A stretch of 61,488 nt of DNA, the filler included. It is 5 parts of 5 records of this genome, joined end to end, with 100 filler letters (N's around TTAATTAATTAA, not from the genome) between each part and the next. Parts side by side here need not be neighbours in the genome. Positions count along the whole stretch, not along the records: positions 12,967 to 35,555 come from SRR22947725_3008; 4 more parts are not named here. The stretch is one strand, 5' to 3'. The position numbers were made by a program, and so were the translations under genes. Of this stretch, positions 1-61,488 are shown piece by piece; position 1 is the stretch's first letter; the number at the start of each line of letters is the position of its first letter. Below the pieces are notes generated by a model. That model saw nothing but the letters and a program-made list of their open reading frames with translations. It did no database searches and had not been told where the DNA came from.

Positions 1-1
1 C

Positions 2-34
2 GCCATGTTTATGGCCGCGCTGAGAAAGAAATAG
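2..34 (+). CDS. C-terminal fragment of upstream gene, probably RsmB/Fmu rRNA methyltransferase (partial)
   Basis: Frame reads AMFMAALRKK*, resembling actinobacterial Fmu C-termini; fmu usually precedes rpe in Actinobacteria. Confidence 0.4.
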   Translation, partial: AMFMAALRKK

Positions 35-43
35 GCTGATACC

Positions 44-703
44 GTGCGTATCCATCCATCTCTGCTATCGGCGGACTTTGGCAATATCGAATCCGAGCTC
101 GCCTCCATTGCTAGTGCAGATGCTGCGCACCTGGATGTAATGGACAACCATTTCGTGCCAAATCTCACCTTTGGGGTCCCGGTGGTGCAGCGCATGATCG
201 AGCTCTCACCAATACCCACAGACATCCACCTCATGATCGAAAATGTCGATACAGAGGCCGTGAAATACGCAGAGCTTGGGCCCCACTCCGTAACTTTTCA
301 TATTGAGGCATCAAAGGACCCAGTTAGCACCTGCCGAAAACTCAGGGAGATGGGCGTTAGGTCAGCGGTTGCCATCAAGCCAAACACTCCCGTGAGCTCA
401 CTTAGCGGTCTATTGGAAGAGATTGACATGCTATTGGTCATGACCGTCGAGCCTGGCTTTGGAGGTCAGAAGCTGATTACCGAGACCATGCCCAAGGTGG
501 CTGAGGCTCGCGCACTTATATCGGGTTCAAAGTTTGAAATCGCCCTCCAGGTCGACGGCGGTGTCACGCTAGAGAACATAGGTGAGTTAGCGGCGCTTGG
601 GGCCGACACTTTTGTGGCCGGAAGCTCCGTGTTTGGATCTGCAGACCACGCCCAAAGGATTCTAGAACTCAGAAAATCGGCGGCATCGGGGCTCAATCAG
701 TAA
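44..703 (+). CDS. rpe: Ribulose-phosphate 3-epimerase
   Basis: [34 protein letters not shown] and VDGG motifs. Confidence 0.97.
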
Positions 704-713
704 TCTAGAGGGC

Positions 714-977
714 ATGAAATCCTTTGACCAGCTCTTTGCCGAGCTCAGCCAGATAGCAATAGACCGCCCCGAGGGCAGTAACTCCGCAGCGCTATTGGAC
801 TCTGGCATTCATGCAATCGGCAAGAAGGTCGTCGAAGAGGCCGCGGAAGTGTGGATGGCCGCCGAGTATCAGTCGGACAAGGATCTAGCCCTTGAGGCAT
901 CCCAGCTCATCTATCACCTACAGCTTTTGCTCATAGCCAAAGGCATCAAGCTTGAAGAGATTGAGAAGGTTCTCTAA
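714..977 (+). CDS. hisE: Phosphoribosyl-ATP diphosphatase
   Basis: [18 protein letters not shown] motif; precedes hisG. Confidence 0.95.
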
Positions 978-1819
978 TGTTGCGGGTCGCAATCCCTAAC
1001 AAGGGCATCCTCTCTGACAGCGCCATCTCGATGCTCAAAGAGGCAGGTTACGCAACCAGGAGAGAGCCCTCCGAACTTCACCTGGTAGACGAGGCAAACA
1101 ACGTTGAGTTTTTCTACCTCAGGCCACGGGACATCGCCACCTACGTCGGGAGCGGTTCACTCGACGTCGGCATCACGGGTCTTGACCTCCTACTGGACTC
1201 CGGGTCTAAGGCTGAGGAGGTCGCTGATCTAGGTTTTGGAGCTTCGACGTTTAGGTTCGCAGCAGAGCCAGGCTCTGGGTTCAAAGAGCCAAAGGACCTA
1301 AATGGTAAGAGGCTTGCAACTGCCTACCCCAGGCTCATAAGTGATTACTTTGCCAAGAGTGGAATCGAGTGTCAGGTGGTGTCGCTTGATGGGGCTGTTG
1401 AATCTGCGGTGAGGCTTGGCGTCGCCGATGCGGTTGCTGATGTTGTTTCAACCGGAAACACCCTGCGCAAGGCAGGACTGAGCGTCTTTGGTCCGGAAAT
1501 ACTCTCTTCCACCGCGAGGCTCATTTCTGCTCCTGGAAAAGCAGCCGATTCAGCCAAGTTGCTGCGAAGGCTCAGGGGGGTTCTGGTTGCGAGGGAGTAC
1601 GTGATCATGGATTATGACTGCCCGAAAACTCTAGTCGAAAAGGCATCGGCAATAACTCCGGGGATTGAGTCTCCCACCATTTCACCTCTGGCCGATGAGA
1701 ATTGGGTCGCAATCCGTGCACTGGTGAGGGCAGCAGAGACTAACCAAATCATGGACGAGCTGCACGACATTGGAGCAAGGGCAATTCTGGTAAGCGCGAT
1801 ACACGCCGCGAGAATCTAG
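977..1819 (+). CDS. hisG: ATP phosphoribosyltransferase (long form)
   Basis: [29 protein letters not shown]-terminal [11 protein letters not shown] regulatory domain. Confidence 0.97.
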
Positions 1820-2577
1820 TGCCGGCTGTCCGAGTAATTCCATGCCTTGATGTTGCCGCTGGCAGAGTCGTGAAGGGCGTCAATTTTGAGGGACTGCGAG
1901 ACATCGGTGACCCGGTAGAACTCGCTTCTCGCTACTACCAAGAAGGTGCAGACGAGGTCACATTCCTTGATGTCCACGCCTCCAGCGAAAACCGCAAGAC
2001 GATGCTGGATGTGGTAACCAAGTGTGCAGAGCAGGTATTTATCCCGCTGACCGTTGGAGGGGGCATCTCCTCGTTGGCCGATGTCACATCGCTGCTTGCC
2101 GCTGGAGCGGACAAGGTTTCTGTCGGGAGTGCTGGAATTGCCAATCCCGCTTTGCTCGAGGAGATAGTCCGCGAGCATGGTTCACAGGTTCTAGTGATCT
2201 CCCTTGATCTAAAAAGAGCATCCAGGCCAAGCGGCTTCGGTGTTACAAGCCACGGCGGCAAAAACCTCACTGACTTGGATGCTCTCGAGTGGATACGTCA
2301 GGTCGAAGACCTCGGTGCTGGAGAGCTGCTGGTGAACTCCATAGATGCGGATGGAACCAAGTCTGGCTTTGACATCGAGCTAGTTGAGCTAATCAAGTCG
2401 CAGTCATCGCTACCAGTGATCGCATCGGGTGGAGCGGGCAAAGTTGAAGACTTTGTAGAGGCCGCTCGAGCAGGAGCCGATGCCGTCTTAGCGGCGAGCG
2501 TCTTCCACGAGGGTGAAATTAGTATTGGTGAGGTAAAGCAGGCCCTAGATCAAGCGAGTGTTGAGGTGAGACTTTGA
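1819..2577 (+). CDS. hisF: Imidazole glycerol phosphate synthase cyclase subunit
   Basis: [43 protein letters not shown]. Confidence 0.97.
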
Positions 2578-2891
2578 TAGATCCAAATGTCTTGACCTAT
2601 GACTCGAATGGACTAATTCCCGTTGTCGTGCAAGACGATTCCACCAAGGATGTCCTGATGCTCGGCTATGCCAATAAGGAGACCCTCAAGGAAACCATCG
2701 AGTCGGGCCGCATGGTCTTTTACTCGCGTTCGCGATCCGAGCGTTGGCTCAAGGGAGAGACCAGCGGAAACTTCCTTCACGTGAGCTCAATCTCTGTTGA
2801 CTGTGACAAAGATGCCCTGGTGGCCATGGTCCACCCAGATGGGCCAACCTGTCACCTTGGAACCACGTCATGCTTTGAGGCTCAATCGTGA
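2574..2891 (+). CDS. hisI: Phosphoribosyl-AMP cyclohydrolase
   Basis: [30 protein letters not shown]. Confidence 0.96.
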
Positions 2892-4372
2892 TTTCGCTGG
2901 CTGAGGTTGAGGAACTAGCGGATTCCTATAACGTCATTCCGGTTGTAAAGCGGCTGTTCAATGGAATTGAGACTCCAATCGGGTTGTATCAGAAGCTTTG
3001 CGGTGAGCGTGAAGACACCTTTTTGCTTGAGTCCGCAGAGCAGGGAGTCTGGGGGCGCTACTCATTTATTGGGGTAGCTAGTCGCGGCACGCTGACCGCT
3101 GATGAAAATCAGGCCACATGGAACTCCAAATCCAGCGCGTTGCCTTCGGAAGAGCTAGCCACTGATCCTATCGAGGCACTAAAGCAGCTCCAGAGCAGCT
3201 GGCAATCAGCGCCGGTTGATTTTCCATTGAGCTCTGGCCTCGTTGGATTTGTGAGCTGGGGTGCGGTGAATCTGATTGAAAAGCTTCCTGCACCAAAAAG
3301 TGCCGACTACGAGGTGCCGCTGTACGGGTTTAATCAATTCTCAGACCTTGTCGTTCTTGATCACTCCAAGGCTGAGATGCTGTTGGTGCATGTGATTTTC
3401 CTAGACAGCGATGGTTCTCTGGAGTCAAAGTACGAGGCCGCACTTGCCTCGATAGAGCAAATGCAAAAGGTCATCGAGACCCCTTCGGCCTCCAAGTTCA
3501 CTTCGCCAAAATGGCCCGAGCCTGAGTTTGTCACCAACACGCAAAAGCAGGACTTTATTGACAAGGTTGAGAAGGCGAAAGAGCACGTGCGACTTGGAGA
3601 TGTATTCCAGGTGGTCATCTCGCAAAGGTTTGATTCAACGCTTGAGGCTGACGCTCTAGATGTTTACAGGGCGCTCAGAGCAACAAACCCATCGCCGTAT
3701 ATGTATCTCACAAGGTGGAGTGACGCCTCGGGCAGCTTTGCCATTGCCGGGTCATCCCCGGAGGCTCTTGTGAAGGTAAGTGGGGGCCGGGCAGTAACCC
3801 ACCCGATTGCAGGTTCAAGACCAAGGGGAGAGACCTCAGCTGCGGACATGGCGCTTGCGTCTGAGCTGAGTAGCGACACCAAGGAGCGCAGCGAGCACCT
3901 GATGCTCGTTGATTTGGCACGTAATGACCTTCTCAAGATTTGCGATCCTTCAAGTCTTGAGGTCACCGAGTTCATGGAAATCCACCGGTTTAGCCACATC
4001 ATGCACCTTGTCTCGACTGTTGAGGGACAGATGCGTGAAGGCGTAACAGCAGTTGATGCCATGCTGGCCACCTTTCCTGCCGGAACGCTATCCGGTGCTC
4101 CTAAACCACGAGCCCTAGAGATCATCCATGACCTTGAGCCCAGCTATCGAGGTTTGTTCGGGGGAGTGGTGGGTTACTTCGACTTTGAGGGAAACTCGGA
4201 CCTCGCGATAGCAATTAGGACCGCACTGATTCGGAATGGTGTCGCTCACATTCAAGCCGGAGCTGGAATAGTGCTCGACTCAGTTCCAGAAAGCGAGCAC
4301 GCTGAGACCGAAGCCAAGGCCGCGGTTGTTCTCAGAGCTGTTGCTTCCGCGAACGCAATGCACAATGACTAG
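2888..4372 (+). CDS. trpE: Anthranilate synthase component I
   Basis: LLESA, NPSPYM, GSSPE, HPIAGSRPRG, EHLMLVDLARND, FPAGTLSGAPK. Confidence 0.96.
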   Translation: MISLAEVEELADSYNVIPVVKRLFNGIETPIGLYQKLCGEREDTFLLESAEQGVWGRYSFIGVASRGTLTADENQATWNSKSSALPSEELATDPIEALKQLQSSWQSAPVDFPLSSGLVGFVSWGAVNLIEKLPAPKSADYEVPLYGFNQFSDLVVLDHSKAEMLLVHVIFLDSDGSLESKYEAALASIEQMQKVIETPSASKFTSPKWPEPEFVTNTQKQDFIDKVEKAKEHVRLGDVFQVVISQRFDSTLEADALDVYRALRATNPSPYMYLTRWSDASGSFAIAGSSPEALVKVSGGRAVTHPIAGSRPRGETSAADMALASELSSDTKERSEHLMLVDLARNDLLKICDPSSLEVTEFMEIHRFSHIMHLVSTVEGQMREGVTAVDAMLATFPAGTLSGAPKPRALEIIHDLEPSYRGLFGGVVGYFDFEGNSDLAIAIRTALIRNGVAHIQAGAGIVLDSVPESEHAETEAKAAVVLRAVASANAMHND

Positions 4373-4841
4373 GGCCGTTTTGGTGCTGCTCCTTCTAATT
4401 GGAGCATGGTGGTCCCTGCTTCTGCTCGAATGGGTGGCAGTTGACAAAAGTGGAATCATTGGAGCCGAGCTAAATCAGACGATGGCCCTTCTGCCAGCGG
4501 TAGCTGCTCTCGCCGTCCTGATGTCTCTTTATCGCAAGATGCCAAGGCTGTTAGTCGCCCTGGGCTCAATGGCGATAGCTGCCACCTCAGCTATTGCGCT
4601 GTTGGGGGATCTCGCTACTTCACCCGCGGTGATTGAGGCTAGAGAGCAGGTTTCTGGTATCGCAGGTGGTGGAGCTGTAGCTCTTGAGCTTTCGCCAGTG
4701 ATTTACGTTTTTGCTTTTTCAGGGTTCGCCCTTGCAGTAGCGGCAGCTCTATTGATCTTTTTGAAACCTGGTGGTCGTTCAGTGGAAAGTGTGAATCAGG
4801 ACCTGGATGCTAGAGACCTATGGGACGAGCAGTCAGAGTAA
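4365..4841 (+). CDS. Trp biosynthesis-associated membrane protein (Trp_oprn_chp-like)
   Basis: Hydrophobic helices, C-terminal DLWD, position between trpE and trpC as in Actinobacteria; ATG at 4365 overlaps trpE stop. Confidence 0.75.
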   Translation: MTRAVLVLLLLIGAWWSLLLLEWVAVDKSGIIGAELNQTMALLPAVAALAVLMSLYRKMPRLLVALGSMAIAATSAIALLGDLATSPAVIEAREQVSGIAGGGAVALELSPVIYVFAFSGFALAVAAALLIFLKPGGRSVESVNQDLDARDLWDEQSE

Positions 4842-4874
4842 TTGTTATCATTGGCACTTAGTCGAGAGGAAAAG

Positions 4875-5096
4875 ATGTCACACAACGAAGAACCTGGTCA
4901 CGGACACTCACTTGCTGCCTGGGTAACGGTGGGGCTTGTAACACTTGCCTTCACCATTGGGACACTCTTTTTCTGGTTTGACAACGCGTTAGTCGTCTGG
5001 CTTTCAGCTGGGCTTGCGCTAGCCGCCCCAGTAGTGGGCTACCTCCTAAAGCAGGCTGGCTATGGAGTCGGTGGCTCCAAAAGCTCCTCCCACTAG
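4875..5096 (+). CDS. Small HGxxPAAW-type membrane protein
   Basis: PGHGHSLAAW motif, two TM helices, AGYG near C-terminus; SD GAGGA upstream of ATG 4875. Confidence 0.75.
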   Translation: MSHNEEPGHGHSLAAWVTVGLVTLAFTIGTLFFWFDNALVVWLSAGLALAAPVVGYLLKQAGYGVGGSKSSSH

Positions 5097-5869
5097 TGCT
5101 TCAAGGACTCTTTGATGAAAGCCTGAGGGCATCAAATGCCCGCCAGGCTCAGCTTTCGCGCGAGCTCCTAGAGGAAAGGTGCGCACTGGTTTCTAAAGCC
5201 CCTGACGCCTATGAGGCCCTGCAACCAGCTGAACACATCAAACTAATCGCCGAGATAAAGCGGCGAAGCCCATCAAGGGGCTTCCTTGCGGAAATACCAG
5301 ATGCGAAGGCCTTAGGGGCCGGATACGAATCCGCAGGTGCTCACGCAATCTCGGTGCTCACTGAGGAATCGGGATTTGGTGGAAAGCTCTCTGATTTGCA
5401 GGAGGTAAGCCAAGCAGTTTCCATTCCTACCCTTCGGAAAGACTTCATCTCTAACGACTACCAGATCTTAGAGGCCAAGGCCGCAGGGGCGTCTATGGTG
5501 CTACTGATTCTGGCTCAGCTATCCAAGGCAGAGTTTCAGAGCCTCTACGAGTTCTCCAAGTCCATAGGCTTGGAACCTTTGGTTGAGACCCACAGTGCTG
5601 AAGAGATAGCGATCGCATCGGATAGTGGCGCGAGACTAATAGGCATAAACACCAGAGATCTAGAAACTTTCAAGACCGACATTGGGCTGTTTGAGCACCT
5701 TGCCGCAAAACTTCCCAGTGGCTGCGTCAAGATTGCCGAATCTTCGGTCAAGCAACTCGCAGACGTGGAGCGCTATCGCGATGCTGGGGCAGATTGTGTG
5801 CTTGTCGGGGAGGCCCTGGTTACTGGAGATTGGGCCACTCTGATACCTGAATTCACTTCGGTCTCTTAG
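5096..5869 (+). CDS. trpC: Indole-3-glycerol phosphate synthase
   Basis: IAEIKRRSPSRG, ISVLTE, LRKDF, GINTRDL, LVGEAL. Confidence 0.96.
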   Translation: MLQGLFDESLRASNARQAQLSRELLEERCALVSKAPDAYEALQPAEHIKLIAEIKRRSPSRGFLAEIPDAKALGAGYESAGAHAISVLTEESGFGGKLSDLQEVSQAVSIPTLRKDFISNDYQILEAKAAGASMVLLILAQLSKAEFQSLYEFSKSIGLEPLVETHSAEEIAIASDSGARLIGINTRDLETFKTDIGLFEHLAAKLPSGCVKIAESSVKQLADVERYRDAGADCVLVGEALVTGDWATLIPEFTSVS

Positions 5870-5878
5870 GATTTACGC

Positions 5879-7081
5879 ATGTCCCAAAAGCTAGGTGAGC
5901 AGGTTGGCCCGTACTTCGGCCAGTACGGTGGTCGCTTTGTGCCCGAACCGCTCATCGCAGCCCTAGATCAGCTCTCGCAGGTCTATGAAGAAGCTCGCAA
6001 GGACCCCAAATTCCAAGAGGAGCTGGCGGAGCTCCACCGCACCTACACCGGTAGGCCCTCGATAATCACGGAGGCTCAGCGCTTTGCCGCGGTAACCGGA
6101 GGGCTTCGAGTATTTCTAAAGCGAGAAGACCTAAACCACACCGGTAGTCACAAGATCAATAACGTCATGGGTCAGGCACTGCTTGCCAAACGGATGGGAA
6201 AAAAGCGCATCATCGCCGAGACTGGAGCCGGCCAGCACGGTGTCGCCTCGGCCACTGCCGCCGCCTACTTCGGACTCGACTGCGTCGTCTACATGGGTGA
6301 GGTTGACACCGAACGTCAAGCCCTGAATGTCGCCCGCATGAAACTACTTGGTGCTGAGGTAATTGCAGTAAAGACCGGTTCTCGCACCCTAAAGGACGCG
6401 ATCAATGAGGCGCTAAGAGATTGGGTCGCCAATGTAGAGACCACCCACTATCTACTCGGCACCGTCGCTGGTCCCCACCCCTTCCCGACTATGGTTCGTG
6501 ACTTTCACAGCATTATTGGCAAGGAGTCCAAGGAGCAGATGCTGGAGCTAACAGGTGAGCTTCCAGCTGCGGTTGCCGCCTGTGTTGGCGGTGGTTCGAA
6601 TGCCATTGGCATCTTCCACGCATTCCTGGACGACCCAGATGTTCAGCTATGGGGGTTCGAGGCCGCCGGTGACGGAATCGACACCCCAATGCACGCCGCT
6701 ACCCTGAGCAGGGGAGTCCCAGGGGTGCTTCACGGAGCAATGAGCTACATGCTGCAAGACGAAGATGGTCAGACCTCTGAGTCGCACTCGATTTCAGCAG
6801 GTCTCGACTATCCAGGCGTGGGTCCAGAGCACTCTTGGCTGAAGGACCTGGGCAGAGCCCATTACCACGGGGTAACCGACAGCGAAGCCATGGAGGCCAT
6901 GAAACTGTTGTCCCAGACCGAAGGCATAATCCCCGCAATTGAGACAGCGCACGCCCTAGCCGGCATTCCGCACCTTGCCAAAATACTTCCTGCCGGCGCT
7001 TCGGTACTTGTAAACCTCTCTGGCAGAGGAGACAAGGACATGGAGACTGCCGGTCGTTACTTTGGACTACTTGGAGCATGA
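5879..7081 (+). CDS. trpB: Tryptophan synthase beta chain
   Basis: [52 protein letters not shown]. Confidence 0.98.
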
Positions 7082-7854
7082 GCGTCCAGAGCGTCCTAAA
7101 GACAAACAAGCAGAGCGGCAGAGGAACCCTAGTTGGTTACTTCCCAGCCGGATACCCCACGGTAGAGGACTCGATTGCCGCGTTTGTCGCCCTTGCACAA
7201 AACGGCTGCGACATCCTCGAGGTTGGAGTTCCCTATTCAGATCCCGTGATGGATGGCCTTGTGATTCAGAAGGCGACCGAAAAGGCGCTAGAGAACGGCT
7301 TCAAGCTAAGTCAACTGTTTGAAGTGATTCGCGGTGTGCGTGAGCAGGTAGACACGCCAATGCTTGTCATGAGCTACTACAACCCCGTGCTTCGCTACGG
7401 GGTCGAAAGGTTCGCCGATGAGCTCAAGCAAGCCGGCGCACAAGGCATGATCACGCCAGATCTGATTCCAGATGAGGCATCGAAGTGGTTGGAGTCTGCT
7501 GATAAACACGATCTAGACAGAGTATTCCTTGTCGCTCCAAGCAGTTCGGACGAGAGAGTTAGCGCAAACACCAAGGCCTCACGCGGCTTTGTCTACTCCG
7601 TTTCGACCATGGGCATTACTGGAGAGCGCGCTGAGGTCGACAAGCTCGCAAGGGAAGTAGCAGGCAGGGTTAGCTCAATTGGAAGTGCTCCGACCTGTGT
7701 AGGCGTTGGGGTTTCCACTGGTGCACAGGTAAGAGACGTGAACACATACGCCGATGGAGCCATTGTGGGCACCGCTCTGATCGCTGCCTATGAAAGCAAC
7801 GGGCTTGATGGACTGATTGAAAAGACCCGCGAGCTAGCGAGCGGTTTAGGATAG
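7078..7854 (+). CDS. trpA: Tryptophan synthase alpha chain
   Basis: [28 protein letters not shown]. Confidence 0.97.
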
Positions 7855-7858
7855 CCCG

Positions 7859-8761
7859 GTGGACTTTCTTACCGGCATCCCCTCACCTGAAATTAGCTAC
7901 ATAGATCTTGGGCCTGTGCGCATCCACTTCTATGCGCTCTTTATCCTCACCGGCATCGTAATCGCGACCACGCTCGCAGATTTCAAGCTGCACCGGCGCG
8001 GAGCAGAGCGGGGCAGCATGCTGGACATCGCGCTCTGGGCCGTTCCGTTTGGAATCTTGGGTGGAAGGTTTTTCCACGTAATAACCCACCCAGACGATTA
8101 CTTCTATGAAGGTGCAGATCTACTGGCAACCCTGCGAATTTGGGAGGGTGGCCTTGCTATCTACGGGGCAATATCGATAGGTGCAATTGGTGCATACATT
8201 GGCGCTAGACAGCTTGGGATTCGGTTCCTGACTGTCGCGGACGCCGTGGCCCCTGGAATTCTCATCGCTCAGGGCATAGGTCGCCTCGGTAACTATTTCA
8301 ATCAGGAGCTCTTCGGTCTACCAACCGAGCTACCTTGGGGTCTCGAGATTCCTAGCAGCAATCTCGCATACCCGAACGGGCTCCCGGACGGGCTCTTATT
8401 TCACCCCACTTTCCTCTACGAGATGATCTGGAACCTCACTGGAGCAGCCTTGATTCTGCTGCTGGCTGCAAGACTTAATCTTCAGTGGGGGAAGGTCTTT
8501 GCGCTTTATTTGATTGTTTATTCAACTGGAAGAGTTTGGATAGAAAGTATCCGAATTGACCCCAGTGAGATTATTCTTGGTCTTCGGGTCAACATCTGGT
8601 CAGCGCTGATCGGTGTGACTCTAGGAATCTTGATTTTCTTGGTTCAAACGCGCCGCCACCCTGGCCTCGAACCATCCATCTGGATGCCCGGCAGAGAACC
8701 TGCCACTGAGGGCACAAATGAGCCTCTCGCAGTAGACTCTGCCGAGGACAAAAACAGCTAA
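7859..8761 (+). CDS. lgt: Prolipoprotein diacylglyceryl transferase
   Basis: IWEGGLAIYG, GRLGNYFNQELFG, HPTFLYE. Confidence 0.96.
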   Translation: MDFLTGIPSPEISYIDLGPVRIHFYALFILTGIVIATTLADFKLHRRGAERGSMLDIALWAVPFGILGGRFFHVITHPDDYFYEGADLLATLRIWEGGLAIYGAISIGAIGAYIGARQLGIRFLTVADAVAPGILIAQGIGRLGNYFNQELFGLPTELPWGLEIPSSNLAYPNGLPDGLLFHPTFLYEMIWNLTGAALILLLAARLNLQWGKVFALYLIVYSTGRVWIESIRIDPSEIILGLRVNIWSALIGVTLGILIFLVQTRRHPGLEPSIWMPGREPATEGTNEPLAVDSAEDKNS

Positions 8762-8818
8762 CTTTTACGCCTGGGCCGACGAAGTCCCTACTCAACATAG
8801 GAATTCGATTGGAGAGGC

Positions 8819-11800
8819 ATGCCTGTATCACCATTCCAGCGCTTTAGCACCTTGCCAGCTGCTCAGGGACTCTATGACCCTGCCGCTGAGAAGGATGCCT
8901 GCGGTTTGGCTATGGTTGCCACTCTCAGAGGCCACGCCGGCCATGACATCGTTGAATTGGCTCTCAATTCCCTTCGTAACCTCGAGCACCGGGGGGCTGT
9001 TGGTTCTGACGCTGGAACCGGTGATGGGGCTGGAATCCTCACTCAAATACCAGATCGCTTCTTCCGGGAGGTAGTTGACTTTGAGCTGCCTGAAAGAGGT
9101 AGCTATGGAACCGGATTGGTGTTCCTCGAGGCCGCAACCTCGAAAAAAGACCTTGCCAGCCTCAGCAAATTAGCTGAAGAAGAAGGCCTAAAACTTATCG
9201 GCACCAGGACTCCACCTACGGACCCAGCAGTACTTGGGGACCTTGCTCGCGAGGCGATGCCCGAAATCCAGCAAATCTTCCTCGCAGGTGATGGACTACA
9301 TGGCCTTGAGCTGGAGCGCGCTCTGTTTAGGTTGCGTAAGCGCAGTGAGCGTGAGATTGGGATCTATCACCCCTCGCTGTCTATGCGAACGATGGTCTAT
9401 AAGGGCATGGTTACGACCCTGCAGCTTGAGCCCTTCTATAAGGACCTCTCGGACGAGCGGTTCGAATCACTATTGGCGCTAGTTCACTCGAGATTCTCAA
9501 CCAACACGTTCCCATCTTGGCCACTTGCCCACCCCTTCCGCTTCATTGCCCACAACGGCGAGATCAACACCGTCAAGGGAAATGCGAACTGGATGGCTGC
9601 GAGAGAGTCTCAACTTTCCTCTGAGCTCCTAGGCGACATGGAATCGCTAAAGCCGATTGTCTCCGATGGCGCATCGGACAGCGCAACCTTTGATGAGGTT
9701 CTAGAGCTCTTGGTTCTTGGTGGTCGGTCGCTCCCTCACGCCATGATGATGATGATTCCGGGGGCATGGGAGAAGCAGCTGGACATCGACCCCAAGGTCA
9801 GAGACTTCTTTGAGTATCACTCGATGATCATGGAGCCCTGGGACGGGCCGGCAGCAGTCGTCTTCACCGACGGAAGTCTCGTGGGGGCAACCCTGGACAG
9901 AAACGGCCTCAGACCCGGTCGCTTCGTTGTCACCGAGGACGGCTTCGTGATCCTCGCGAGTGAGATTGGTGTCTCGGACATTCCTGCGGACAGAATCGTG
10001 CGCAAGGGCAGGCTGCAGCCAGGAAAAATGTTCCTAATTGACACTGAGGCTGGGCAAATCATTGAAGACGAGGAGATCAAGTCAGAAGTTGCTTCTCTTG
10101 AGCCCTGGGGAGAGTGGCTTGACGCCGAGAGGATCAACCTCAAAGACCTTCCAGAGCGCGAGCACATTCGCTATTCCTCCGCATCGGTGGCGAGAAGGCA
10201 GCGAGTTTTCGGCTACACCGAGGAAGACCTAAAGGAGTTCATCTCTCCAATGGCCAGATTCGGTCGGGAACCGATTGGTGCAATGGGAAGCGATACCCCA
10301 ATTGCGGCGATCAGCGACCGACCTCGACTGCTCTTCGACTACTTCACACAGCAATTTGCTCAGGTTACAAACCCTCCGCTCGACGCGATTAGGGAAGAGG
10401 TTGTCACATCAATGACCGCCAGCATTGGTCCGGTTAGGAACCTGCTGGATGCTTCGCCAGAGCATGCGAAGCAAATGGTTCTTGACTACCCGATCCTGAC
10501 CAATGACGAGCTTGCTCGTATCAAGCACATTGACCGTGGAAACAACATCGGCAAAGCAATCTCAGTTTCTTGCCTCTACCGCGTCGACGAGGGCGAACAG
10601 GCCCTTCAAGAGCGCCTCGAGGCTATGTGTGACGAGGTAGATCGAGCGCTGGAAGCTGGCGCCACGTTTGTGATTCTTTCGGACCGAGACTCGAACCGCG
10701 AGCTTGCTCCTATTCCATCGCTGCTCAGCTGCTCAGCGATTCACCACCATCTAATTAGGCGTGGAACAAGGACCATGGCCGGACTCATAGTTGAGTGCGG
10801 TGACGCGCGCGATGTGCACCACATGGCAACGCTCCTCGGTTATGGCGCCTCTGCGATAAACCCCTATCTAGCCTTGGAGACCGCCGAGGACATGGTGGTC
10901 AAGGGTCTAATCACAGGCATCACCCCGGAGCGCTCAAGCAAGAACATGATTAACGCGCTCGGTAAGGGCGTACTGAAAATCATGAGCAAGATGGGAATCT
11001 CGACCGTAGCCTCCTACGCAGGAGCCCAGTGCTTCGAGGCGGTTGGACTCTCGCAAAAACTTATCGACCAGCACTTCACCGGAACTATCTCAAAGCTTGG
11101 GGGAGTGGGGCTAGATGTCCTTCATACCGAGATTGAAAAGCGTCACCGTCACGCCTACCCGCTAGAGGGTGCGACCAGCGTCCACATGCCTCTTGAGGTC
11201 GGTGGCGAGATGAAGTGGCGTCGCGAGGGCCCACCGCACCTTTTCAACCCGGAGACTATTTTCAAGCTTCAGCACTCCACCAAGAAGAAGTCCTACGAGA
11301 TCTTCAAGCAGTACACCAGCGCGGTCGACAACCAGGCCGAGAGACTCATGACCATACGCGGTCTGTTCAAACTCCGCACCGACGAGCGCAAGTCCATACC
11401 TATCGAGCAGGTCGAACCGGTCTCAGAGATAGTCAAGCGTTTTGCCACAGGAGCTATGTCAATGGGTGCGATCAGCCCCGAGGCTCACGAGGTGTTGGCA
11501 ATCGCAATGAACCGAATCGGCGGAAAGAGCAACACCGGCGAGGGTGGCGAGTCAGTAGAGCGTTTGCTAGATCGAGAAAAGCGATCGGCAGTGAAACAGG
11601 TAGCATCTGGCCGCTTTGGCGTCACAAGCATGTACCTAACCCACGCCGATGACATCCAGATCAAGATGGCACAGGGAGCAAAGCCTGGCGAAGGTGGTCA
11701 GTTACCTCCTCACAAGGTTTATCCGTGGATTGCAGACCTGAGACACTCAACACCCGGTGTTGGCCTGATTTCGCCACCTCCTCACCACGACATATACTCC

Positions 11801-12866
11801 ATCGAGGACCTCAAGCAGCTTATTTTTGACCTGAAGCGGGCCAACCGCCGGGCCAGGATTCACGTGAAGCTCGTGAGCCAGTTTGGTGTGGGAACGGTAG
11901 CTGCAGGTGTTGCCAAAGCCAAGGCCGATGTGGTCCTTATCTCCGGACACGATGGTGGCACCGGAGCCAGCCCATTGAACTCTCTAAAGCATGCCGGCAC
12001 CCCATGGGAGCTAGGGCTCGCCGAAGCCCAGCAGACGCTGCTGCTGAACGGCCTGAGAGACCGCATAACAGTGCAGGTGGATGGCTCTATGAAGACAGGT
12101 AGGGACGTCATCATCGCAGCTCTTCTAGGCGCGGAGGAGTTCGGTTTTGCTACTGCTCCCCTGGTGGTGGAAGGCTGCATTTTGATGCGTGTTTGCCACC
12201 TTGACACCTGCCCAGTTGGAGTTGCAACTCAGAACCCAGAGCTGCGCGAGAGATTCCGAGGCCAGGCCGATCACGTTGTGAACTTCTTTGAGTTCTTGGC
12301 TCAAGAGGTAAGGGAATACCTCGCAGAGCTGGGCTTCAAGTCTCTGGAAGAGGCAATTGGTCACGCTGAACTGCTAGATGCAAACGAGGCAATCAAGCAC
12401 TGGAAGGCTGATGGATTGGACCTAGCTCCTATCTTTGCGGCTAAGGATATCAAGACAGACTCTTCCCTCTACCGCACCACAGTCCAGGACCACGAACTTG
12501 AGAATCACTTCGACTACCCACTAATCGAAGAGGCTGCGCCCGCACTTGTAGAGGGCAAGAAGGTTTTCATCGAGCGAGAGATCAACAACACAAATCAGGC
12601 AATCGGAACAATGCTTGGTAATGAACTGACCTACAAGTGGGGAGAACAGGGTCTCGAACCTGGAACCCTAGAGCTCTCTCTGACTGGCAGCGCGGGTCAA
12701 TCGCTTGGTGCATTTGTACCTAGAGGGATCAAGATCACGGTGTCTGGTGACTGCAATGACTACGTGGCAAAGGGGCTCTCCGGCGGCACCGTTGTCGTCA
12801 AACCCCCCGCCGGAGCTGCCTATGTTGCTGGCGAAAACGTGATTGCCGGCAATGTCATCGGCTACG
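8819..12866 (+). CDS. gltB: Glutamate synthase large subunit (3' truncated by contig end)
   Basis: DACG N-terminus, [49 protein letters not shown]. Confidence 0.97.
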
Positions 12867-12966
12867 NNNNNNNNNNNNNNNNNNNNNNNNNNNNNNNNNN
12901 NNNNNNNNNNTTAATTAATTAANNNNNNNNNNNNNNNNNNNNNNNNNNNNNNNNNNNNNNNNNNNN
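12867..12966. other. Artificial contig-joining spacer
   Basis: 44 N + TTAATTAATTAA + 44 N; composition and taxon change across it. Confidence 0.98.
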
Positions 12967-13097
12967 AGATTCCTACGCGTTACTCACCCGTCCGCCACTC
13001 GACGCCTACTAGCAAGCTAGTATCGTTTCCGTTCGACTTGCATGTGTTAAGCATACCGCCAGCGTTCAATCTGAGCCAGGATCAAACTCTTCAGTTT
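12967..13097 (-). rRNA. rrs: 16S rRNA gene, 5' end only
   Basis: Minus strand AGAGTTTGATCCTGGCTCAGATTGAACGCTGGCGG...ACACATGCAAGTCGAACG...GGCGGACGGGTGAGTAACGCGTAGG; 27F site at 13071-13090. Confidence 0.98.
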
Positions 13098-13200
13098 AAT
13101 CTTTGACTTTTAGAACACATGGCATTTATAACCAATAGTTCAATTTTTTTAAAAGCTTATCTGCTTTTGTTTTTTATGTGCACTGCACAATTTCTTGCAC

Positions 13201-13240
13201 GAGTGCCCACACAAGTTGCTTGATAAATTGTTAAAGAACT
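13201..13240 (-). promoter_or_regulatory. rrn leader antitermination boxA and boxC
   Basis: Minus strand AGTTCTTTAACAA (13228-13240) then TTGTGTGGGCACTC (13201-13214), upstream of 16S. Confidence 0.8.
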
Positions 13241-13281
13241 ACCACCCAAAAAAAGATCTATTTGTGCGGTGAAAGCGGGAA

Positions 13282-13309
13282 ATTATACATGCTCAAATTG
13301 TTGCGTCAA
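13282..13309 (-). promoter_or_regulatory. rRNA operon sigma70 promoter
   Basis: TTGACG-16 nt-TATAAT with GC-rich discriminator TTCCCGC and AT-rich upstream region. Confidence 0.85.
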
Positions 13310-13461
13310 GCTATATTGCTCTTTTTTATTAAATAAACTTTTGAGCGCTAAAATTAATAAAGTAGCAGTCCATAAAATAGTGTTTTAAATCAACAATATA
13401 GAGAGAATTACTAAGATCAAGAATTTCCTATTTTTTTCTCTCGAAAACCCTCAATTGTACT

Positions 13462-14805
13462 CTATTTGCCAATACAGAATGAAGAGAAGATTTGACCCAA
13501 TAGATCGTCTGATGAAAACTCACCAGTTATTTGACCAAGATGCATTCCTGCCTGACGAAGATCTTCAGCAACCAGTTCGCTTGCTCCTCCATCCAGTTGA
13601 CTGATCGCACTATTAATAAACGAGAGAGTTTCATTAATGGCAATGATATGCCTTTTGCGAGCCAGAAAGACGCCCTCAGTATTTGAATTAAGTCCGGCAA
13701 AATCTGCGAGGGCTTTTCTAACTATATTAATTCCATCTCCATTTTTTGCTGAGATAGATATTTCTGGGTTGTTTTGAATCTTTTGAATCCCAGTTTTAGA
13801 TCCTGTTAAATCAATCTTATTTTTGATTACGATTTTTGGTTTGTCTTTAACTGATTCTGGCAGTATTGAAAGATCAACGGACTTATCACTTGCATCATAA
13901 ACAAGTAAAACAACATCTGCATTATTAATTTCGGTATGTGCTCTCCTAATTCCCTCTTGCTCAATTATATTGTCACTATTGTGCAGGCCAGCAGTATCGA
14001 TAATATGAATAGGCATTCCATCTATTTGGATTGTTTCCTTTAGAACATCTCTTGTGGTGCCAGCAACATCAGTAACAATAGCACTAGGTTGCTTTGTGAG
14101 GGAATTCAGTAAACTCGATTTACCCGCATTTGGTTTACCCGCAATTGCCACATGAATTCCATCTCTTAAAATTGCGCCTTGATTTGCACTTTCTAGAATA
14201 TTTAAAAGCGTTAATTTTAGAGAGTAAAGCTTGCTTGAAACTTCATGAGACTCTAAAAAATCAATTTCTTCATCAGAAAAATCAATAGTAGCCTCCACAA
14301 AAACTCTCAGAGCGATTAATTCTGAAAGTATTTGATTGATTTTTTCTGAAAACTCTCCAGTTAATGACCTCACTGCACTTAATGCAGATTCTTCAGAGCT
14401 GGATTGAATCAAATCTTGAACTGCTTCAGCTTGCACTAGATCCATTTTGCCATTTAAGAACGCCCTCTTAGTAAATTCACCTGGTTCAGCGACCCTAACA
14501 TCCAGTGAAATGATGGTCTCTAAGAGCTTTCTAATAACGCTGACTCCTCCATGCCCCTGAAACTCAACCACATCTTCTCCAGTATAAGAATTGGGACCAG
14601 GAAAGGCAATCGCTACTCCTTTATCAATTAGGTTATTGTCGTTATCAAAGAATGAGCCATAATAGGCATACCTGGGCTGCAAATCTTGATGAAGTATTTT
14701 TTTTGAAATAGACTTTGAAAGAGGTCCAGTCACCCTAATGACACCAATTCCACTTTGGCCATAAGCAGTTGCCAGTGCACATATGGTATCTGACTTATGT
14801 ATCAC
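13462..14805 (-). CDS. mnmE: tRNA modification GTPase MnmE/TrmE
   Basis: DTICALAT, PGEFTKRAFLNGK, GKPNAGKSS, DTAG, NKID, C-terminal FCIGK. Confidence 0.97.
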   Translation of the reverse strand: MIHKSDTICALATAYGQSGIGVIRVTGPLSKSISKKILHQDLQPRYAYYGSFFDNDNNLIDKGVAIAFPGPNSYTGEDVVEFQGHGGVSVIRKLLETIISLDVRVAEPGEFTKRAFLNGKMDLVQAEAVQDLIQSSSEESALSAVRSLTGEFSEKINQILSELIALRVFVEATIDFSDEEIDFLESHEVSSKLYSLKLTLLNILESANQGAILRDGIHVAIAGKPNAGKSSLLNSLTKQPSAIVTDVAGTTRDVLKETIQIDGMPIHIIDTAGLHNSDNIIEQEGIRRAHTEINNADVVLLVYDASDKSVDLSILPESVKDKPKIVIKNKIDLTGSKTGIQKIQNNPEISISAKNGDGINIVRKALADFAGLNSNTEGVFLARKRHIIAINETLSFINSAISQLDGGASELVAEDLRQAGMHLGQITGEFSSDDLLGQIFSSFCIGK

Positions 14806-16357
14806 TTGAGAAATAATCTGCTAAAAAATCATCGAAACTTAATGTATCACTCGACTCAATTTCACGCTGTTTATTAATTGAGAGTATTTTTTGATTGTCA
14901 AGCTCTACAAAGTACTCTTCAGTTATAGGCATTTCATTAAATAGCTCTTTGTTCTTTAGACTGAATTGATTGGTATATTCAAAAAAACCTTTTTCTTCAT
15001 CCTTCATCTGATTAAGCATTTTGGCTGAAGGTGTCAAATCAGGCTCATTGATTCTTTTTGAAATATTCCTAACAGATTTTTGATGAGCTTCACTCAAAAG
15101 CACTGAACAGTCATTAATCCTAGCCAAAATAGACTGACCCCAATTTAATAAAGTTACATCTTCTCCATTATGACATAGAGATAATCCTGGCTCTCTCCCT
15201 CTGTGAGCAACCAAATTTGCGTTAACATCAATTTCAGTCAACTCTGCAGAAGAAACGGCGGGAGAATCTTCTAAAAGGCAAAACAACATAAAGGCCTCAA
15301 GAAATTGAACTTGCTCCTCATCAATTCCTTCTTTCATCATTGGGTTTACATCAAGCGACCTTAATTCTATGTAGCCCACTCCTTCATTTAAAAGAGCTCC
15401 CAATGGTCTATCACTCCCATGGGTAGATGGCTTCGGCCTAACAGAGGAATAATACTCATTAGCAATCTGAAGAATATTGGTATTCAATTGTTGATACTCA
15501 CCATGTTTTTTTACACCAATGTTTTCACAATCATCGCAGCTTGTTTGCATTGCAGCCCTCAGACTATAAACATAATGCCGCAAACTATTGTAGTTAGCCT
15601 TAACTCCTTTCTTATCCTCTTGAGAATTTTGATAGCCAATATCACCCATTCTCAATGATGTTGCGTATGGAAGATATAATGTATTGTCGTCAAACTCCTC
15701 TAAATTATGCTCATGATAATCTTGCATAAATGATTTACAAACAGTTGCAGAAGCTCCGAATAGGTAGGTGACCAACCAGCCATACCTTAATACATTTCTA
15801 GTCAGGCACATATAATGGTGACTCATAAACTTTTGAGAATCAACCTTGCTTGAGGGTGCGATAAGTTCACGGTAGGAATTCCAAAAATCCATTGAAAATG
15901 AATAATTGAAGTGGATACCAGCTATTGCCTGCATAACACTTCCGTAACGATTGGATAGCCCACGGCGATAGACCGTTTTCATTTTTCCAATATTAGACTC
16001 ACCATAATATGCAATAGGAATATTCGTCTTCCCTCTCAGAATACAGGGCATACTTGCAGGCCAGAAACGCTCACTTTCAGGCAAGTGATGTTGAACATAG
16101 TGATGTATTTTGGATAATTCATTAATGACATTATGAGAGCCCTGGATTGGCTTTGTAACTATTTCAACTAGTGCCTCACTAAAATCAGTCGTAATTTCTG
16201 GATGAGTCAATGCAGAGCCAAAGCTCTCTGGATGAGGGGTTTGCGCAATAGTTCCATCTTCAGCAACTCGCAACCCTTCTTTCTCAATCCCTATAAGATT
16301 TCCATTAAGACTTTCTTTAAAAGAATGGATTGAATTAATTTTATCTTGAAGACTCAC
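14795..16357 (-). CDS. gshA: Glutamate--cysteine ligase
   Basis: GIEKEGLRV, ITTDFSE, WPASMPC, GIHFNYS, YATSLRM, NEYYSSVRPK, YIELRSLDVNP. Confidence 0.96.
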   Translation of the reverse strand: MSLQDKINSIHSFKESLNGNLIGIEKEGLRVAEDGTIAQTPHPESFGSALTHPEITTDFSEALVEIVTKPIQGSHNVINELSKIHHYVQHHLPESERFWPASMPCILRGKTNIPIAYYGESNIGKMKTVYRRGLSNRYGSVMQAIAGIHFNYSFSMDFWNSYRELIAPSSKVDSQKFMSHHYMCLTRNVLRYGWLVTYLFGASATVCKSFMQDYHEHNLEEFDDNTLYLPYATSLRMGDIGYQNSQEDKKGVKANYNSLRHYVYSLRAAMQTSCDDCENIGVKKHGEYQQLNTNILQIANEYYSSVRPKPSTHGSDRPLGALLNEGVGYIELRSLDVNPMMKEGIDEEQVQFLEAFMLFCLLEDSPAVSSAELTEIDVNANLVAHRGREPGLSLCHNGEDVTLLNWGQSILARINDCSVLLSEAHQKSVRNISKRINEPDLTPSAKMLNQMKDEEKGFFEYTNQFSLKNKELFNEMPITEEYFVELDNQKILSINKQREIESSDTLSFDDFLADYFSSDT

Positions 16358-16452
16358 TTTTTTATCTCAAATATTAAAATAGTTATTTTACCTCGGTCTC
16401 ATGATAGCGGTGATAATAGAAAATAACTACAAAATGAATATATCTAATAGTG

Positions 16453-17382
16453 ATGAGTCATAAAAATGAGAGCATTGAAGTTGTTGTTGGTGTGATGCGC
16501 AACGACAACAATGAAATATTTATTACAAGGCGTCAAATTGATCAATTTATGTCTGGGTATTGGGAACTTCCTGGGGGTAAAGTTGAGAATAAGGAGAGTC
16601 ATTCTATTGCCATTATGAGAGAGCTTTATGAGGAAACAGGAGTTACTGTAAAGAATCACCATCTAATTCAAACAATTGAGCATCAATATCCTCAAAAGAC
16701 AATTAACCTTTCAGTATTTTCTATTGAAAAATATGACGGAGCCCCCCTGGGAAATGAAGGACAAGAATTCTGCTGGTGTGGCATTGATAAATTAAAGGAC
16801 TATAAATTATTACCCACAATGTGGAAAATTATCCATCGAATTTGTCTTCCAAAAAGCTATTGGATTACGCCAGATGAACACGAATCTGACTTAGTCATTA
16901 ATCAGTGTAAACAGCGCCTTAGAGATGGAATCAAAATAATTCAGCTAAGAAGCAAATCTACTCTCAACAATACTTATATTGAGAAAATTTTTACATTATG
17001 TCAACTGAATCAAGCAAAACTTATACTCAATACGCCTAATAAAAGCTTTAAGGAAGCATGTGATGGTTGGCATCTCACTTCCAATGAACTGATGGAAATA
17101 AAAGAGAGGCCATTTGATGAAAAAAAATTATTTGGCGCTTCAGTACACAATTTAAATGAAGCAAAACATGCTGAGGATATATCTGCAGATTACATCAGCC
17201 TCTCACCGATTAATGAAACACTTTCTCATCCAAATACTGGAGTTTTAGGCTGGGAAAATGCCTCTGACATTATTAATCAATGCAAGACGCCTATATTTCT
17301 TTTAGGAGGAATGAATAAAAAATTGATGGATAGAGCATTAAGTATTGGTGCTCAGGGAATTGCTGGTATTAGAGGACTCTAG
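16453..17382 (+). CDS. MutT-like Nudix hydrolase fused to thiamine-phosphate synthase-like (TenI/ThiE) domain
   Basis: WELPGGKVE...RELYEETGV Nudix box; C-terminal IQLRSK, GASVH, LSPINETLSHP, LGG. Confidence 0.9.
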   Translation: MSHKNESIEVVVGVMRNDNNEIFITRRQIDQFMSGYWELPGGKVENKESHSIAIMRELYEETGVTVKNHHLIQTIEHQYPQKTINLSVFSIEKYDGAPLGNEGQEFCWCGIDKLKDYKLLPTMWKIIHRICLPKSYWITPDEHESDLVINQCKQRLRDGIKIIQLRSKSTLNNTYIEKIFTLCQLNQAKLILNTPNKSFKEACDGWHLTSNELMEIKERPFDEKKLFGASVHNLNEAKHAEDISADYISLSPINETLSHPNTGVLGWENASDIINQCKTPIFLLGGMNKKLMDRALSIGAQGIAGIRGL

Positions 17383-17645
17383 AGCTCGGAACCTGTAATC
17401 TCAAGAACTTTATTTTGGATATCCTCTTTGCTCATTTGCACCAACCCATCAGAACCACCCTTAACCAAAAGCGTGTCATTGACAAATATTTGTGGGACTG
17501 TCCTAAAACCTGACTTCATAAAGAAGTTACGTGCATCACTATCCTCTTGAATGTTGAGTGTCTCGTATTCTATATCTAGGTTGTCAAGATAGTTTTTGGC
17601 TCTTGTGCAGTAGAAGCAAGAGTGTGATGTATAAACTTTAATCAT
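17379..17645 (-). CDS. grxC: Glutaredoxin
   Basis: MIKVYT..CFYCTRAK, RTVPQIFV, GG; ATG 17645 preferred. Confidence 0.85.
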   Translation of the reverse strand: MIKVYTSHSCFYCTRAKNYLDNLDIEYETLNIQEDSDARNFFMKSGFRTVPQIFVNDTLLVKGGSDGLVQMSKEDIQNKVLEITGSEL

Positions 17646-17739
17646 AAAAATAAAAAAGATCAATACAGTTATTAAGAGCGCAAATGATACCAGTGTGAAG
17701 GCTAAAGAGGCCAAGCATCACAACATAAATATTGTGGCT

Positions 17740-18492
17740 TTATCCTCTCAAATAAACCCAAGTTGAATCGCTCGATAGATCTTTATCAAACCGATATCCC
17801 TCATCTGAAAAATCTTGAAGTGCTTCTGGGTTATTTAACCTATTGCGGATAATAAAGTTAACCATTAATCCTCTGGCTCTTTTTGCGTATATTCCAATCA
17901 CCTTGTATGAATCACCTTTTTTTTCTTTGAATACAATGTCCAATATTTTGGCGTTAAGTGATTTTTTATCTATTGCCTTAAAGTACTCATTGGATGCAAG
18001 ATTGACAATTAATTCATTCTCATCATCATTCAAAATATGACTTATATCAGACCCCCAGTAATCATATAGATCCTTACCTTTAGCATTACTCAGCTTTGTG
18101 CCCATCTCTAGTCGATAAGGTTGAATTAAATCAAGTGGTCTAATGACGCCATAGAGTCCTGAGAGCATTCGAACCTTATCTTGAGCAAAATTCAAATCCT
18201 CTGTTGATAGTGACGGAGCATCAATGCCATTATAAACATCTCCCTTAAACGCAAGGATGGCCTGTTTTGCATTCTCAAGTGTAAAGGGTATTTTAAATTT
18301 TTGAAAACGCTCAAAATTTAGTGCCGACAATTTTTCACTGATTGACATTAGTTTTGAAATTTGAGACTGGCTTTGATTCTTCAGAATGCTAATTAATTCA
18401 CTGGAACTTTCTTGCTGTCTAGTTTGAGAAAACTTTTCGATATTACATTCAGAAAAATCTTGAGTTTTTGATGGAGAAATAATTGCCAACAT
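17740..18492 (-). CDS. yaaA: Peroxide stress protein YaaA (DUF328)
   Basis: IISPSK, FKGDVY, LSGLYG, PYRLEMGTKL, VNLASNEY, YAKRARGLM. Confidence 0.95.
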   Translation of the reverse strand: MLAIISPSKTQDFSECNIEKFSQTRQQESSSELISILKNQSQSQISKLMSISEKLSALNFERFQKFKIPFTLENAKQAILAFKGDVYNGIDAPSLSTEDLNFAQDKVRMLSGLYGVIRPLDLIQPYRLEMGTKLSNAKGKDLYDYWGSDISHILNDDENELIVNLASNEYFKAIDKKSLNAKILDIVFKEKKGDSYKVIGIYAKRARGLMVNFIIRNRLNNPEALQDFSDEGYRFDKDLSSDSTWVYLRG

Positions 18493-18629
18493 ATGCGGTA
18501 CAAAAATGAAAAAGATTCTACCTTAAAATCGTTGTTATAACAACATAAGTAGGCAAATTTGGCCTTTAAAAGTAATAAAAAATAAGGTATGATGTGTGGT
18601 TTGATTGTATTCGTTTTAATCTCAATTTT

Positions 18630-21600
18630 ATGAAAAATAAGCAATTACATTTGCCAAAAGCGCGTGGGCTTTATCACCCGGCCAACGAAAAAGAGAATTG
18701 TGGTGTTGGTTTTATTGCCAATCTAAAAAGTGATTCGTCTCATAAAATTACTCAAGATGCTTTGGAAATGTTAACTCGTATGGATCATCGAGGTGCCTGT
18801 GGATGCGAGGCAAATACCGGCGATGGTGCTGGAATACTGACAAACATTCCGCATGACTTTTTTATTGAGGAGATAAAAACCCTTTTTGGGCTAGATGTGA
18901 CTCCAGGTAATTATGGTGTAGGCAATATATTTCTTCCTCAAGATGAAAAAGAAAGAGATCTCTGCATGTCTATGGTTGAAAAAACGATCAAAGATGAGGG
19001 ACAAACTTTAGTTGGATGGAGAGATGTTCCTGTTGACTCAAAAAAAGCCAATGTTGGCGATACAGCTCGTGACTCTCAGCCAAATATCAAGCAGTTAATC
19101 ATTCAAAACACTGGTAACTTAAATCAAGAGAGTTTTGAGGGTGTTCTTTATGTTATCCGGAAAAATATTTCTCAGGTTATTAGAACTGATGAGTCTATCT
19201 CACAGGCATTACTTTTCTATATTTGCAGTCTATCGACCAGAGTAATCATATACAAGGGTATGTTAATGGGGTCTCAGTTACTAGAATTCTATTCTGATCT
19301 CAGTAATAAGAAATTTAGCACCTACTTAGCGATGGTGCATTCTCGTTTTTCAACTAATACCTTTCCTTCTTGGGATAGAGCGCAGCCATGCAGATTCATG
19401 GCACATAATGGTGAAATTAATACTCGTCAAGGGAACTATAACTGGATGAGAGCTCGAGAAGGTGATCTCAAAAGTGATATTTTTGGTGACAATTTATCTA
19501 AAACCTTGCCTGTTATTGAAACTGAAGTTTCTGACTCAGGAAGCTTTGACAACGTTCTAGAATTTTTATTGATGAATGGACGCTCCCTTCAAGAAGCCAT
19601 ATTGATGATGGTCCCTGAAGCTTGGCAAAATGATAAAGAAATGAGCGCAGAGAAAAAAGCCTTTTATGAGTATTTTTCAAATGTGATGGAGCCATGGGAT
19701 GGCCCTGCATCGATAGCCTTTACTGATGGGCGCTATATTGGAGCCGTTCTTGATAGAAATGGTCTTAGACCATCAAGGTACTACCTAACTCATGATGATA
19801 GAGTCATCATGGCATCAGAAGTTGGTGTTGTTGATGTGGAGACTAATAACGTAAAAACTAAGGGCAGGCTTAGGCCTGGAAAAATGTTTCTGGTTGACTT
19901 CGAAAAAGGACAGTTAGTTGACGATGAGCAAATAAAAAATAGTTTTGCATCAAAAAATCCATACAGTGACTGGCTCAAAAATCAACAAATAGTTTTATCA
20001 GATCTAAAAATTCATGGTGACTCAAAAGGTTTTTATCCTGAGACTCTCATTAACCGACTTAAGGCTTTTGGTTATAGCACTGAAACACTTCAGTTCATGT
20101 TATTACCTCTAGTCAGTGAGCTTAGAGATCCTGTAGGATCTATGGGAAATGACTCTGCACTGGCTTGTCTATCCGATCAATCTCGAATCATTTACGACTA
20201 CTTTAAACAACTATTTGCCCAGGTTACAAATCCTGCTATTGACTCAATAAGAGAGGAAGTAGTTATGTCTTTGAGTTGCGCAATTGGGCCTGAGGGTAAT
20301 TTACTTAGTAACAGAGAGGAAAATGCTCATCGACTCGTGATTGACCATCCCATCTTAACCAATGAGGAAATGTCGGCTCTGAAACATTGTGACCATCGAG
20401 GCTGGACCAGTAAAAGGATAGATATTACCTATGATATCAATAATGGTCATAATTTGAGTGACATGCTTGACTTAATTTGTGATCAAAGCACTCAAGCCAT
20501 TGATGATGGTCATAGCCTTGTCATCTTGTCAGATAGAAAAATAAATGCTAATCGAAATGCTGTCAGTGCTCTTCTGGCATCATCTGCAGTTCATCGTCAT
20601 CTGGTTGCAAATCACAAACGCACTCAGGTTGGTATCATTGTTGAAACAGGTGAGGCTAGAGAAGTTCATCACTTTTGCCTTTTGACTGGATTTGGTGCTG
20701 ATGCTGTTAACCCATATCTCGCTTTTGAGGCATTATGGCAGGCAAGAAGAGACAAACTAATTGATCTTGAAGATGATCATGCTGTCGTTAACTCATATCG
20801 AAAAGCAATTGCCAAGGGCATGCTAAAAGTGATGGCAAAAATGGGTATTTCAACGCTCGCTTCATATAAAGGAGCTCAAATTTTTGAGGCAGTCGGCTTA
20901 TCTAATGAAATCATGCATAAATGCTTTTTTGAGACAGCGAGTCGAATTAGTGGCGTAGGTTTTGATGTGGTTCAAACAGAATCTGAAGAGCAGCATAAAA
21001 AAGCCTTTGTTACAAAGTCACTGGATAATCTTGGGCACTATCACTGGAGAAGTGGTGGCGAAAAGCATATGTGGGAACCTCAAACTATCACGAGTTTACA
21101 GCAGGCTGCTCGAGGAAATGATCAAAATGCATACTGGGAATTTTCAAAAAAATCAGATGAAGAAGGCACAAGAAATTGTACACTCCGTGGCCTCATGTCT
21201 TTCAAAAATGGCAACTCCATTGACATTAATCAAGTCGAGCCCGCAAAAGAGATTGTTAAGAGGTTTGTTACAGGTGCAATGAGTTTTGGCTCAATATCAG
21301 CTGAATCTCATGAATCACTCGCCATTGCCATGAATCGTATTGGTGGAAAGTCCAATACTGGTGAGGGTGGTGAAGACTCGAAGCGATGGACTCCAGATAA
21401 GAATGGTGATTCACGTCGCAGCGCTATCAAGCAGGTTGCCTCGGGTCGATTTGGTGTCACTATCGATTATTTAAATAATGCGGATGAACTTCAAATTAAA
21501 GTATCTCAAGGTGCAAAGCCAGGGGAAGGTGGCGAGCTTCCTGGTGGAAAGGTTGATGAAGGTATTGCAAAAATTCGATGCTCAACTGCTGGTGTTGGCC

Positions 21601-23147
21601 TTATAAGCCCTCCACCGCACCATGATATATATTCTATTGAAGACCTCTCACAGCTTATCTTTGATCTTAAGCGCTCAAATCCAGATGCTCGTATAAGTGT
21701 CAAATTGGTTTCAGAGGTTGGGGTGGGAACAGTTGCAGCTGGTGTCACTAAAGCCAAATCTGACCATATCGTTATTGCAGGTCATGATGGTGGAACAGGT
21801 GCTTCTCCGTTAACATCAATCAAGCACGCAGGCCTTCCTTGGGAGCTAGGAGTTGCTGAAACACATCAAACTCTTGTCATGAATGACCTTCGTTCAAGGG
21901 TTGTCATTCAAACTGATGGTCAACTCAAAACTGGAAGAGATGTTGCAATTGCCGCGCTATTAGGTGCAGAAGAGTTTGGCTTTTCAACGGCGCCACTAAT
22001 AACGCTTGGCTGTATTATGATGCGAAAGTGTCACTTAAATACCTGTCCAGTTGGTATTGCGACGCAAGACAAAGTATTACGTAAAAAATTCACTGGCAAG
22101 CCAGAGCATGTTGTTAATTACTTATTCATGGTTGCTGAAGAGTTAAGAACAATTATGGCTGAACTTGGCTTTTCTAAACTAACTGATATGGTTGGAAGAG
22201 TAGATATGCTTGAGATGAATAAAGCTATCAATCATTGGAAGCAAGACTCAATTGATTTGAGTGCAATACTGACTCCAGCTGAAAATCTATATAGAGATGC
22301 CGGAACCTATCAAACTATAAAACAAGATCATCAGCTTGAAGAACAGTTGGATATTGATTTAATTGTCAAATCAAAAGAGGCAATTGAGAAGGATGTTCCA
22401 GTTAAATTTAACTCTGTCATTTCTAACGTTGATAGGGCGGTTGGTGCAATGCTATCTTCACATGTTGTTAAATATAGGAATGGCAACAACCTTAAAGAAG
22501 ATTCAATTCATATCAATTTTAAAGGGTCAGCTGGCCAGTCTTTCGGAGCCTTTCTTGCGAATGGAATTACGCTTACCGTAGAGGGTGATGCTAATGACTA
22601 TGTTGGAAAAGGACTCTCTGGTGGCCGTGTCATCGTTTATCCTCCCAAAGATTCAACATTTTCATCCCAGAACGAAATTATTGCAGGCAATGTGTGCGGC
22701 TATGGCGCCACCGGTGGTGAATTATATCTCTCGGGTCAAGTGGCTGAACGATTCTGTGTTCGAAACTCTGGATTAGTTGCTGTTGTTGAAGGAATTGGTG
22801 ATCATGGATGTGAATATATGACTGGAGGAAGAGCAGTTATTCTAGGAGAGGTTGGTCGAAACTTTGGAGCAGGCATGAGTGGAGGTATTGCTTATGTTTA
22901 TAATCCAAATAAAACACTTGAAGGCAGAGCTAATGCCTCAATGATTGATTTTGATCCTATGGATAAAGCATCTGTTTCAGAGCTGTTTGAACTTACAAAG
23001 AAGCATTACAGATATACAGGCTCAAAAATCGCTGGCCAAATATTAAATAACTGGGATGAAGAGATACTTTGCTTTGTGAAGGTTATGCCGAAAGCCTTAA
23101 AAGAAGTTCTGGCTGCCCAAGACAAACAACACCTAAAGGCAATTTAA
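18630..23147 (+). CDS. gltB: Glutamate synthase large subunit
   Basis: [54 protein letters not shown] 18630. Confidence 0.97.
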   Translation: MKNKQLHLPKARGLYHPANEKENCGVGFIANLKSDSSHKITQDALEMLTRMDHRGACGCEANTGDGAGILTNIPHDFFIEEIKTLFGLDVTPGNYGVGNIFLPQDEKERDLCMSMVEKTIKDEGQTLVGWRDVPVDSKKANVGDTARDSQPNIKQLIIQNTGNLNQESFEGVLYVIRKNISQVIRTDESISQALLFYICSLSTRVIIYKGMLMGSQLLEFYSDLSNKKFSTYLAMVHSRFSTNTFPSWDRAQPCRFMAHNGEINTRQGNYNWMRAREGDLKSDIFGDNLSKTLPVIETEVSDSGSFDNVLEFLLMNGRSLQEAILMMVPEAWQNDKEMSAEKKAFYEYFSNVMEPWDGPASIAFTDGRYIGAVLDRNGLRPSRYYLTHDDRVIMASEVGVVDVETNNVKTKGRLRPGKMFLVDFEKGQLVDDEQIKNSFASKNPYSDWLKNQQIVLSDLKIHGDSKGFYPETLINRLKAFGYSTETLQFMLLPLVSELRDPVGSMGNDSALACLSDQSRIIYDYFKQLFAQVTNPAIDSIREEVVMSLSCAIGPEGNLLSNREENAHRLVIDHPILTNEEMSALKHCDHRGWTSKRIDITYDINNGHNLSDMLDLICDQSTQAIDDGHSLVILSDRKINANRNAVSALLASSAVHRHLVANHKRTQVGIIVETGEAREVHHFCLLTGFGADAVNPYLAFEALWQARRDKLIDLEDDHAVVNSYRKAIAKGMLKVMAKMGISTLASYKGAQIFEAVGLSNEIMHKCFFETASRISGVGFDVVQTESEEQHKKAFVTKSLDNLGHYHWRSGGEKHMWEPQTITSLQQAARGNDQNAYWEFSKKSDEEGTRNCTLRGLMSFKNGNSIDINQVEPAKEIVKRFVTGAMSFGSISAESHESLAIAMNRIGGKSNTGEGGEDSKRWTPDKNGDSRRSAIKQVASGRFGVTIDYLNNADELQIKVSQGAKPGEGGELPGGKVDEGIAKIRCSTAGVGLISPPPHHDIYSIEDLSQLIFDLKRSNPDARISVKLVSEVGVGTVAAGVTKAKSDHIVIAGHDGGTGASPLTSIKHAGLPWELGVAETHQTLVMNDLRSRVVIQTDGQLKTGRDVAIAALLGAEEFGFSTAPLITLGCIMMRKCHLNTCPVGIATQDKVLRKKFTGKPEHVVNYLFMVAEELRTIMAELGFSKLTDMVGRVDMLEMNKAINHWKQDSIDLSAILTPAENLYRDAGTYQTIKQDHQLEEQLDIDLIVKSKEAIEKDVPVKFNSVISNVDRAVGAMLSSHVVKYRNGNNLKEDSIHINFKGSAGQSFGAFLANGITLTVEGDANDYVGKGLSGGRVIVYPPKDSTFSSQNEIIAGNVCGYGATGGELYLSGQVAERFCVRNSGLVAVVEGIGDHGCEYMTGGRAVILGEVGRNFGAGMSGGIAYVYNPNKTLEGRANASMIDFDPMDKASVSELFELTKKHYRYTGSKIAGQILNNWDEEILCFVKVMPKALKEVLAAQDKQHLKAI

Positions 23148-23326
23148 ATAGGTATTGCGTCGATTACATCGGCGCTAGTCCCTAAAATACTATCAACCCC
23201 ATCACCCACAACTGGAATGACTGAAATAACAGCGCCTGTAACTCTCATAGGCACAGTGACTACTTTGGTAAAAACGCAGCCCGATAAAAAAAGAATGGCT
23301 AAACTTAGAATAATTAGCTTGTTCAA
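23144..23326 (-). CDS. Small lipoprotein (DUF6726-like)
   Basis: Lipobox LSGC after hydrophobic signal; TKVVTVPMRVTGAVISVIPVVG. Confidence 0.7.
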   Translation of the reverse strand: MNKLIILSLAILFLSGCVFTKVVTVPMRVTGAVISVIPVVGDGVDSILGTSADVIDAIPI

Positions 23327-23811
23327 GAATTTCTCTCTAATACAATAAAATGATAGGAGTAGTTATTTGCAATATCCTTTGGGTGAGACTCAGCGCTAAC
23401 TTGGTGCCAACTTGAAGCGTCATAAGTTGGGAAATAGATATCGCCCTCAAACTCAGAGTCAATCCTAGTGATGTAAAGACGGTTAACCTTCGGCAGTAAT
23501 TGCTCGCATAAACTTGCTCCTCCAATCACCATAACTTCCTTTTCATTCTCAGTTAATAAAAGTGCATCGTCAATTGAAGAGACAACTTCACATTCAGGAA
23601 TTATTATTTTTGTGTTGCGAGTAATGACAATATTTCGTCGATTGGGTAATGGCCGTCCAATTGAATCGTAGGTCTTCCTTCCCATCAATATAGATTTACC
23701 CGTTGTGATTTTTTTGAAATAGGCTAAGTCGGCAGGCAAGTGCCATGGTAGTTGATTATCCTTACCAATCAGCCCATTGTTATCCATTGCAACTACTATT
23801 GATAAGCCCAT
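23323..23811 (-). CDS. folA: Dihydrofolate reductase
   Basis: LPWHLPADL, MGRKT, RPLPNRRNIV, VIGGA, EGDIYFP. Confidence 0.97.
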   Translation of the reverse strand: MGLSIVVAMDNNGLIGKDNQLPWHLPADLAYFKKITTGKSILMGRKTYDSIGRPLPNRRNIVITRNTKIIIPECEVVSSIDDALLLTENEKEVMVIGGASLCEQLLPKVNRLYITRIDSEFEGDIYFPTYDASSWHQVSAESHPKDIANNYSYHFIVLERNS

Positions 23812-23867
23812 TAATTCAGCCCGATTGAAGTAAAATATTAGATTATTTTACAATTTTTAAACGCGCA

Positions 23868-24458
23868 GTGTCACTCATTCTAGCCTCATCATCTCCATTC
23901 AGAAGAGCTATTCTAGATAAACTAGGTTTGCCTTTCGATGTCATAGCTCCAGAGATTGATGAAATGAGAAAAGACAACGAGTCTCCATTTGATTTAGTTG
24001 TTCGCCTTTCTAAAGAAAAAGCTCTAGAAGTAGCTAAAACTCATTCAGGTCTAATTATTGCCTCAGATCAAGTCGCCACTTTTGATTCTGGCGAAAATGG
24101 AGCAGATGAAATTTTAACTAAGCCTGGTACTCATGAGAATGCTTTCTTACAATTAAAAAAAAGCTCTGGAAGGAATGTAAACTTTCTCACAGGATTAGCG
24201 CTCCTGAATACAGACACCTCAGAAATGCAGCTTCATGTTGAATATTACAAAGTAAATTTTAAGATACTTTCAGATAGTCAAATCTTAAATTATTTATCTA
24301 AAGAGGATGCTCTCAATTGTGCTGGCAGCTTTAAGTCCGAAGGTCTTGGTATAGCATTATTTAACAGTATGGCGGGTGATGACCCTAACAGTCTTACTGG
24401 TTTGCCAACAATTCAATTAATAAATATGCTCGCAAAGGAAAATGTTCACGTCTTATGA
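23868..24458 (+). CDS. Maf family nucleotide pyrophosphatase (YceF-like)
   Basis: LILASSSPFR, IDE, ASDQV, KPG, CAGSFKSEGLG, DPNSLTGLP. Confidence 0.93.
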   Translation: MSLILASSSPFRRAILDKLGLPFDVIAPEIDEMRKDNESPFDLVVRLSKEKALEVAKTHSGLIIASDQVATFDSGENGADEILTKPGTHENAFLQLKKSSGRNVNFLTGLALLNTDTSEMQLHVEYYKVNFKILSDSQILNYLSKEDALNCAGSFKSEGLGIALFNSMAGDDPNSLTGLPTIQLINMLAKENVHVL

Positions 24459-27400
24459 GTATTGTCTATCCGCAAGAATCTGGGTCATTTTCCTCTGACT
24501 TAAAAAAAAATTATTGGGGATCATTATTTGGGTCCTCAGAAGCTCTTGCACTTATAGAGCTTGCAGAATCAAATCATTGTGTTGTTCTCTATATTGCGAG
24601 AGACATTGCACATCATGATGAAATTAAAAAAGCGCTTTTATTTTTTAGAACATCTATAGATATATTAGATTTTGATAGCTGGGAAGTGTTAGCTTTTGAT
24701 CACTTCTCACCTCATCCTGACATTATTTCATCAAGGATTCATACCTTATCCAAATTATTATCTATCGACAGTGCAATTGTTGTTACAACAGTTGAAACGC
24801 TCTCCCAAAGATTGTGCCCAAAGGAATACATTAATCAGTACAGCCTAAATTTAAAGACTCGACAGAGTCTTGAGATTGATTCATTTGTTGAAAGCTTAAT
24901 TAAAATTGGATATAGAAGAGTAACAACTGTAATGGAGCCAGGAGAGTTTTCCATAAAAGGCGCACTGATAGATCTGTACCCTATGGGCGCAGCAAATCCA
25001 TTCAGAATTGACCTTTTTGATAATGAGATTGATTCTATAAGGTCCTTCGATCCATCCACCCAAAGATCTATAGAGGTGATTGAGGAAATTCACCTTTTGC
25101 CAGCTAGAGAATTTGCTTCCGATATTGCCAGCATTAATATATTCAAGGAAAACTATCTGTCTGAGTTTGGAAATACTGATGGCTTTATATATACAGAAGT
25201 CAGTGAAGGAAGATACCCTGGAGGAATTGAGTTCTATTTGCCATTATTCTTTGATGGAACAAATACTTTGTTTGATTACATTCCTAATAACTCAATGATT
25301 GTTTATCAAAAAGGGCTTGATGAGTTACTAGAAAATCAGAGTATTGAATTATTATCAAGGTTTAATTATTGTCAAAGTTCACTGGAAAGACTTCCCCTTC
25401 CAATCAATAAAGTTTTCGTGGATAGTAATGATTTTTTTAGTTCACTCAATGAAAAAAAACTAATACAAATACAGACTACAAAAACACAACAGAAGACAGG
25501 CCTTAATTTTACATCCTCAATACTCCCACCCCTCAAAATTGAAGCCCAAGCAAAAAACCCACTCAACAAATTAATCAAATTTATTGAGGGTTTTGAGGGT
25601 AGGCTCTTAATTGTATGCGAATCGGATGGAAGACAAAGCGTTTTAGTAGATTTGTTATCGTCCCATAAACTGAATCCCACTCAATGCTCAGGTTGGATTG
25701 ATTTTATTAATCACAGCTCAAAACTCTGTATTACAAGTGCCAGTCTCAACGAAGGTGTTGTATTTAAAAAAATAGCTATCATTTCAGAGAATAATTTATT
25801 CGGTAAGGATGCCATTAAGCAACGGCGTAGACGGCGAGCAAAACATAAAGATTTTGATGAAGCGATAAAAAGTTTAGTTGAAATTAAACTTGGAGATCCG
25901 GTTGTACATGAACACTATGGAGTGGGGCGATACCTAGGACTTGAAAGCAGAAGTTTTGATGAAAATCAACAAGACTTTCTCTCTCTAGAGTATGCAAATG
26001 GCTCAAAATTAATGGTTCCAATAACCAGCCTTAATTTGATCTCAAGATATTCTGGTGTGAGCTCTGATCACGCACCTCTTCACAAACTTGGAAGCCAGCA
26101 ATGGATAAAAGCCAAAAGAAAAGCAGCTGAAGCACTCTATGATGTGGCAGCCGAGCTACTAGAAATCTATGCTAAGAGACAATCTCAAAAAGGATTTTCT
26201 TATCCAGCTCCCAATGACTCCTATAGTTCTTTTGTCTCAAGTTTTAAATTTGAAGAAACACCTGATCAACTTAAAACAATGGATGATGTTCTATTAGATA
26301 TGCAGTCTGATAGGCCGATGGATCGATTAGTTTGCGGTGATGTCGGTTTTGGAAAAACTGAAATTGCAATGAGGGCAGCTTTTCTAGCAGTTGAGTCTGG
26401 AAAGCAAGTAGCCATTCTAGTACCCACAACCCTATTAGCTAATCAGCATTTCCAAACTTTTAATGATCGTTTTTCAAAATTTCCTATTGTTATCAAATCT
26501 TTATCTAGATTCCAAGATGCGAAAGAACAAAAACAAATCAAGCTGAATCTAAAGGAAGGAAAAATTGATATTATTATAGGAACTCATAAACTTATTCAGG
26601 GTGATATTAAATATCAAAAATTAGGGCTAATCATTATTGATGAAGAGCATCGATTTGGTGTTAAACAAAAAGAATCATTAAAAAAGATTCGTGGTCAAAG
26701 TGATATATTAACGATGACTGCAACCCCTATACCACGCTCCTTAAATATGGCTCTAGGATCTTTAAAAGAGCTTTCAATCATTGCCTCACCTCCTTCAAAA
26801 AGAATAGCAATTCAGACTTTTGTAGATCAGTGGAATGACAACACAATAGTTGAGGCATGCTCTAGGGAGATTCATAGAGGTGGTCAAATTTTTGTTGTTC
26901 ATAATGATATTGATTCCATAGACAATATGGCGGAGTCATTAAGAGTGCTTATGCCCAATTTAAAGATTCGAATTGCTCATGGTCAAATGCCAAGCAAAGA
27001 ACTTGAACAAATAATGACTGATTTTTATCATCAGCGTTTTCAAGTCCTAGTTTGTACAACAATTATAGAGACTGGAATAGATATCCCAAGTGCAAACACC
27101 ATTATTATAAATAATGCGCAAAATTTTGGTCTTGCTCAGCTTCATCAATTACGAGGAAGAGTTGGGCGTTCGCATCATAAAGCATATGCATATCTAGTCA
27201 TAAAATCTCATCAATCTATTACTGAAAATGCCAAGAAACGTCTTGATGCAATTGCCTCATTAGAGGAGCTTGGCGCTGGCTTTATGTTAGCCAATCATGA
27301 TTTAGAGATAAGGGGTGCAGGAGATTTACTAGGAGAAAATCAAAGTGGGAAAATTTCTGAAATTGGCTTTAATCTTTATCATGATTTATTAAAACGAACA

Positions 27401-27886
27401 ATTCATGCCATTAAAAATAATAAACAGTTAGATATAAAAGAGGCACTCACTGAAGAGGTTGAGATTAATCCTGGTATAGCCTGTATTATTCCAGACACCT
27501 ACCTTCCAGATGTTCATGAACGATTAATCCTCTATAAGAGAATTGCTAGTGCGAATAATGAGGAAGAATTGAAAGATCTTAAGATTGAAATGATAGACCG
27601 TTTTGGTCTTCTCCCAGATCCAACAAGTAACTTGTTCGAATCCTCCTCGCTAAAGAATTTTTCTCAAAATATTGGAATTCTTAAAATCAATATCTATGAT
27701 GATAAGGCAGAAATTACTTTAAATGAAAAGAATAGTATCGACACATCCAAAATTATTAATCTAATCCAAACAAAACCTCAGCAGTTTCAACTAAAGAATC
27801 AAAAGACCTTGGTAGTAAAAGAAGTTATGGAGACTGATCAATTTAGAATTAAAAAAATTAGTGATATTGTTAAGTCACTGGTTTAG
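24455..27886 (+). CDS. mfd: Transcription-repair coupling factor
   Basis: DPVVHEHYGVGRY, DRLVCGDVGFGKTE, DEEHRFG, QLRGRVGRS, DLEIRGAG. Confidence 0.98.
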   Translation: MSIVYPQESGSFSSDLKKNYWGSLFGSSEALALIELAESNHCVVLYIARDIAHHDEIKKALLFFRTSIDILDFDSWEVLAFDHFSPHPDIISSRIHTLSKLLSIDSAIVVTTVETLSQRLCPKEYINQYSLNLKTRQSLEIDSFVESLIKIGYRRVTTVMEPGEFSIKGALIDLYPMGAANPFRIDLFDNEIDSIRSFDPSTQRSIEVIEEIHLLPAREFASDIASINIFKENYLSEFGNTDGFIYTEVSEGRYPGGIEFYLPLFFDGTNTLFDYIPNNSMIVYQKGLDELLENQSIELLSRFNYCQSSLERLPLPINKVFVDSNDFFSSLNEKKLIQIQTTKTQQKTGLNFTSSILPPLKIEAQAKNPLNKLIKFIEGFEGRLLIVCESDGRQSVLVDLLSSHKLNPTQCSGWIDFINHSSKLCITSASLNEGVVFKKIAIISENNLFGKDAIKQRRRRRAKHKDFDEAIKSLVEIKLGDPVVHEHYGVGRYLGLESRSFDENQQDFLSLEYANGSKLMVPITSLNLISRYSGVSSDHAPLHKLGSQQWIKAKRKAAEALYDVAAELLEIYAKRQSQKGFSYPAPNDSYSSFVSSFKFEETPDQLKTMDDVLLDMQSDRPMDRLVCGDVGFGKTEIAMRAAFLAVESGKQVAILVPTTLLANQHFQTFNDRFSKFPIVIKSLSRFQDAKEQKQIKLNLKEGKIDIIIGTHKLIQGDIKYQKLGLIIIDEEHRFGVKQKESLKKIRGQSDILTMTATPIPRSLNMALGSLKELSIIASPPSKRIAIQTFVDQWNDNTIVEACSREIHRGGQIFVVHNDIDSIDNMAESLRVLMPNLKIRIAHGQMPSKELEQIMTDFYHQRFQVLVCTTIIETGIDIPSANTIIINNAQNFGLAQLHQLRGRVGRSHHKAYAYLVIKSHQSITENAKKRLDAIASLEELGAGFMLANHDLEIRGAGDLLGENQSGKISEIGFNLYHDLLKRTIHAIKNNKQLDIKEALTEEVEINPGIACIIPDTYLPDVHERLILYKRIASANNEEELKDLKIEMIDRFGLLPDPTSNLFESSSLKNFSQNIGILKINIYDDKAEITLNEKNSIDTSKIINLIQTKPQQFQLKNQKTLVVKEVMETDQFRIKKISDIVKSLV

Positions 27887-27931
27887 TTAGCTCGGTTTAA
27901 TGAATGGGCTAAAATATTCTAAGTCAAAAAA

Positions 27932-28507
27932 TTATTCTGAAGGAGCTATCTTTGGAAAAAAGTACTTAATTAAAGGAACAACTACAAGAGCTGCAAAAAA
28001 TAAAACTATCAAGCAGCCCAATATATCCCCCATTAAGTAGTTCCTTAAGAAGTCGGTCGCATTAATTATCTCTAAATCTTGGCCATTTGAAACAATATAT
28101 GAAGACACAAAAAATGAAATGAGCGTATTAAATAACGCGGTTAAGATTGCTAAAAAAATAAGGTGGTGAAATACAAGTTTCTCACCATCAAAAAAATTAG
28201 ACAGTTTGAAAAACCTCATAGTCGCAATAGCAAGAGCCGGCCCAATTACTCCAGAAAAACTTTGAACCAGCACTACCTGATCAAAAAAAGGTTGAGAGTG
28301 AAACCAAAATTCAGAAAACTGTGCTGCTAATATAGCAGCAACAACTACCCTAAATCCAAACAATAAAAAACATAATGACATCGCTCCTAAGGGGAGCCAG
28401 ATAAGATTGCCTATTAAGGGGTAGGAGGGCCCATTAATTAGATAACAAAAGACGACTATGAAAAAGGTTATTAATTGAGGATGGAACTCTAGAGCTTCAG
28501 ATTTCAT
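27932..28507 (-). CDS. Integral membrane protein, stand-alone MASE1-like domain
   Basis: About six hydrophobic helices, IWLPLG near N-terminus and LMGDILG near C-terminus as in MASE1; SD AAGGAG. Confidence 0.7.
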   Translation of the reverse strand: MKSEALEFHPQLITFFIVVFCYLINGPSYPLIGNLIWLPLGAMSLCFLLFGFRVVVAAILAAQFSEFWFHSQPFFDQVVLVQSFSGVIGPALAIATMRFFKLSNFFDGEKLVFHHLIFLAILTALFNTLISFFVSSYIVSNGQDLEIINATDFLRNYLMGDILGCLIVLFFAALVVVPLIKYFFPKIAPSE

Positions 28508-28583
28508 ATAGCTCTCCTTTCACTAATTTCCGAGCTCTATCAAGAATAGCAAAGTCACTATCTGGTAAGTATCTTTGAGTCAT
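28497..28583 (-). CDS. Putative 28-aa small protein or leader peptide MTQRYLPDSDFAILDRARKLVKGELYEI
   Basis: ATG 28583 with SD-like AAGGGG upstream; stop TGA overlaps the next gene by 11 nt; too short for the ORF track. Confidence 0.55.
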   Translation of the reverse strand: MTQRYLPDSDFAILDRARKLVKGELYEI

Positions 28584-28589
28584 TTTAAC

Positions 28590-28980
28590 CCCTTATCGTT
28601 CGCTTTAAGTCTGTAAATTAGGATACAAAGTCAGACTCGCTACGCTTTTTTGTAAGTGGTCGTTATCATCCAAAGATGCCCCTCCACTTTTTTAAATTTG
28701 TGATGCCCTACACCACAACCTCAACTGTTATTTTTTTGTTTTATTCAAGGTACTGGCAGTCAATCCACAACCTTTCCTACACTTTTTTATAAAGTGGTCA
28801 TTAGGCAAGCCACTTCAGGTTTTTTAGAAGATACTAACCGATTGCTCTGTTGACCTTCATCTGCGAGTATGTTGAGGAAACCACTCTGTATTGATTTGTT
28901 GCTCGCTGCTTGCAGTATCAGTCGAGTCCTATTGGATTGTATTATAGTGAGGTCTCTATAGGCTTCGCTCACTTAATAGC
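28590..28980 (-). ncRNA. Candidate large structured leader or ncRNA (no family recognised)
   Basis: About eight hand-identified helices with G-U pairs only on the minus strand, A-rich linkers, duplicated module, promoter directly upstream. Confidence 0.5.
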
Positions 28981-29000
28981 ACTACATTAATAATGTTTGT

Positions 29001-29033
29001 ACTATACCAAAAAAAATTACTTTTGCAAAGTAA
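29001..29033 (-). promoter_or_regulatory. Sigma70 promoter with overlapping palindrome
   Basis: TTGCAA-16 nt-TATAGT with extended TG; TTACTTT-GCA-AAAGTAA inverted repeat (29017-29033) covers the -35. Confidence 0.6.
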
Positions 29034-29301
29034 GAATCATCTCTCTCTTATCTTCAGAGGATTGATTTGTACTAATAATATTACTTGATGTTAGAAAGAG
29101 AACTGCTCTTTTGATAGTAGATAAAGAATATTTCGAGAAGTATGGATCATTTTTAATTGAAGTAATCGTAACATCAGCATTAGATGTAATATAAGAGAAC
29201 ACTGCTCTTTCTACTTCCGAGTAACCGCTCAAACCAAACTCTTTTTCACACTCATCAAGGGCCTGTCTAAGTTGGAATAACCTGTTAACCGCTTTTTTCA
29301 T
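29017..29301 (-). CDS. Small MarR-like winged-helix DNA-binding protein
   Basis: 94 aa; SLSTIKRAV recognition-helix pattern and EDKR wing motif; SD GAGG. Confidence 0.7.
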   Translation of the reverse strand: MKKAVNRLFQLRQALDECEKEFGLSGYSEVERAVFSYITSNADVTITSIKNDPYFSKYSLSTIKRAVLFLTSSNIISTNQSSEDKREMILTLQK

Positions 29302-29435
29302 TTTCTACCTCAGGAAATATATAAAGAAATTATAAATTACGTCACTTAATTAATTTAGGGCCAGTATACAATAATTTTGTGTACCAGGAAAATCAATAAA
29401 TTTCAATGAGTGCTTACTTTTAATATACCAAGCAA

Positions 29436-30434
29436 TTAAAGATTAAATTGTTGTTTGAGACTAATATATTCAATTGCTTTAATTCTTGGCCCAAACTGAC
29501 TAACAACCCTTGAAGAAGCGGCATTAGCAAAATCAGCAGCCCAACCAAAGTCCTTACCCTGACCTAAAGCAAATAAAAAAGAGCCTGCAAACATATCACC
29601 TGCACCATTCGTATCAACTGCACTTGCCATTACTCCAGCAGTTTGGATTAGACGCGTTCCATCAAATACTAAGGATCCACCAGGTCCCCTAGTAATTGCA
29701 AAAGTCTTTGCATATTTTTTTAACTCCTCTGCTGCAGCCTCAATTGTGTGTGTCCCAGTGAAACTTCTAGCCTCATCCCCATTACAGAAGATGAGATCAA
29801 GGCCATCATCGCCAATAATAGTTTTAATATTTTCAGAAAAAACTTCTACCACAAATGGATCTGAAAGGCTTAAAGAAGTCTTAACTCCATTTTGTTTAGC
29901 AAATTTCATAGCATCTCTTGCAACTGCTGTTCTTTGATCATCAGTGACTACATAACCTTCTATGTATAGCCAGTCTGAGCTTGCTAGAGCTTTTTCGTCA
30001 ACCTCTCGATAAGAAAGCTCAAGGCTTGCTCCTAAATTTGTATTCATAGTTCTTTCGGCGTCTGGCGTAACCATAACGAGGCACTTGCCTGTTACCCCAT
30101 TTGAAGGTTCTACCTGATGAAATTCAACGCCAGACTTGTTGAGGTCTTTAGCAAAAAAAGTGCCTACCTTGTCATCTGCAACTTTACCCGAAAAGAACGT
30201 GGCAGAGCCAAACTGACTGGCTGCTACAACAGAATTACAGGCAGAGCCTCCACAACTCATCTTCACAGGGATGCGCTGTGTTGTTAGAGAATCAATCAGA
30301 AATTTTTGACGCTCTTCATCAACAAGTGTCATTAAGCCTTTACCAATTTCGTTATCACTTAGAAATGAGTCACTCACAATAACTTCTGTATCCACAATAG
30401 CTGCGCCAATGCCATAAATATCATATTTTTTCAT
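29436..30434 (-). CDS. PfkB family kinase (adenosine kinase-like)
   Basis: GGSACN, TPDAERTM, YIEGY, DTNGAGDMFAG. Confidence 0.9.
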   Translation of the reverse strand: MKKYDIYGIGAAIVDTEVIVSDSFLSDNEIGKGLMTLVDEERQKFLIDSLTTQRIPVKMSCGGSACNSVVAASQFGSATFFSGKVADDKVGTFFAKDLNKSGVEFHQVEPSNGVTGKCLVMVTPDAERTMNTNLGASLELSYREVDEKALASSDWLYIEGYVVTDDQRTAVARDAMKFAKQNGVKTSLSLSDPFVVEVFSENIKTIIGDDGLDLIFCNGDEARSFTGTHTIEAAAEELKKYAKTFAITRGPGGSLVFDGTRLIQTAGVMASAVDTNGAGDMFAGSFLFALGQGKDFGWAADFANAASSRVVSQFGPRIKAIEYISLKQQFNL

Positions 30435-30467
30435 TAACTTAAAACTCCAAATTGATTAATAAATAAA

Positions 30468-31397
30468 TCATTCTTTGAGTAGAGCTGGAATTGGAAAACT
30501 CACAGACTCTTCTGCACCACCAAGCTCGATAACTTCAGATCCACCATTAGACATTAGAAATGAAACAACTTCCTGAACCAATATCTCAGGTGCTGATGCT
30601 CCTGCAGTTATGCCAATAGAACTAATACCATCAAGCCATTCATTATCAATATCCTCAGGACCATCAATTAAAAAAGATGGTTTACCTTTATTATCAGCAA
30701 TTTCTTTAAGGCGATTGGAATTTGAAGAATTTTTTGACCCAATTACAATAAGGATTTGAGAATGCTTAATAACCTCTTTAACAGAGTCTTGACGGTTCTG
30801 AGTTGCATAGCAAATATCACTCTTTTTAGGGGACTGAATATTAGGAAATTTAACTTTCAAGGCCTCTACAATCTCGTTTGTATCATCTACTGATAGGGTA
30901 GTTTGGGTTGTGAAAGAAATATCTCTTTCTTTTTGCAGATCAATTTTCTCAACGTCACTTATAGATTCAACCAAGTTAATATTATTATTTTCAGTTGCCT
31001 GCCCAAGAGTTCCCTCTACTTCGGGATGCCCAGCATGTCCAATAAGAATAACCTGATGGTTATATTTTTGGCGACGTGTTACCTCTTTATGGACTTTTGT
31101 AACGAGTGGACAAGTAGCATCATAGATGATGGCTGAGATATCATTCGTCTCTTTTCTGACAGCTTGCGATACGCCATGCGCACTATAAATGACCACACTC
31201 CCGCTTGGCACCTCAGAAATTTCATCAACAAATATAGCCCCTTTATTTTTAAGGTTCTTTACAACGTATTTATTATGGACTACTTCATGACGAACGTAGA
31301 TTGGAGGTCCATGTTTTTCAATGGCGCGATCAACAATCTCGATAGCGCGATCAACTCCAGCACAAAAACCCCTCGGATTTGCTAAATATATCTTCAA
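30468..31397 (-). CDS. ispH: 4-hydroxy-3-methylbut-2-enyl diphosphate reductase
   Basis: PRGFCAGV, DATCPLV, DICYATQNRQ, SSNS, TAGASAPE. Confidence 0.97.
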   Translation of the reverse strand: MKIYLANPRGFCAGVDRAIEIVDRAIEKHGPPIYVRHEVVHNKYVVKNLKNKGAIFVDEISEVPSGSVVIYSAHGVSQAVRKETNDISAIIYDATCPLVTKVHKEVTRRQKYNHQVILIGHAGHPEVEGTLGQATENNNINLVESISDVEKIDLQKERDISFTTQTTLSVDDTNEIVEALKVKFPNIQSPKKSDICYATQNRQDSVKEVIKHSQILIVIGSKNSSNSNRLKEIADNKGKPSFLIDGPEDIDNEWLDGISSIGITAGASAPEILVQEVVSFLMSNGGSEVIELGGAEESVSFPIPALLKE

Positions 31398-31423
31398 AAT
31401 TTAATACACAATAGTTAAAAAAA

Positions 31424-32275
31424 TTAACTAGCTGATGCTGGATGAAGCGCGGAGAGTATTTGAAAAATTTTATTTCTAAGCTCTGATCGAGGAACAATCA
31501 TATCAATAGCACCCTTCTCAAGCAAAAATTCACTTCTTTGAAAACCCTCTGGTAACTCCTCACGAACCGTCTGCTCAACCACTCTCGCTCCTGCAAAACC
31601 AATTCTTGCGTTTGGCTCTGCAATTTGTATGTCACCGAGCATCGCAAGACTAGCAGAAACGCCGCCCATCGTTGGATCAGTTAAAACTGAAATGAATGGT
31701 ATTTTATTATCAGATAGTAACTTCACCGCAAGAGATGTTTTAGACATCTGCATTAATGAGAACAGTCCTTCTTGCATTCTAGCTCCGCCACTTGCTGAAA
31801 AACAAACTAAAGGCTGATTATTCTTGATAGCTAGATGAGCCGCTCTAACAAACTTTTCGCCCACTACGGAGCCCATTGACCCACCCATAAAGCTAAAATC
31901 AAATGCAACTGTGACAATTGGCATGCCCTTTAAAAAACCAGATTTTGCAATGAGTGCATCTTTTTCTTTAGTCTTTTTTTGTGCTTCTTGATAACGATCT
32001 TTATATTTCTTTTGATCTTTGAACTTAAGAGGGTCGACTGATTGAATATTTGGAGCTATCTCAACTTGATTCTCCATATCAAGAAAATCTTGAATGCGCC
32101 TTCTGGCAGAAATTCTTAAATGGTGATTACACTTTGGACAGACATATAGAAGGCGTTCAAGTTCCTCTTGATAAAGAACCCTATTGCACTCAGGACATTT
32201 GCTCCAGAGTCCTTCTGGAATATTTTTTTTAGCATTCTTGCCAATCGATGGCATTATTTTTTCTAACCAACTCAT
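31424..32275 (-). CDS. accD: Acetyl-CoA carboxylase carboxyltransferase beta subunit
   Basis: W.KCPEC...CPKC zinc finger, [23 protein letters not shown]. Confidence 0.97.
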
Positions 32276-32287
32276 ACTATGCCTTAG

Positions 32288-33088
32288 TTAAGTAATTGCA
32301 CTCGAGATTTCTTTTGCTAAATTTCCAACTTTGGTAACCATTTTATCCTTATCAGATGCGAGCTCTTCGACAATAGAGACAAGAGCACTTCCAACTATCA
32401 CTGCATCAGCATTTTCACCAACCTGTTTTGCAGTGTCAGCATCTTTTATGCCAAAACCAACACCCACTGGAAGTTGAATATAATTCCTCATTCGTTCAAG
32501 GTGATAATTGACCGAGTCAATATCAAGATTTGCAGCGCCAGTTACCCCCTTGAGGGAAACATAATAAATATATCCACTGGCTATTTTCGAAATTTGCTCT
32601 AAGCGCTCATCTGTCGTTGTAGGGGCAACCAGAAAAATTAAATCAATCTTATATTTATCCAGCTCCTGTTTAAGATCTGCAGCTTCTTCAGGCGGCATAT
32701 CAACAACTAAAATGCCATCAACTCCAGCCTCGTCTGCTCTAATAGCAAACTCTTTGTAGCCATAGACTTCAATAGGATTGGTATAGCCCATCAAAACGAT
32801 ACCTGTCGTCTGATTGTGCTCTCTAAACCTCTCCACTATTGCAAAAACAGAATCTAAGTTGATGCCGTCTGCAACTGCTCTTTCATGTGACTTTGCAATG
32901 ACAGGCCCATCTGCCATTGGATCAGAGAACGGCATTCCCAATTCGATAATGTCGGCGCCACTATCAGCTAAAGTAAAAACAAGAGCTTCACAGCCATCTA
33001 ACCCACCATCACCAGCAGTAATAAAGGGAATGAAGGCTGTCTGATCTTGATCATCAAGTTTTTTAAAGATATTAGAGATTCTTGACAT
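32288..33088 (-). CDS. trpA: Tryptophan synthase alpha chain
   Basis: ELGMPFSDPMADGPVI, VSLKGVTG, VGFGI. Confidence 0.97.
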   Translation of the reverse strand: MSRISNIFKKLDDQDQTAFIPFITAGDGGLDGCEALVFTLADSGADIIELGMPFSDPMADGPVIAKSHERAVADGINLDSVFAIVERFREHNQTTGIVLMGYTNPIEVYGYKEFAIRADEAGVDGILVVDMPPEEAADLKQELDKYKIDLIFLVAPTTTDERLEQISKIASGYIYYVSLKGVTGAANLDIDSVNYHLERMRNYIQLPVGVGFGIKDADTAKQVGENADAVIVGSALVSIVEELASDKDKMVTKVGNLAKEISSAIT

Positions 33089-33156
33089 ATTGTTATTATT
33101 ATTATTTATTACGAAATTTTAACATAGAGAAACTCTCACTCTATTTAAGTGATTTT

Positions 33157-34197
33157 TTATTTTGAGTATGAATGGACTGCATCAACCAAGGCCTTCATAC
33201 TTTCAGGATTAACATCTGGAGTGATACCATGTCCCAAATTAAATACATGTCCCGTTGATCCTTGAAACTGATCTAAAATTTTATGTGCTTCACTTTTGAT
33301 GACCTCAGCTGATGCATAAAGTACAGATGGGTCAAGGTTACCTTGAAGGGCAACTTTCGAGCCAATCCTTCTTTCTGCCTCTCCAATTTCAACTGTCCAG
33401 TCAATACCAACAGCATCGCAACCAGTTGCAGCAATTTGTTCAAGCCATGCGGATCCGCCTTTTGTAAAAAGCGTAACAGGTATTGTTTTGCCTTCGGGGT
33501 TGCGGTTAATTCCAGCCACTATTTTTGACATATACATTAATGAAAAATTTTCATAACTGGCTTTATTTAAAAGACCACCCCAGGTATCAAAAATCATAAC
33601 TGAGTCCGCACCAGCCTCGATTTGAGAGTTAAGATAGTCAATAATTGTGTCAGCTAGAACATCTAAAAGTTGGTGCATATGCTTTGGATTTTCGTACATC
33701 AATCCTTTAACCTTTGAAAAGGTCTTACTGGAGCCGCCCTCAACCATATAAGTTGCAAGCGTCCATGGACTTCCGCTAAAGCCGATTAGTGGAACCCTTC
33801 CTTTAAGATTTTTTTTGATAACTGATACGGCCTCACTGACATAAGCTAAATCTTTTGATACGTCAGGCTTAGTTAATTGATTAATTTCTGAAAGTGAGCT
33901 CAGCGGGTGAGAAAATTTTGGACCCTCCCCTTCAACAAAGTGTAATCCAAGTCCCATTGCATCTGGAATAGTCAAAATATCAGAAAAGAGAATGGCTGCG
34001 TCTAAATCAAAACGCTCTAATGGTTGAAGTGTAACTTCACAGGCCAAATCACTTGATTTACATAGCGTTAAAAAATCACCCGCTTTTTTTCGAGTTGCTC
34101 GATATTCGGGCAAGTAACGACCTGCTTGTCTCATGACCCAAATAGGGGTTCTGGTGACCTCTTTTTTTAATAACGCATTAATGTAGTCAAAAGCCAT
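33157..34197 (-). CDS. hemE: Uroporphyrinogen decarboxylase
   Basis: [34 protein letters not shown]. Confidence 0.97.
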
Positions 34198-34262
34198 TAT
34201 GTTGTCTCAAAATAGTTGATTATATCAATTTTAAATTTTAATCTGAAGTTTCCTTTTGACAC

Positions 34263-34286
34263 AAAAAAAGCCACATTTGTGGCTTT
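34263..34286 (-). terminator. Rho-independent terminator after rpmE
   Basis: Minus strand AAAGCCAC-AAAT-GTGGCTTTTTTT. Confidence 0.8.
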
Positions 34287-34306
34287 AAGAGTCAATCAAT
34301 TTGAAT

Positions 34307-34519
34307 TTAACGTTTGAAAGCGCCGTAGCGAGATTTGAACTTCTCTACTCGTCCAGCAGTATCCATAATCTTTTGCTTGCCTGTGTAAAAAGGGTGACAG
34401 CTTGAACAAACATCAAGATGAATTTCGTCTTTACCTGAAGTTGAGCGAGTCTCGAATGAGTTACCACAACTGCACACAACTTTTATTGTTTCATATGAAG
34501 GGTGAATATCTGTTTGCAT
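34307..34519 (-). CDS. rpmE: 50S ribosomal protein L31 (zinc-binding form)
   Basis: [26 protein letters not shown]. Confidence 0.97.
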
Positions 34520-34553
34520 AGCCTTATATCTTCAAGTTTTTCAAAAAGTGGGA

Positions 34554-34582
34554 ATTATATACTATCTCTCTGCTGGGGTAAA
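34554..34582 (-). promoter_or_regulatory. Sigma70 promoter for rpmE
   Basis: TTTACC-17 nt-TATAAT. Confidence 0.55.
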
Positions 34583-34789
34583 TGTTTTAACAGTTAATGC
34601 ATGGAGCTCGCCGCTTTTAATTTCTTCCTTGACAAGACCCAAAACCATACGCTGTCTTTGCAGCAAAGACAAACCCTCAAAGACAGGGGATACTATAACA
34701 GCAGAGCAATTACAACCATCTCCCTCCATTGTTACATCTGAACTTTCAAGTCCTGATTCGAGCTTCAATTGAACTTCTTCTAGTGTCAT
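34562..34789 (-). CDS. BolA/IbaG family protein
   Basis: VSPVFEG, QRQRMV, ELHALTVKTFTP. Confidence 0.9.
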   Translation of the reverse strand: MTLEEVQLKLESGLESSDVTMEGDGCNCSAVIVSPVFEGLSLLQRQRMVLGLVKEEIKSGELHALTVKTFTPAER

Positions 34790-34825
34790 AATTTTTAATG
34801 TAATATTTTGAAATAATTATACGCT

Positions 34826-35555
34826 CTAAGCACTAAAAATACCTTTGAGTGTAAAGAAAAACAAGATCGACATTATTGCTCCAGCTGGCAATGTAATTAA
34901 CCAAGATAGAAATATTCTATTAACAACTCTCAGGTTCAATGATGCTACGCCCCTTGCAATACCCACACCAAGAACAGCACCAACAAGTACCTGAGTTGTT
35001 GAAACTGGAAGCCCCGTATAAGAGGCAAATACTACTGTTGTTGCAGCGGCGAGTTCAGCAGAAAAACCTCTACTTGGCGTTAGCTCAGTAATATTTTTAC
35101 CGATCGTTTTCATTACTCTAAAACCAAAGGTTGCAAGACCAAAGACTATTCCACCGCCACCTACTAGCAATATCCATGAAGGTAGTGCACTTTTTGAGAC
35201 AATTTGTCCGCCCGATTCAACAATACTATAGACCGCAGCTAATGGGCCAATTGCATTTGCAACATCATTTGATCCATGAGCAAAGGCCATTGAGCAGGCT
35301 GTAATTACCATCAGCCCACCAAATAGTTTCTCCATATTTGCATAGGAGAACTCATTATCATCTTCGGGGTTGGTTTTAATTCGCCTAATAATAATTGCGG
35401 CAATGATGGCTGCAAGAATTCCAACTAAAGTTGCAATCATCATACTTGTTGGAAGGTCCTTACCGAGATGTTTTAAAGAATCAACATGCTTGAGTCCTTT
35501 TAATAGAGTAACCAGTGAGAGAACAAATCCTACAAAAAAAACATAGAAAGGGAGG
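34826..35555 (-). CDS. Inorganic phosphate transporter, PiT family (5' truncated)
   Basis: FAHGSNDVANAIGP, GLPVSTTQ, SWLITLP. Confidence 0.92.
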
Positions 35556-35655
35556 NNNNNNNNNNNNNNNNNNNNNNNNNNNNNNNNNNNNNNNNNNNNT
35601 TAATTAATTAANNNNNNNNNNNNNNNNNNNNNNNNNNNNNNNNNNNNNNNNNNNN
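35556..35655. other. Artificial contig-joining spacer
   Basis: N44-TTAATTAATTAA-N44. Confidence 0.98.
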
Positions 35656-36041
35656 CTCCCGCCCTCTCTTTCCGCTCTCCCCCCCGTGCCCCCCGTGGGT
35701 CTGTTTGCCTGTCTCTCCTCTCTCCTCCCTCCCACCCTCTCACCCCTTCCTCTCCCCCCCCTCTCTCTCTCTTTGGAGCGCTTTGGTGTGTACATGCACG
35801 CGCGCGCTCGGGTGTGCTTGCATGTATCACTCGTGCACACCTAGATCAGCCTCTGGGCCACTCATGATCATTAATGCCCGAGAAAACATAACAATGTGCA
35901 ACTCATATATGTGGGTGCATCCCCAGAAGCCAGGATGCCATATGTGGACAAACATGTATCTACACAGACACACACAAAGACAAACACACGCGTGCGCGCA
36001 CACACTTACACACGCACAGGCATACACACACATACTCACAC
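35656..36041. repeat. Eukaryotic low-complexity CT-rich and CA-rich microsatellite tracts
   Basis: CT-rich tract 35656-35772 and imperfect (CA)n 35962-36041. Confidence 0.7.
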
Positions 36042-36085
36042 GTTGGTGTATTGATTCCCAGATGATTTTACGATTGCACCTTGGT

Positions 36086-36618
36086 ATGCAGGCGGTTGCT
36101 GAAATCGATGCCACTTTCAAGAAGCTGCAGAGTAACAATGGTGTCTTGGGTGTCATTGTTCTAAATAACGACGGGGTTCCCATTCGGAGCACGTTTGATG
36201 CAAGCAAGACCACATTATTTGCAGGAGAGCTGACTCCTTTGTGTATGAAGACGAAATCGGCAATGAAAAATCTTGATGCAGAGGTCAGCATAACAAATCG
36301 ACGGCGGCATGATCTCAATCTGAGCATCGTCTCAAATTTGGCCCGGCTTCTGCCTAGGCTCCACGCTTGACCGAATGTCTCGCGTCCAATCGCAGGATGA
36401 ACTGCGGTTCATGAGGCTACGGACCAAAAAGTATGAGATCATGGTGGCACCAGGTATGTGATCGAAACACGCCTCGCTGGTCGCCATGCTTGTTGCGCTA
36501 TGTTCGCATGACGGGCACATTTGAACCCGGCTTGCACTCATGGGTGTGGTGTGTGATGCCAACCAACAAAACAGACCAGTCGTACTACATGGTTTGCGTC
36601 CAAAGCTGCTCCGACTGA
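36086..36618 (+). CDS. DYNLRB: Dynein light chain Roadblock/LC7 (spliced)
   Basis: Exons 36086(or 36092)-36283, 36396-36453, 36575-36618 with GT-AG introns give AEIDATFKKLQ...GVPIRST...DELRFMRLRTKKYEIMVAPDQSYYMVCVQ. Confidence 0.88.
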
Positions 36619-36789
36619 GACGACCATGGGCGTGCTTCTGGATCACCATGGTTCTGTTTTGTTACATTGATCACTAACGAATTCAAATGGAAGGGACTGT
36701 GTTCTTGTTGAACTCATTCATCATGAAGAATCTGTTAACAGAGGGCACGTGATATAGCATTTTCATGTTAAAGATTCTTTTTGTTGCAT

Positions 36790-39118
36790 TTATGCCTCGT
36801 CGTTGTCGTCGTCCGATTTGCCGCCCCCAGCACTTTCTACTTCGCCAACCGGTTTCGGAAGGGACAGCCCTGCCTTCTTCATCTTCCATTTCTGTGCAAT
36901 CTCAAGTAACTTGTTCGCGCTTGTCATGGCCTCTTCATCTGGGAAAATGTAGTCAAAATATTCTTCCCACCCAGACTCGTCGTCTTCCTCCTCCATTTGC
37001 CGCTTCTTCTTCACCCGACGTGGCATCTTATCTGCGACTATTTTTTGAGATGAGTCATCTCCAAACGTGCTTTCAAAGTCCTTCCATGCCTCCAGCAGCA
37101 ACACACGCTCTTCCTTTGGCGCATCGATCTCCTTGAGTGTGTCAGCCCCTCTCTTGAACACATCCCTTGCTTTCTTGACCTCCTCGATTTGCGCCTCGAA
37201 CTGGGCAAGACTCAGCCACACCTTGGGATGTTTTGTCTTATCAAGTAGCCTGTCATATAGTTCGCGCACCTTGTCGTACTCTTCCAGGCGGCTCTCAAAG
37301 TCAATGTAGTGTTTCCAAACCACTTCTGGCATGTCCAACTCCGGTTGGCTTACAGCCAGCTCAAAGATCCTCCTGCACCGGGTATGCTCTTCAAGCTCCT
37401 CTTCCAGCTCAGAGTACTTGGTCCACGCGTCGCAGTTGCTGGGTTCCCGCTGAAGCCAGCTCTGGTACAGCTTTCGCACACGGTCCCAGTTCTGCAACTC
37501 CCGCTCAAGATGAATGTAAGCAACAAATATCTTGGATTTTGGTGCCCGCCCGATAGCGTTGCCAAGAATCTTACGAGCGGCAGACAAGTCACGCATGCGG
37601 ATCTCAAAATGGGCCGCCATTATCCAAACCTTGGAGAAGGAGAAAGACTTGTGTGGAATCACTTTGAGGCACTCACTGTACACCGCCCTTGTCTTATCCA
37701 TATCCTGTGCCGTGAGCTCCTCAAATAACGCGTAGTTTATCCACAAGTAGATATACCTCCTCCAACGGGCCTTTACGGCCGGGGGAATGTTTGCAATTGC
37801 ACGTTCGTACACCTCCCTGACCGCATCAACGTCCCCATGTGACTCCTCCAGCCGGATGTAATCGAACCACACATCGTAGTTGGCCTGGTTTTTCTTAAGC
37901 TCTTCCTCATACTGAAACCGCCGTTTGGATATGATCACGTCCTCGACGCCCTCCCGCGTTCCATGTTGCTTCTCAAAAGTAGTGTAAGTGCGGTAGAGCT
38001 CGGCCGCCTGCTGCTTTGGAATAAGGTCTAGCGCGTACCTGCATTGACCAGATAATAACAGCAAATGTGTAGTCAAACGGGGGACTTGGAGGGACAGCAA
38101 ATGTATAGTCAAACGGGGGACTTGGAGGGGCAGCAGAGGCTCAATGTGGGAGCGAGTGGAGGCATGCCATGCCGTGCAGACAGCTTCGATCGATCAATCG
38201 TGATCTTACGCACTTGAATATGACTCGGGCACGCTCGTACTCCTTGGCCCGCTCCTCAAACTGTGCAAATGCGATGAAGAGCGCCTCGTCGTGGTTGAAC
38301 TCGGTGCCCTCTAGGCTCTGCAGTGCACGCTCCATGACAGACCGAGCACGTGTAATGTTTCTGCGTTTTTCCTCAAACTTGGCGTACTTGAGCCACGCCG
38401 TAGTGGTGTTGTGACACACGACAAATCGCTCCATGATCAACCGCGCGTTCTCAACCTCGTTGTACCGCATCTCGAGCCGTACGTAGCTTGTCCACCCGTT
38501 GTAGTCAGGTTCCCATTCCATCCAGCGCTCAAACACCTGTCGTGCACCCGGGACATTGCCCAGCATCTCCTCCATGTAAGCATACTTGTACCACAGCTGG
38601 TCTACTCGTGGCAGCAACGTCACCGCACGGTCCCAGATATTCCGTGCGTGGTTGATGTGCTTGTGCTTCATCTCCATCTCCGCATACTTGAGCCATAGCG
38701 ATGGTGTCCGGTAATCCACCTCAAGTACCCTCTCCCAGATGGATCGTGCCCGACGGAACTCGCCCTGTTCCTCCTCCCACTTAGCGTACTTCGTGTAGTG
38801 TGTGAGCGTGGTGCGAGAGTGCCGAATATGATCCTCAAACTCCTTGCGTTTCCGCATCCTATACATTTGAAGCTCATCTTCGTCAGTAATTTTCTGTACT
38901 GGAGGCTTGGGATCGACCTCGCGCATGTCCTGTGCCTCACGAAGAATTTGCTCTGCCGTGATCTGGATCGTGGCCGCGCTCTTATTCTTCACCTTGGCTT
39001 GCCTACCCAACGGCTTCGCCGCCCCCGCATCTGTGAACCTGTTACCCTCCGTAAGACGGGATTCCCCGCCCGCCATGGACTCCATGCCTTGGACGTTCAG
39101 TCTGTCCATTTCGCTCAT
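36790..39118 (-). CDS. CRNKL1: Crooked-neck/Clf1 HAT-repeat splicing factor (spliced, ~717 aa)
   Basis: [32 protein letters not shown]; intron 38039-38213 (GTGCGT..CAG) restores IFKYALD. Confidence 0.95.
38058..38129. repeat. Tandem 36-bp duplication inside the crooked-neck intron
   Basis: ACAGCAAATGTRTAGTCAAACGGGGGACTTGGAGGG twice, one mismatch. Confidence 0.9.
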
Positions 39119-39259
39119 GGTTGCACAACCCCTCACCGTCGGTGAAGTTCAAACAATGTCCTCATCACCAATCGCTGATCGTTTTTGTTGAAGTAATTTG
39201 CACAAAAGCGTCGCCGACGCCCACGTCACCGTTCGTCCCCCCCAATCTCTTCCTGAATC

Positions 39260-40540
39260 ATGTCCGTCGTGTGGACTGGATTGTTCGCTGTGTTGGTCAC
39301 CGAGGTGAGCTCTGGCATGGATTTTTCTTACATCTGATGGTTTGTGATCGCGTTGATACCATCTGCTGAACTGTAGTGCACTTGCTGGGTGCCTCCATGA
39401 TTATTACCGAGTGAAGTTGAAGCGCGAGGATGTCCCATCTGATAGACTTTGTATCGGGATGGGCTGACGGTGTGGGAATGTTGCAGTGCGTGGTCTTGAC
39501 CTTTTTACTTATGCCGCTCCCGCACAACATCAAGCGGTCTGTGGTTGAGTTCATCGCGAATTCGTCGATGATGGCCAACGGACGCAGCGTGCGGATGTTT
39601 TTTTACGCGTGTACGCTTGCAATGTTTGTCGAGAGTGTACGACAAGCCCAGAACATCGGCGGGGAGGAATCCAACGACGTGGGTGCCCATGGCCGTTCCT
39701 CACGCGCTCGCGCCCACACATGTTTACTCCTCACGTGCACGTACAAATGCACCACTGTACACGACAACACGCCCACACGCCCACACGTCCACAGGCTTCT
39801 TTTGACGCGTTCCATCGGGCTCAGATTCGCAAGTTTCGTGCTCAGCGTAACGTTTACCTGACATTTTTTGCCCTTTTCTTTGTGTTTGTGATCGAGAGGA
39901 CATGCAAACTTATTATCAGCCAGTCCAAGGCAGAAAGGATGTTAGAGGTGTTGCAGAAGCAGGCACAAAATAACCAGAAAGAGTATGTTAGGTTGGCTAC
40001 AGAGAAGGAGGGCTTGTCCAAAAGTAGCAAAGAGACCAAAGAGGTTGTGGAAGAGGCAACGAAGGCCAAGAAGCAAGCAAAAGAACAATTGAAACAGGCA
40101 GAGAACCAACAAGCTTCGTTTGTGCAGTTGATCGAAGAGCTTACCGAGGTGAAGGAGGCCAACAAGACCCTTTCAGACGAGAACGAAACGTTCCGCACCG
40201 AGCTGAAGAGCGTCAAGGATGACAAGGATGCACTTCAAAGAATCGTTGACGGTGAGTAAGGATGCTTCGGCCCACAGTAGGGGAAAGGTGGGAACGATGG
40301 GTACGTTGTGACTTGGGACATGTCATGTTGATATCAACAGACATCAGTCTAGGGCACGTTTAGCAGTGGTCTGCTTGTAGACTTGACGCGTGAGACAGGC
40401 CGCGGCCATATGCACTCGCTAAGTCTTGTTTCCGATGACCGTTTTCTCAAGCGTGCACGGGTGCGTTTACAATGTGCATTTACACACTCACACATGCAGA
40501 CTACAACGATAAATACGGCGACATAAAGAAGGACAAATGA
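39260..40540 (+). CDS. BCAP31: BAP31/BAP29 ER membrane protein (4 exons, ~244 aa)
   Basis: Exons 39260-39304, 39487-39678, 39795-40251, 40500-40540; MSVVWTGLFAVLVTECVVLTFLLMPLP, KFRAQRNVYLT, coiled coil, C-terminal KKDK ER-retrieval motif. Confidence 0.9.
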
Positions 40541-40546
40541 TTTCGA

Positions 40547-40596
40547 CGAGGAGGAGGAGAAGGAGGAGGAGGAGAAGGAGGAGGAGAAGGAAGAGG
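40547..40596. repeat. Purine (GAG/AAG) microsatellite downstream of BAP31
   Basis: GAGGAGGAGGAGAAG-type tract. Confidence 0.85.
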
Positions 40597-40714
40597 TCAT
40601 GCACCGTACTGGACACCCCCGTGCATGGTTTTGACGGAACTGCACCACTGCGTCAACCCTTTCCTGGAACTGGCACACACTGGGTCTAATGAACTCGCAG
40701 CTTCACCAGGACAT

Positions 40715-40775
40715 TCACCCGCACAATCACCAACACATCACCCGCACAATCACCAACACATCATTAGCACAATCA
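40715..40775. repeat. 23-bp tandem repeat
   Basis: TCACCCGCACAATCACCAACACA twice plus a partial third copy. Confidence 0.85.
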
Positions 40776-41255
40776 TCGACGCTCCCACCGCCACAATCAC
40801 GACCACTGAATCAGCACAATCATTGGATCGAGGTTTCGAATTTTCCGAGAACAATCTGGCTTACTGTGCCAATCCTAACTGTGCCAAGAGCCCTTCTCAT
40901 TTTTCATTTTCGCTTTTTTGACATGAAGTCAATCACTTTTGATGATGTGGCCAGGACGAGTCGGTGTATCTCGTCGTCAACTGGGACAATCACGAGATGC
41001 ACGCAACTGGCACAATTGCCACTGAAATGAATGTACATGGTCATAATACCAATGGAATATATTACACTGTCCTGGACACGATCACGACCCCGGGCCATCT
41101 GCAAATGAAGGCTTCAACGGCGAAATACCTTCACTTTTTCCCATTTATAATGTGTCAGGCGTACGGAATTTCTAGAGTCGCAAACGCTGACATCGATCGA
41201 TCGATATTGCGAGGGCAGCTCGTTGCGTGACCGCATGACAAAATCGTTAGCAGGA

Positions 41256-44200
41256 CTAGCTCATTGCGAGACTGCATAACAAAATCGTTAGCAGGAGAAA
41301 CGAGCTGACATGGCTTCGACCTGCAGTGTTCGGCTCCACGTCTGGACCATCGTCGCGCAGGTCATCGTCGGTCCTATGAACTACCTCTTGCGTCTTGTTT
41401 GTCTCCTCGGCAGCCTTCCGTGCCGCTTCTGCCTCGTATGCTGTGGCGTCCTCGACGGCCCCCTCGCCTCCAAGCGGCACGTGGGTGGGGTTCCTTTCCT
41501 GCGCCTGCTGATCTAGCTCAGCCTTTTCATCCTGAATCGAATGTTTCTCGGCATCATCAGCTCTCTTCTCCGCCAACTCATATTCCAGTCCGGGAACCTT
41601 CCCTGCACAGCTCCCAGTTAGATTCGTGCTGTTGTCGCACATGCATAAGCGACGATCCTCATCACACTGCCCATTTGCCTTGCATCCCCCAGGGCATCCT
41701 GCTGGCCCTGCGTGGTACAGCCACAGGTTACTACGCGCATCACTATATCCATACCCACCAAACATTGCCAGCGTTCCATGGGTTTCAGCCATGGCCATTC
41801 CCGAACGGGCCAGCGGAACAGGTGGATCACCACCTGTAGGGCCCACTCTTGTCCAGCGGTTGGTGAGCCGTGTCCATCTCCAAAGCTGAGCTGGGAGGAG
41901 CAGAGGCTCTCCGCTCATGTTCTTCGTGTTTGAATCGCTAGAAGAACCACCGAATATGTACGCAGCCGAACCAATGCCAGTGGCTGCGAAGTGATCCCGG
42001 CGGCCCGCTTTGACCTGGTATTCGACGCTACTGTCAGTGACAGGATTAACGATAAGCCGTGGGAGAGGCGCAATTCGCTGCCATCTGTTTGTACCTACAT
42101 TGTACAACCAAGCGTCTGCTAGTGAGCTACCAGTGCCATCAACACCGCCCGCGACAAAGACACTGTAAGAGCCGTCAGCATCCACAAGAGACGCGCTACC
42201 ATGGAACGCCCGAGGCGTAGGCATCTCCCAAAGCCCGTCTTTGTGCACATGGGGATGAGGGTTGATTGCCATCCAGGCCCGAGTCCACATATTGTACTCC
42301 CACAGATCGCCCGATGGTTGGTTTGTTGACGCATCGATCCCACCAAAAAGGATGGCACTGTATTGTAGAGGAACCAACGTATCGTTCACATCCAGGCTGT
42401 ACCTCACCAACTCCATGGAATGCCCAGAGCGGCCGCCCACTGCGGTGGACACACTGACAGCCTCCTTGTAGGGATTGATTCCTGCTGCAGAAAACAATTC
42501 CCGCCGGTCCGCCTCGGTCAGCCCACGCGAAGCCGCCTCCGACTGCCACTTGTTGATCTGACTATCTGCATCGCGGAACCAGTGCCCCACTTTGATCCAC
42601 TTAGGTGTGCCCATCAATTCGAGCATCCACATGTCATCAAGTATGCGCCCACCCAACTTGTCCGCCCCGCCATAAATATACATCTTGCCACCGTACGCAA
42701 ACGAAGCGTGGTGGACCCGAGCCTGAGGTGCCGAACCAACCACTCTTCTCTCTTTGACGATCCCCTTGAAGTGAGGGTTGGACTGGTACACCGTACTGAC
42801 AGGATTGGGTGGATGTGGCAGGTTGTGCGGAAGGGTCACCTCGAAGATACGATTTGTCACCCTGATTGATTCGTTGCCACTGCCAGGCACGCCAACAAGC
42901 CCACCAAAGACAATCATCACAGGATGCACCTCATCAGGTCGTTGAACGGCCACACTGCTGTGCCCGTACCAGGATGAGGGCGTTGTGGACATGGACTTGA
43001 CCATAGCCTCGACACCCCCAGACATGAGCGCAGCCAGCTCGTCAGCGGTAAGCGAAGATAGAGCACCAGCCAGATCTGCAGCTTCTTCTGCGGTCAGACC
43101 CAACGAAACTAGCAAATCTGTGCTCAGGCCTCCTTTTCCTGCGGCCCAGCCAGCGGCGTCCCACGTCGCGCCGAGCAGCTGAGAAGCAAGAGCGGCGAAC
43201 ACCACCGAAGGATCGATTGTACCATCCTTACCCATCATCGCAAGTAGATCTCGCATGGCCGCCGCCGTGCCTTGGTCATCTGATCCACCAGTGGGCACGA
43301 GCCTACCATCCGGCCCAATGACAAAGCCGGGGTGATGGGATGGGCGATACCCCGCATTGTGAGCTGGATCGGTTACATTCGTCACATCTCCTCGATAAGT
43401 GGCGTAGAAACCGTGGGGCATGTTGTCAGGATATTTGGGCACTGGCTCATCCACAGGTACGACGCCCGGCATGGTGTAATCCAAGTTGGGAGCCGTGAAT
43501 GACAATTCTCGACTCTCCGCCACGGCTGGAAACTTGTTGTTCTTTTTGCTCTTATGATTGTAAATCTGTTTGTTCCCGACCTGCACTAGAGCCTGCCCGG
43601 CCCTCAACCTTGCAGCGTCATGTGTACCATCATCTTTGGTACCGGGAGTCGCATCATCATCCTGACCTGAAGACATTTCCATCTCACCCGCTGCCAGTTT
43701 TGCGATCAGGTCAAAGAGCTTCTTGAGCTTATCCGCCACGACACCAAGAGGTGGAGGTGATGTCGGAAGTCGGAACCATCGACCCGTCCGCAATGTGTCG
43801 CACGTTTCGCCCTTGAACGATGGCATACACGAACATTCGCGGAGCTCATTGTTACAGATACCGCGGGGTGCGCACTTGCCATAACACCCGTCCATTCCAA
43901 TCGCCCCTTGCATTTGCTCTGTCTCAAACTCCCCAGCAAGATCCCCACCCGCTGCCCCGCCTGCATTTTCCCCATTTCCCTCGTCCTCTCCTTCCACTTC
44001 AGCATCACCACTAGAGCCCGCAGCCCATGAATTATCAATTTTCCACTTGCGTTTCTTCGATCCAGCCCCTCCTTCCGCCTCGGCCGCCTCCCCTGTCCCT
44101 TCCCCTCCCCCGTCTGTCCCTTCGCCTCCCCCGTCAACCGCAGATGCAGCATCTTCCCTATCAGTGCCGTTGACGGCTGGCTGGCCAGTCACTGTATCCG

Positions 44201-46126
44201 CACCAGCGGACGCCGCGTCCACAATACTCTCCCCCTCGCTCTCACCAATCCCCTCACCAGCCCCATTCCTTGCTGGGTGGGCTTTGTGAATTTTGCTTCC
44301 GAGCAGAGAGGACTCGTTGCAACTGACACCTGCCCATTGAGCTGGGTCTGCGCATACACAGCTGCGTGTGGAGTAGTCACACTGTCCATGGACGCAGGGA
44401 TGCATGCAGTTTGGTCCAACAGTGAAAGACCACACCTCCTCGAAAGCTGTGTTGTGTGCGAGTCCTCCATAAAGCCATAGAAGCCCACCGTGTGGGACAA
44501 GTGTGTGCATTATACGGGTCTTTGGATGCACGGCGTTCAGAACATGGACCAGCTGCCAGTGGCGGGTTGTCAGGCTGAATTGCCAAAGCCCGGGATCCAC
44601 CTCATCAATCAACAGACCCTTTTCTGTCTTGTAGGTAGTCATACCACCCAACACAAAGAGCCGATCATCATACATGGTCATGCCGTGAAAGTCACGTGGT
44701 GGAGGAAACACATTCCCCAATGCTGGAACTGGCGCCCAAGTCCTGTGTGAACATGATCCAATACAGTCAAGGGAATCAGTACCCTGATGACCGAAGGCAT
44801 CAGGTGGAGGAAAAAGGGATCCTGGAGAGGGGGTCCATTATCGACACTATCACCTCATGCCAAGTCGCCTTATAAAAAAACTGTGCACGTGCGTGCGATA
44901 CATATTCAGACCGCTTGAAATTGACACACCTTGTTTGAATGTGGAAGCTCCAGACGTCATTGAGCATCGTATCGTCCGTCGTGGAGCCCCCAAAGATGAT
45001 CACCGATCCACCCGCATCTTCTGCCGGCAGATTCTGCGCACGACGCTCCGCCCCATGCCACTGATCACCGGATACAAAGGTGCGGCTGCTCTGGGCCATC
45101 AACATACCACTCCGCTCCAACGGCTGCACATCTGACGATGGCAGCAAGAGTTTCCACTCCATGCTGTGCAAATCCAGTCGCCATGTATCGCCTCGCACGC
45201 CGTCTGCATCTTGCCCGCCAAATAGCAACACGCAGGCCACAGAATAGCCTGTGTAAACACCGGGAGTATTAAGAGGACAGGTAGTCATGCCGAACGACTT
45301 CCGAGGAGATGGGTACTTGGGCAGGGCCGATACAGTGTCACCGTACACACCACTGGCTGGCATTAGCGCACTGCTCGAATGAGGTAGCATTTCGATGTCT
45401 TTTACTGCGTGATCAGAGTACAGGCGGTGCACGCCTATGTCAGAGCAAGCAGAAGCTGATGAGAGTGTACATTCGATTACATACAGCCCTGGAAAGTTTG
45501 AGGTTCGCAGCATAGTGACTCATACAGATGAGATGGGCACTGGGATGCGTGCATTTGTCTGTGCATGAATAGGAGGCTCAAAGACGACTGTTGACAGAAA
45601 GCACAAAACTAAAAGTCATGAAATCCATACAACCCCATGTGATGGCACCTGTGAAATCGACTGGGCGGTTGTCGGAAGCCAGATGCCACGTCCATCGTGT
45701 CAGGTTGAACATCCAGAGATCATTCAGAAGGGTTCCGTTGGCGGTCACACCCCCAAATATGAACATGCCATCATCAACCAGGGCAGCACCATGCAAGCTG
45801 CGCCCCTCTGGTGCAGCGCTTCCTTTGGGAGCCATCACCTGCCACTCTCGTGTCTCGAAAAAGAAACGAAGCACGTTCTTGCTGCTGGTCGGCTTCGAGG
45901 TCTTGGAGTCTATAACTACCCCTCCAAATGTGATCATGGCACCACCATATACAACCGCGGTATGGCCGTGTCGAGGGTGGGGTGTTGACAGCCCATTATC
46001 AGGCACAACCTGCTCCCATCTTCCCAGACGAGGGTTGGACCAGAGGTCAGCCTCCGTGTGAGTTGCTTCTTGTGCTTGAACTAAATTAACGATCACAGCG
46101 AGCCAGAAATACACAGTGGCTCTCAT
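41256..46126 (-). CDS. Secreted or surface Kelch-repeat plus EGF-like protein (3 exons, ~1507 aa)
   Basis: Exons 46126-45649, 45488-44930, 44742-41256 join in frame; signal peptide MRATVYFWLAVIVNLVQA; many FGG/YGG Kelch blades; three EGF-like Cys modules; hydrophobic C-terminus. Confidence 0.85.
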
Positions 46127-46297
46127 GGGAGAAACAAAACGCAAATGTGAAAAACCCTGAGAGGAATCGCACCCCTCCGCCCGGCCGGACGTCCCCTCAA
46201 CGTCCAGCGGAGAGCCCTCGGAGAGGAGCTGTGAAAGTAGAAAAATCAAGTTAACATACAAATGCTTTAATTCCCCCAGAGCTCTTCTGAAAACAAG

Positions 46298-48950
46298 ATG
46301 CTCGTGGGGATGCAGGGGGCTTGGTTTCTCTTGTTATTGGGTTCTTTCGCGGTGCCAAAGGCAGGGGGTGCCACCTTCAGAAAGGTGTCTGAAACTAAGG
46401 GACTGCCTTTGCTGATGCCCACACAGCAAGACCGAGCTTACCCCAGGGAGTTGCAACTCCTTGAACGCCCCAAAAAGGACAGGTCCCGCTCTCGCGGGGC
46501 CCATCCTCTGCACATTGGTCCAGCTGGTGGTTTGGCTCTTTATGCTCCATCAGCGACCTCGATACCAGGTATTGCAGCTGTTGACACCACTGGAAAGACC
46601 TCGTCCGTTTCCGGCCAAAATGACAAGCCCGACGCAAAGCCACCAAGGTCGCGGGTACTTATTCTTACAGTACCCAAAGATAAAGTGATCCTGGGCTACA
46701 ATGAAAGGGAAAACAAATGGGGTTCGCTCGGAGGACACCTGGAGAAAGGCGAGGATTGGGAGTTTGCCGCCATGAGAGAGCTGCAGGAGGAGTCCATGCT
46801 CACCGCAGCCGACTTGCAGGGTGGACTGATCAAAATTTCAAATGAACCCGACGAAAACAACCAGCACTGGTTTTATGGGGTTCTGATAGAAGGCAAAGGA
46901 CCAAAGGACCTGGATGCATCCCACGATGCGGAGTATCAGGTCACAGGAAATCCTAAGGGCGACTTCAAAGAGTTCGCGTTCAACAGTCTTCCGGAGAATA
47001 CCTTCCCAGATGCCAAACGCATCATCAATGACCGCCTGATGCCCGCGTTGAAAGACAGCAGCGCCAATGTACCCGCTGCAGATACGGCCAATGGACAAAC
47101 AGATGCTCCGTCCGTGGATGCTGTCCCACCACTTGCCCCAGAGACAACTGTTCAGCCAACCTCTGTTACCGCATCAGCTGCTTTAGCACTGACCGATGCA
47201 CTGAGCAGTAATATATCGCCCGAGGCCACATCGGCCGCCCTAGCGGAGGTGCTTGGAGGGTACACTTCAAACGTGCAGTTGGGAGCAGAAGTGAAAGGAG
47301 AACATGGCCCTGACCCGGTTTGGACCGTCGATGACCTTCAAAAGGTCGAAGTTATGCGATCCGGAGACCTGTACGGTGGGGGCGAGGTCATTCGCATACG
47401 TGTTCCTCCGCCTTCAGGGAACGCCCTCTGCCCACCCAAGAACAAGACATTGCCTCCCTTCGATCGGACCAAACGTCCAATCGCGAAAACGGAAACTCAC
47501 TACAATTACTTTGGCAAAAGGAAAGGCGAATTTCGCGGTGAGAACGAAGACTTGCTTATCACCCCACCGGAACCAATCTTGGATCCATATTTCTGGCTCC
47601 GTGACGACCGCCGCCGAGATCCGGAGGTGCTGCATCATTTGGTGAGTGCTCTCAGTTCGAAACCTGGTTGATTTTGCCGCCACCAGAATTCACGCCGACA
47701 GTCTTGGTGAGGCAGTTGTAAACAGGTCGCCTCCTCCGTCAATGAGGGACCGTCTCACAATAATGTGGTTCCATTTGTCCTATGTCACGTGTTACGCTTC
47801 GCAGGAGCATGAGAACGCGTACTTTGACTACACAATAGAGAAGACGCCTGGAGCGACCTCGTTGAAAAATGATCTGAACATGGAGCTGAAGAGCTACATT
47901 GAGGATGAACATCTCACGGTCCCATACCAATACGGGCCTTTTCTGTACATGTCTGATCTACCAAAGGACAAGGACTACACAATACACTATAGAAAGAGCG
48001 TTAGCCAGAGGAACAGCTTCATGATGGTACAGGGTAAAGTTACAGCCGACTGGGAGGTGGTTTTGGACGAGAACGAAATTTGCAAGGGTTTGGAGATGTG
48101 CGAAATCAGCGGCGTGTCCGTGTCGCCGCCGCCTTCAACCCGGGTCGCTTACATCCTTGACACCACGGGCTCCGAGAACGGCACATTATATGTGGTCGAG
48201 CTTCTGACAGGTAGGATCAAATCAACGCTTGAGGGTGTATCTGACTTCGAGTGGTCCAACTCAGGGGCCGCTCTCTTCTATATGAGATTGGATGATGCGG
48301 GCCGACCAGACAGAGTCTACTCGCATTTAGTGGGGGGGCGTCCTGAGAGGGACGTGCAGATGTTCGTGGAGCCGGACCCAGTTTTCGAGGTTGGCATTCG
48401 CCAGTCTAAAAGCGGCCGATTTTTATTCATCGAGTCATCATCGTCGGACACAAGCGAGCTTAGCTACATTGACATGCACGAGGGTGGAGAATTCGATGCT
48501 GAAAGGGTGCAGGTCTTTGCCAACCGCACGAATGGGACGATCTATTCTGTCGATGATCATAAGGATGTCTTCATCATACACACCAACTATGATGGTTGCA
48601 AGGAGTTCAACATTATGACGGTCGGTATTGGAAACATCACAAGTCCAGATTCCTGGCGAAACCTGACTAATTTCGAGTACCGTCGCGACCGGACGGTCAA
48701 CTCTGTGGATGTATTCAACGGCCACTTGGTCGTCCATGGACTCATGAACGCGATGACCCAGGTGTGGATCTTGCCACTTTCGGAAGATAGCATGTCGACT
48801 GTAGGCATGTATCGGGTTCCCTTCGAGGATGAGGTTTACGAGATTGAAATGGGCGGAGGCAACCGCAAGTTCGACGCGCCCTTTGTACGGCTCAGGATAT
48901 CCTCGATGACTAAGCCCGAAACAATTTTTGATCACGACTTCACCACCCGT
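46298..48950 (+). CDS. Signal peptide-Nudix-oligopeptidase B (S9A) fusion, spliced, 3' truncated
   Basis: Exon 46298-47641, intron GTGAGT..CAG 47642-47804, exon 47805-end; Nudix box GHLEKGEDWEFAAMRELQEE; OpdB N-terminus DPYFWLRDDRRRDPEVLHHLEHENAYF then beta-propeller (VVLDEN, DTTGSE, SSMTKP). Confidence 0.85.
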
Positions 48951-49050
48951 NNNNNNNNNNNNNNNNNNNNNNNNNNNNNNNNNNNNNNNNNNNNTTAATT
49001 AATTAANNNNNNNNNNNNNNNNNNNNNNNNNNNNNNNNNNNNNNNNNNNN
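48951..49050. other. Artificial contig-joining spacer
   Basis: N44-TTAATTAATTAA-N44. Confidence 0.98.
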
Positions 49051-49077
49051 CGGGTTCAATTCCCGCCGCCTCCACCA
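49051..49077 (+). ncRNA. ssrA: tmRNA 3' end (T-arm and acceptor stem)
   Basis: CGGGTTCAATTCCCGCCGCCTCCACCA matches the tmRNA tRNA-like 3' end; only 27 nt visible. Confidence 0.75.
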
Positions 49078-49096
49078 AATTTAAAATAATATGAAT

Positions 49097-51892
49097 CTAC
49101 TGATTCATATTTTCCCAACTAAAATAAGGTGAATCTTTAAAATCATCGCCTTTTAGTTGAACGGTAGAATTCATAAAGACGCCCTCAATAAAAAGCTTAT
49201 TTGTTAACTCAACTAAATCATTTTTTGTAGCTTTTTTGATATAGCTTTCTATTTGGCTCTTTGTATCAAAGTTATACAGTCCATCTTCCCAGTCATTGAT
49301 ATACGAGCTAGCCTCAACAAATATATTTTCTGGTTTTTTTGTCATCTCTTCTAATAGGGCAAACTGCAAGCCCAAAACAGTTTTCTGATCAATCTGTTCA
49401 AATGCAGCAGAAAAACCATACTGAAAATTTATAATTTTTTCTTTCAAAGCTTGCAGATTAGTGTTGTCACTGACTATCATCATAGATAAGGCTGGGAAAT
49501 CATGAATAGTCTCATTATAGCTTGTGACTATGTAGCCAACCTGCTGACTAGTTCGCAAATCATTAAAAAATGAGGTTTGAAAAATTTTATTAATCAACAT
49601 AAATTCAGCCCGCACTTTTAAAGATGCCTCTGGATATATATAACTATCTATTATCCCAACACCATCTTTTGGCATCCTTAATTTTTTTACAAGACCTCTG
49701 CCGACTTTGACATCAAAATTGCTCTCAAAGTGCCAGGGATCCTGCTGAGTTGTACTACCTATTTTCTTCCTTACTGATAGGGCAAGTTCTTTAATCTCCT
49801 CTGATGAGTAGTTACCATGAGCATATATATCAATAAAGCTTGATGCTAAAATTTTTTGATGAGTATCTCTGACCTCATTCAAAGTAAGTGTATTTAATGC
49901 ATTTAAAATTTGTTTTTTTGAATATATATATGGGGACTGCTTTGTTACTGTCATGGCGTGGTATTCCAGCTGGTCAGAAACATCTTGCTCAGCAATACTT
50001 TCGTAAGAATCAATATATAATTTTTTTACATCTTTTAAAGATCTATCGCTAATTTCAAATTCTATAAATTTATTAAGTAAATCATTGGAGTATTGAATAT
50101 TTCTTTTTTTTCTTCCGAATAATCTTATAACAGTATTACCATCAGCATTGGGCATTGGTGAAATAATTACACCTCTTTGACCGGCTCTCTGAAGAATGCG
50201 GCGATTTGCTTTTAAGAATGCTGTATTTAGTATCCAAGAGCTAACTAAATTATTAACGCTCTCAGAGGGCACTGAAGAAATAATTCCAAGGTTCAGAATG
50301 CCCTCCTTGCCTGGATGATCCTGACTATTAGACAAATAAGCTTGCACTCCTATATCTTGATATATCCTGACAGGTCTTTGAAATTCATCAGATTGAACCA
50401 TTTGGGCATCCGTTTCGTTCTCAATAATCTCTGGTTGAGGTAGTCTTAAAGCTATATTTGAATATGCAGTTGCAGTTAATTTTTTTGCTATCAAAGATTT
50501 AACTCTAAATGCTCCATCAGCATATTTTAAGTCAATGTCAGAAACCTCATTTGGCCCTATGTGGTATATTCTTGATCTGTCTGGTGTCATCTGGTCTAGC
50601 ACATCTTTGATCGCATTAGCATTGAATTCAGAGGTAACATATGCAAAATCTATTAAATTTTCTGAAGGCCAATCAAAGATTTTTTGACCAAATTGAACGG
50701 CTAAACTTAATGCAGAGGGTGATTGATAGTCTTCAAATTGAATGCTGTTGATTGATGCGAGCTCATCAAAGTATGCCTGGTCTATACCATTTGATTTTAT
50801 TAAATCAATAAACTGATGTGTTGAATACAGAATGAGCTCTTTATTTTTTTCACCCTTTTCAGTTAGGGAATATTCAACAAATGCTGAGCCATCTTTTCCC
50901 CATGCCGAAGGCATTAGGGTTGCTTGACCGCTTTGGATCAAGCCCTTATCTTGAAGCATAGTCATCAGAGAGCCGTCTTCCTGGGAATTAATAAGCTTTG
51001 CAATATATTGGTTTGGTTTTGATTTCCATTGAGAGCGATTATCTTTAATTGGAAACTCGATCAAAAAGATAGGGGATTTAATCTTGCTTCTAATGAAGAT
51101 TTCCTTAGATAAGTCTTGCTCCCTATATGCAGAAATTTCAGTTACGGGACGAGCTACTTTTTTATTCTTTATATTAGAAAAATATTTTCGAGCGAGCTTT
51201 TCTAATTCTTTGCTTGATTGATTTCCAACGAGGATCAATTTCATAAGGTTTGCTGAATAAAACTTATCATGAAATTCTTTTAGAGAGCTAAGTAACCGCT
51301 CTTCATTGCTGCCAAGTGTCTCTTTATTGCCGACACCTAATTTCAACTTAGGATGAGCAGGATTTCCAGTTCTCGCAAGAGCACGCTGCTGAATAAAAGC
51401 GTCAGTTTGCCTATTTTTCAGCCACTCTGAGTTAACAGCATTAATTTCTTTTTCTACCATAGAGCCATCAAATAGAGGGTTCATTAATGCTGAACTTAGC
51501 CTATCAAGAGCAGGATCAAATTTCTTACTATTTATTGAAAAAAGATAGGTTGTTTGTTCAGCAGCTGTGAAAGCATTTGTTGAGCCTCCATTTTGCGTGA
51601 TAAATTCCATATATTCATTAGGCGACTTATATTTTTTGGAGCCCATAAAAATCATATGTTCTAAAAAATGAGCTATCCCTTGGGCTTCTTCTGGATCACT
51701 AAAAAAGCCAACTCCAACATTTAGGGTTGCAGCAGACATCGCGAGTTCAGGGTCGCTAACTGTTATTACCTCCATATTATTCTTTAAAAAAAATGAGTTA
51801 TATTCCCTTGAATCAGCTGGACTTTTATTGACTGTTCCAGCCTCCATATGAAAAGAAAAGATAATAACTAAGGCGAGGATAAATTTTTTCAT
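49097..51892 (-). CDS. M16A zinc metallopeptidase (pitrilysin/insulinase family), exported
   Basis: Signal peptide, GIAHFLEHMIFMGS (HxxEH), NAFT, EINAVNSE, FFNDLRTSQQVGY. Confidence 0.93.
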   Translation of the reverse strand: MKKFILALVIIFSFHMEAGTVNKSPADSREYNSFFLKNNMEVITVSDPELAMSAATLNVGVGFFSDPEEAQGIAHFLEHMIFMGSKKYKSPNEYMEFITQNGGSTNAFTAAEQTTYLFSINSKKFDPALDRLSSALMNPLFDGSMVEKEINAVNSEWLKNRQTDAFIQQRALARTGNPAHPKLKLGVGNKETLGSNEERLLSSLKEFHDKFYSANLMKLILVGNQSSKELEKLARKYFSNIKNKKVARPVTEISAYREQDLSKEIFIRSKIKSPIFLIEFPIKDNRSQWKSKPNQYIAKLINSQEDGSLMTMLQDKGLIQSGQATLMPSAWGKDGSAFVEYSLTEKGEKNKELILYSTHQFIDLIKSNGIDQAYFDELASINSIQFEDYQSPSALSLAVQFGQKIFDWPSENLIDFAYVTSEFNANAIKDVLDQMTPDRSRIYHIGPNEVSDIDLKYADGAFRVKSLIAKKLTATAYSNIALRLPQPEIIENETDAQMVQSDEFQRPVRIYQDIGVQAYLSNSQDHPGKEGILNLGIISSVPSESVNNLVSSWILNTAFLKANRRILQRAGQRGVIISPMPNADGNTVIRLFGRKKRNIQYSNDLLNKFIEFEISDRSLKDVKKLYIDSYESIAEQDVSDQLEYHAMTVTKQSPYIYSKKQILNALNTLTLNEVRDTHQKILASSFIDIYAHGNYSSEEIKELALSVRKKIGSTTQQDPWHFESNFDVKVGRGLVKKLRMPKDGVGIIDSYIYPEASLKVRAEFMLINKIFQTSFFNDLRTSQQVGYIVTSYNETIHDFPALSMMIVSDNTNLQALKEKIINFQYGFSAAFEQIDQKTVLGLQFALLEEMTKKPENIFVEASSYINDWEDGLYNFDTKSQIESYIKKATKNDLVELTNKLFIEGVFMNSTVQLKGDDFKDSPYFSWENMNQ

Positions 51893-52000
51893 TTGTAAAG
51901 TTTACTTTACACATATAAATTGTTCAATATAATTCCAAGATCTTATTAATGGTAATGGCGATCTTGCACATGCATTATCTCAAATGAAATAAATAAAAAG

Positions 52001-52029
52001 TGGACAGATGAAATGAAGATCATTAGAAT
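52001..52029 (+). promoter_or_regulatory. Sigma70 promoter for rpsT
   Basis: TGGACA-17 nt-TAGAAT. Confidence 0.65.
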
Positions 52030-52051
52030 ACCGCATCTAATATAAGAAGAT

Positions 52052-52315
52052 ATGGCTAATAGTAAACAATCAATAAAAAGAGCTCGTCAGAATGCTGACA
52101 GGTATAAACTCAAGCATTCTCAGAGATCTCAGGCTCGTACAGCTGTCAAAGCTGTAAGAAATGCTATTGCAGAAAATAACAAAGAATCTGCAACTGAGCT
52201 TTTAAAGGTTGCTGAAAAAGTTTTAGATTCTACTGCGGCAAAAAAAGTTATTCACAAAAATGCTGCTGCAAGAACGAAAAGCCGTCTTGTTAAAGCCGTT
52301 AAAGCAATCAGTTAA
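52052..52315 (+). CDS. rpsT: 30S ribosomal protein S20
   Basis: MANSKQSIKRARQ, IHKNAAARTKSRL. Confidence 0.97.
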   Translation: MANSKQSIKRARQNADRYKLKHSQRSQARTAVKAVRNAIAENNKESATELLKVAEKVLDSTAAKKVIHKNAAARTKSRLVKAVKAIS

Positions 52316-53334
52316 TCCTCCTCGCCTCCAGTCATCTCCTTTGCAATCATGCCAAGTAATTGGTTTGTATTATCACCAGTAAAACCAGAGATGATCGCTA
52401 TGCCTTTGGGCTGAAGCGCTAATAATTGTAAGGTTTTATCTAGTTTATCTTTAAAATCTGCAATTAAATCCTCACTGAGGGTGTCTTTTTTATTTACAGC
52501 AATCCATATGCTTTTATCTAACAGGCTTGGATCATAGGTTTTTAACTCATTCAGTAAAACAGTTAACTGCTCCTCAATGGAACTCTCAGTATTTTGTGGG
52601 TCTAATAGAATTAATAAATGACCAGTTCTTGAAATATGCTTAAGAAAATCTAAACCTAAACCAATGCCTTCTGAGGCGCCCTCTATCAAACCCGGTATAT
52701 CGGCAATGATGAAAGAAGTATCATAAATTTGAACCGTTCCAAGGTTAGGTCGTAACGTAGTGAATGGATAGTCTCCTATCTTAGGCCTGGCAGCTGATAC
52801 GCTATTTAAAAAGGTAGATTTACCAGCATTAGGAAAACCAACAAGACCAACATCTGCAAGAGAACGAAGTTCTAAGCGAATAGAAAATTCATCTCCAGGC
52901 CAACCTGGTGTATGCCTTCTGGGAGCTTGATTGGTGCTAGATTTAAAACGGAAATTTCCAGCTCCGCCCTCGCCACCTTTGGCAACCAAGTAATCTACTT
53001 CTTCTTCACAGCAGTCATAAACCACTTTGTCTGATAAAGCATCAAATATAATAGTTCCCTTTGGAACTAAGACAATTAGATCGTCTGCATCTTGGCCAGT
53101 TTTTTTGTTCCCAGCACCACTGTGACCATTTTTTGCAATTAAGTATTTCTGATTTCTAAAATGAACTAGAGTATTAAGATTTTGATCTACCCTAAAAATA
53201 ATATCTCCGCCTTTACCCCCATCGCCTCCATCAGGGCCACCGCGTGGAATAAATTTCTCTCTCCTAAAGCTTGTGGAACCGGCGCCACCGTTCCCAGCTC
53301 TTGCTTCTAGCAGAGCTTCGTCGATGAAATTCAT
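52312..53334 (-). CDS. obgE: GTPase ObgE/CgtA
   Basis: FRREKFIPRGGPDGGDGG, DVGLVGFPNAGKST, YPFTT, DIPG, NKKD. Confidence 0.97.
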   Translation of the reverse strand: MNFIDEALLEARAGNGGAGSTSFRREKFIPRGGPDGGDGGKGGDIIFRVDQNLNTLVHFRNQKYLIAKNGHSGAGNKKTGQDADDLIVLVPKGTIIFDALSDKVVYDCCEEEVDYLVAKGGEGGAGNFRFKSSTNQAPRRHTPGWPGDEFSIRLELRSLADVGLVGFPNAGKSTFLNSVSAARPKIGDYPFTTLRPNLGTVQIYDTSFIIADIPGLIEGASEGIGLGLDFLKHISRTGHLLILLDPQNTESSIEEQLTVLLNELKTYDPSLLDKSIWIAVNKKDTLSEDLIADFKDKLDKTLQLLALQPKGIAIISGFTGDNTNQLLGMIAKEMTGGEED

Positions 53335-53337
53335 GGA

Positions 53338-53595
53338 TTACTGAGGAATGACGTTAACTGTCTTCTTTTGTTTGATACCTTTATAGGTAAATTGAACATG
53401 GCCACCGGAAGTAGCAAATAGTGTGTGATCTTTTCCCATCCCGACATTTGATCCAGGATGAGTGTTTGTTCCGCGCTGGCGGATAATAATTTCACCAGGT
53501 TTCACAAGCTCTCCACCAAATCTCTTCACCCCTAATCTTTTGGAATTGGAATCGCGACCGTTCTTACTGGAACCACCTGCTTTTTTATGTGCCAT
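53338..53595 (-). CDS. rpmA: 50S ribosomal protein L27
   Basis: [27 protein letters not shown]. Confidence 0.98.
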
Positions 53596-53597
53596 TA

Positions 53598-53915
53598 CTA
53601 TTTACCTACGTTAATTTCTTTGATTTTAATTTGAGTATATCTTTGTCTGTGGCCAATTTTTCTCATGCTATGCTTTCTTCTTCTAAATCTAAGTATAGAG
53701 ACCTTTTCTCCTTTCACTTCTTCGACAATCTCAGCAATAACTTTGGCATTTTCAATGTATGGCTGTCCAACTTGAACATCCTCTCCATCTACATAAAGCA
53801 TCACAGTTTCAAACGCATGTTCGACGCCTGACTCTTCGTGCATAAGATCGATTTCTAGGGTTTGACCTAGCTCGACTTTGTGTTGTTTTCCACCTGCTTC
53901 TATTACTGCGTACAT
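53598..53915 (-). CDS. rplU: 50S ribosomal protein L21
   Basis: [24 protein letters not shown] 53915 with SD GAGGG. Confidence 0.97.
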
Positions 53916-53936
53916 AGTTCCCTCTAAAGGTGGCAA

Positions 53937-53965
53937 AATATACGCTTTATGAGGAAAATTATCAA
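53937..53965 (-). promoter_or_regulatory. Sigma70 promoter for rplU-rpmA-obgE
   Basis: TTGATA-17 nt-TATATT. Confidence 0.6.
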
Positions 53966-54025
53966 TACTTATCTCAAGGAAATTATCAATAATTATGTAT
54001 AATTTCAGGCTTCAGATTATTTAAA

Positions 54026-54994
54026 ATGTATAAGATTAACCATACCACTACAAATGAACTTTCTCGGGTGCAAGAGAAAATTACCAAAGAATTGGCGTCT
54101 GAGAAAATTATTCAGGATATTTATGAATATATATTTCAATCCAAAGGTAAGAAAACAAGAGCTTTAATTGCTTTGCTGGCATCACAGTCAAAGAAACTTA
54201 AGCTCCTGAAGCGAATTGAGCTTGCAAGTATTATTGAGCTATTGCATACCGCAACATTGGTTCACGACGATGTAATTGATCAATCTAAACTGAGACGGGG
54301 TGAGAAATCAGTCAATCAGGTATGGAATAATTCATACAGTGTTCTGATGGGAGATTTTATATACTCAAAAGCTTTTATGCTGATGATGAAACTAGATCGA
54401 CCTGCGATTTTAAAAGAACTTGCTGGCGCAACAAATGATATTGCTAGAGGCGAAATCATTCAGCTGAATCTTTTTGAAAATTACCTGCATCTTGACCTTG
54501 ATGACTTGTTAAAAGTTAGTTACCTCAAAACTGGAAGACTATTCGAGGCTGCCGCAAAAACCGGAGCAATGCTTGCTGATTCTTCTAAGGCTGATGTAAA
54601 AAGCTTTGGTTTGCTTGGAAAGACTCTTGGTATAGCATTTCAGATTCAAGATGATATTTTGGATTATGAGTCTCTTCACATAAACACTGGTAAGCCTGCT
54701 TTACAGGATTTTCAAGAAGGTAAAATTACTTTTCCTCTTTTTTATGCTCTAAAACACTCAGTAAATGATGATCAAAAATTTTTGCTAGAGCATCTTGGCA
54801 AGAAGAAGTTAACAAAAACTATTAAAAATAGAGTCTTCAGTCTTGTTCGCTCTGACATGCCCATGAAATGCTCACAAACATTACTTGATTCTTACATCTC
54901 AAAAGCTAAAAAAAGTTTAGAGAAGGTAAATCATCACTCTTGTTATAACGAAATGCTAAACTTAATTATGTTTTCTAGCCAACGTAAATCATGA
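54026..54994 (+). CDS. ispB: Polyprenyl (octaprenyl) diphosphate synthase
   Basis: [25 protein letters not shown]; divergent from rplU as in other gammaproteobacteria. Confidence 0.9.
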
Positions 54995-55348
54995 TATTTA
55001 AACCAGCTCCCTCTTATAACAAACAAGAATTAATTGCATGCGGAAGCGGAGACTTATTTGGCCCAGATAATGGAAGGCTTCCAGCAGATGAAATGCTCAT
55101 GTTTGATTCAATTGATCAAATTGATCAAACCTCAGGTAAGTACTCCAACGGAAAAATTGTTGCGCATTTAAATATAAAAGAAACGCTGTGGTTTTTTGAT
55201 GTGCACTTTAAATCCGATCCAGTCATGCCAGGTTGTCTTGGGCTGGATGCAATGTGGCAATTGCTAGGATTCTACTTATGCTGGTTAGAGCTCCCAGGAT
55301 ACGGTCGAGCCCTAGGGGCAGATAAGGTAAAATTTTTTGGTCAAGTGA
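54991..55348 (+). CDS. fabA: 3-hydroxyacyl-ACP dehydratase/isomerase (3' truncated)
   Basis: [35 protein letters not shown]. Confidence 0.95.
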
Positions 55349-55448
55349 NNNNNNNNNNNNNNNNNNNNNNNNNNNNNNNNNNNNNNNNNNNNTTAATTAA
55401 TTAANNNNNNNNNNNNNNNNNNNNNNNNNNNNNNNNNNNNNNNNNNNN
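55349..55448. other. Artificial contig-joining spacer
   Basis: N44-TTAATTAATTAA-N44. Confidence 0.98.
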
Positions 55449-56195
55449 TTGGGTTTATTGGGCGTTGCAACCACCCTGTTGTCCCATGCGGGTGATGACT
55501 TTGAAGACAGCTACCGCCAGCACCTTTTTGAGGCCGGCGTAAACTGTGATTACGTGGCGATCTCCCCGAACAGCCCCATCAGCGCGCGCTGCACCATTAT
55601 TAGCGACGATCATGGCAATCAAATTACCGGCTTTTACCCGGGTGATGCTGGCTCCGAGACGCGGCGCCTGCCGAGTCAATTGCCTCATATTGGCGAAATT
55701 GATCTGGCACATTTAGGCCCAGAAGCGCCCGAACTCATGGTTCGGCAAGCCGAAGACCTGCACCGAATGGGTATCCCCTTCACCTTTGATCCGGGGCAAT
55801 GGGTCTCGAAATTTACCAAAGACGATCTGCAAGACCTCCTGGGCCATGCCCGCTACGTAATCGGTAACGAACATGAAATGTCCGTGCTGGCCGCGACCCT
55901 TGAAGTACCCACCGCAGCGCTCTCTGGGATGACCCAAACCCTGATCACGACTCGCGCGGCCGATGGCGTTGATTTGGCCTTTGACGGCCAGCAGCAGCAC
56001 GTGCCTGCGATAACCGTGCAAAGCATTGTTGATGCTACCGGTAGTGGAGATGCTTTTCGAGCCGGCCTGATGTTTGGCCTTTCAAAAGGCAACGATCTTT
56101 TAGCAGCGACCCGCCTTGGATGCCAGGTCGCCGCGTGCGCGCTGGGAAGCCAAAGCCCCCAGGACTATGTCATCCCCGCAGGCGGGATCGGTTAA
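55449..56195 (+). CDS. PfkB family carbohydrate or nucleoside kinase (5' truncated)
   Basis: NQITGFYPG, FDPGQ, NEHE, DATGSGDAFRAG. Confidence 0.88.
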   Translation: MGLLGVATTLLSHAGDDFEDSYRQHLFEAGVNCDYVAISPNSPISARCTIISDDHGNQITGFYPGDAGSETRRLPSQLPHIGEIDLAHLGPEAPELMVRQAEDLHRMGIPFTFDPGQWVSKFTKDDLQDLLGHARYVIGNEHEMSVLAATLEVPTAALSGMTQTLITTRAADGVDLAFDGQQQHVPAITVQSIVDATGSGDAFRAGLMFGLSKGNDLLAATRLGCQVAACALGSQSPQDYVIPAGGIG

Positions 56196-56344
56196 CGCAG
56201 CGGGTTGGCGCGGCCGTTGGCGCAGCGGCCAGCCTTATGAAGCGGTTTTCCAGACCACAACGCTACCAACAACGCTTTTTGATCCTCAATGTCCCAAATG
56301 CCCCGTTAGACCTCTAAAACCCGCTGTGCAAAAGGGGTTATGAG

Positions 56345-57055
56345 CTAATCCCGGTTGTTCGGCGTCAGCCAATGCCGGAACCAATCCAGCCATGTATTAC
56401 CGCTCAGCCGTGTTTGGGCGAATCCCTCGGCGAAAGCTTCGTATGGCTCAGCCATCGTAAAGAGCGCTTGGCGCGTGGTGAGAGCCCCTTCTGGCAACGC
56501 CTGCAACACCCGCGCCGGATTGCCGCAAGCCATTACATTGGCCGGCAAATCTTTAGTAATCACTGCGCCCGCGCCTACGATGGTATTGTCGCCAATGGTC
56601 ACGCCTTTTAAGACCTTGACGCTATCTCCCAACCAGACGTTGCTGCCAAGCTTAATCGCGGCGGTTTTACCGGGCGCATAGATCCGGTGGTGCGTGTCAT
56701 GCCAGTCTGCATCGCTTAGATGACAATGCATTGCGAGCATACAGTTGTCGCCAATCTCAATGGCCTCAGCCGACACAATCCGCGCGCCTGGGTTGATTAA
56801 GACGTGATCACCGACCCGCACCCGGCCCATACCTTCAAATACGGCAAGACGAATGGGCGCGTCTCGCAGCGCCATCATATGAACGTGTCGACCCAAAACA
56901 AGGTGCGCGCCCGAGAACGATATGTGTTGCGGCCCAATAATTTCCAGACCCTCGCCGCAACCGTCGAGTTGCGGTAACAAAAACCACTGGCAATAGACGC
57001 GGCTTAACCATTTTTGTAATCGGTGCAGCCCTAAAGGCCGGTGATCTCGGCGCAC
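56345..57055 (-). CDS. Hexapeptide-repeat (left-handed beta-helix) acyltransferase
   Basis: DADWHD, LGSNVWLG, GVTIGDNTIVGAGAVITKD, GNPAR. Confidence 0.88.
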   Translation of the reverse strand: MRRDHRPLGLHRLQKWLSRVYCQWFLLPQLDGCGEGLEIIGPQHISFSGAHLVLGRHVHMMALRDAPIRLAVFEGMGRVRVGDHVLINPGARIVSAEAIEIGDNCMLAMHCHLSDADWHDTHHRIYAPGKTAAIKLGSNVWLGDSVKVLKGVTIGDNTIVGAGAVITKDLPANVMACGNPARVLQALPEGALTTRQALFTMAEPYEAFAEGFAQTRLSGNTWLDWFRHWLTPNNRD

Positions 57056-57153
57056 GAGCCCTCCTCACGCGGGTTTATTGTCTGCATTCTAGGGGTTACA
57101 TCCCCTTCAATCTATGCCAGCATTGCCTCCTTTAGTTTATCCGGAGCGCCCTA

Positions 57154-57780
57154 GTGCCGGCCCAAGTTATCTTCTTAAATGGCTCCTCAAGCGCGGGCAA
57201 GACGACCCTCGCGAAGCATTTGCAAACAGCCTTGCCCGGATGTTGGCAACACATGGCGCTGGATCATTTTCGAGACGGCCTGCCCGATAAGTACCGCGGC
57301 CTGAATGCCCCAGGCGATACACTTGGCGCGCAAGGCCTGAATGTGGTTCCGGTCACCGATGGGCCAACACCCTTTACCAAAGTGGTCTTTGGCGATGCGG
57401 GTAAGACCTTATTGCGCGGTATGCGCCGGGCTATGCGCGCTGTGGTGGATGCCAAGGTCAACATTATTATTGATGATGTCTTACTCGAGCCCGAGTTCTT
57501 GCAGGACTATCTGACGGTGTTCAAGGGCGTGAATGTATTGTTCGTGGGCGTACGCTGCGATCTGGCGAGCATCGATGTTCGGGAACAGCAACGTCCCGGG
57601 CGATTCCCAGGCACCGCCTACGGGCATTTTAAAAGCTGTCACGCCCATGGCCTCTACGATGTGGAAGTTGACACCGGTGCGCTCTCACCTTCAGATTGCA
57701 CGCAGCGCGTTGAACGCGCCCTGCAGGCTGATGACAACACCGCCTTTGACAGGCTCAGAGCAAAGAACGCAGTAAATTAA
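57154..57780 (+). CDS. Chloramphenicol phosphotransferase-like P-loop kinase
   Basis: IFLNGSSSAGKTT, NIIIDDV, FVGVRC, RE..R, YDVEVDT. Confidence 0.85.
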   Translation: MPAQVIFLNGSSSAGKTTLAKHLQTALPGCWQHMALDHFRDGLPDKYRGLNAPGDTLGAQGLNVVPVTDGPTPFTKVVFGDAGKTLLRGMRRAMRAVVDAKVNIIIDDVLLEPEFLQDYLTVFKGVNVLFVGVRCDLASIDVREQQRPGRFPGTAYGHFKSCHAHGLYDVEVDTGALSPSDCTQRVERALQADDNTAFDRLRAKNAVN

Positions 57781-57885
57781 GTAACACCAAAAAAGACCTG
57801 GCCCGCGCAAACACCCCATCCAAGGTTTGTTTAAATCCCTCTGATTTTCTAACGCTCGTCCTTGGCACGGCCGCTCGGCAGCTGT

Positions 57886-58509
57886 TTACATCAGCCGCGC
57901 CAGCCCCTGATACGTATAGGTCGCAAACTTGGGCCCTGCAATGTAACCCCGCTCGATGTCATCGAAGGCAAACCCTGCTTCCGCCAACAGCACGTCCGGC
58001 GCGCGATTTAAATTACAACCGCCCGCTAAGGGTTTCCAGATCGGATTAATCCGGTTTTGCCACAGCGCCACACCATGATCAGGCGAGACCCCATGCTCGG
58101 CAAACACCAAGCGCGCGCCCGGCTTTAGGACGCGCCTAATTTCGAGCAATGCGGCGGCTGGATCCGGAATCGTGCACAGCGTCCAAGTCATGACTGCCGC
58201 ATCGAAGCTTTGATTATCAGCCGGTATGGCGTCGCCCGATACAGCTGCGAATTCAACCTCGGTGCCATGCGCTTCCGCCACCTCGCGCGCATACACTTGT
58301 AGTTCCTCGGACGGATCAACCGCAAAGACCTTCGTACCCGGTTGATAAAAGGGTAGGTTCAACCCCGAGCCCACGCCAATTTCCAGCACTCGTCCAGACA
58401 CCTGCGGCACCCGCTGCGCGCGTATCCGAGTCATCTCAGGCGATTTCATTAAGGTATTGAGTAGTTTCGGCAATACAGCTCGATCGTACCAACGGGCTAA
58501 CACACTCAT
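57886..58509 (-). CDS. Class I SAM-dependent methyltransferase
   Basis: VLEIGVGSGLN, TWTLCTIPD, RRVLKPG, GGCNLNR; SD AAGGAGG. Confidence 0.9.
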   Translation of the reverse strand: MSVLARWYDRAVLPKLLNTLMKSPEMTRIRAQRVPQVSGRVLEIGVGSGLNLPFYQPGTKVFAVDPSEELQVYAREVAEAHGTEVEFAAVSGDAIPADNQSFDAAVMTWTLCTIPDPAAALLEIRRVLKPGARLVFAEHGVSPDHGVALWQNRINPIWKPLAGGCNLNRAPDVLLAEAGFAFDDIERGYIAGPKFATYTYQGLARLM

Positions 58510-58559
58510 GGCATCCTCCTTTGCAGTTTCGTCAATCTAGCAGATCTTTAAACATTTAA

Positions 58560-59040
58560 GCAGCGCCTGACGGCGTCCTGACACGCTTATCCGGCCCGTG
58601 ACCTATCGATGTACTTTCCAGAAAGCGCTCGATTGCCCCTGGACCGGCTAGATCGACGGCGCCTCATTAGGCCGAATCCGGATCGCGGAGACCCCCGTTG
58701 ATAGACGAAGACGAACAAAAGAAAAGTCCCCGCAGCGCTAAGCTGACCATGCGCCTCATCCCTTCATCCCTTCATCCCTTCATCCCCTCATCCCTTCATC
58801 CGGTCATCCCCGCAGTACTGAAGATCATTCGCCATCTGGATGATTTATGCCGAAGCCGCGACCGTTGGCGGTCGTCGCCTCCGAAGCAATAACGGATTCG
58901 GCCGATGAGCCCTAATCATCCCGGGTTGAACCCCTTAGCCTTGGCCCCCCGCTCGATCTTGCACAGAGCAAACCCGCTTTTAACAAGCCCTGTCCGCCGC
59001 CACCTTCGGCGCTAGCAATACCCGTCCACAGGGTCCTCAA
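58560..59040 (+). ncRNA. Candidate structured non-coding element (no family recognised)
   Basis: 17-bp long-range arm 58663-58680/58893-58909 plus several hairpins, G-U pairs favour the plus strand. Confidence 0.35.
58756..58811. repeat. 8-bp tandem array (TCATCCCT)x7
   Basis: Seven consecutive units with invariant TCATCC and variable last two bases (CT,CT,CT,CC,CT,GG,CC). Confidence 0.92.
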
Positions 59041-59130
59041 AAAAAGATCTAACTAAACGGTATAACGATCGCAATACGGCTTGGCGCTGCATTTCAATAC
59101 CTTCTAAACTGGCATAACAGGAGACCCGCC

Positions 59131-59907
59131 ATGAACCAACAAACCGAAAGCGACTTAATAACCGCATTAACCGCCGCAATCACGCGCGCCCAGAATGTGG
59201 TGGTTTTTACCGGCGCCGGCTTATCCACAGAATCGGGCATTCCAGACTTTCGCGGCCCCAATGGTATTTGGAAGACCCAAACACCCATCGACTTTAGTGA
59301 TTTTGTTTCGTCTGAAGACTGGCGCCGCGAATCCTGGCGGCGCCGTTTTTCTGGCAGTGACCGCTTTGGGACGGCGGAGCCCAATCTGGGACACGCAGCG
59401 ATTGCGCACTGGGTAGGCGCCGGCAAAATTACCCGTATCATTACGCAGAACGTGGACGGCCTACATCAGAAATCGGGGGTGCCAGACCATCAGATCATTG
59501 AGCTGCATGGCAACGCGCAATACGCGACGTGCTTATCCTGCGGCGACCGGTATGAACTAGAGGCAATTAGAGCGATATTTCTACCCCTCGAGACCGTCCC
59601 AGATTGCCAGCAATGCGGCGGTATCATTAAAACCGCCACAATTTCCTTTGGACAAGCCATGCCTGAAACCGAAATGCAGGCAGCGCACGATGCCAGCACC
59701 GACTGCGACCTATTCATTGCGATCGGCTCTTCCCTTACGGTGTATCCGGCTGCCGGCTTTCCGGTTCTGGCCAAACAACAGGGCGCAGACCTCATTATCA
59801 TCAATCATCAAGCCACCGACTTAGACCCCATTGCTGATCTGGTCATACCCCATTCCATCGGCGCTGTGCTTTCTGCAGCAGCCGGGTTAGATCAAGTCAA
59901 TCATTGA
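59131..59907 (+). CDS. cobB: Sir2 family NAD-dependent protein deacylase
   Basis: GAGLSTESGIPDFRG, TQNVDGLH, ELHG, two CxxC, GSSL; SD AGGAG. Confidence 0.92.
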   Translation: MNQQTESDLITALTAAITRAQNVVVFTGAGLSTESGIPDFRGPNGIWKTQTPIDFSDFVSSEDWRRESWRRRFSGSDRFGTAEPNLGHAAIAHWVGAGKITRIITQNVDGLHQKSGVPDHQIIELHGNAQYATCLSCGDRYELEAIRAIFLPLETVPDCQQCGGIIKTATISFGQAMPETEMQAAHDASTDCDLFIAIGSSLTVYPAAGFPVLAKQQGADLIIINHQATDLDPIADLVIPHSIGAVLSAAAGLDQVNH

Positions 59908-60781
59908 GCAGGTCTATCGCCGCCCGCAGCATTTGATTGATATCCATCGGCTGATCCGGGAGGGTTCGACACCGATCCGCGAAATCACCTGCAAGGGCGG
60001 CCCGCCCTGAAAAATCACCACAAATAATGATCGAGGCATCCGGGTTAGCCTCGCGCCATTGCGGCAAGCCGTCAACAGCATCATCGGTCACCAGCAATCG
60101 GATGCCCTTGGCGTTTTCCTGAAGCGCGGCGGATGCTAAGCCTGGGCCCTCAGCAATGCGAGCCGTCATACCCTGGGCGCGAAACAATTCCGCGACCAGC
60201 TCACTCCTAACCGGGTTCGATAAACTCACGAGCGCGATCAAGGACGCCTCATCAGCCAACTGCGCGCCCATGAGCAGTTTGCTGCTGGACGCCTGCCCCA
60301 GCAGACCTTCCATATCCATCAGGTGATCATTCACATACTGCTCGTAGCGCCGAATGGCGACCAACCGCTCTCCCGCGACCAACTGATTCTCTTCCAGCAT
60401 CACCGCAATCAGCTCTGAGTAGCCCTTAGCCGTGGACACCATGTTTTGAAGCGTCTGGATCAATTGTCGCTGTGGTTTTTTCAGCGACTGCAGTTCGACT
60501 TGGAGCAAGTTTAATTCCTGATGATGCGCCATAAACACAAGATACCGGGCTTCATCCTTGACGTACGTCAGCGTAATGGGCGCGCCTTCGAACTCTGACT
60601 CAAAGCTCCCCACCTCGTCTTGAAACGCGGGGCATGCGGTCAAGCAATGATTAAAAACCTCTTCAGGATCTTCAAACTCGGCGCGTGCTGCTTGATTAAA
60701 ACACGCGAGTTTATCCTCTGAATCCAAGACAAAGCACGGCATCGGCATGGCTTGAATCAAAAACGACATCCTTTGGGTCAT
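59897..60781 (-). CDS. Degenerate two-component protein: PAS-like, His-less HisKA-like, atypical receiver
   Basis: AMPMPCFVLD..FNQAA PAS start; QTLQNMVSTAKGYSEL H-box-like helix; C-terminal receiver-like IRLLVTD. Confidence 0.6.
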   Translation of the reverse strand: MTQRMSFLIQAMPMPCFVLDSEDKLACFNQAARAEFEDPEEVFNHCLTACPAFQDEVGSFESEFEGAPITLTYVKDEARYLVFMAHHQELNLLQVELQSLKKPQRQLIQTLQNMVSTAKGYSELIAVMLEENQLVAGERLVAIRRYEQYVNDHLMDMEGLLGQASSSKLLMGAQLADEASLIALVSLSNPVRSELVAELFRAQGMTARIAEGPGLASAALQENAKGIRLLVTDDAVDGLPQWREANPDASIIICGDFSGRAALAGDFADRCRTLPDQPMDINQMLRAAIDLLND

Positions 60782-61488
60782 GGCGCAACCCCTAACCTTT
60801 GTTTGTATGCTGCGTGCATGGCGTCGAGTCCCGCTTCTAAAAAATCTTGAAACGCGGCCAGATCAAAGGGTTTGGCCAGTGTTGTATGAACCGCGGCATG
60901 ATCGAAGGGGTCGGCGGTCATTAACATAACCGGCACGGTTGAACCCTCATGGGCCATCTCGTCCAGCAAAGGTAGGATACTGTCACGGCCTAAATTACGA
61001 TCGGTGATCACCAAATCAAAAGCGCCCTTCTGCCAGAGATTGATCGCACGGTTTAGAGACGCCGCCGTTGTGACGCTTAGCCCCGCCTCAGACAAGACTG
61101 GCAGCAGCGCTTGGCGCACCACCGGGTCGTCTTCAATCAGTAAAACGCGTCCTGCTGAACCCTGGTCTTTATTTTCAGCATCCCGGTCAAGCGCAAGCGA
61201 TGCTAATGCGGGAAGTGGTCGAGCCTGGCCCACGCCCTTTAATTCATCATGTGTTAAGGCAACCCCATCGGGTGATGCCGCATCCGTACCCGCTCGTACT
61301 GAACGCGCCTTATCAACCCGTGACGCCGGGGCACCAACTGGGCCGCCCTGACGCCTTTGAGCCGTCAGACTCCCCTCAGCCTGACCGGTCTGCTGATCCA
61401 ACTGAATCTTCAAAAGACCCGCGCCACAGCCCGCATTGGCTCCGGCTGTAAAGCTACCCAAGGCATCGGGTAATGCGATCACCGTCAA
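60778..61488 (-). CDS. C-terminal part of a hybrid sensor or response regulator with intact receiver domain (5' truncated)
   Basis: RVLLIEDD, FDLVITD, VMLMTA, LAKPF; ORF runs to window edge. Confidence 0.8.
   Translation of the reverse strand: MTVIALPDALGSFTAGANAGCGAGLLKIQLDQQTGQAEGSLTAQRRQGGPVGAPASRVDKARSVRAGTDAASPDGVALTHDELKGVGQARPLPALASLALDRDAENKDQGSAGRVLLIEDDPVVRQALLPVLSEAGLSVTTAASLNRAINLWQKGAFDLVITDRNLGRDSILPLLDEMAHEGSTVPVMLMTADPFDHAAVHTTLAKPFDLAAFQDFLEAGLDAMHAAYKQRLGVAP

Follow-up and report, generated by a model that had tools for sequence, protein, structure and literature searches.

The 391 nt at positions 28590–28980 (minus strand) of the window, by which we mean the whole 61,488-nt stretch of DNA analyzed, raise the question of whether they act as an RNA and, if so, whether that RNA works on its own or controls the genes that follow. 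The original prediction left the choice between a large noncoding RNA and a cis-regulatory leader. Of these, the leader fits, because a predicted promoter precedes the region, structure continues up to the Shine-Dalgarno (SD) sequence of a short upstream open reading frame (uORF), no Rfam family matches and RNA-library contigs cover it. We conclude that the region is probably a cis-regulatory leader, whatever its mechanism.

Genomic context and transcription of the leader

On the minus strand, a pfkB-family kinase gene is followed by the gene for a 94-aa protein (29017–29301), 433 nt that contain no long ORF, a 28-codon uORF (28497–28583), the gene for a 191-aa multi-pass membrane protein (27932–28507), which is the gene served by the leader, and mfd in convergent orientation. 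The leader sits within a block of low GC (~36%), the window being mosaic in GC content, and the nearest genome compared shares 22% of its sampled words with the window. Between the 94-aa gene and the membrane gene, the leader ranges from 40 nt to more than 500 nt across the genus and takes several unrelated or divergent forms; at syntenic positions it is 158 nt in loci L003 and L004 and 509 nt in the window.

The 94-aa protein is winged-helix (wHTH)-like by weak matches, the match to SarA/Rot scoring 16.4 bits, under the cut-off; it matches phage family phrog_37711, which has no assigned function (E = 8e-10), and its gene is present in 29 of 43 Pseudothioglobus genomes. The uORF has an SD sequence, AAGGGG (28589–28594), and its stop codon overlaps the ATG (28507) of the membrane-protein gene. 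Close relatives carry few changes in it, several synonymous (ACT/ACA, GAT/GAC, AGT/AGC) and some replacements, and its product resembles the N-terminus of 65–86-aa proteins encoded after the motif described below in phage-type contigs, a short and weak similarity of 25%–39% identity. The 191-aa protein reaches 18.7 bits against Pfam MASE1, below the cut-off of 29.8; its 304 homologues are annotated as "hypothetical protein" at best, and none carries a Pfam domain. No NCBIfam match was found for the three proteins of the window, and PADLOC returned only chance-level rows (E = 0.0025–0.0027) for the 94-aa and 191-aa proteins and five proteins from phage contexts.

A sigma-70-like promoter is predicted at 29001–29028 on the minus strand (TTGCAA, 16-nt spacer, TG-extended TATAGT; 9 of 12 matches, with TG before the -10), in a region where five promoter-like sites were found against 6.0 expected, that is, without enrichment. 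The conserved motif begins ~20 nt downstream of it, and by eye, -10-like hexamers also lie close upstream of the first hairpin in L006, L079, L185 and L187. The leader is covered by contigs from four RNA libraries in as many studies. An 893-nt contig (28283–29172) spans it together with parts of the upstream gene and the membrane gene; another of 315 nt (28676–28993) ends ~7 nt past the -10, where the promoter predicts the start of transcription, although such contigs are blind to strand, ends and level, may include DNA carry-over, and make their ends weak evidence. Gaps in this cover within single runs are uninformative. Between the promoter and the uORF (28590–28990 scanned), no terminator-like site was found.

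Local hairpins rather than one large fold

The region had been described as densely base-paired, a description that folding does not bear out: the minimum free energy of the whole 391 nt is -90.5 kcal/mol against -83.4 ± 5.6 kcal/mol for shuffled sequence (z = -1.26), no better than chance, with 8 of 100 dinucleotide shuffles as stable on the minus strand and a z-score of -0.75 on the plus strand. Because this test, one that the original prediction had itself named, fails, the case rests on comparison with relatives. The five local hairpins that had been picked out by eye fared better, and RNAfold recovered all of them on the minus strand: 28940–28978 (core stem 28968–28973/28946–28951; z = -1.5), 28791–28816 (z = -3.2), 28747–28774 (z = -1.7), 28692–28724 (13 pairs and one mismatch; z = -4.3, with none of 200 shuffles as good) and 28654–28689 (including the inner CAUC/GAUG stem; z = -3.3), each against 200 shuffles and each biased upwards, the segments having been picked after the hairpins were seen. 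The G-U pairs said to work on the minus strand are likewise real, three in the 28692–28724 stem and one in 28827–28858, and all homologues found lie on the same strand as their downstream gene.

No Rfam family is represented. The 4,227 models of Rfam 15 gave no match at the gathering threshold anywhere in the window, and with permissive filters the best rows for 28200–29400 had E values of 0.37–8.4 and 13–16 bits against thresholds of 35–68. A generic scan of the window for a hairpin followed by an A-rich run and GG gave 43 matches on both strands and was too unspecific to use.

A covarying motif at the 5' end of the leader

Judged by sequence comparison, the widely conserved part of the leader is its first ~125 nt only. 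This unit 1 (28853–28978, minus strand) comprises a hairpin, P1, with a pseudoknot, PK1; a second hairpin, P2; the A-rich linker AAnAAAUnAAUACAG; and a weaker pseudoknot, PK2. Within it, 98 nt (28881–28978) are 90%–91% identical in genomes whose flanking coding sequence is 71%–75% identical, and the core pattern of the motif occurs once in the window against 0.00 times in shuffles.

P1 (28946–28973) closes a 16-nt loop with the stem AGUGAG/CUCACU. Stems vary among members yet remain paired (AGUGUG/CACACU, AGUGG/CCACU, AAGUG/CACUU, AGGUG/CACCU and AUGAGG/CCUCAU are also found). In PK1 (28928–28962), the P1 loop sequence CCUAU (28958–28962) pairs with AUAGG (28928–28932) just 5' of P2, with an A-rich strand between the two. 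Matched variants of CCUAU/AUAGG include CCAAU/AUUGG, CCGAU/AUCGG, GCAUU/GAUGC, GAGGCU/AGCCUU and GCUCU/GGAGC, a number of distinct combinations that is hard to explain other than by pairing. When each loop is set against its own tail, the mean helix length is 4.52, compared with 3.34 ± 0.18 for swapped pairs, and none of 5,000 permutations reaches the observed value, a test that kinship among the sequences inflates.

P2 (28902–28926) consists of CUCG-A-CUG, the 10-nt loop AUACUGCAAG and CAG-CGAG. Across 52 distinct sequences, 99.2% of its cells are paired, and four of the seven pairs show double-sided changes (C-G, A-U, U-A; U-A, A-U, G-C; and others). None of 500 shuffles reaches its covariation score, which kinship inflates in the same way, and sliding the partner columns drops pairing to 11%–59%. 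The linker that follows, CAACAAAUCAAUACAG (28886–28901), is near-invariant in the same 52 sequences: nine positions (A84, A85, A87, A88, T90, A93, T94, C96 and A97 in the numbering of the first sequence) and G98 do not vary, a conservation that is exaggerated and in part imposed by the fixed pattern, specifying those bases, with which the metagenome and viral members were retrieved.

PK2 is a weak candidate pseudoknot. Its 3' strand would be CUCGCAG (28861–28867), with the P2 loop sequence CUGCAAG (28909–28915) as partner; in the family, a P2 loop of the form CUGCNAG could pair with ACUUGCAG, which follows a variable hairpin, P3. Pairing holds in 78% of cells, 44 of 52 sequences leave the middle position unpaired, and double changes are few, the single clear one being CUGCUAA/UUAGCAG in L025. 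Beyond it, hairpin P4 (GAAGGU/AUCUUC, 28827–28858) shows G-U replaced by G-C in 2 of 14 close relatives and its sixth pair, U-A, unpaired in 5 of them; BLAST matches of 78%–85% identity extend through 28814–28925 in ~20 loci, among them the two viral loci L182 and L186. A stretch AAGCGUAGCGAG that resembles the consensus of the ops element, and another, UAACAAAU, that resembles that of boxA, were dropped from consideration; both vary or are base-paired in the family.

These comparisons bear on the architecture first envisaged, a single large domain closed by long-range helices, and point instead to a chain of local hairpin-plus-pseudoknot units. The proposed closing helix, GGACTCG (28923–28929) with CGAGTCT (28633–28639), is invariant in the 14 close relatives and thus unsupported, and by eye no equivalent was seen in the divergent three-unit leaders of genomes G067 and G005; since GGACTCG is the 5' strand of P2, this helix would compete with a hairpin that covaries. 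The pairing of GATACTG with TAGTATC, to which P4 is a local alternative, is broken without compensation in two to five of the 14 relatives. GCGAG/CTCGC gains no support either. It takes up the 3' strand of P2, whose sequence differs across the wider family (CGAG, CGAU, CGUG, CGUU, UGUG and CACG) while the proposed partner keeps ACU(U/C)GCAG.

Units 2 and 3 repeat the plan up to the Shine-Dalgarno sequence

Beyond unit 1, the leader follows the same plan twice more, each time with a hairpin, an A-rich strand and a segment able to pair back into the loop, and extends the structured RNA to the SD sequence of the uORF. Unit 2 opens with hairpin P1' (28792–28815; z = -3.2) and its A-rich tail (28776–28815 together), in which a candidate PK1' was noted by eye, CCUA (28802–28805) with UAGG (28776–28779), invariant in the 14 close relatives. 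Then come P2' (28747–28774; AAGGU/ACCUU with an inner UGG/CCA), an A-rich linker, and P3' (28692–28724), the hairpin with 13 pairs, one mismatch and three G-U pairs. Unit 3 starts with P1'' (28654–28689; z = -3.3), a hairpin with an inner CAUC/GAUG stem, and continues with ACAAAAAAGCGUAG (tail AAAAAAGCGUAG). In G001, G023 and viral contig L182, a hairpin of the P1'' type and AAAAAGCGUAGGAG stand directly at a start codon, and this tail is therefore taken as an SD sequence. P2'' (28608–28637; AGUCUG/CAGACU) completes the unit and is followed by the SD sequence of the uORF. By eye, its loop sequence CCUAAU (28617–28622) can pair with AUAAGG (28591–28596) in the SD region, as UCCU can with AGGA in L005 and CUGU with ACAG in L187.

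Sequence searches recover units 2 and 3 only from close relatives (identity of 89% or more), and no pair in them is changed on both sides among the 14 close relatives. The divergent leaders of G067, G005 and viral contigs L184 and L187 have hairpins at corresponding places with different stem sequences. At the place of P2', AGAGGUG/CACCUCU is found in L005 and AGUGGU/ACCACU in viral L184, both in folds, and AGUGGU/ACCACU was seen by eye in L025; the inner stem of P3' has another sequence in L025, L005, L184 and L187 and is still paired; and P2'' is replaced by AGUCG/CGACU (L025), AGCUG/CGGCU (L005) or GGUCG/CGACC (L184).

The motif occurs in Pseudothioglobus chromosomes and phage early regions

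BLAST against 61 related genomes gave matches in six. A covariance model (R1) built from nine sequences matched 11 of 43 Pseudothioglobus genomes and none of 79 genomes from 18 other genera of the same family. A fixed sequence pattern matched at least 120 metagenome stretches; R1 was searched against 80 of these, with up to 900 nt of flank, and found the motif in 52 of the 80 among the matches listed, as it did in 9 of 11 IMG/VR viral loci. A blastn search of 50,697 deposited phage records with a viral-type motif gave no match. In all, the motif is present in at least 54 unique copies, about half of them in phage-type early regions, and all members keep the same orientation to the gene downstream.

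Among the matches listed, 25 of the 54 unique copies lie in the host locus described here, between a gene for a wHTH-like 94-aa protein and one for a MASE1-like membrane protein; 24 follow one of three kinds of XRE-type helix-turn-helix gene, 2 occupy other host places, and in 3 the locus includes no ORF upstream. Copies next to XRE genes lie in phage early regions, with a RusA-like gene and a replication initiator leading leftward and, rightward, the XRE regulator, the motif, small genes without assigned function, a Sak-like annealing protein and SSB. Several are IMG/VR contigs of 18–45 kb, and in viral contigs L183, L184, L185 and L187 the motif stands after the XRE gene and before the early genes. 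Host copies also precede ugpB (equivalog match, E = 1.5e-153), an inverse-autotransporter gene (IAT_beta, E = 7.6e-18) and a gene for a secreted 161-aa protein. Over 276 nt, the chromosomal leader of G023 and the leader of viral contig L182 share 86% identity, even though the genes on either side bear no relation to one another; the leader thus behaves as a self-contained module, and the likeness suggests that leaders have been exchanged between phage and host.

Candidate mechanisms

We tentatively favor a riboswitch-like or attenuator switch made of local pseudoknot units and acting in cis, a plausible reading that we hold with somewhat less than even confidence. The region would be the transcribed 5' leader of a two-cistron operon comprising the uORF and the gene for the 191-aa membrane protein. 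The 3' strands of the pseudoknots could pair alternatively with downstream elements, and depending on whether the pseudoknots form, the downstream genes would be transcribed or translated, or shut off. In some members, the alternative partner may be a terminator stem: by eye, the PK2 3' strand CUAGCAG of L183 and L087 starts a stem, AGCAGC...GCUGCU, that is followed by UUUUUU, and the copy before ugpB (L007) has a hairpin of nine pairs and a U-run between motif and gene. In others, it may be the SD region. The SD region CUAUAGG of L003 and L004 is, by eye, the 7-nt complement of the P1 loop sequence CCUAUAG, which would otherwise engage in PK1, and in the window the loop of P2'' could pair with AUAAGG at the ribosome-binding site of the uORF. 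A simple terminator-like hairpin within 330 nt was found in only 5 of 58 unique members and not in the window's own leader.

Like a riboswitch aptamer, the motif combines covarying helices with conserved unpaired bases. Its downstream genes share no pathway that would name a ligand; they include phage early genes without assigned function, the MASE1-like protein gene, ugpB, the adhesin-type inverse-autotransporter gene and the gene for a secreted protein. A metabolite riboswitch is weakened by this mixed set, which is unlike that of a classical one. Cyclic di-GMP was considered as a ligand on account of the MASE1-like and adhesin genes and is unlikely because a GGDEF gene (PF00990) was found in none of five Pseudothioglobus genomes, four of these genomes being 99% complete and one 91%, with positive controls found.

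A rival that we regard as possible, if rather doubtful, would make unit 1 a processive, factor-independent antiterminator comparable to HK022 put or Bacillus EAR. Here the nascent RNA would fold and remain on RNA polymerase, which would then read through terminators or pauses in the leader and operon. Such an RNA would account for the presence of one motif before unrelated phage and envelope genes, and host copies do stand before envelope genes, much as EAR serves an exopolysaccharide operon. Loop and linker bases are kept across phages with differing proteins, as a partner in the conserved host machinery would lead one to expect, and terminator-like hairpins do occur downstream in some members. 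In phage-type contigs, the motif comes just after the promoters that head the rightward early operons, a placing similar to that of putL and putR, and both of its hairpins have an A-rich strand that might lie in the minor groove, where stem I of put forms a triplex (PMC9378689). The likeness to put and EAR is one of description. Pairing between a pseudoknot strand and the SD region, as in L003, L004 and P2'' of the window, would, however, be unexpected for an RNA that rides on polymerase, and 53 of the 58 members have no simple terminator within 330 nt. An RfaH-type partner was considered and set aside; a second NusG-like gene is found in only one of five genomes, so it would not be general.

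Less likely still is that an RNA-binding protein, either a host global regulator such as Hfq, ProQ or ribosomal protein S1 or a phage early protein, uses the leader as its operator, with the hairpin-plus-A-rich units as binding sites. The same module occurs three times in one leader with A-rich single strands between hairpins, the last module overlaps the SD sequence, and 49 of the 54 unique copies among the matches listed follow a wHTH or XRE gene. Those regulators nonetheless span wHTH and three XRE types, families that are unrelated, and therefore none of them can be the common partner, while the covariation of PK1 indicates an RNA fold and not a linear site. In Gammaproteobacteria, repeated sites in leaders are usually read by CsrA. 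Its gene (PF02599) was found in none of five Pseudothioglobus genomes, four of them 99% complete, and a rough count gave no enrichment of GGA motifs; a CsrA-regulated leader or a Csr sponge was rejected accordingly.

We consider it quite improbable that the region encodes a stable trans-acting or scaffold RNA that lies upstream of the membrane gene by chance. Its size, structure and A-rich linkers would suit such an RNA, as would the cover by RNA-library contigs in four runs, the 315-nt contig lying wholly inside the leader. The free-standing alternative in the original prediction is nevertheless the less likely one because no terminator-like site lies between 28590 and 28990 and homologous leaders continue directly into start codons, the motif standing 55–100 nt from the start codon in the shorter homologues. 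The 893-nt contig also joins the leader to the genes on either side.

Even less credit is due to a DNA-level function as the cause of the conservation, through operators for the regulators or a site of phage-host recombination. The element adjoins genes for DNA-binding regulators and has evidently moved between phage and host, but double compensatory changes preserve RNA pairing in P2 and PK1, the G-U pairs are valid on one strand only, and orientation to the downstream gene is constant. Finally, it is barely credible that the 61-codon GTG frame at 28787–28972 encodes a small protein: the window leaves this frame open and L002 has a related open frame of 87 codons, but no open frame of at least 25 codons was found across the motif in the 158-nt leader of L003 and L004, members differ by gaps of 1–2 nt in the P1 tail and the P3 region, and variation tracks base pairing rather than codons.

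Comparison with known RNAs and implications

The plan of the units resembles that of the H-type pseudoknot riboswitches. In preQ1-I, SAM-II and SAM-V, a short hairpin is followed by an A-rich 3' strand and a tail that pairs into the loop and overlaps or adjoins the SD sequence. Loop sizes and conserved bases differ from those of the motif, whose downstream genes carry no pointer to queuosine or methionine metabolism, and no Rfam model of any class matches the motif even at E values up to 10. EAR, the eps-associated RNA, is associated with read-through of an operon that makes cell-envelope products and resembles the motif as an RNA element linked to envelope genes; unlike the motif, it lies inside an operon of Bacillales, and Rfam searches with the motif or its hairpins returned five chance-level rows and nothing of the EAR kind up to E = 10. 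With CsrB/RsmZ sponges and CsrA-controlled leaders, the leader of the window shares many hairpins, A-rich linkers and a length of ~400 nt. It differs in hairpin loops without regular GGA and in belonging to a genus in which none of the five genomes searched has a CsrA gene.

HK022 put, too, is a cis-acting structured RNA just downstream of temperate-type phage early promoters; it has two stem-loops, one of them stabilized by a third strand in the minor groove, and needs no dedicated protein (PMC9378689). Put binds the beta' zinc-binding domain and in this way suppresses termination, unaided by protein factors. The motif likewise lies shortly downstream of the promoter of phage early operons in viral contigs, and of a predicted promoter in the window. 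Put is ~70 nt long, and the text of that paper does not mention pseudoknots (PMC9378689), whereas the motif is ~125 nt long with one well-supported and one weak pseudoknot. Copies of the motif, unlike put, also precede chromosomal genes.

Pseudothioglobus belongs to the SUP05 group, an abundant marine lineage. In a literature search on Pseudothioglobus and Thioglobus riboswitches and SUP05 noncoding RNA, the titles and abstract openings, which included few subscription journals, named no such RNA. We class the RNA as a probable new family, absent from Rfam 15, of a general kind, the structured cis-regulatory leader, that is already known; its distribution across phage and host is unusual. What we have defined is a covariation-supported RNA motif of at least 54 distinct sequences without an Rfam counterpart.

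It is unlikely, though conceivable, that the motif represents a new class of self-sufficient RNA module exchanged between marine phages and their Pseudothioglobus hosts. One form of this reading would have the RNA ride on polymerase and prevent termination. In another, the host would have placed a phage early leader before genes of its envelope (the membrane protein, UgpB and the adhesin), and these genes would then respond to the cue of phage early transcription, for instance to infection itself. Should the motif prove to be a put-like antiterminator or a new class of riboswitch, it would provide a handle on early gene control in the phages of an organism not easily cultured.

Larger and alternative leaders at host loci

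Three host copies of the motif, the pseudoknotted leader RNA termed unit 1, lie before ugpB, a secreted-protein gene and an inverse-autotransporter gene (L007, L079 and L061). They carry an additional conserved stretch approximately 60-200 nt past the motif. This stretch, GCGCAGCAU..CAGAGU..GAUUG.UGCUGGCA..CAAUC, can form several mutually exclusive pairings, and a further hairpin, CUGAUA../..UAUCAG, stands ahead of the gene in all three. The host-type leader is therefore a structured RNA larger than unit 1 alone.

At the locus of the 94-aa protein gene, four sequences (L030, from genome G020, L036, L039 and L040) carry a different type of leader after that gene. Its parts are, in order, a hairpin AGAGGC...GCCUCU, an A-rich tail containing CUAAG, and a hairpin ACGAG...CUCGU, whose loop CUUAG complements the CUAAG of the tail. 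The plan is that of unit 1, with a different sequence; R1, the covariance model of unit 1, gave no match to leaders of this type.

Genomic setting

The window is a mosaic of blocks differing in GC content: about 0.54 at 1-12500, 0.36 at 13000-36000, 0.54 at 37000-48500, 0.34 at 49000-55500 and 0.56 from 56000 onward. Only 22% of the words sampled from the window occur in the nearest compared genome. These features could stem from chimerism of the assembly, from contigs joined end to end or from large islands of foreign DNA.

Elsewhere in the genus, one of five Pseudothioglobus genomes carries a second NusG-like gene (G062:C1:679335-679595; 168-aa frame, 70 bits), possibly a paralogue of the RfaH or LoaP type. 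The MASE1-like gene following the motif spans 116 codons in L006 (genome G011) versus 196 in a near-identical metagenome contig (L059); a truncation or a frameshift may have shortened the G011 copy.

Possible phage origin of the leader-associated genes

In phage-type contigs, the motif is followed by genes for proteins of 65-86 aa with a hydrophobic tail. Their N-terminus resembles the product of the 28-codon uORF of the window (28497-28583, minus strand), with the common pattern M..[RK]Y[LI][LP][DE]SD...R[EK].VK. The uORF is possibly what truncation has left of a phage-context gene of this kind, retained for translational coupling. The 94-aa protein encoded upstream (29017-29301, minus strand) matches PHROG 37711, a family of unknown function (E 8e-10), and in 29 of the 43 genomes of the genus its gene adjoins that of the membrane protein. 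Given this match and this adjacency, phages may be the source of the small cassette as a whole.
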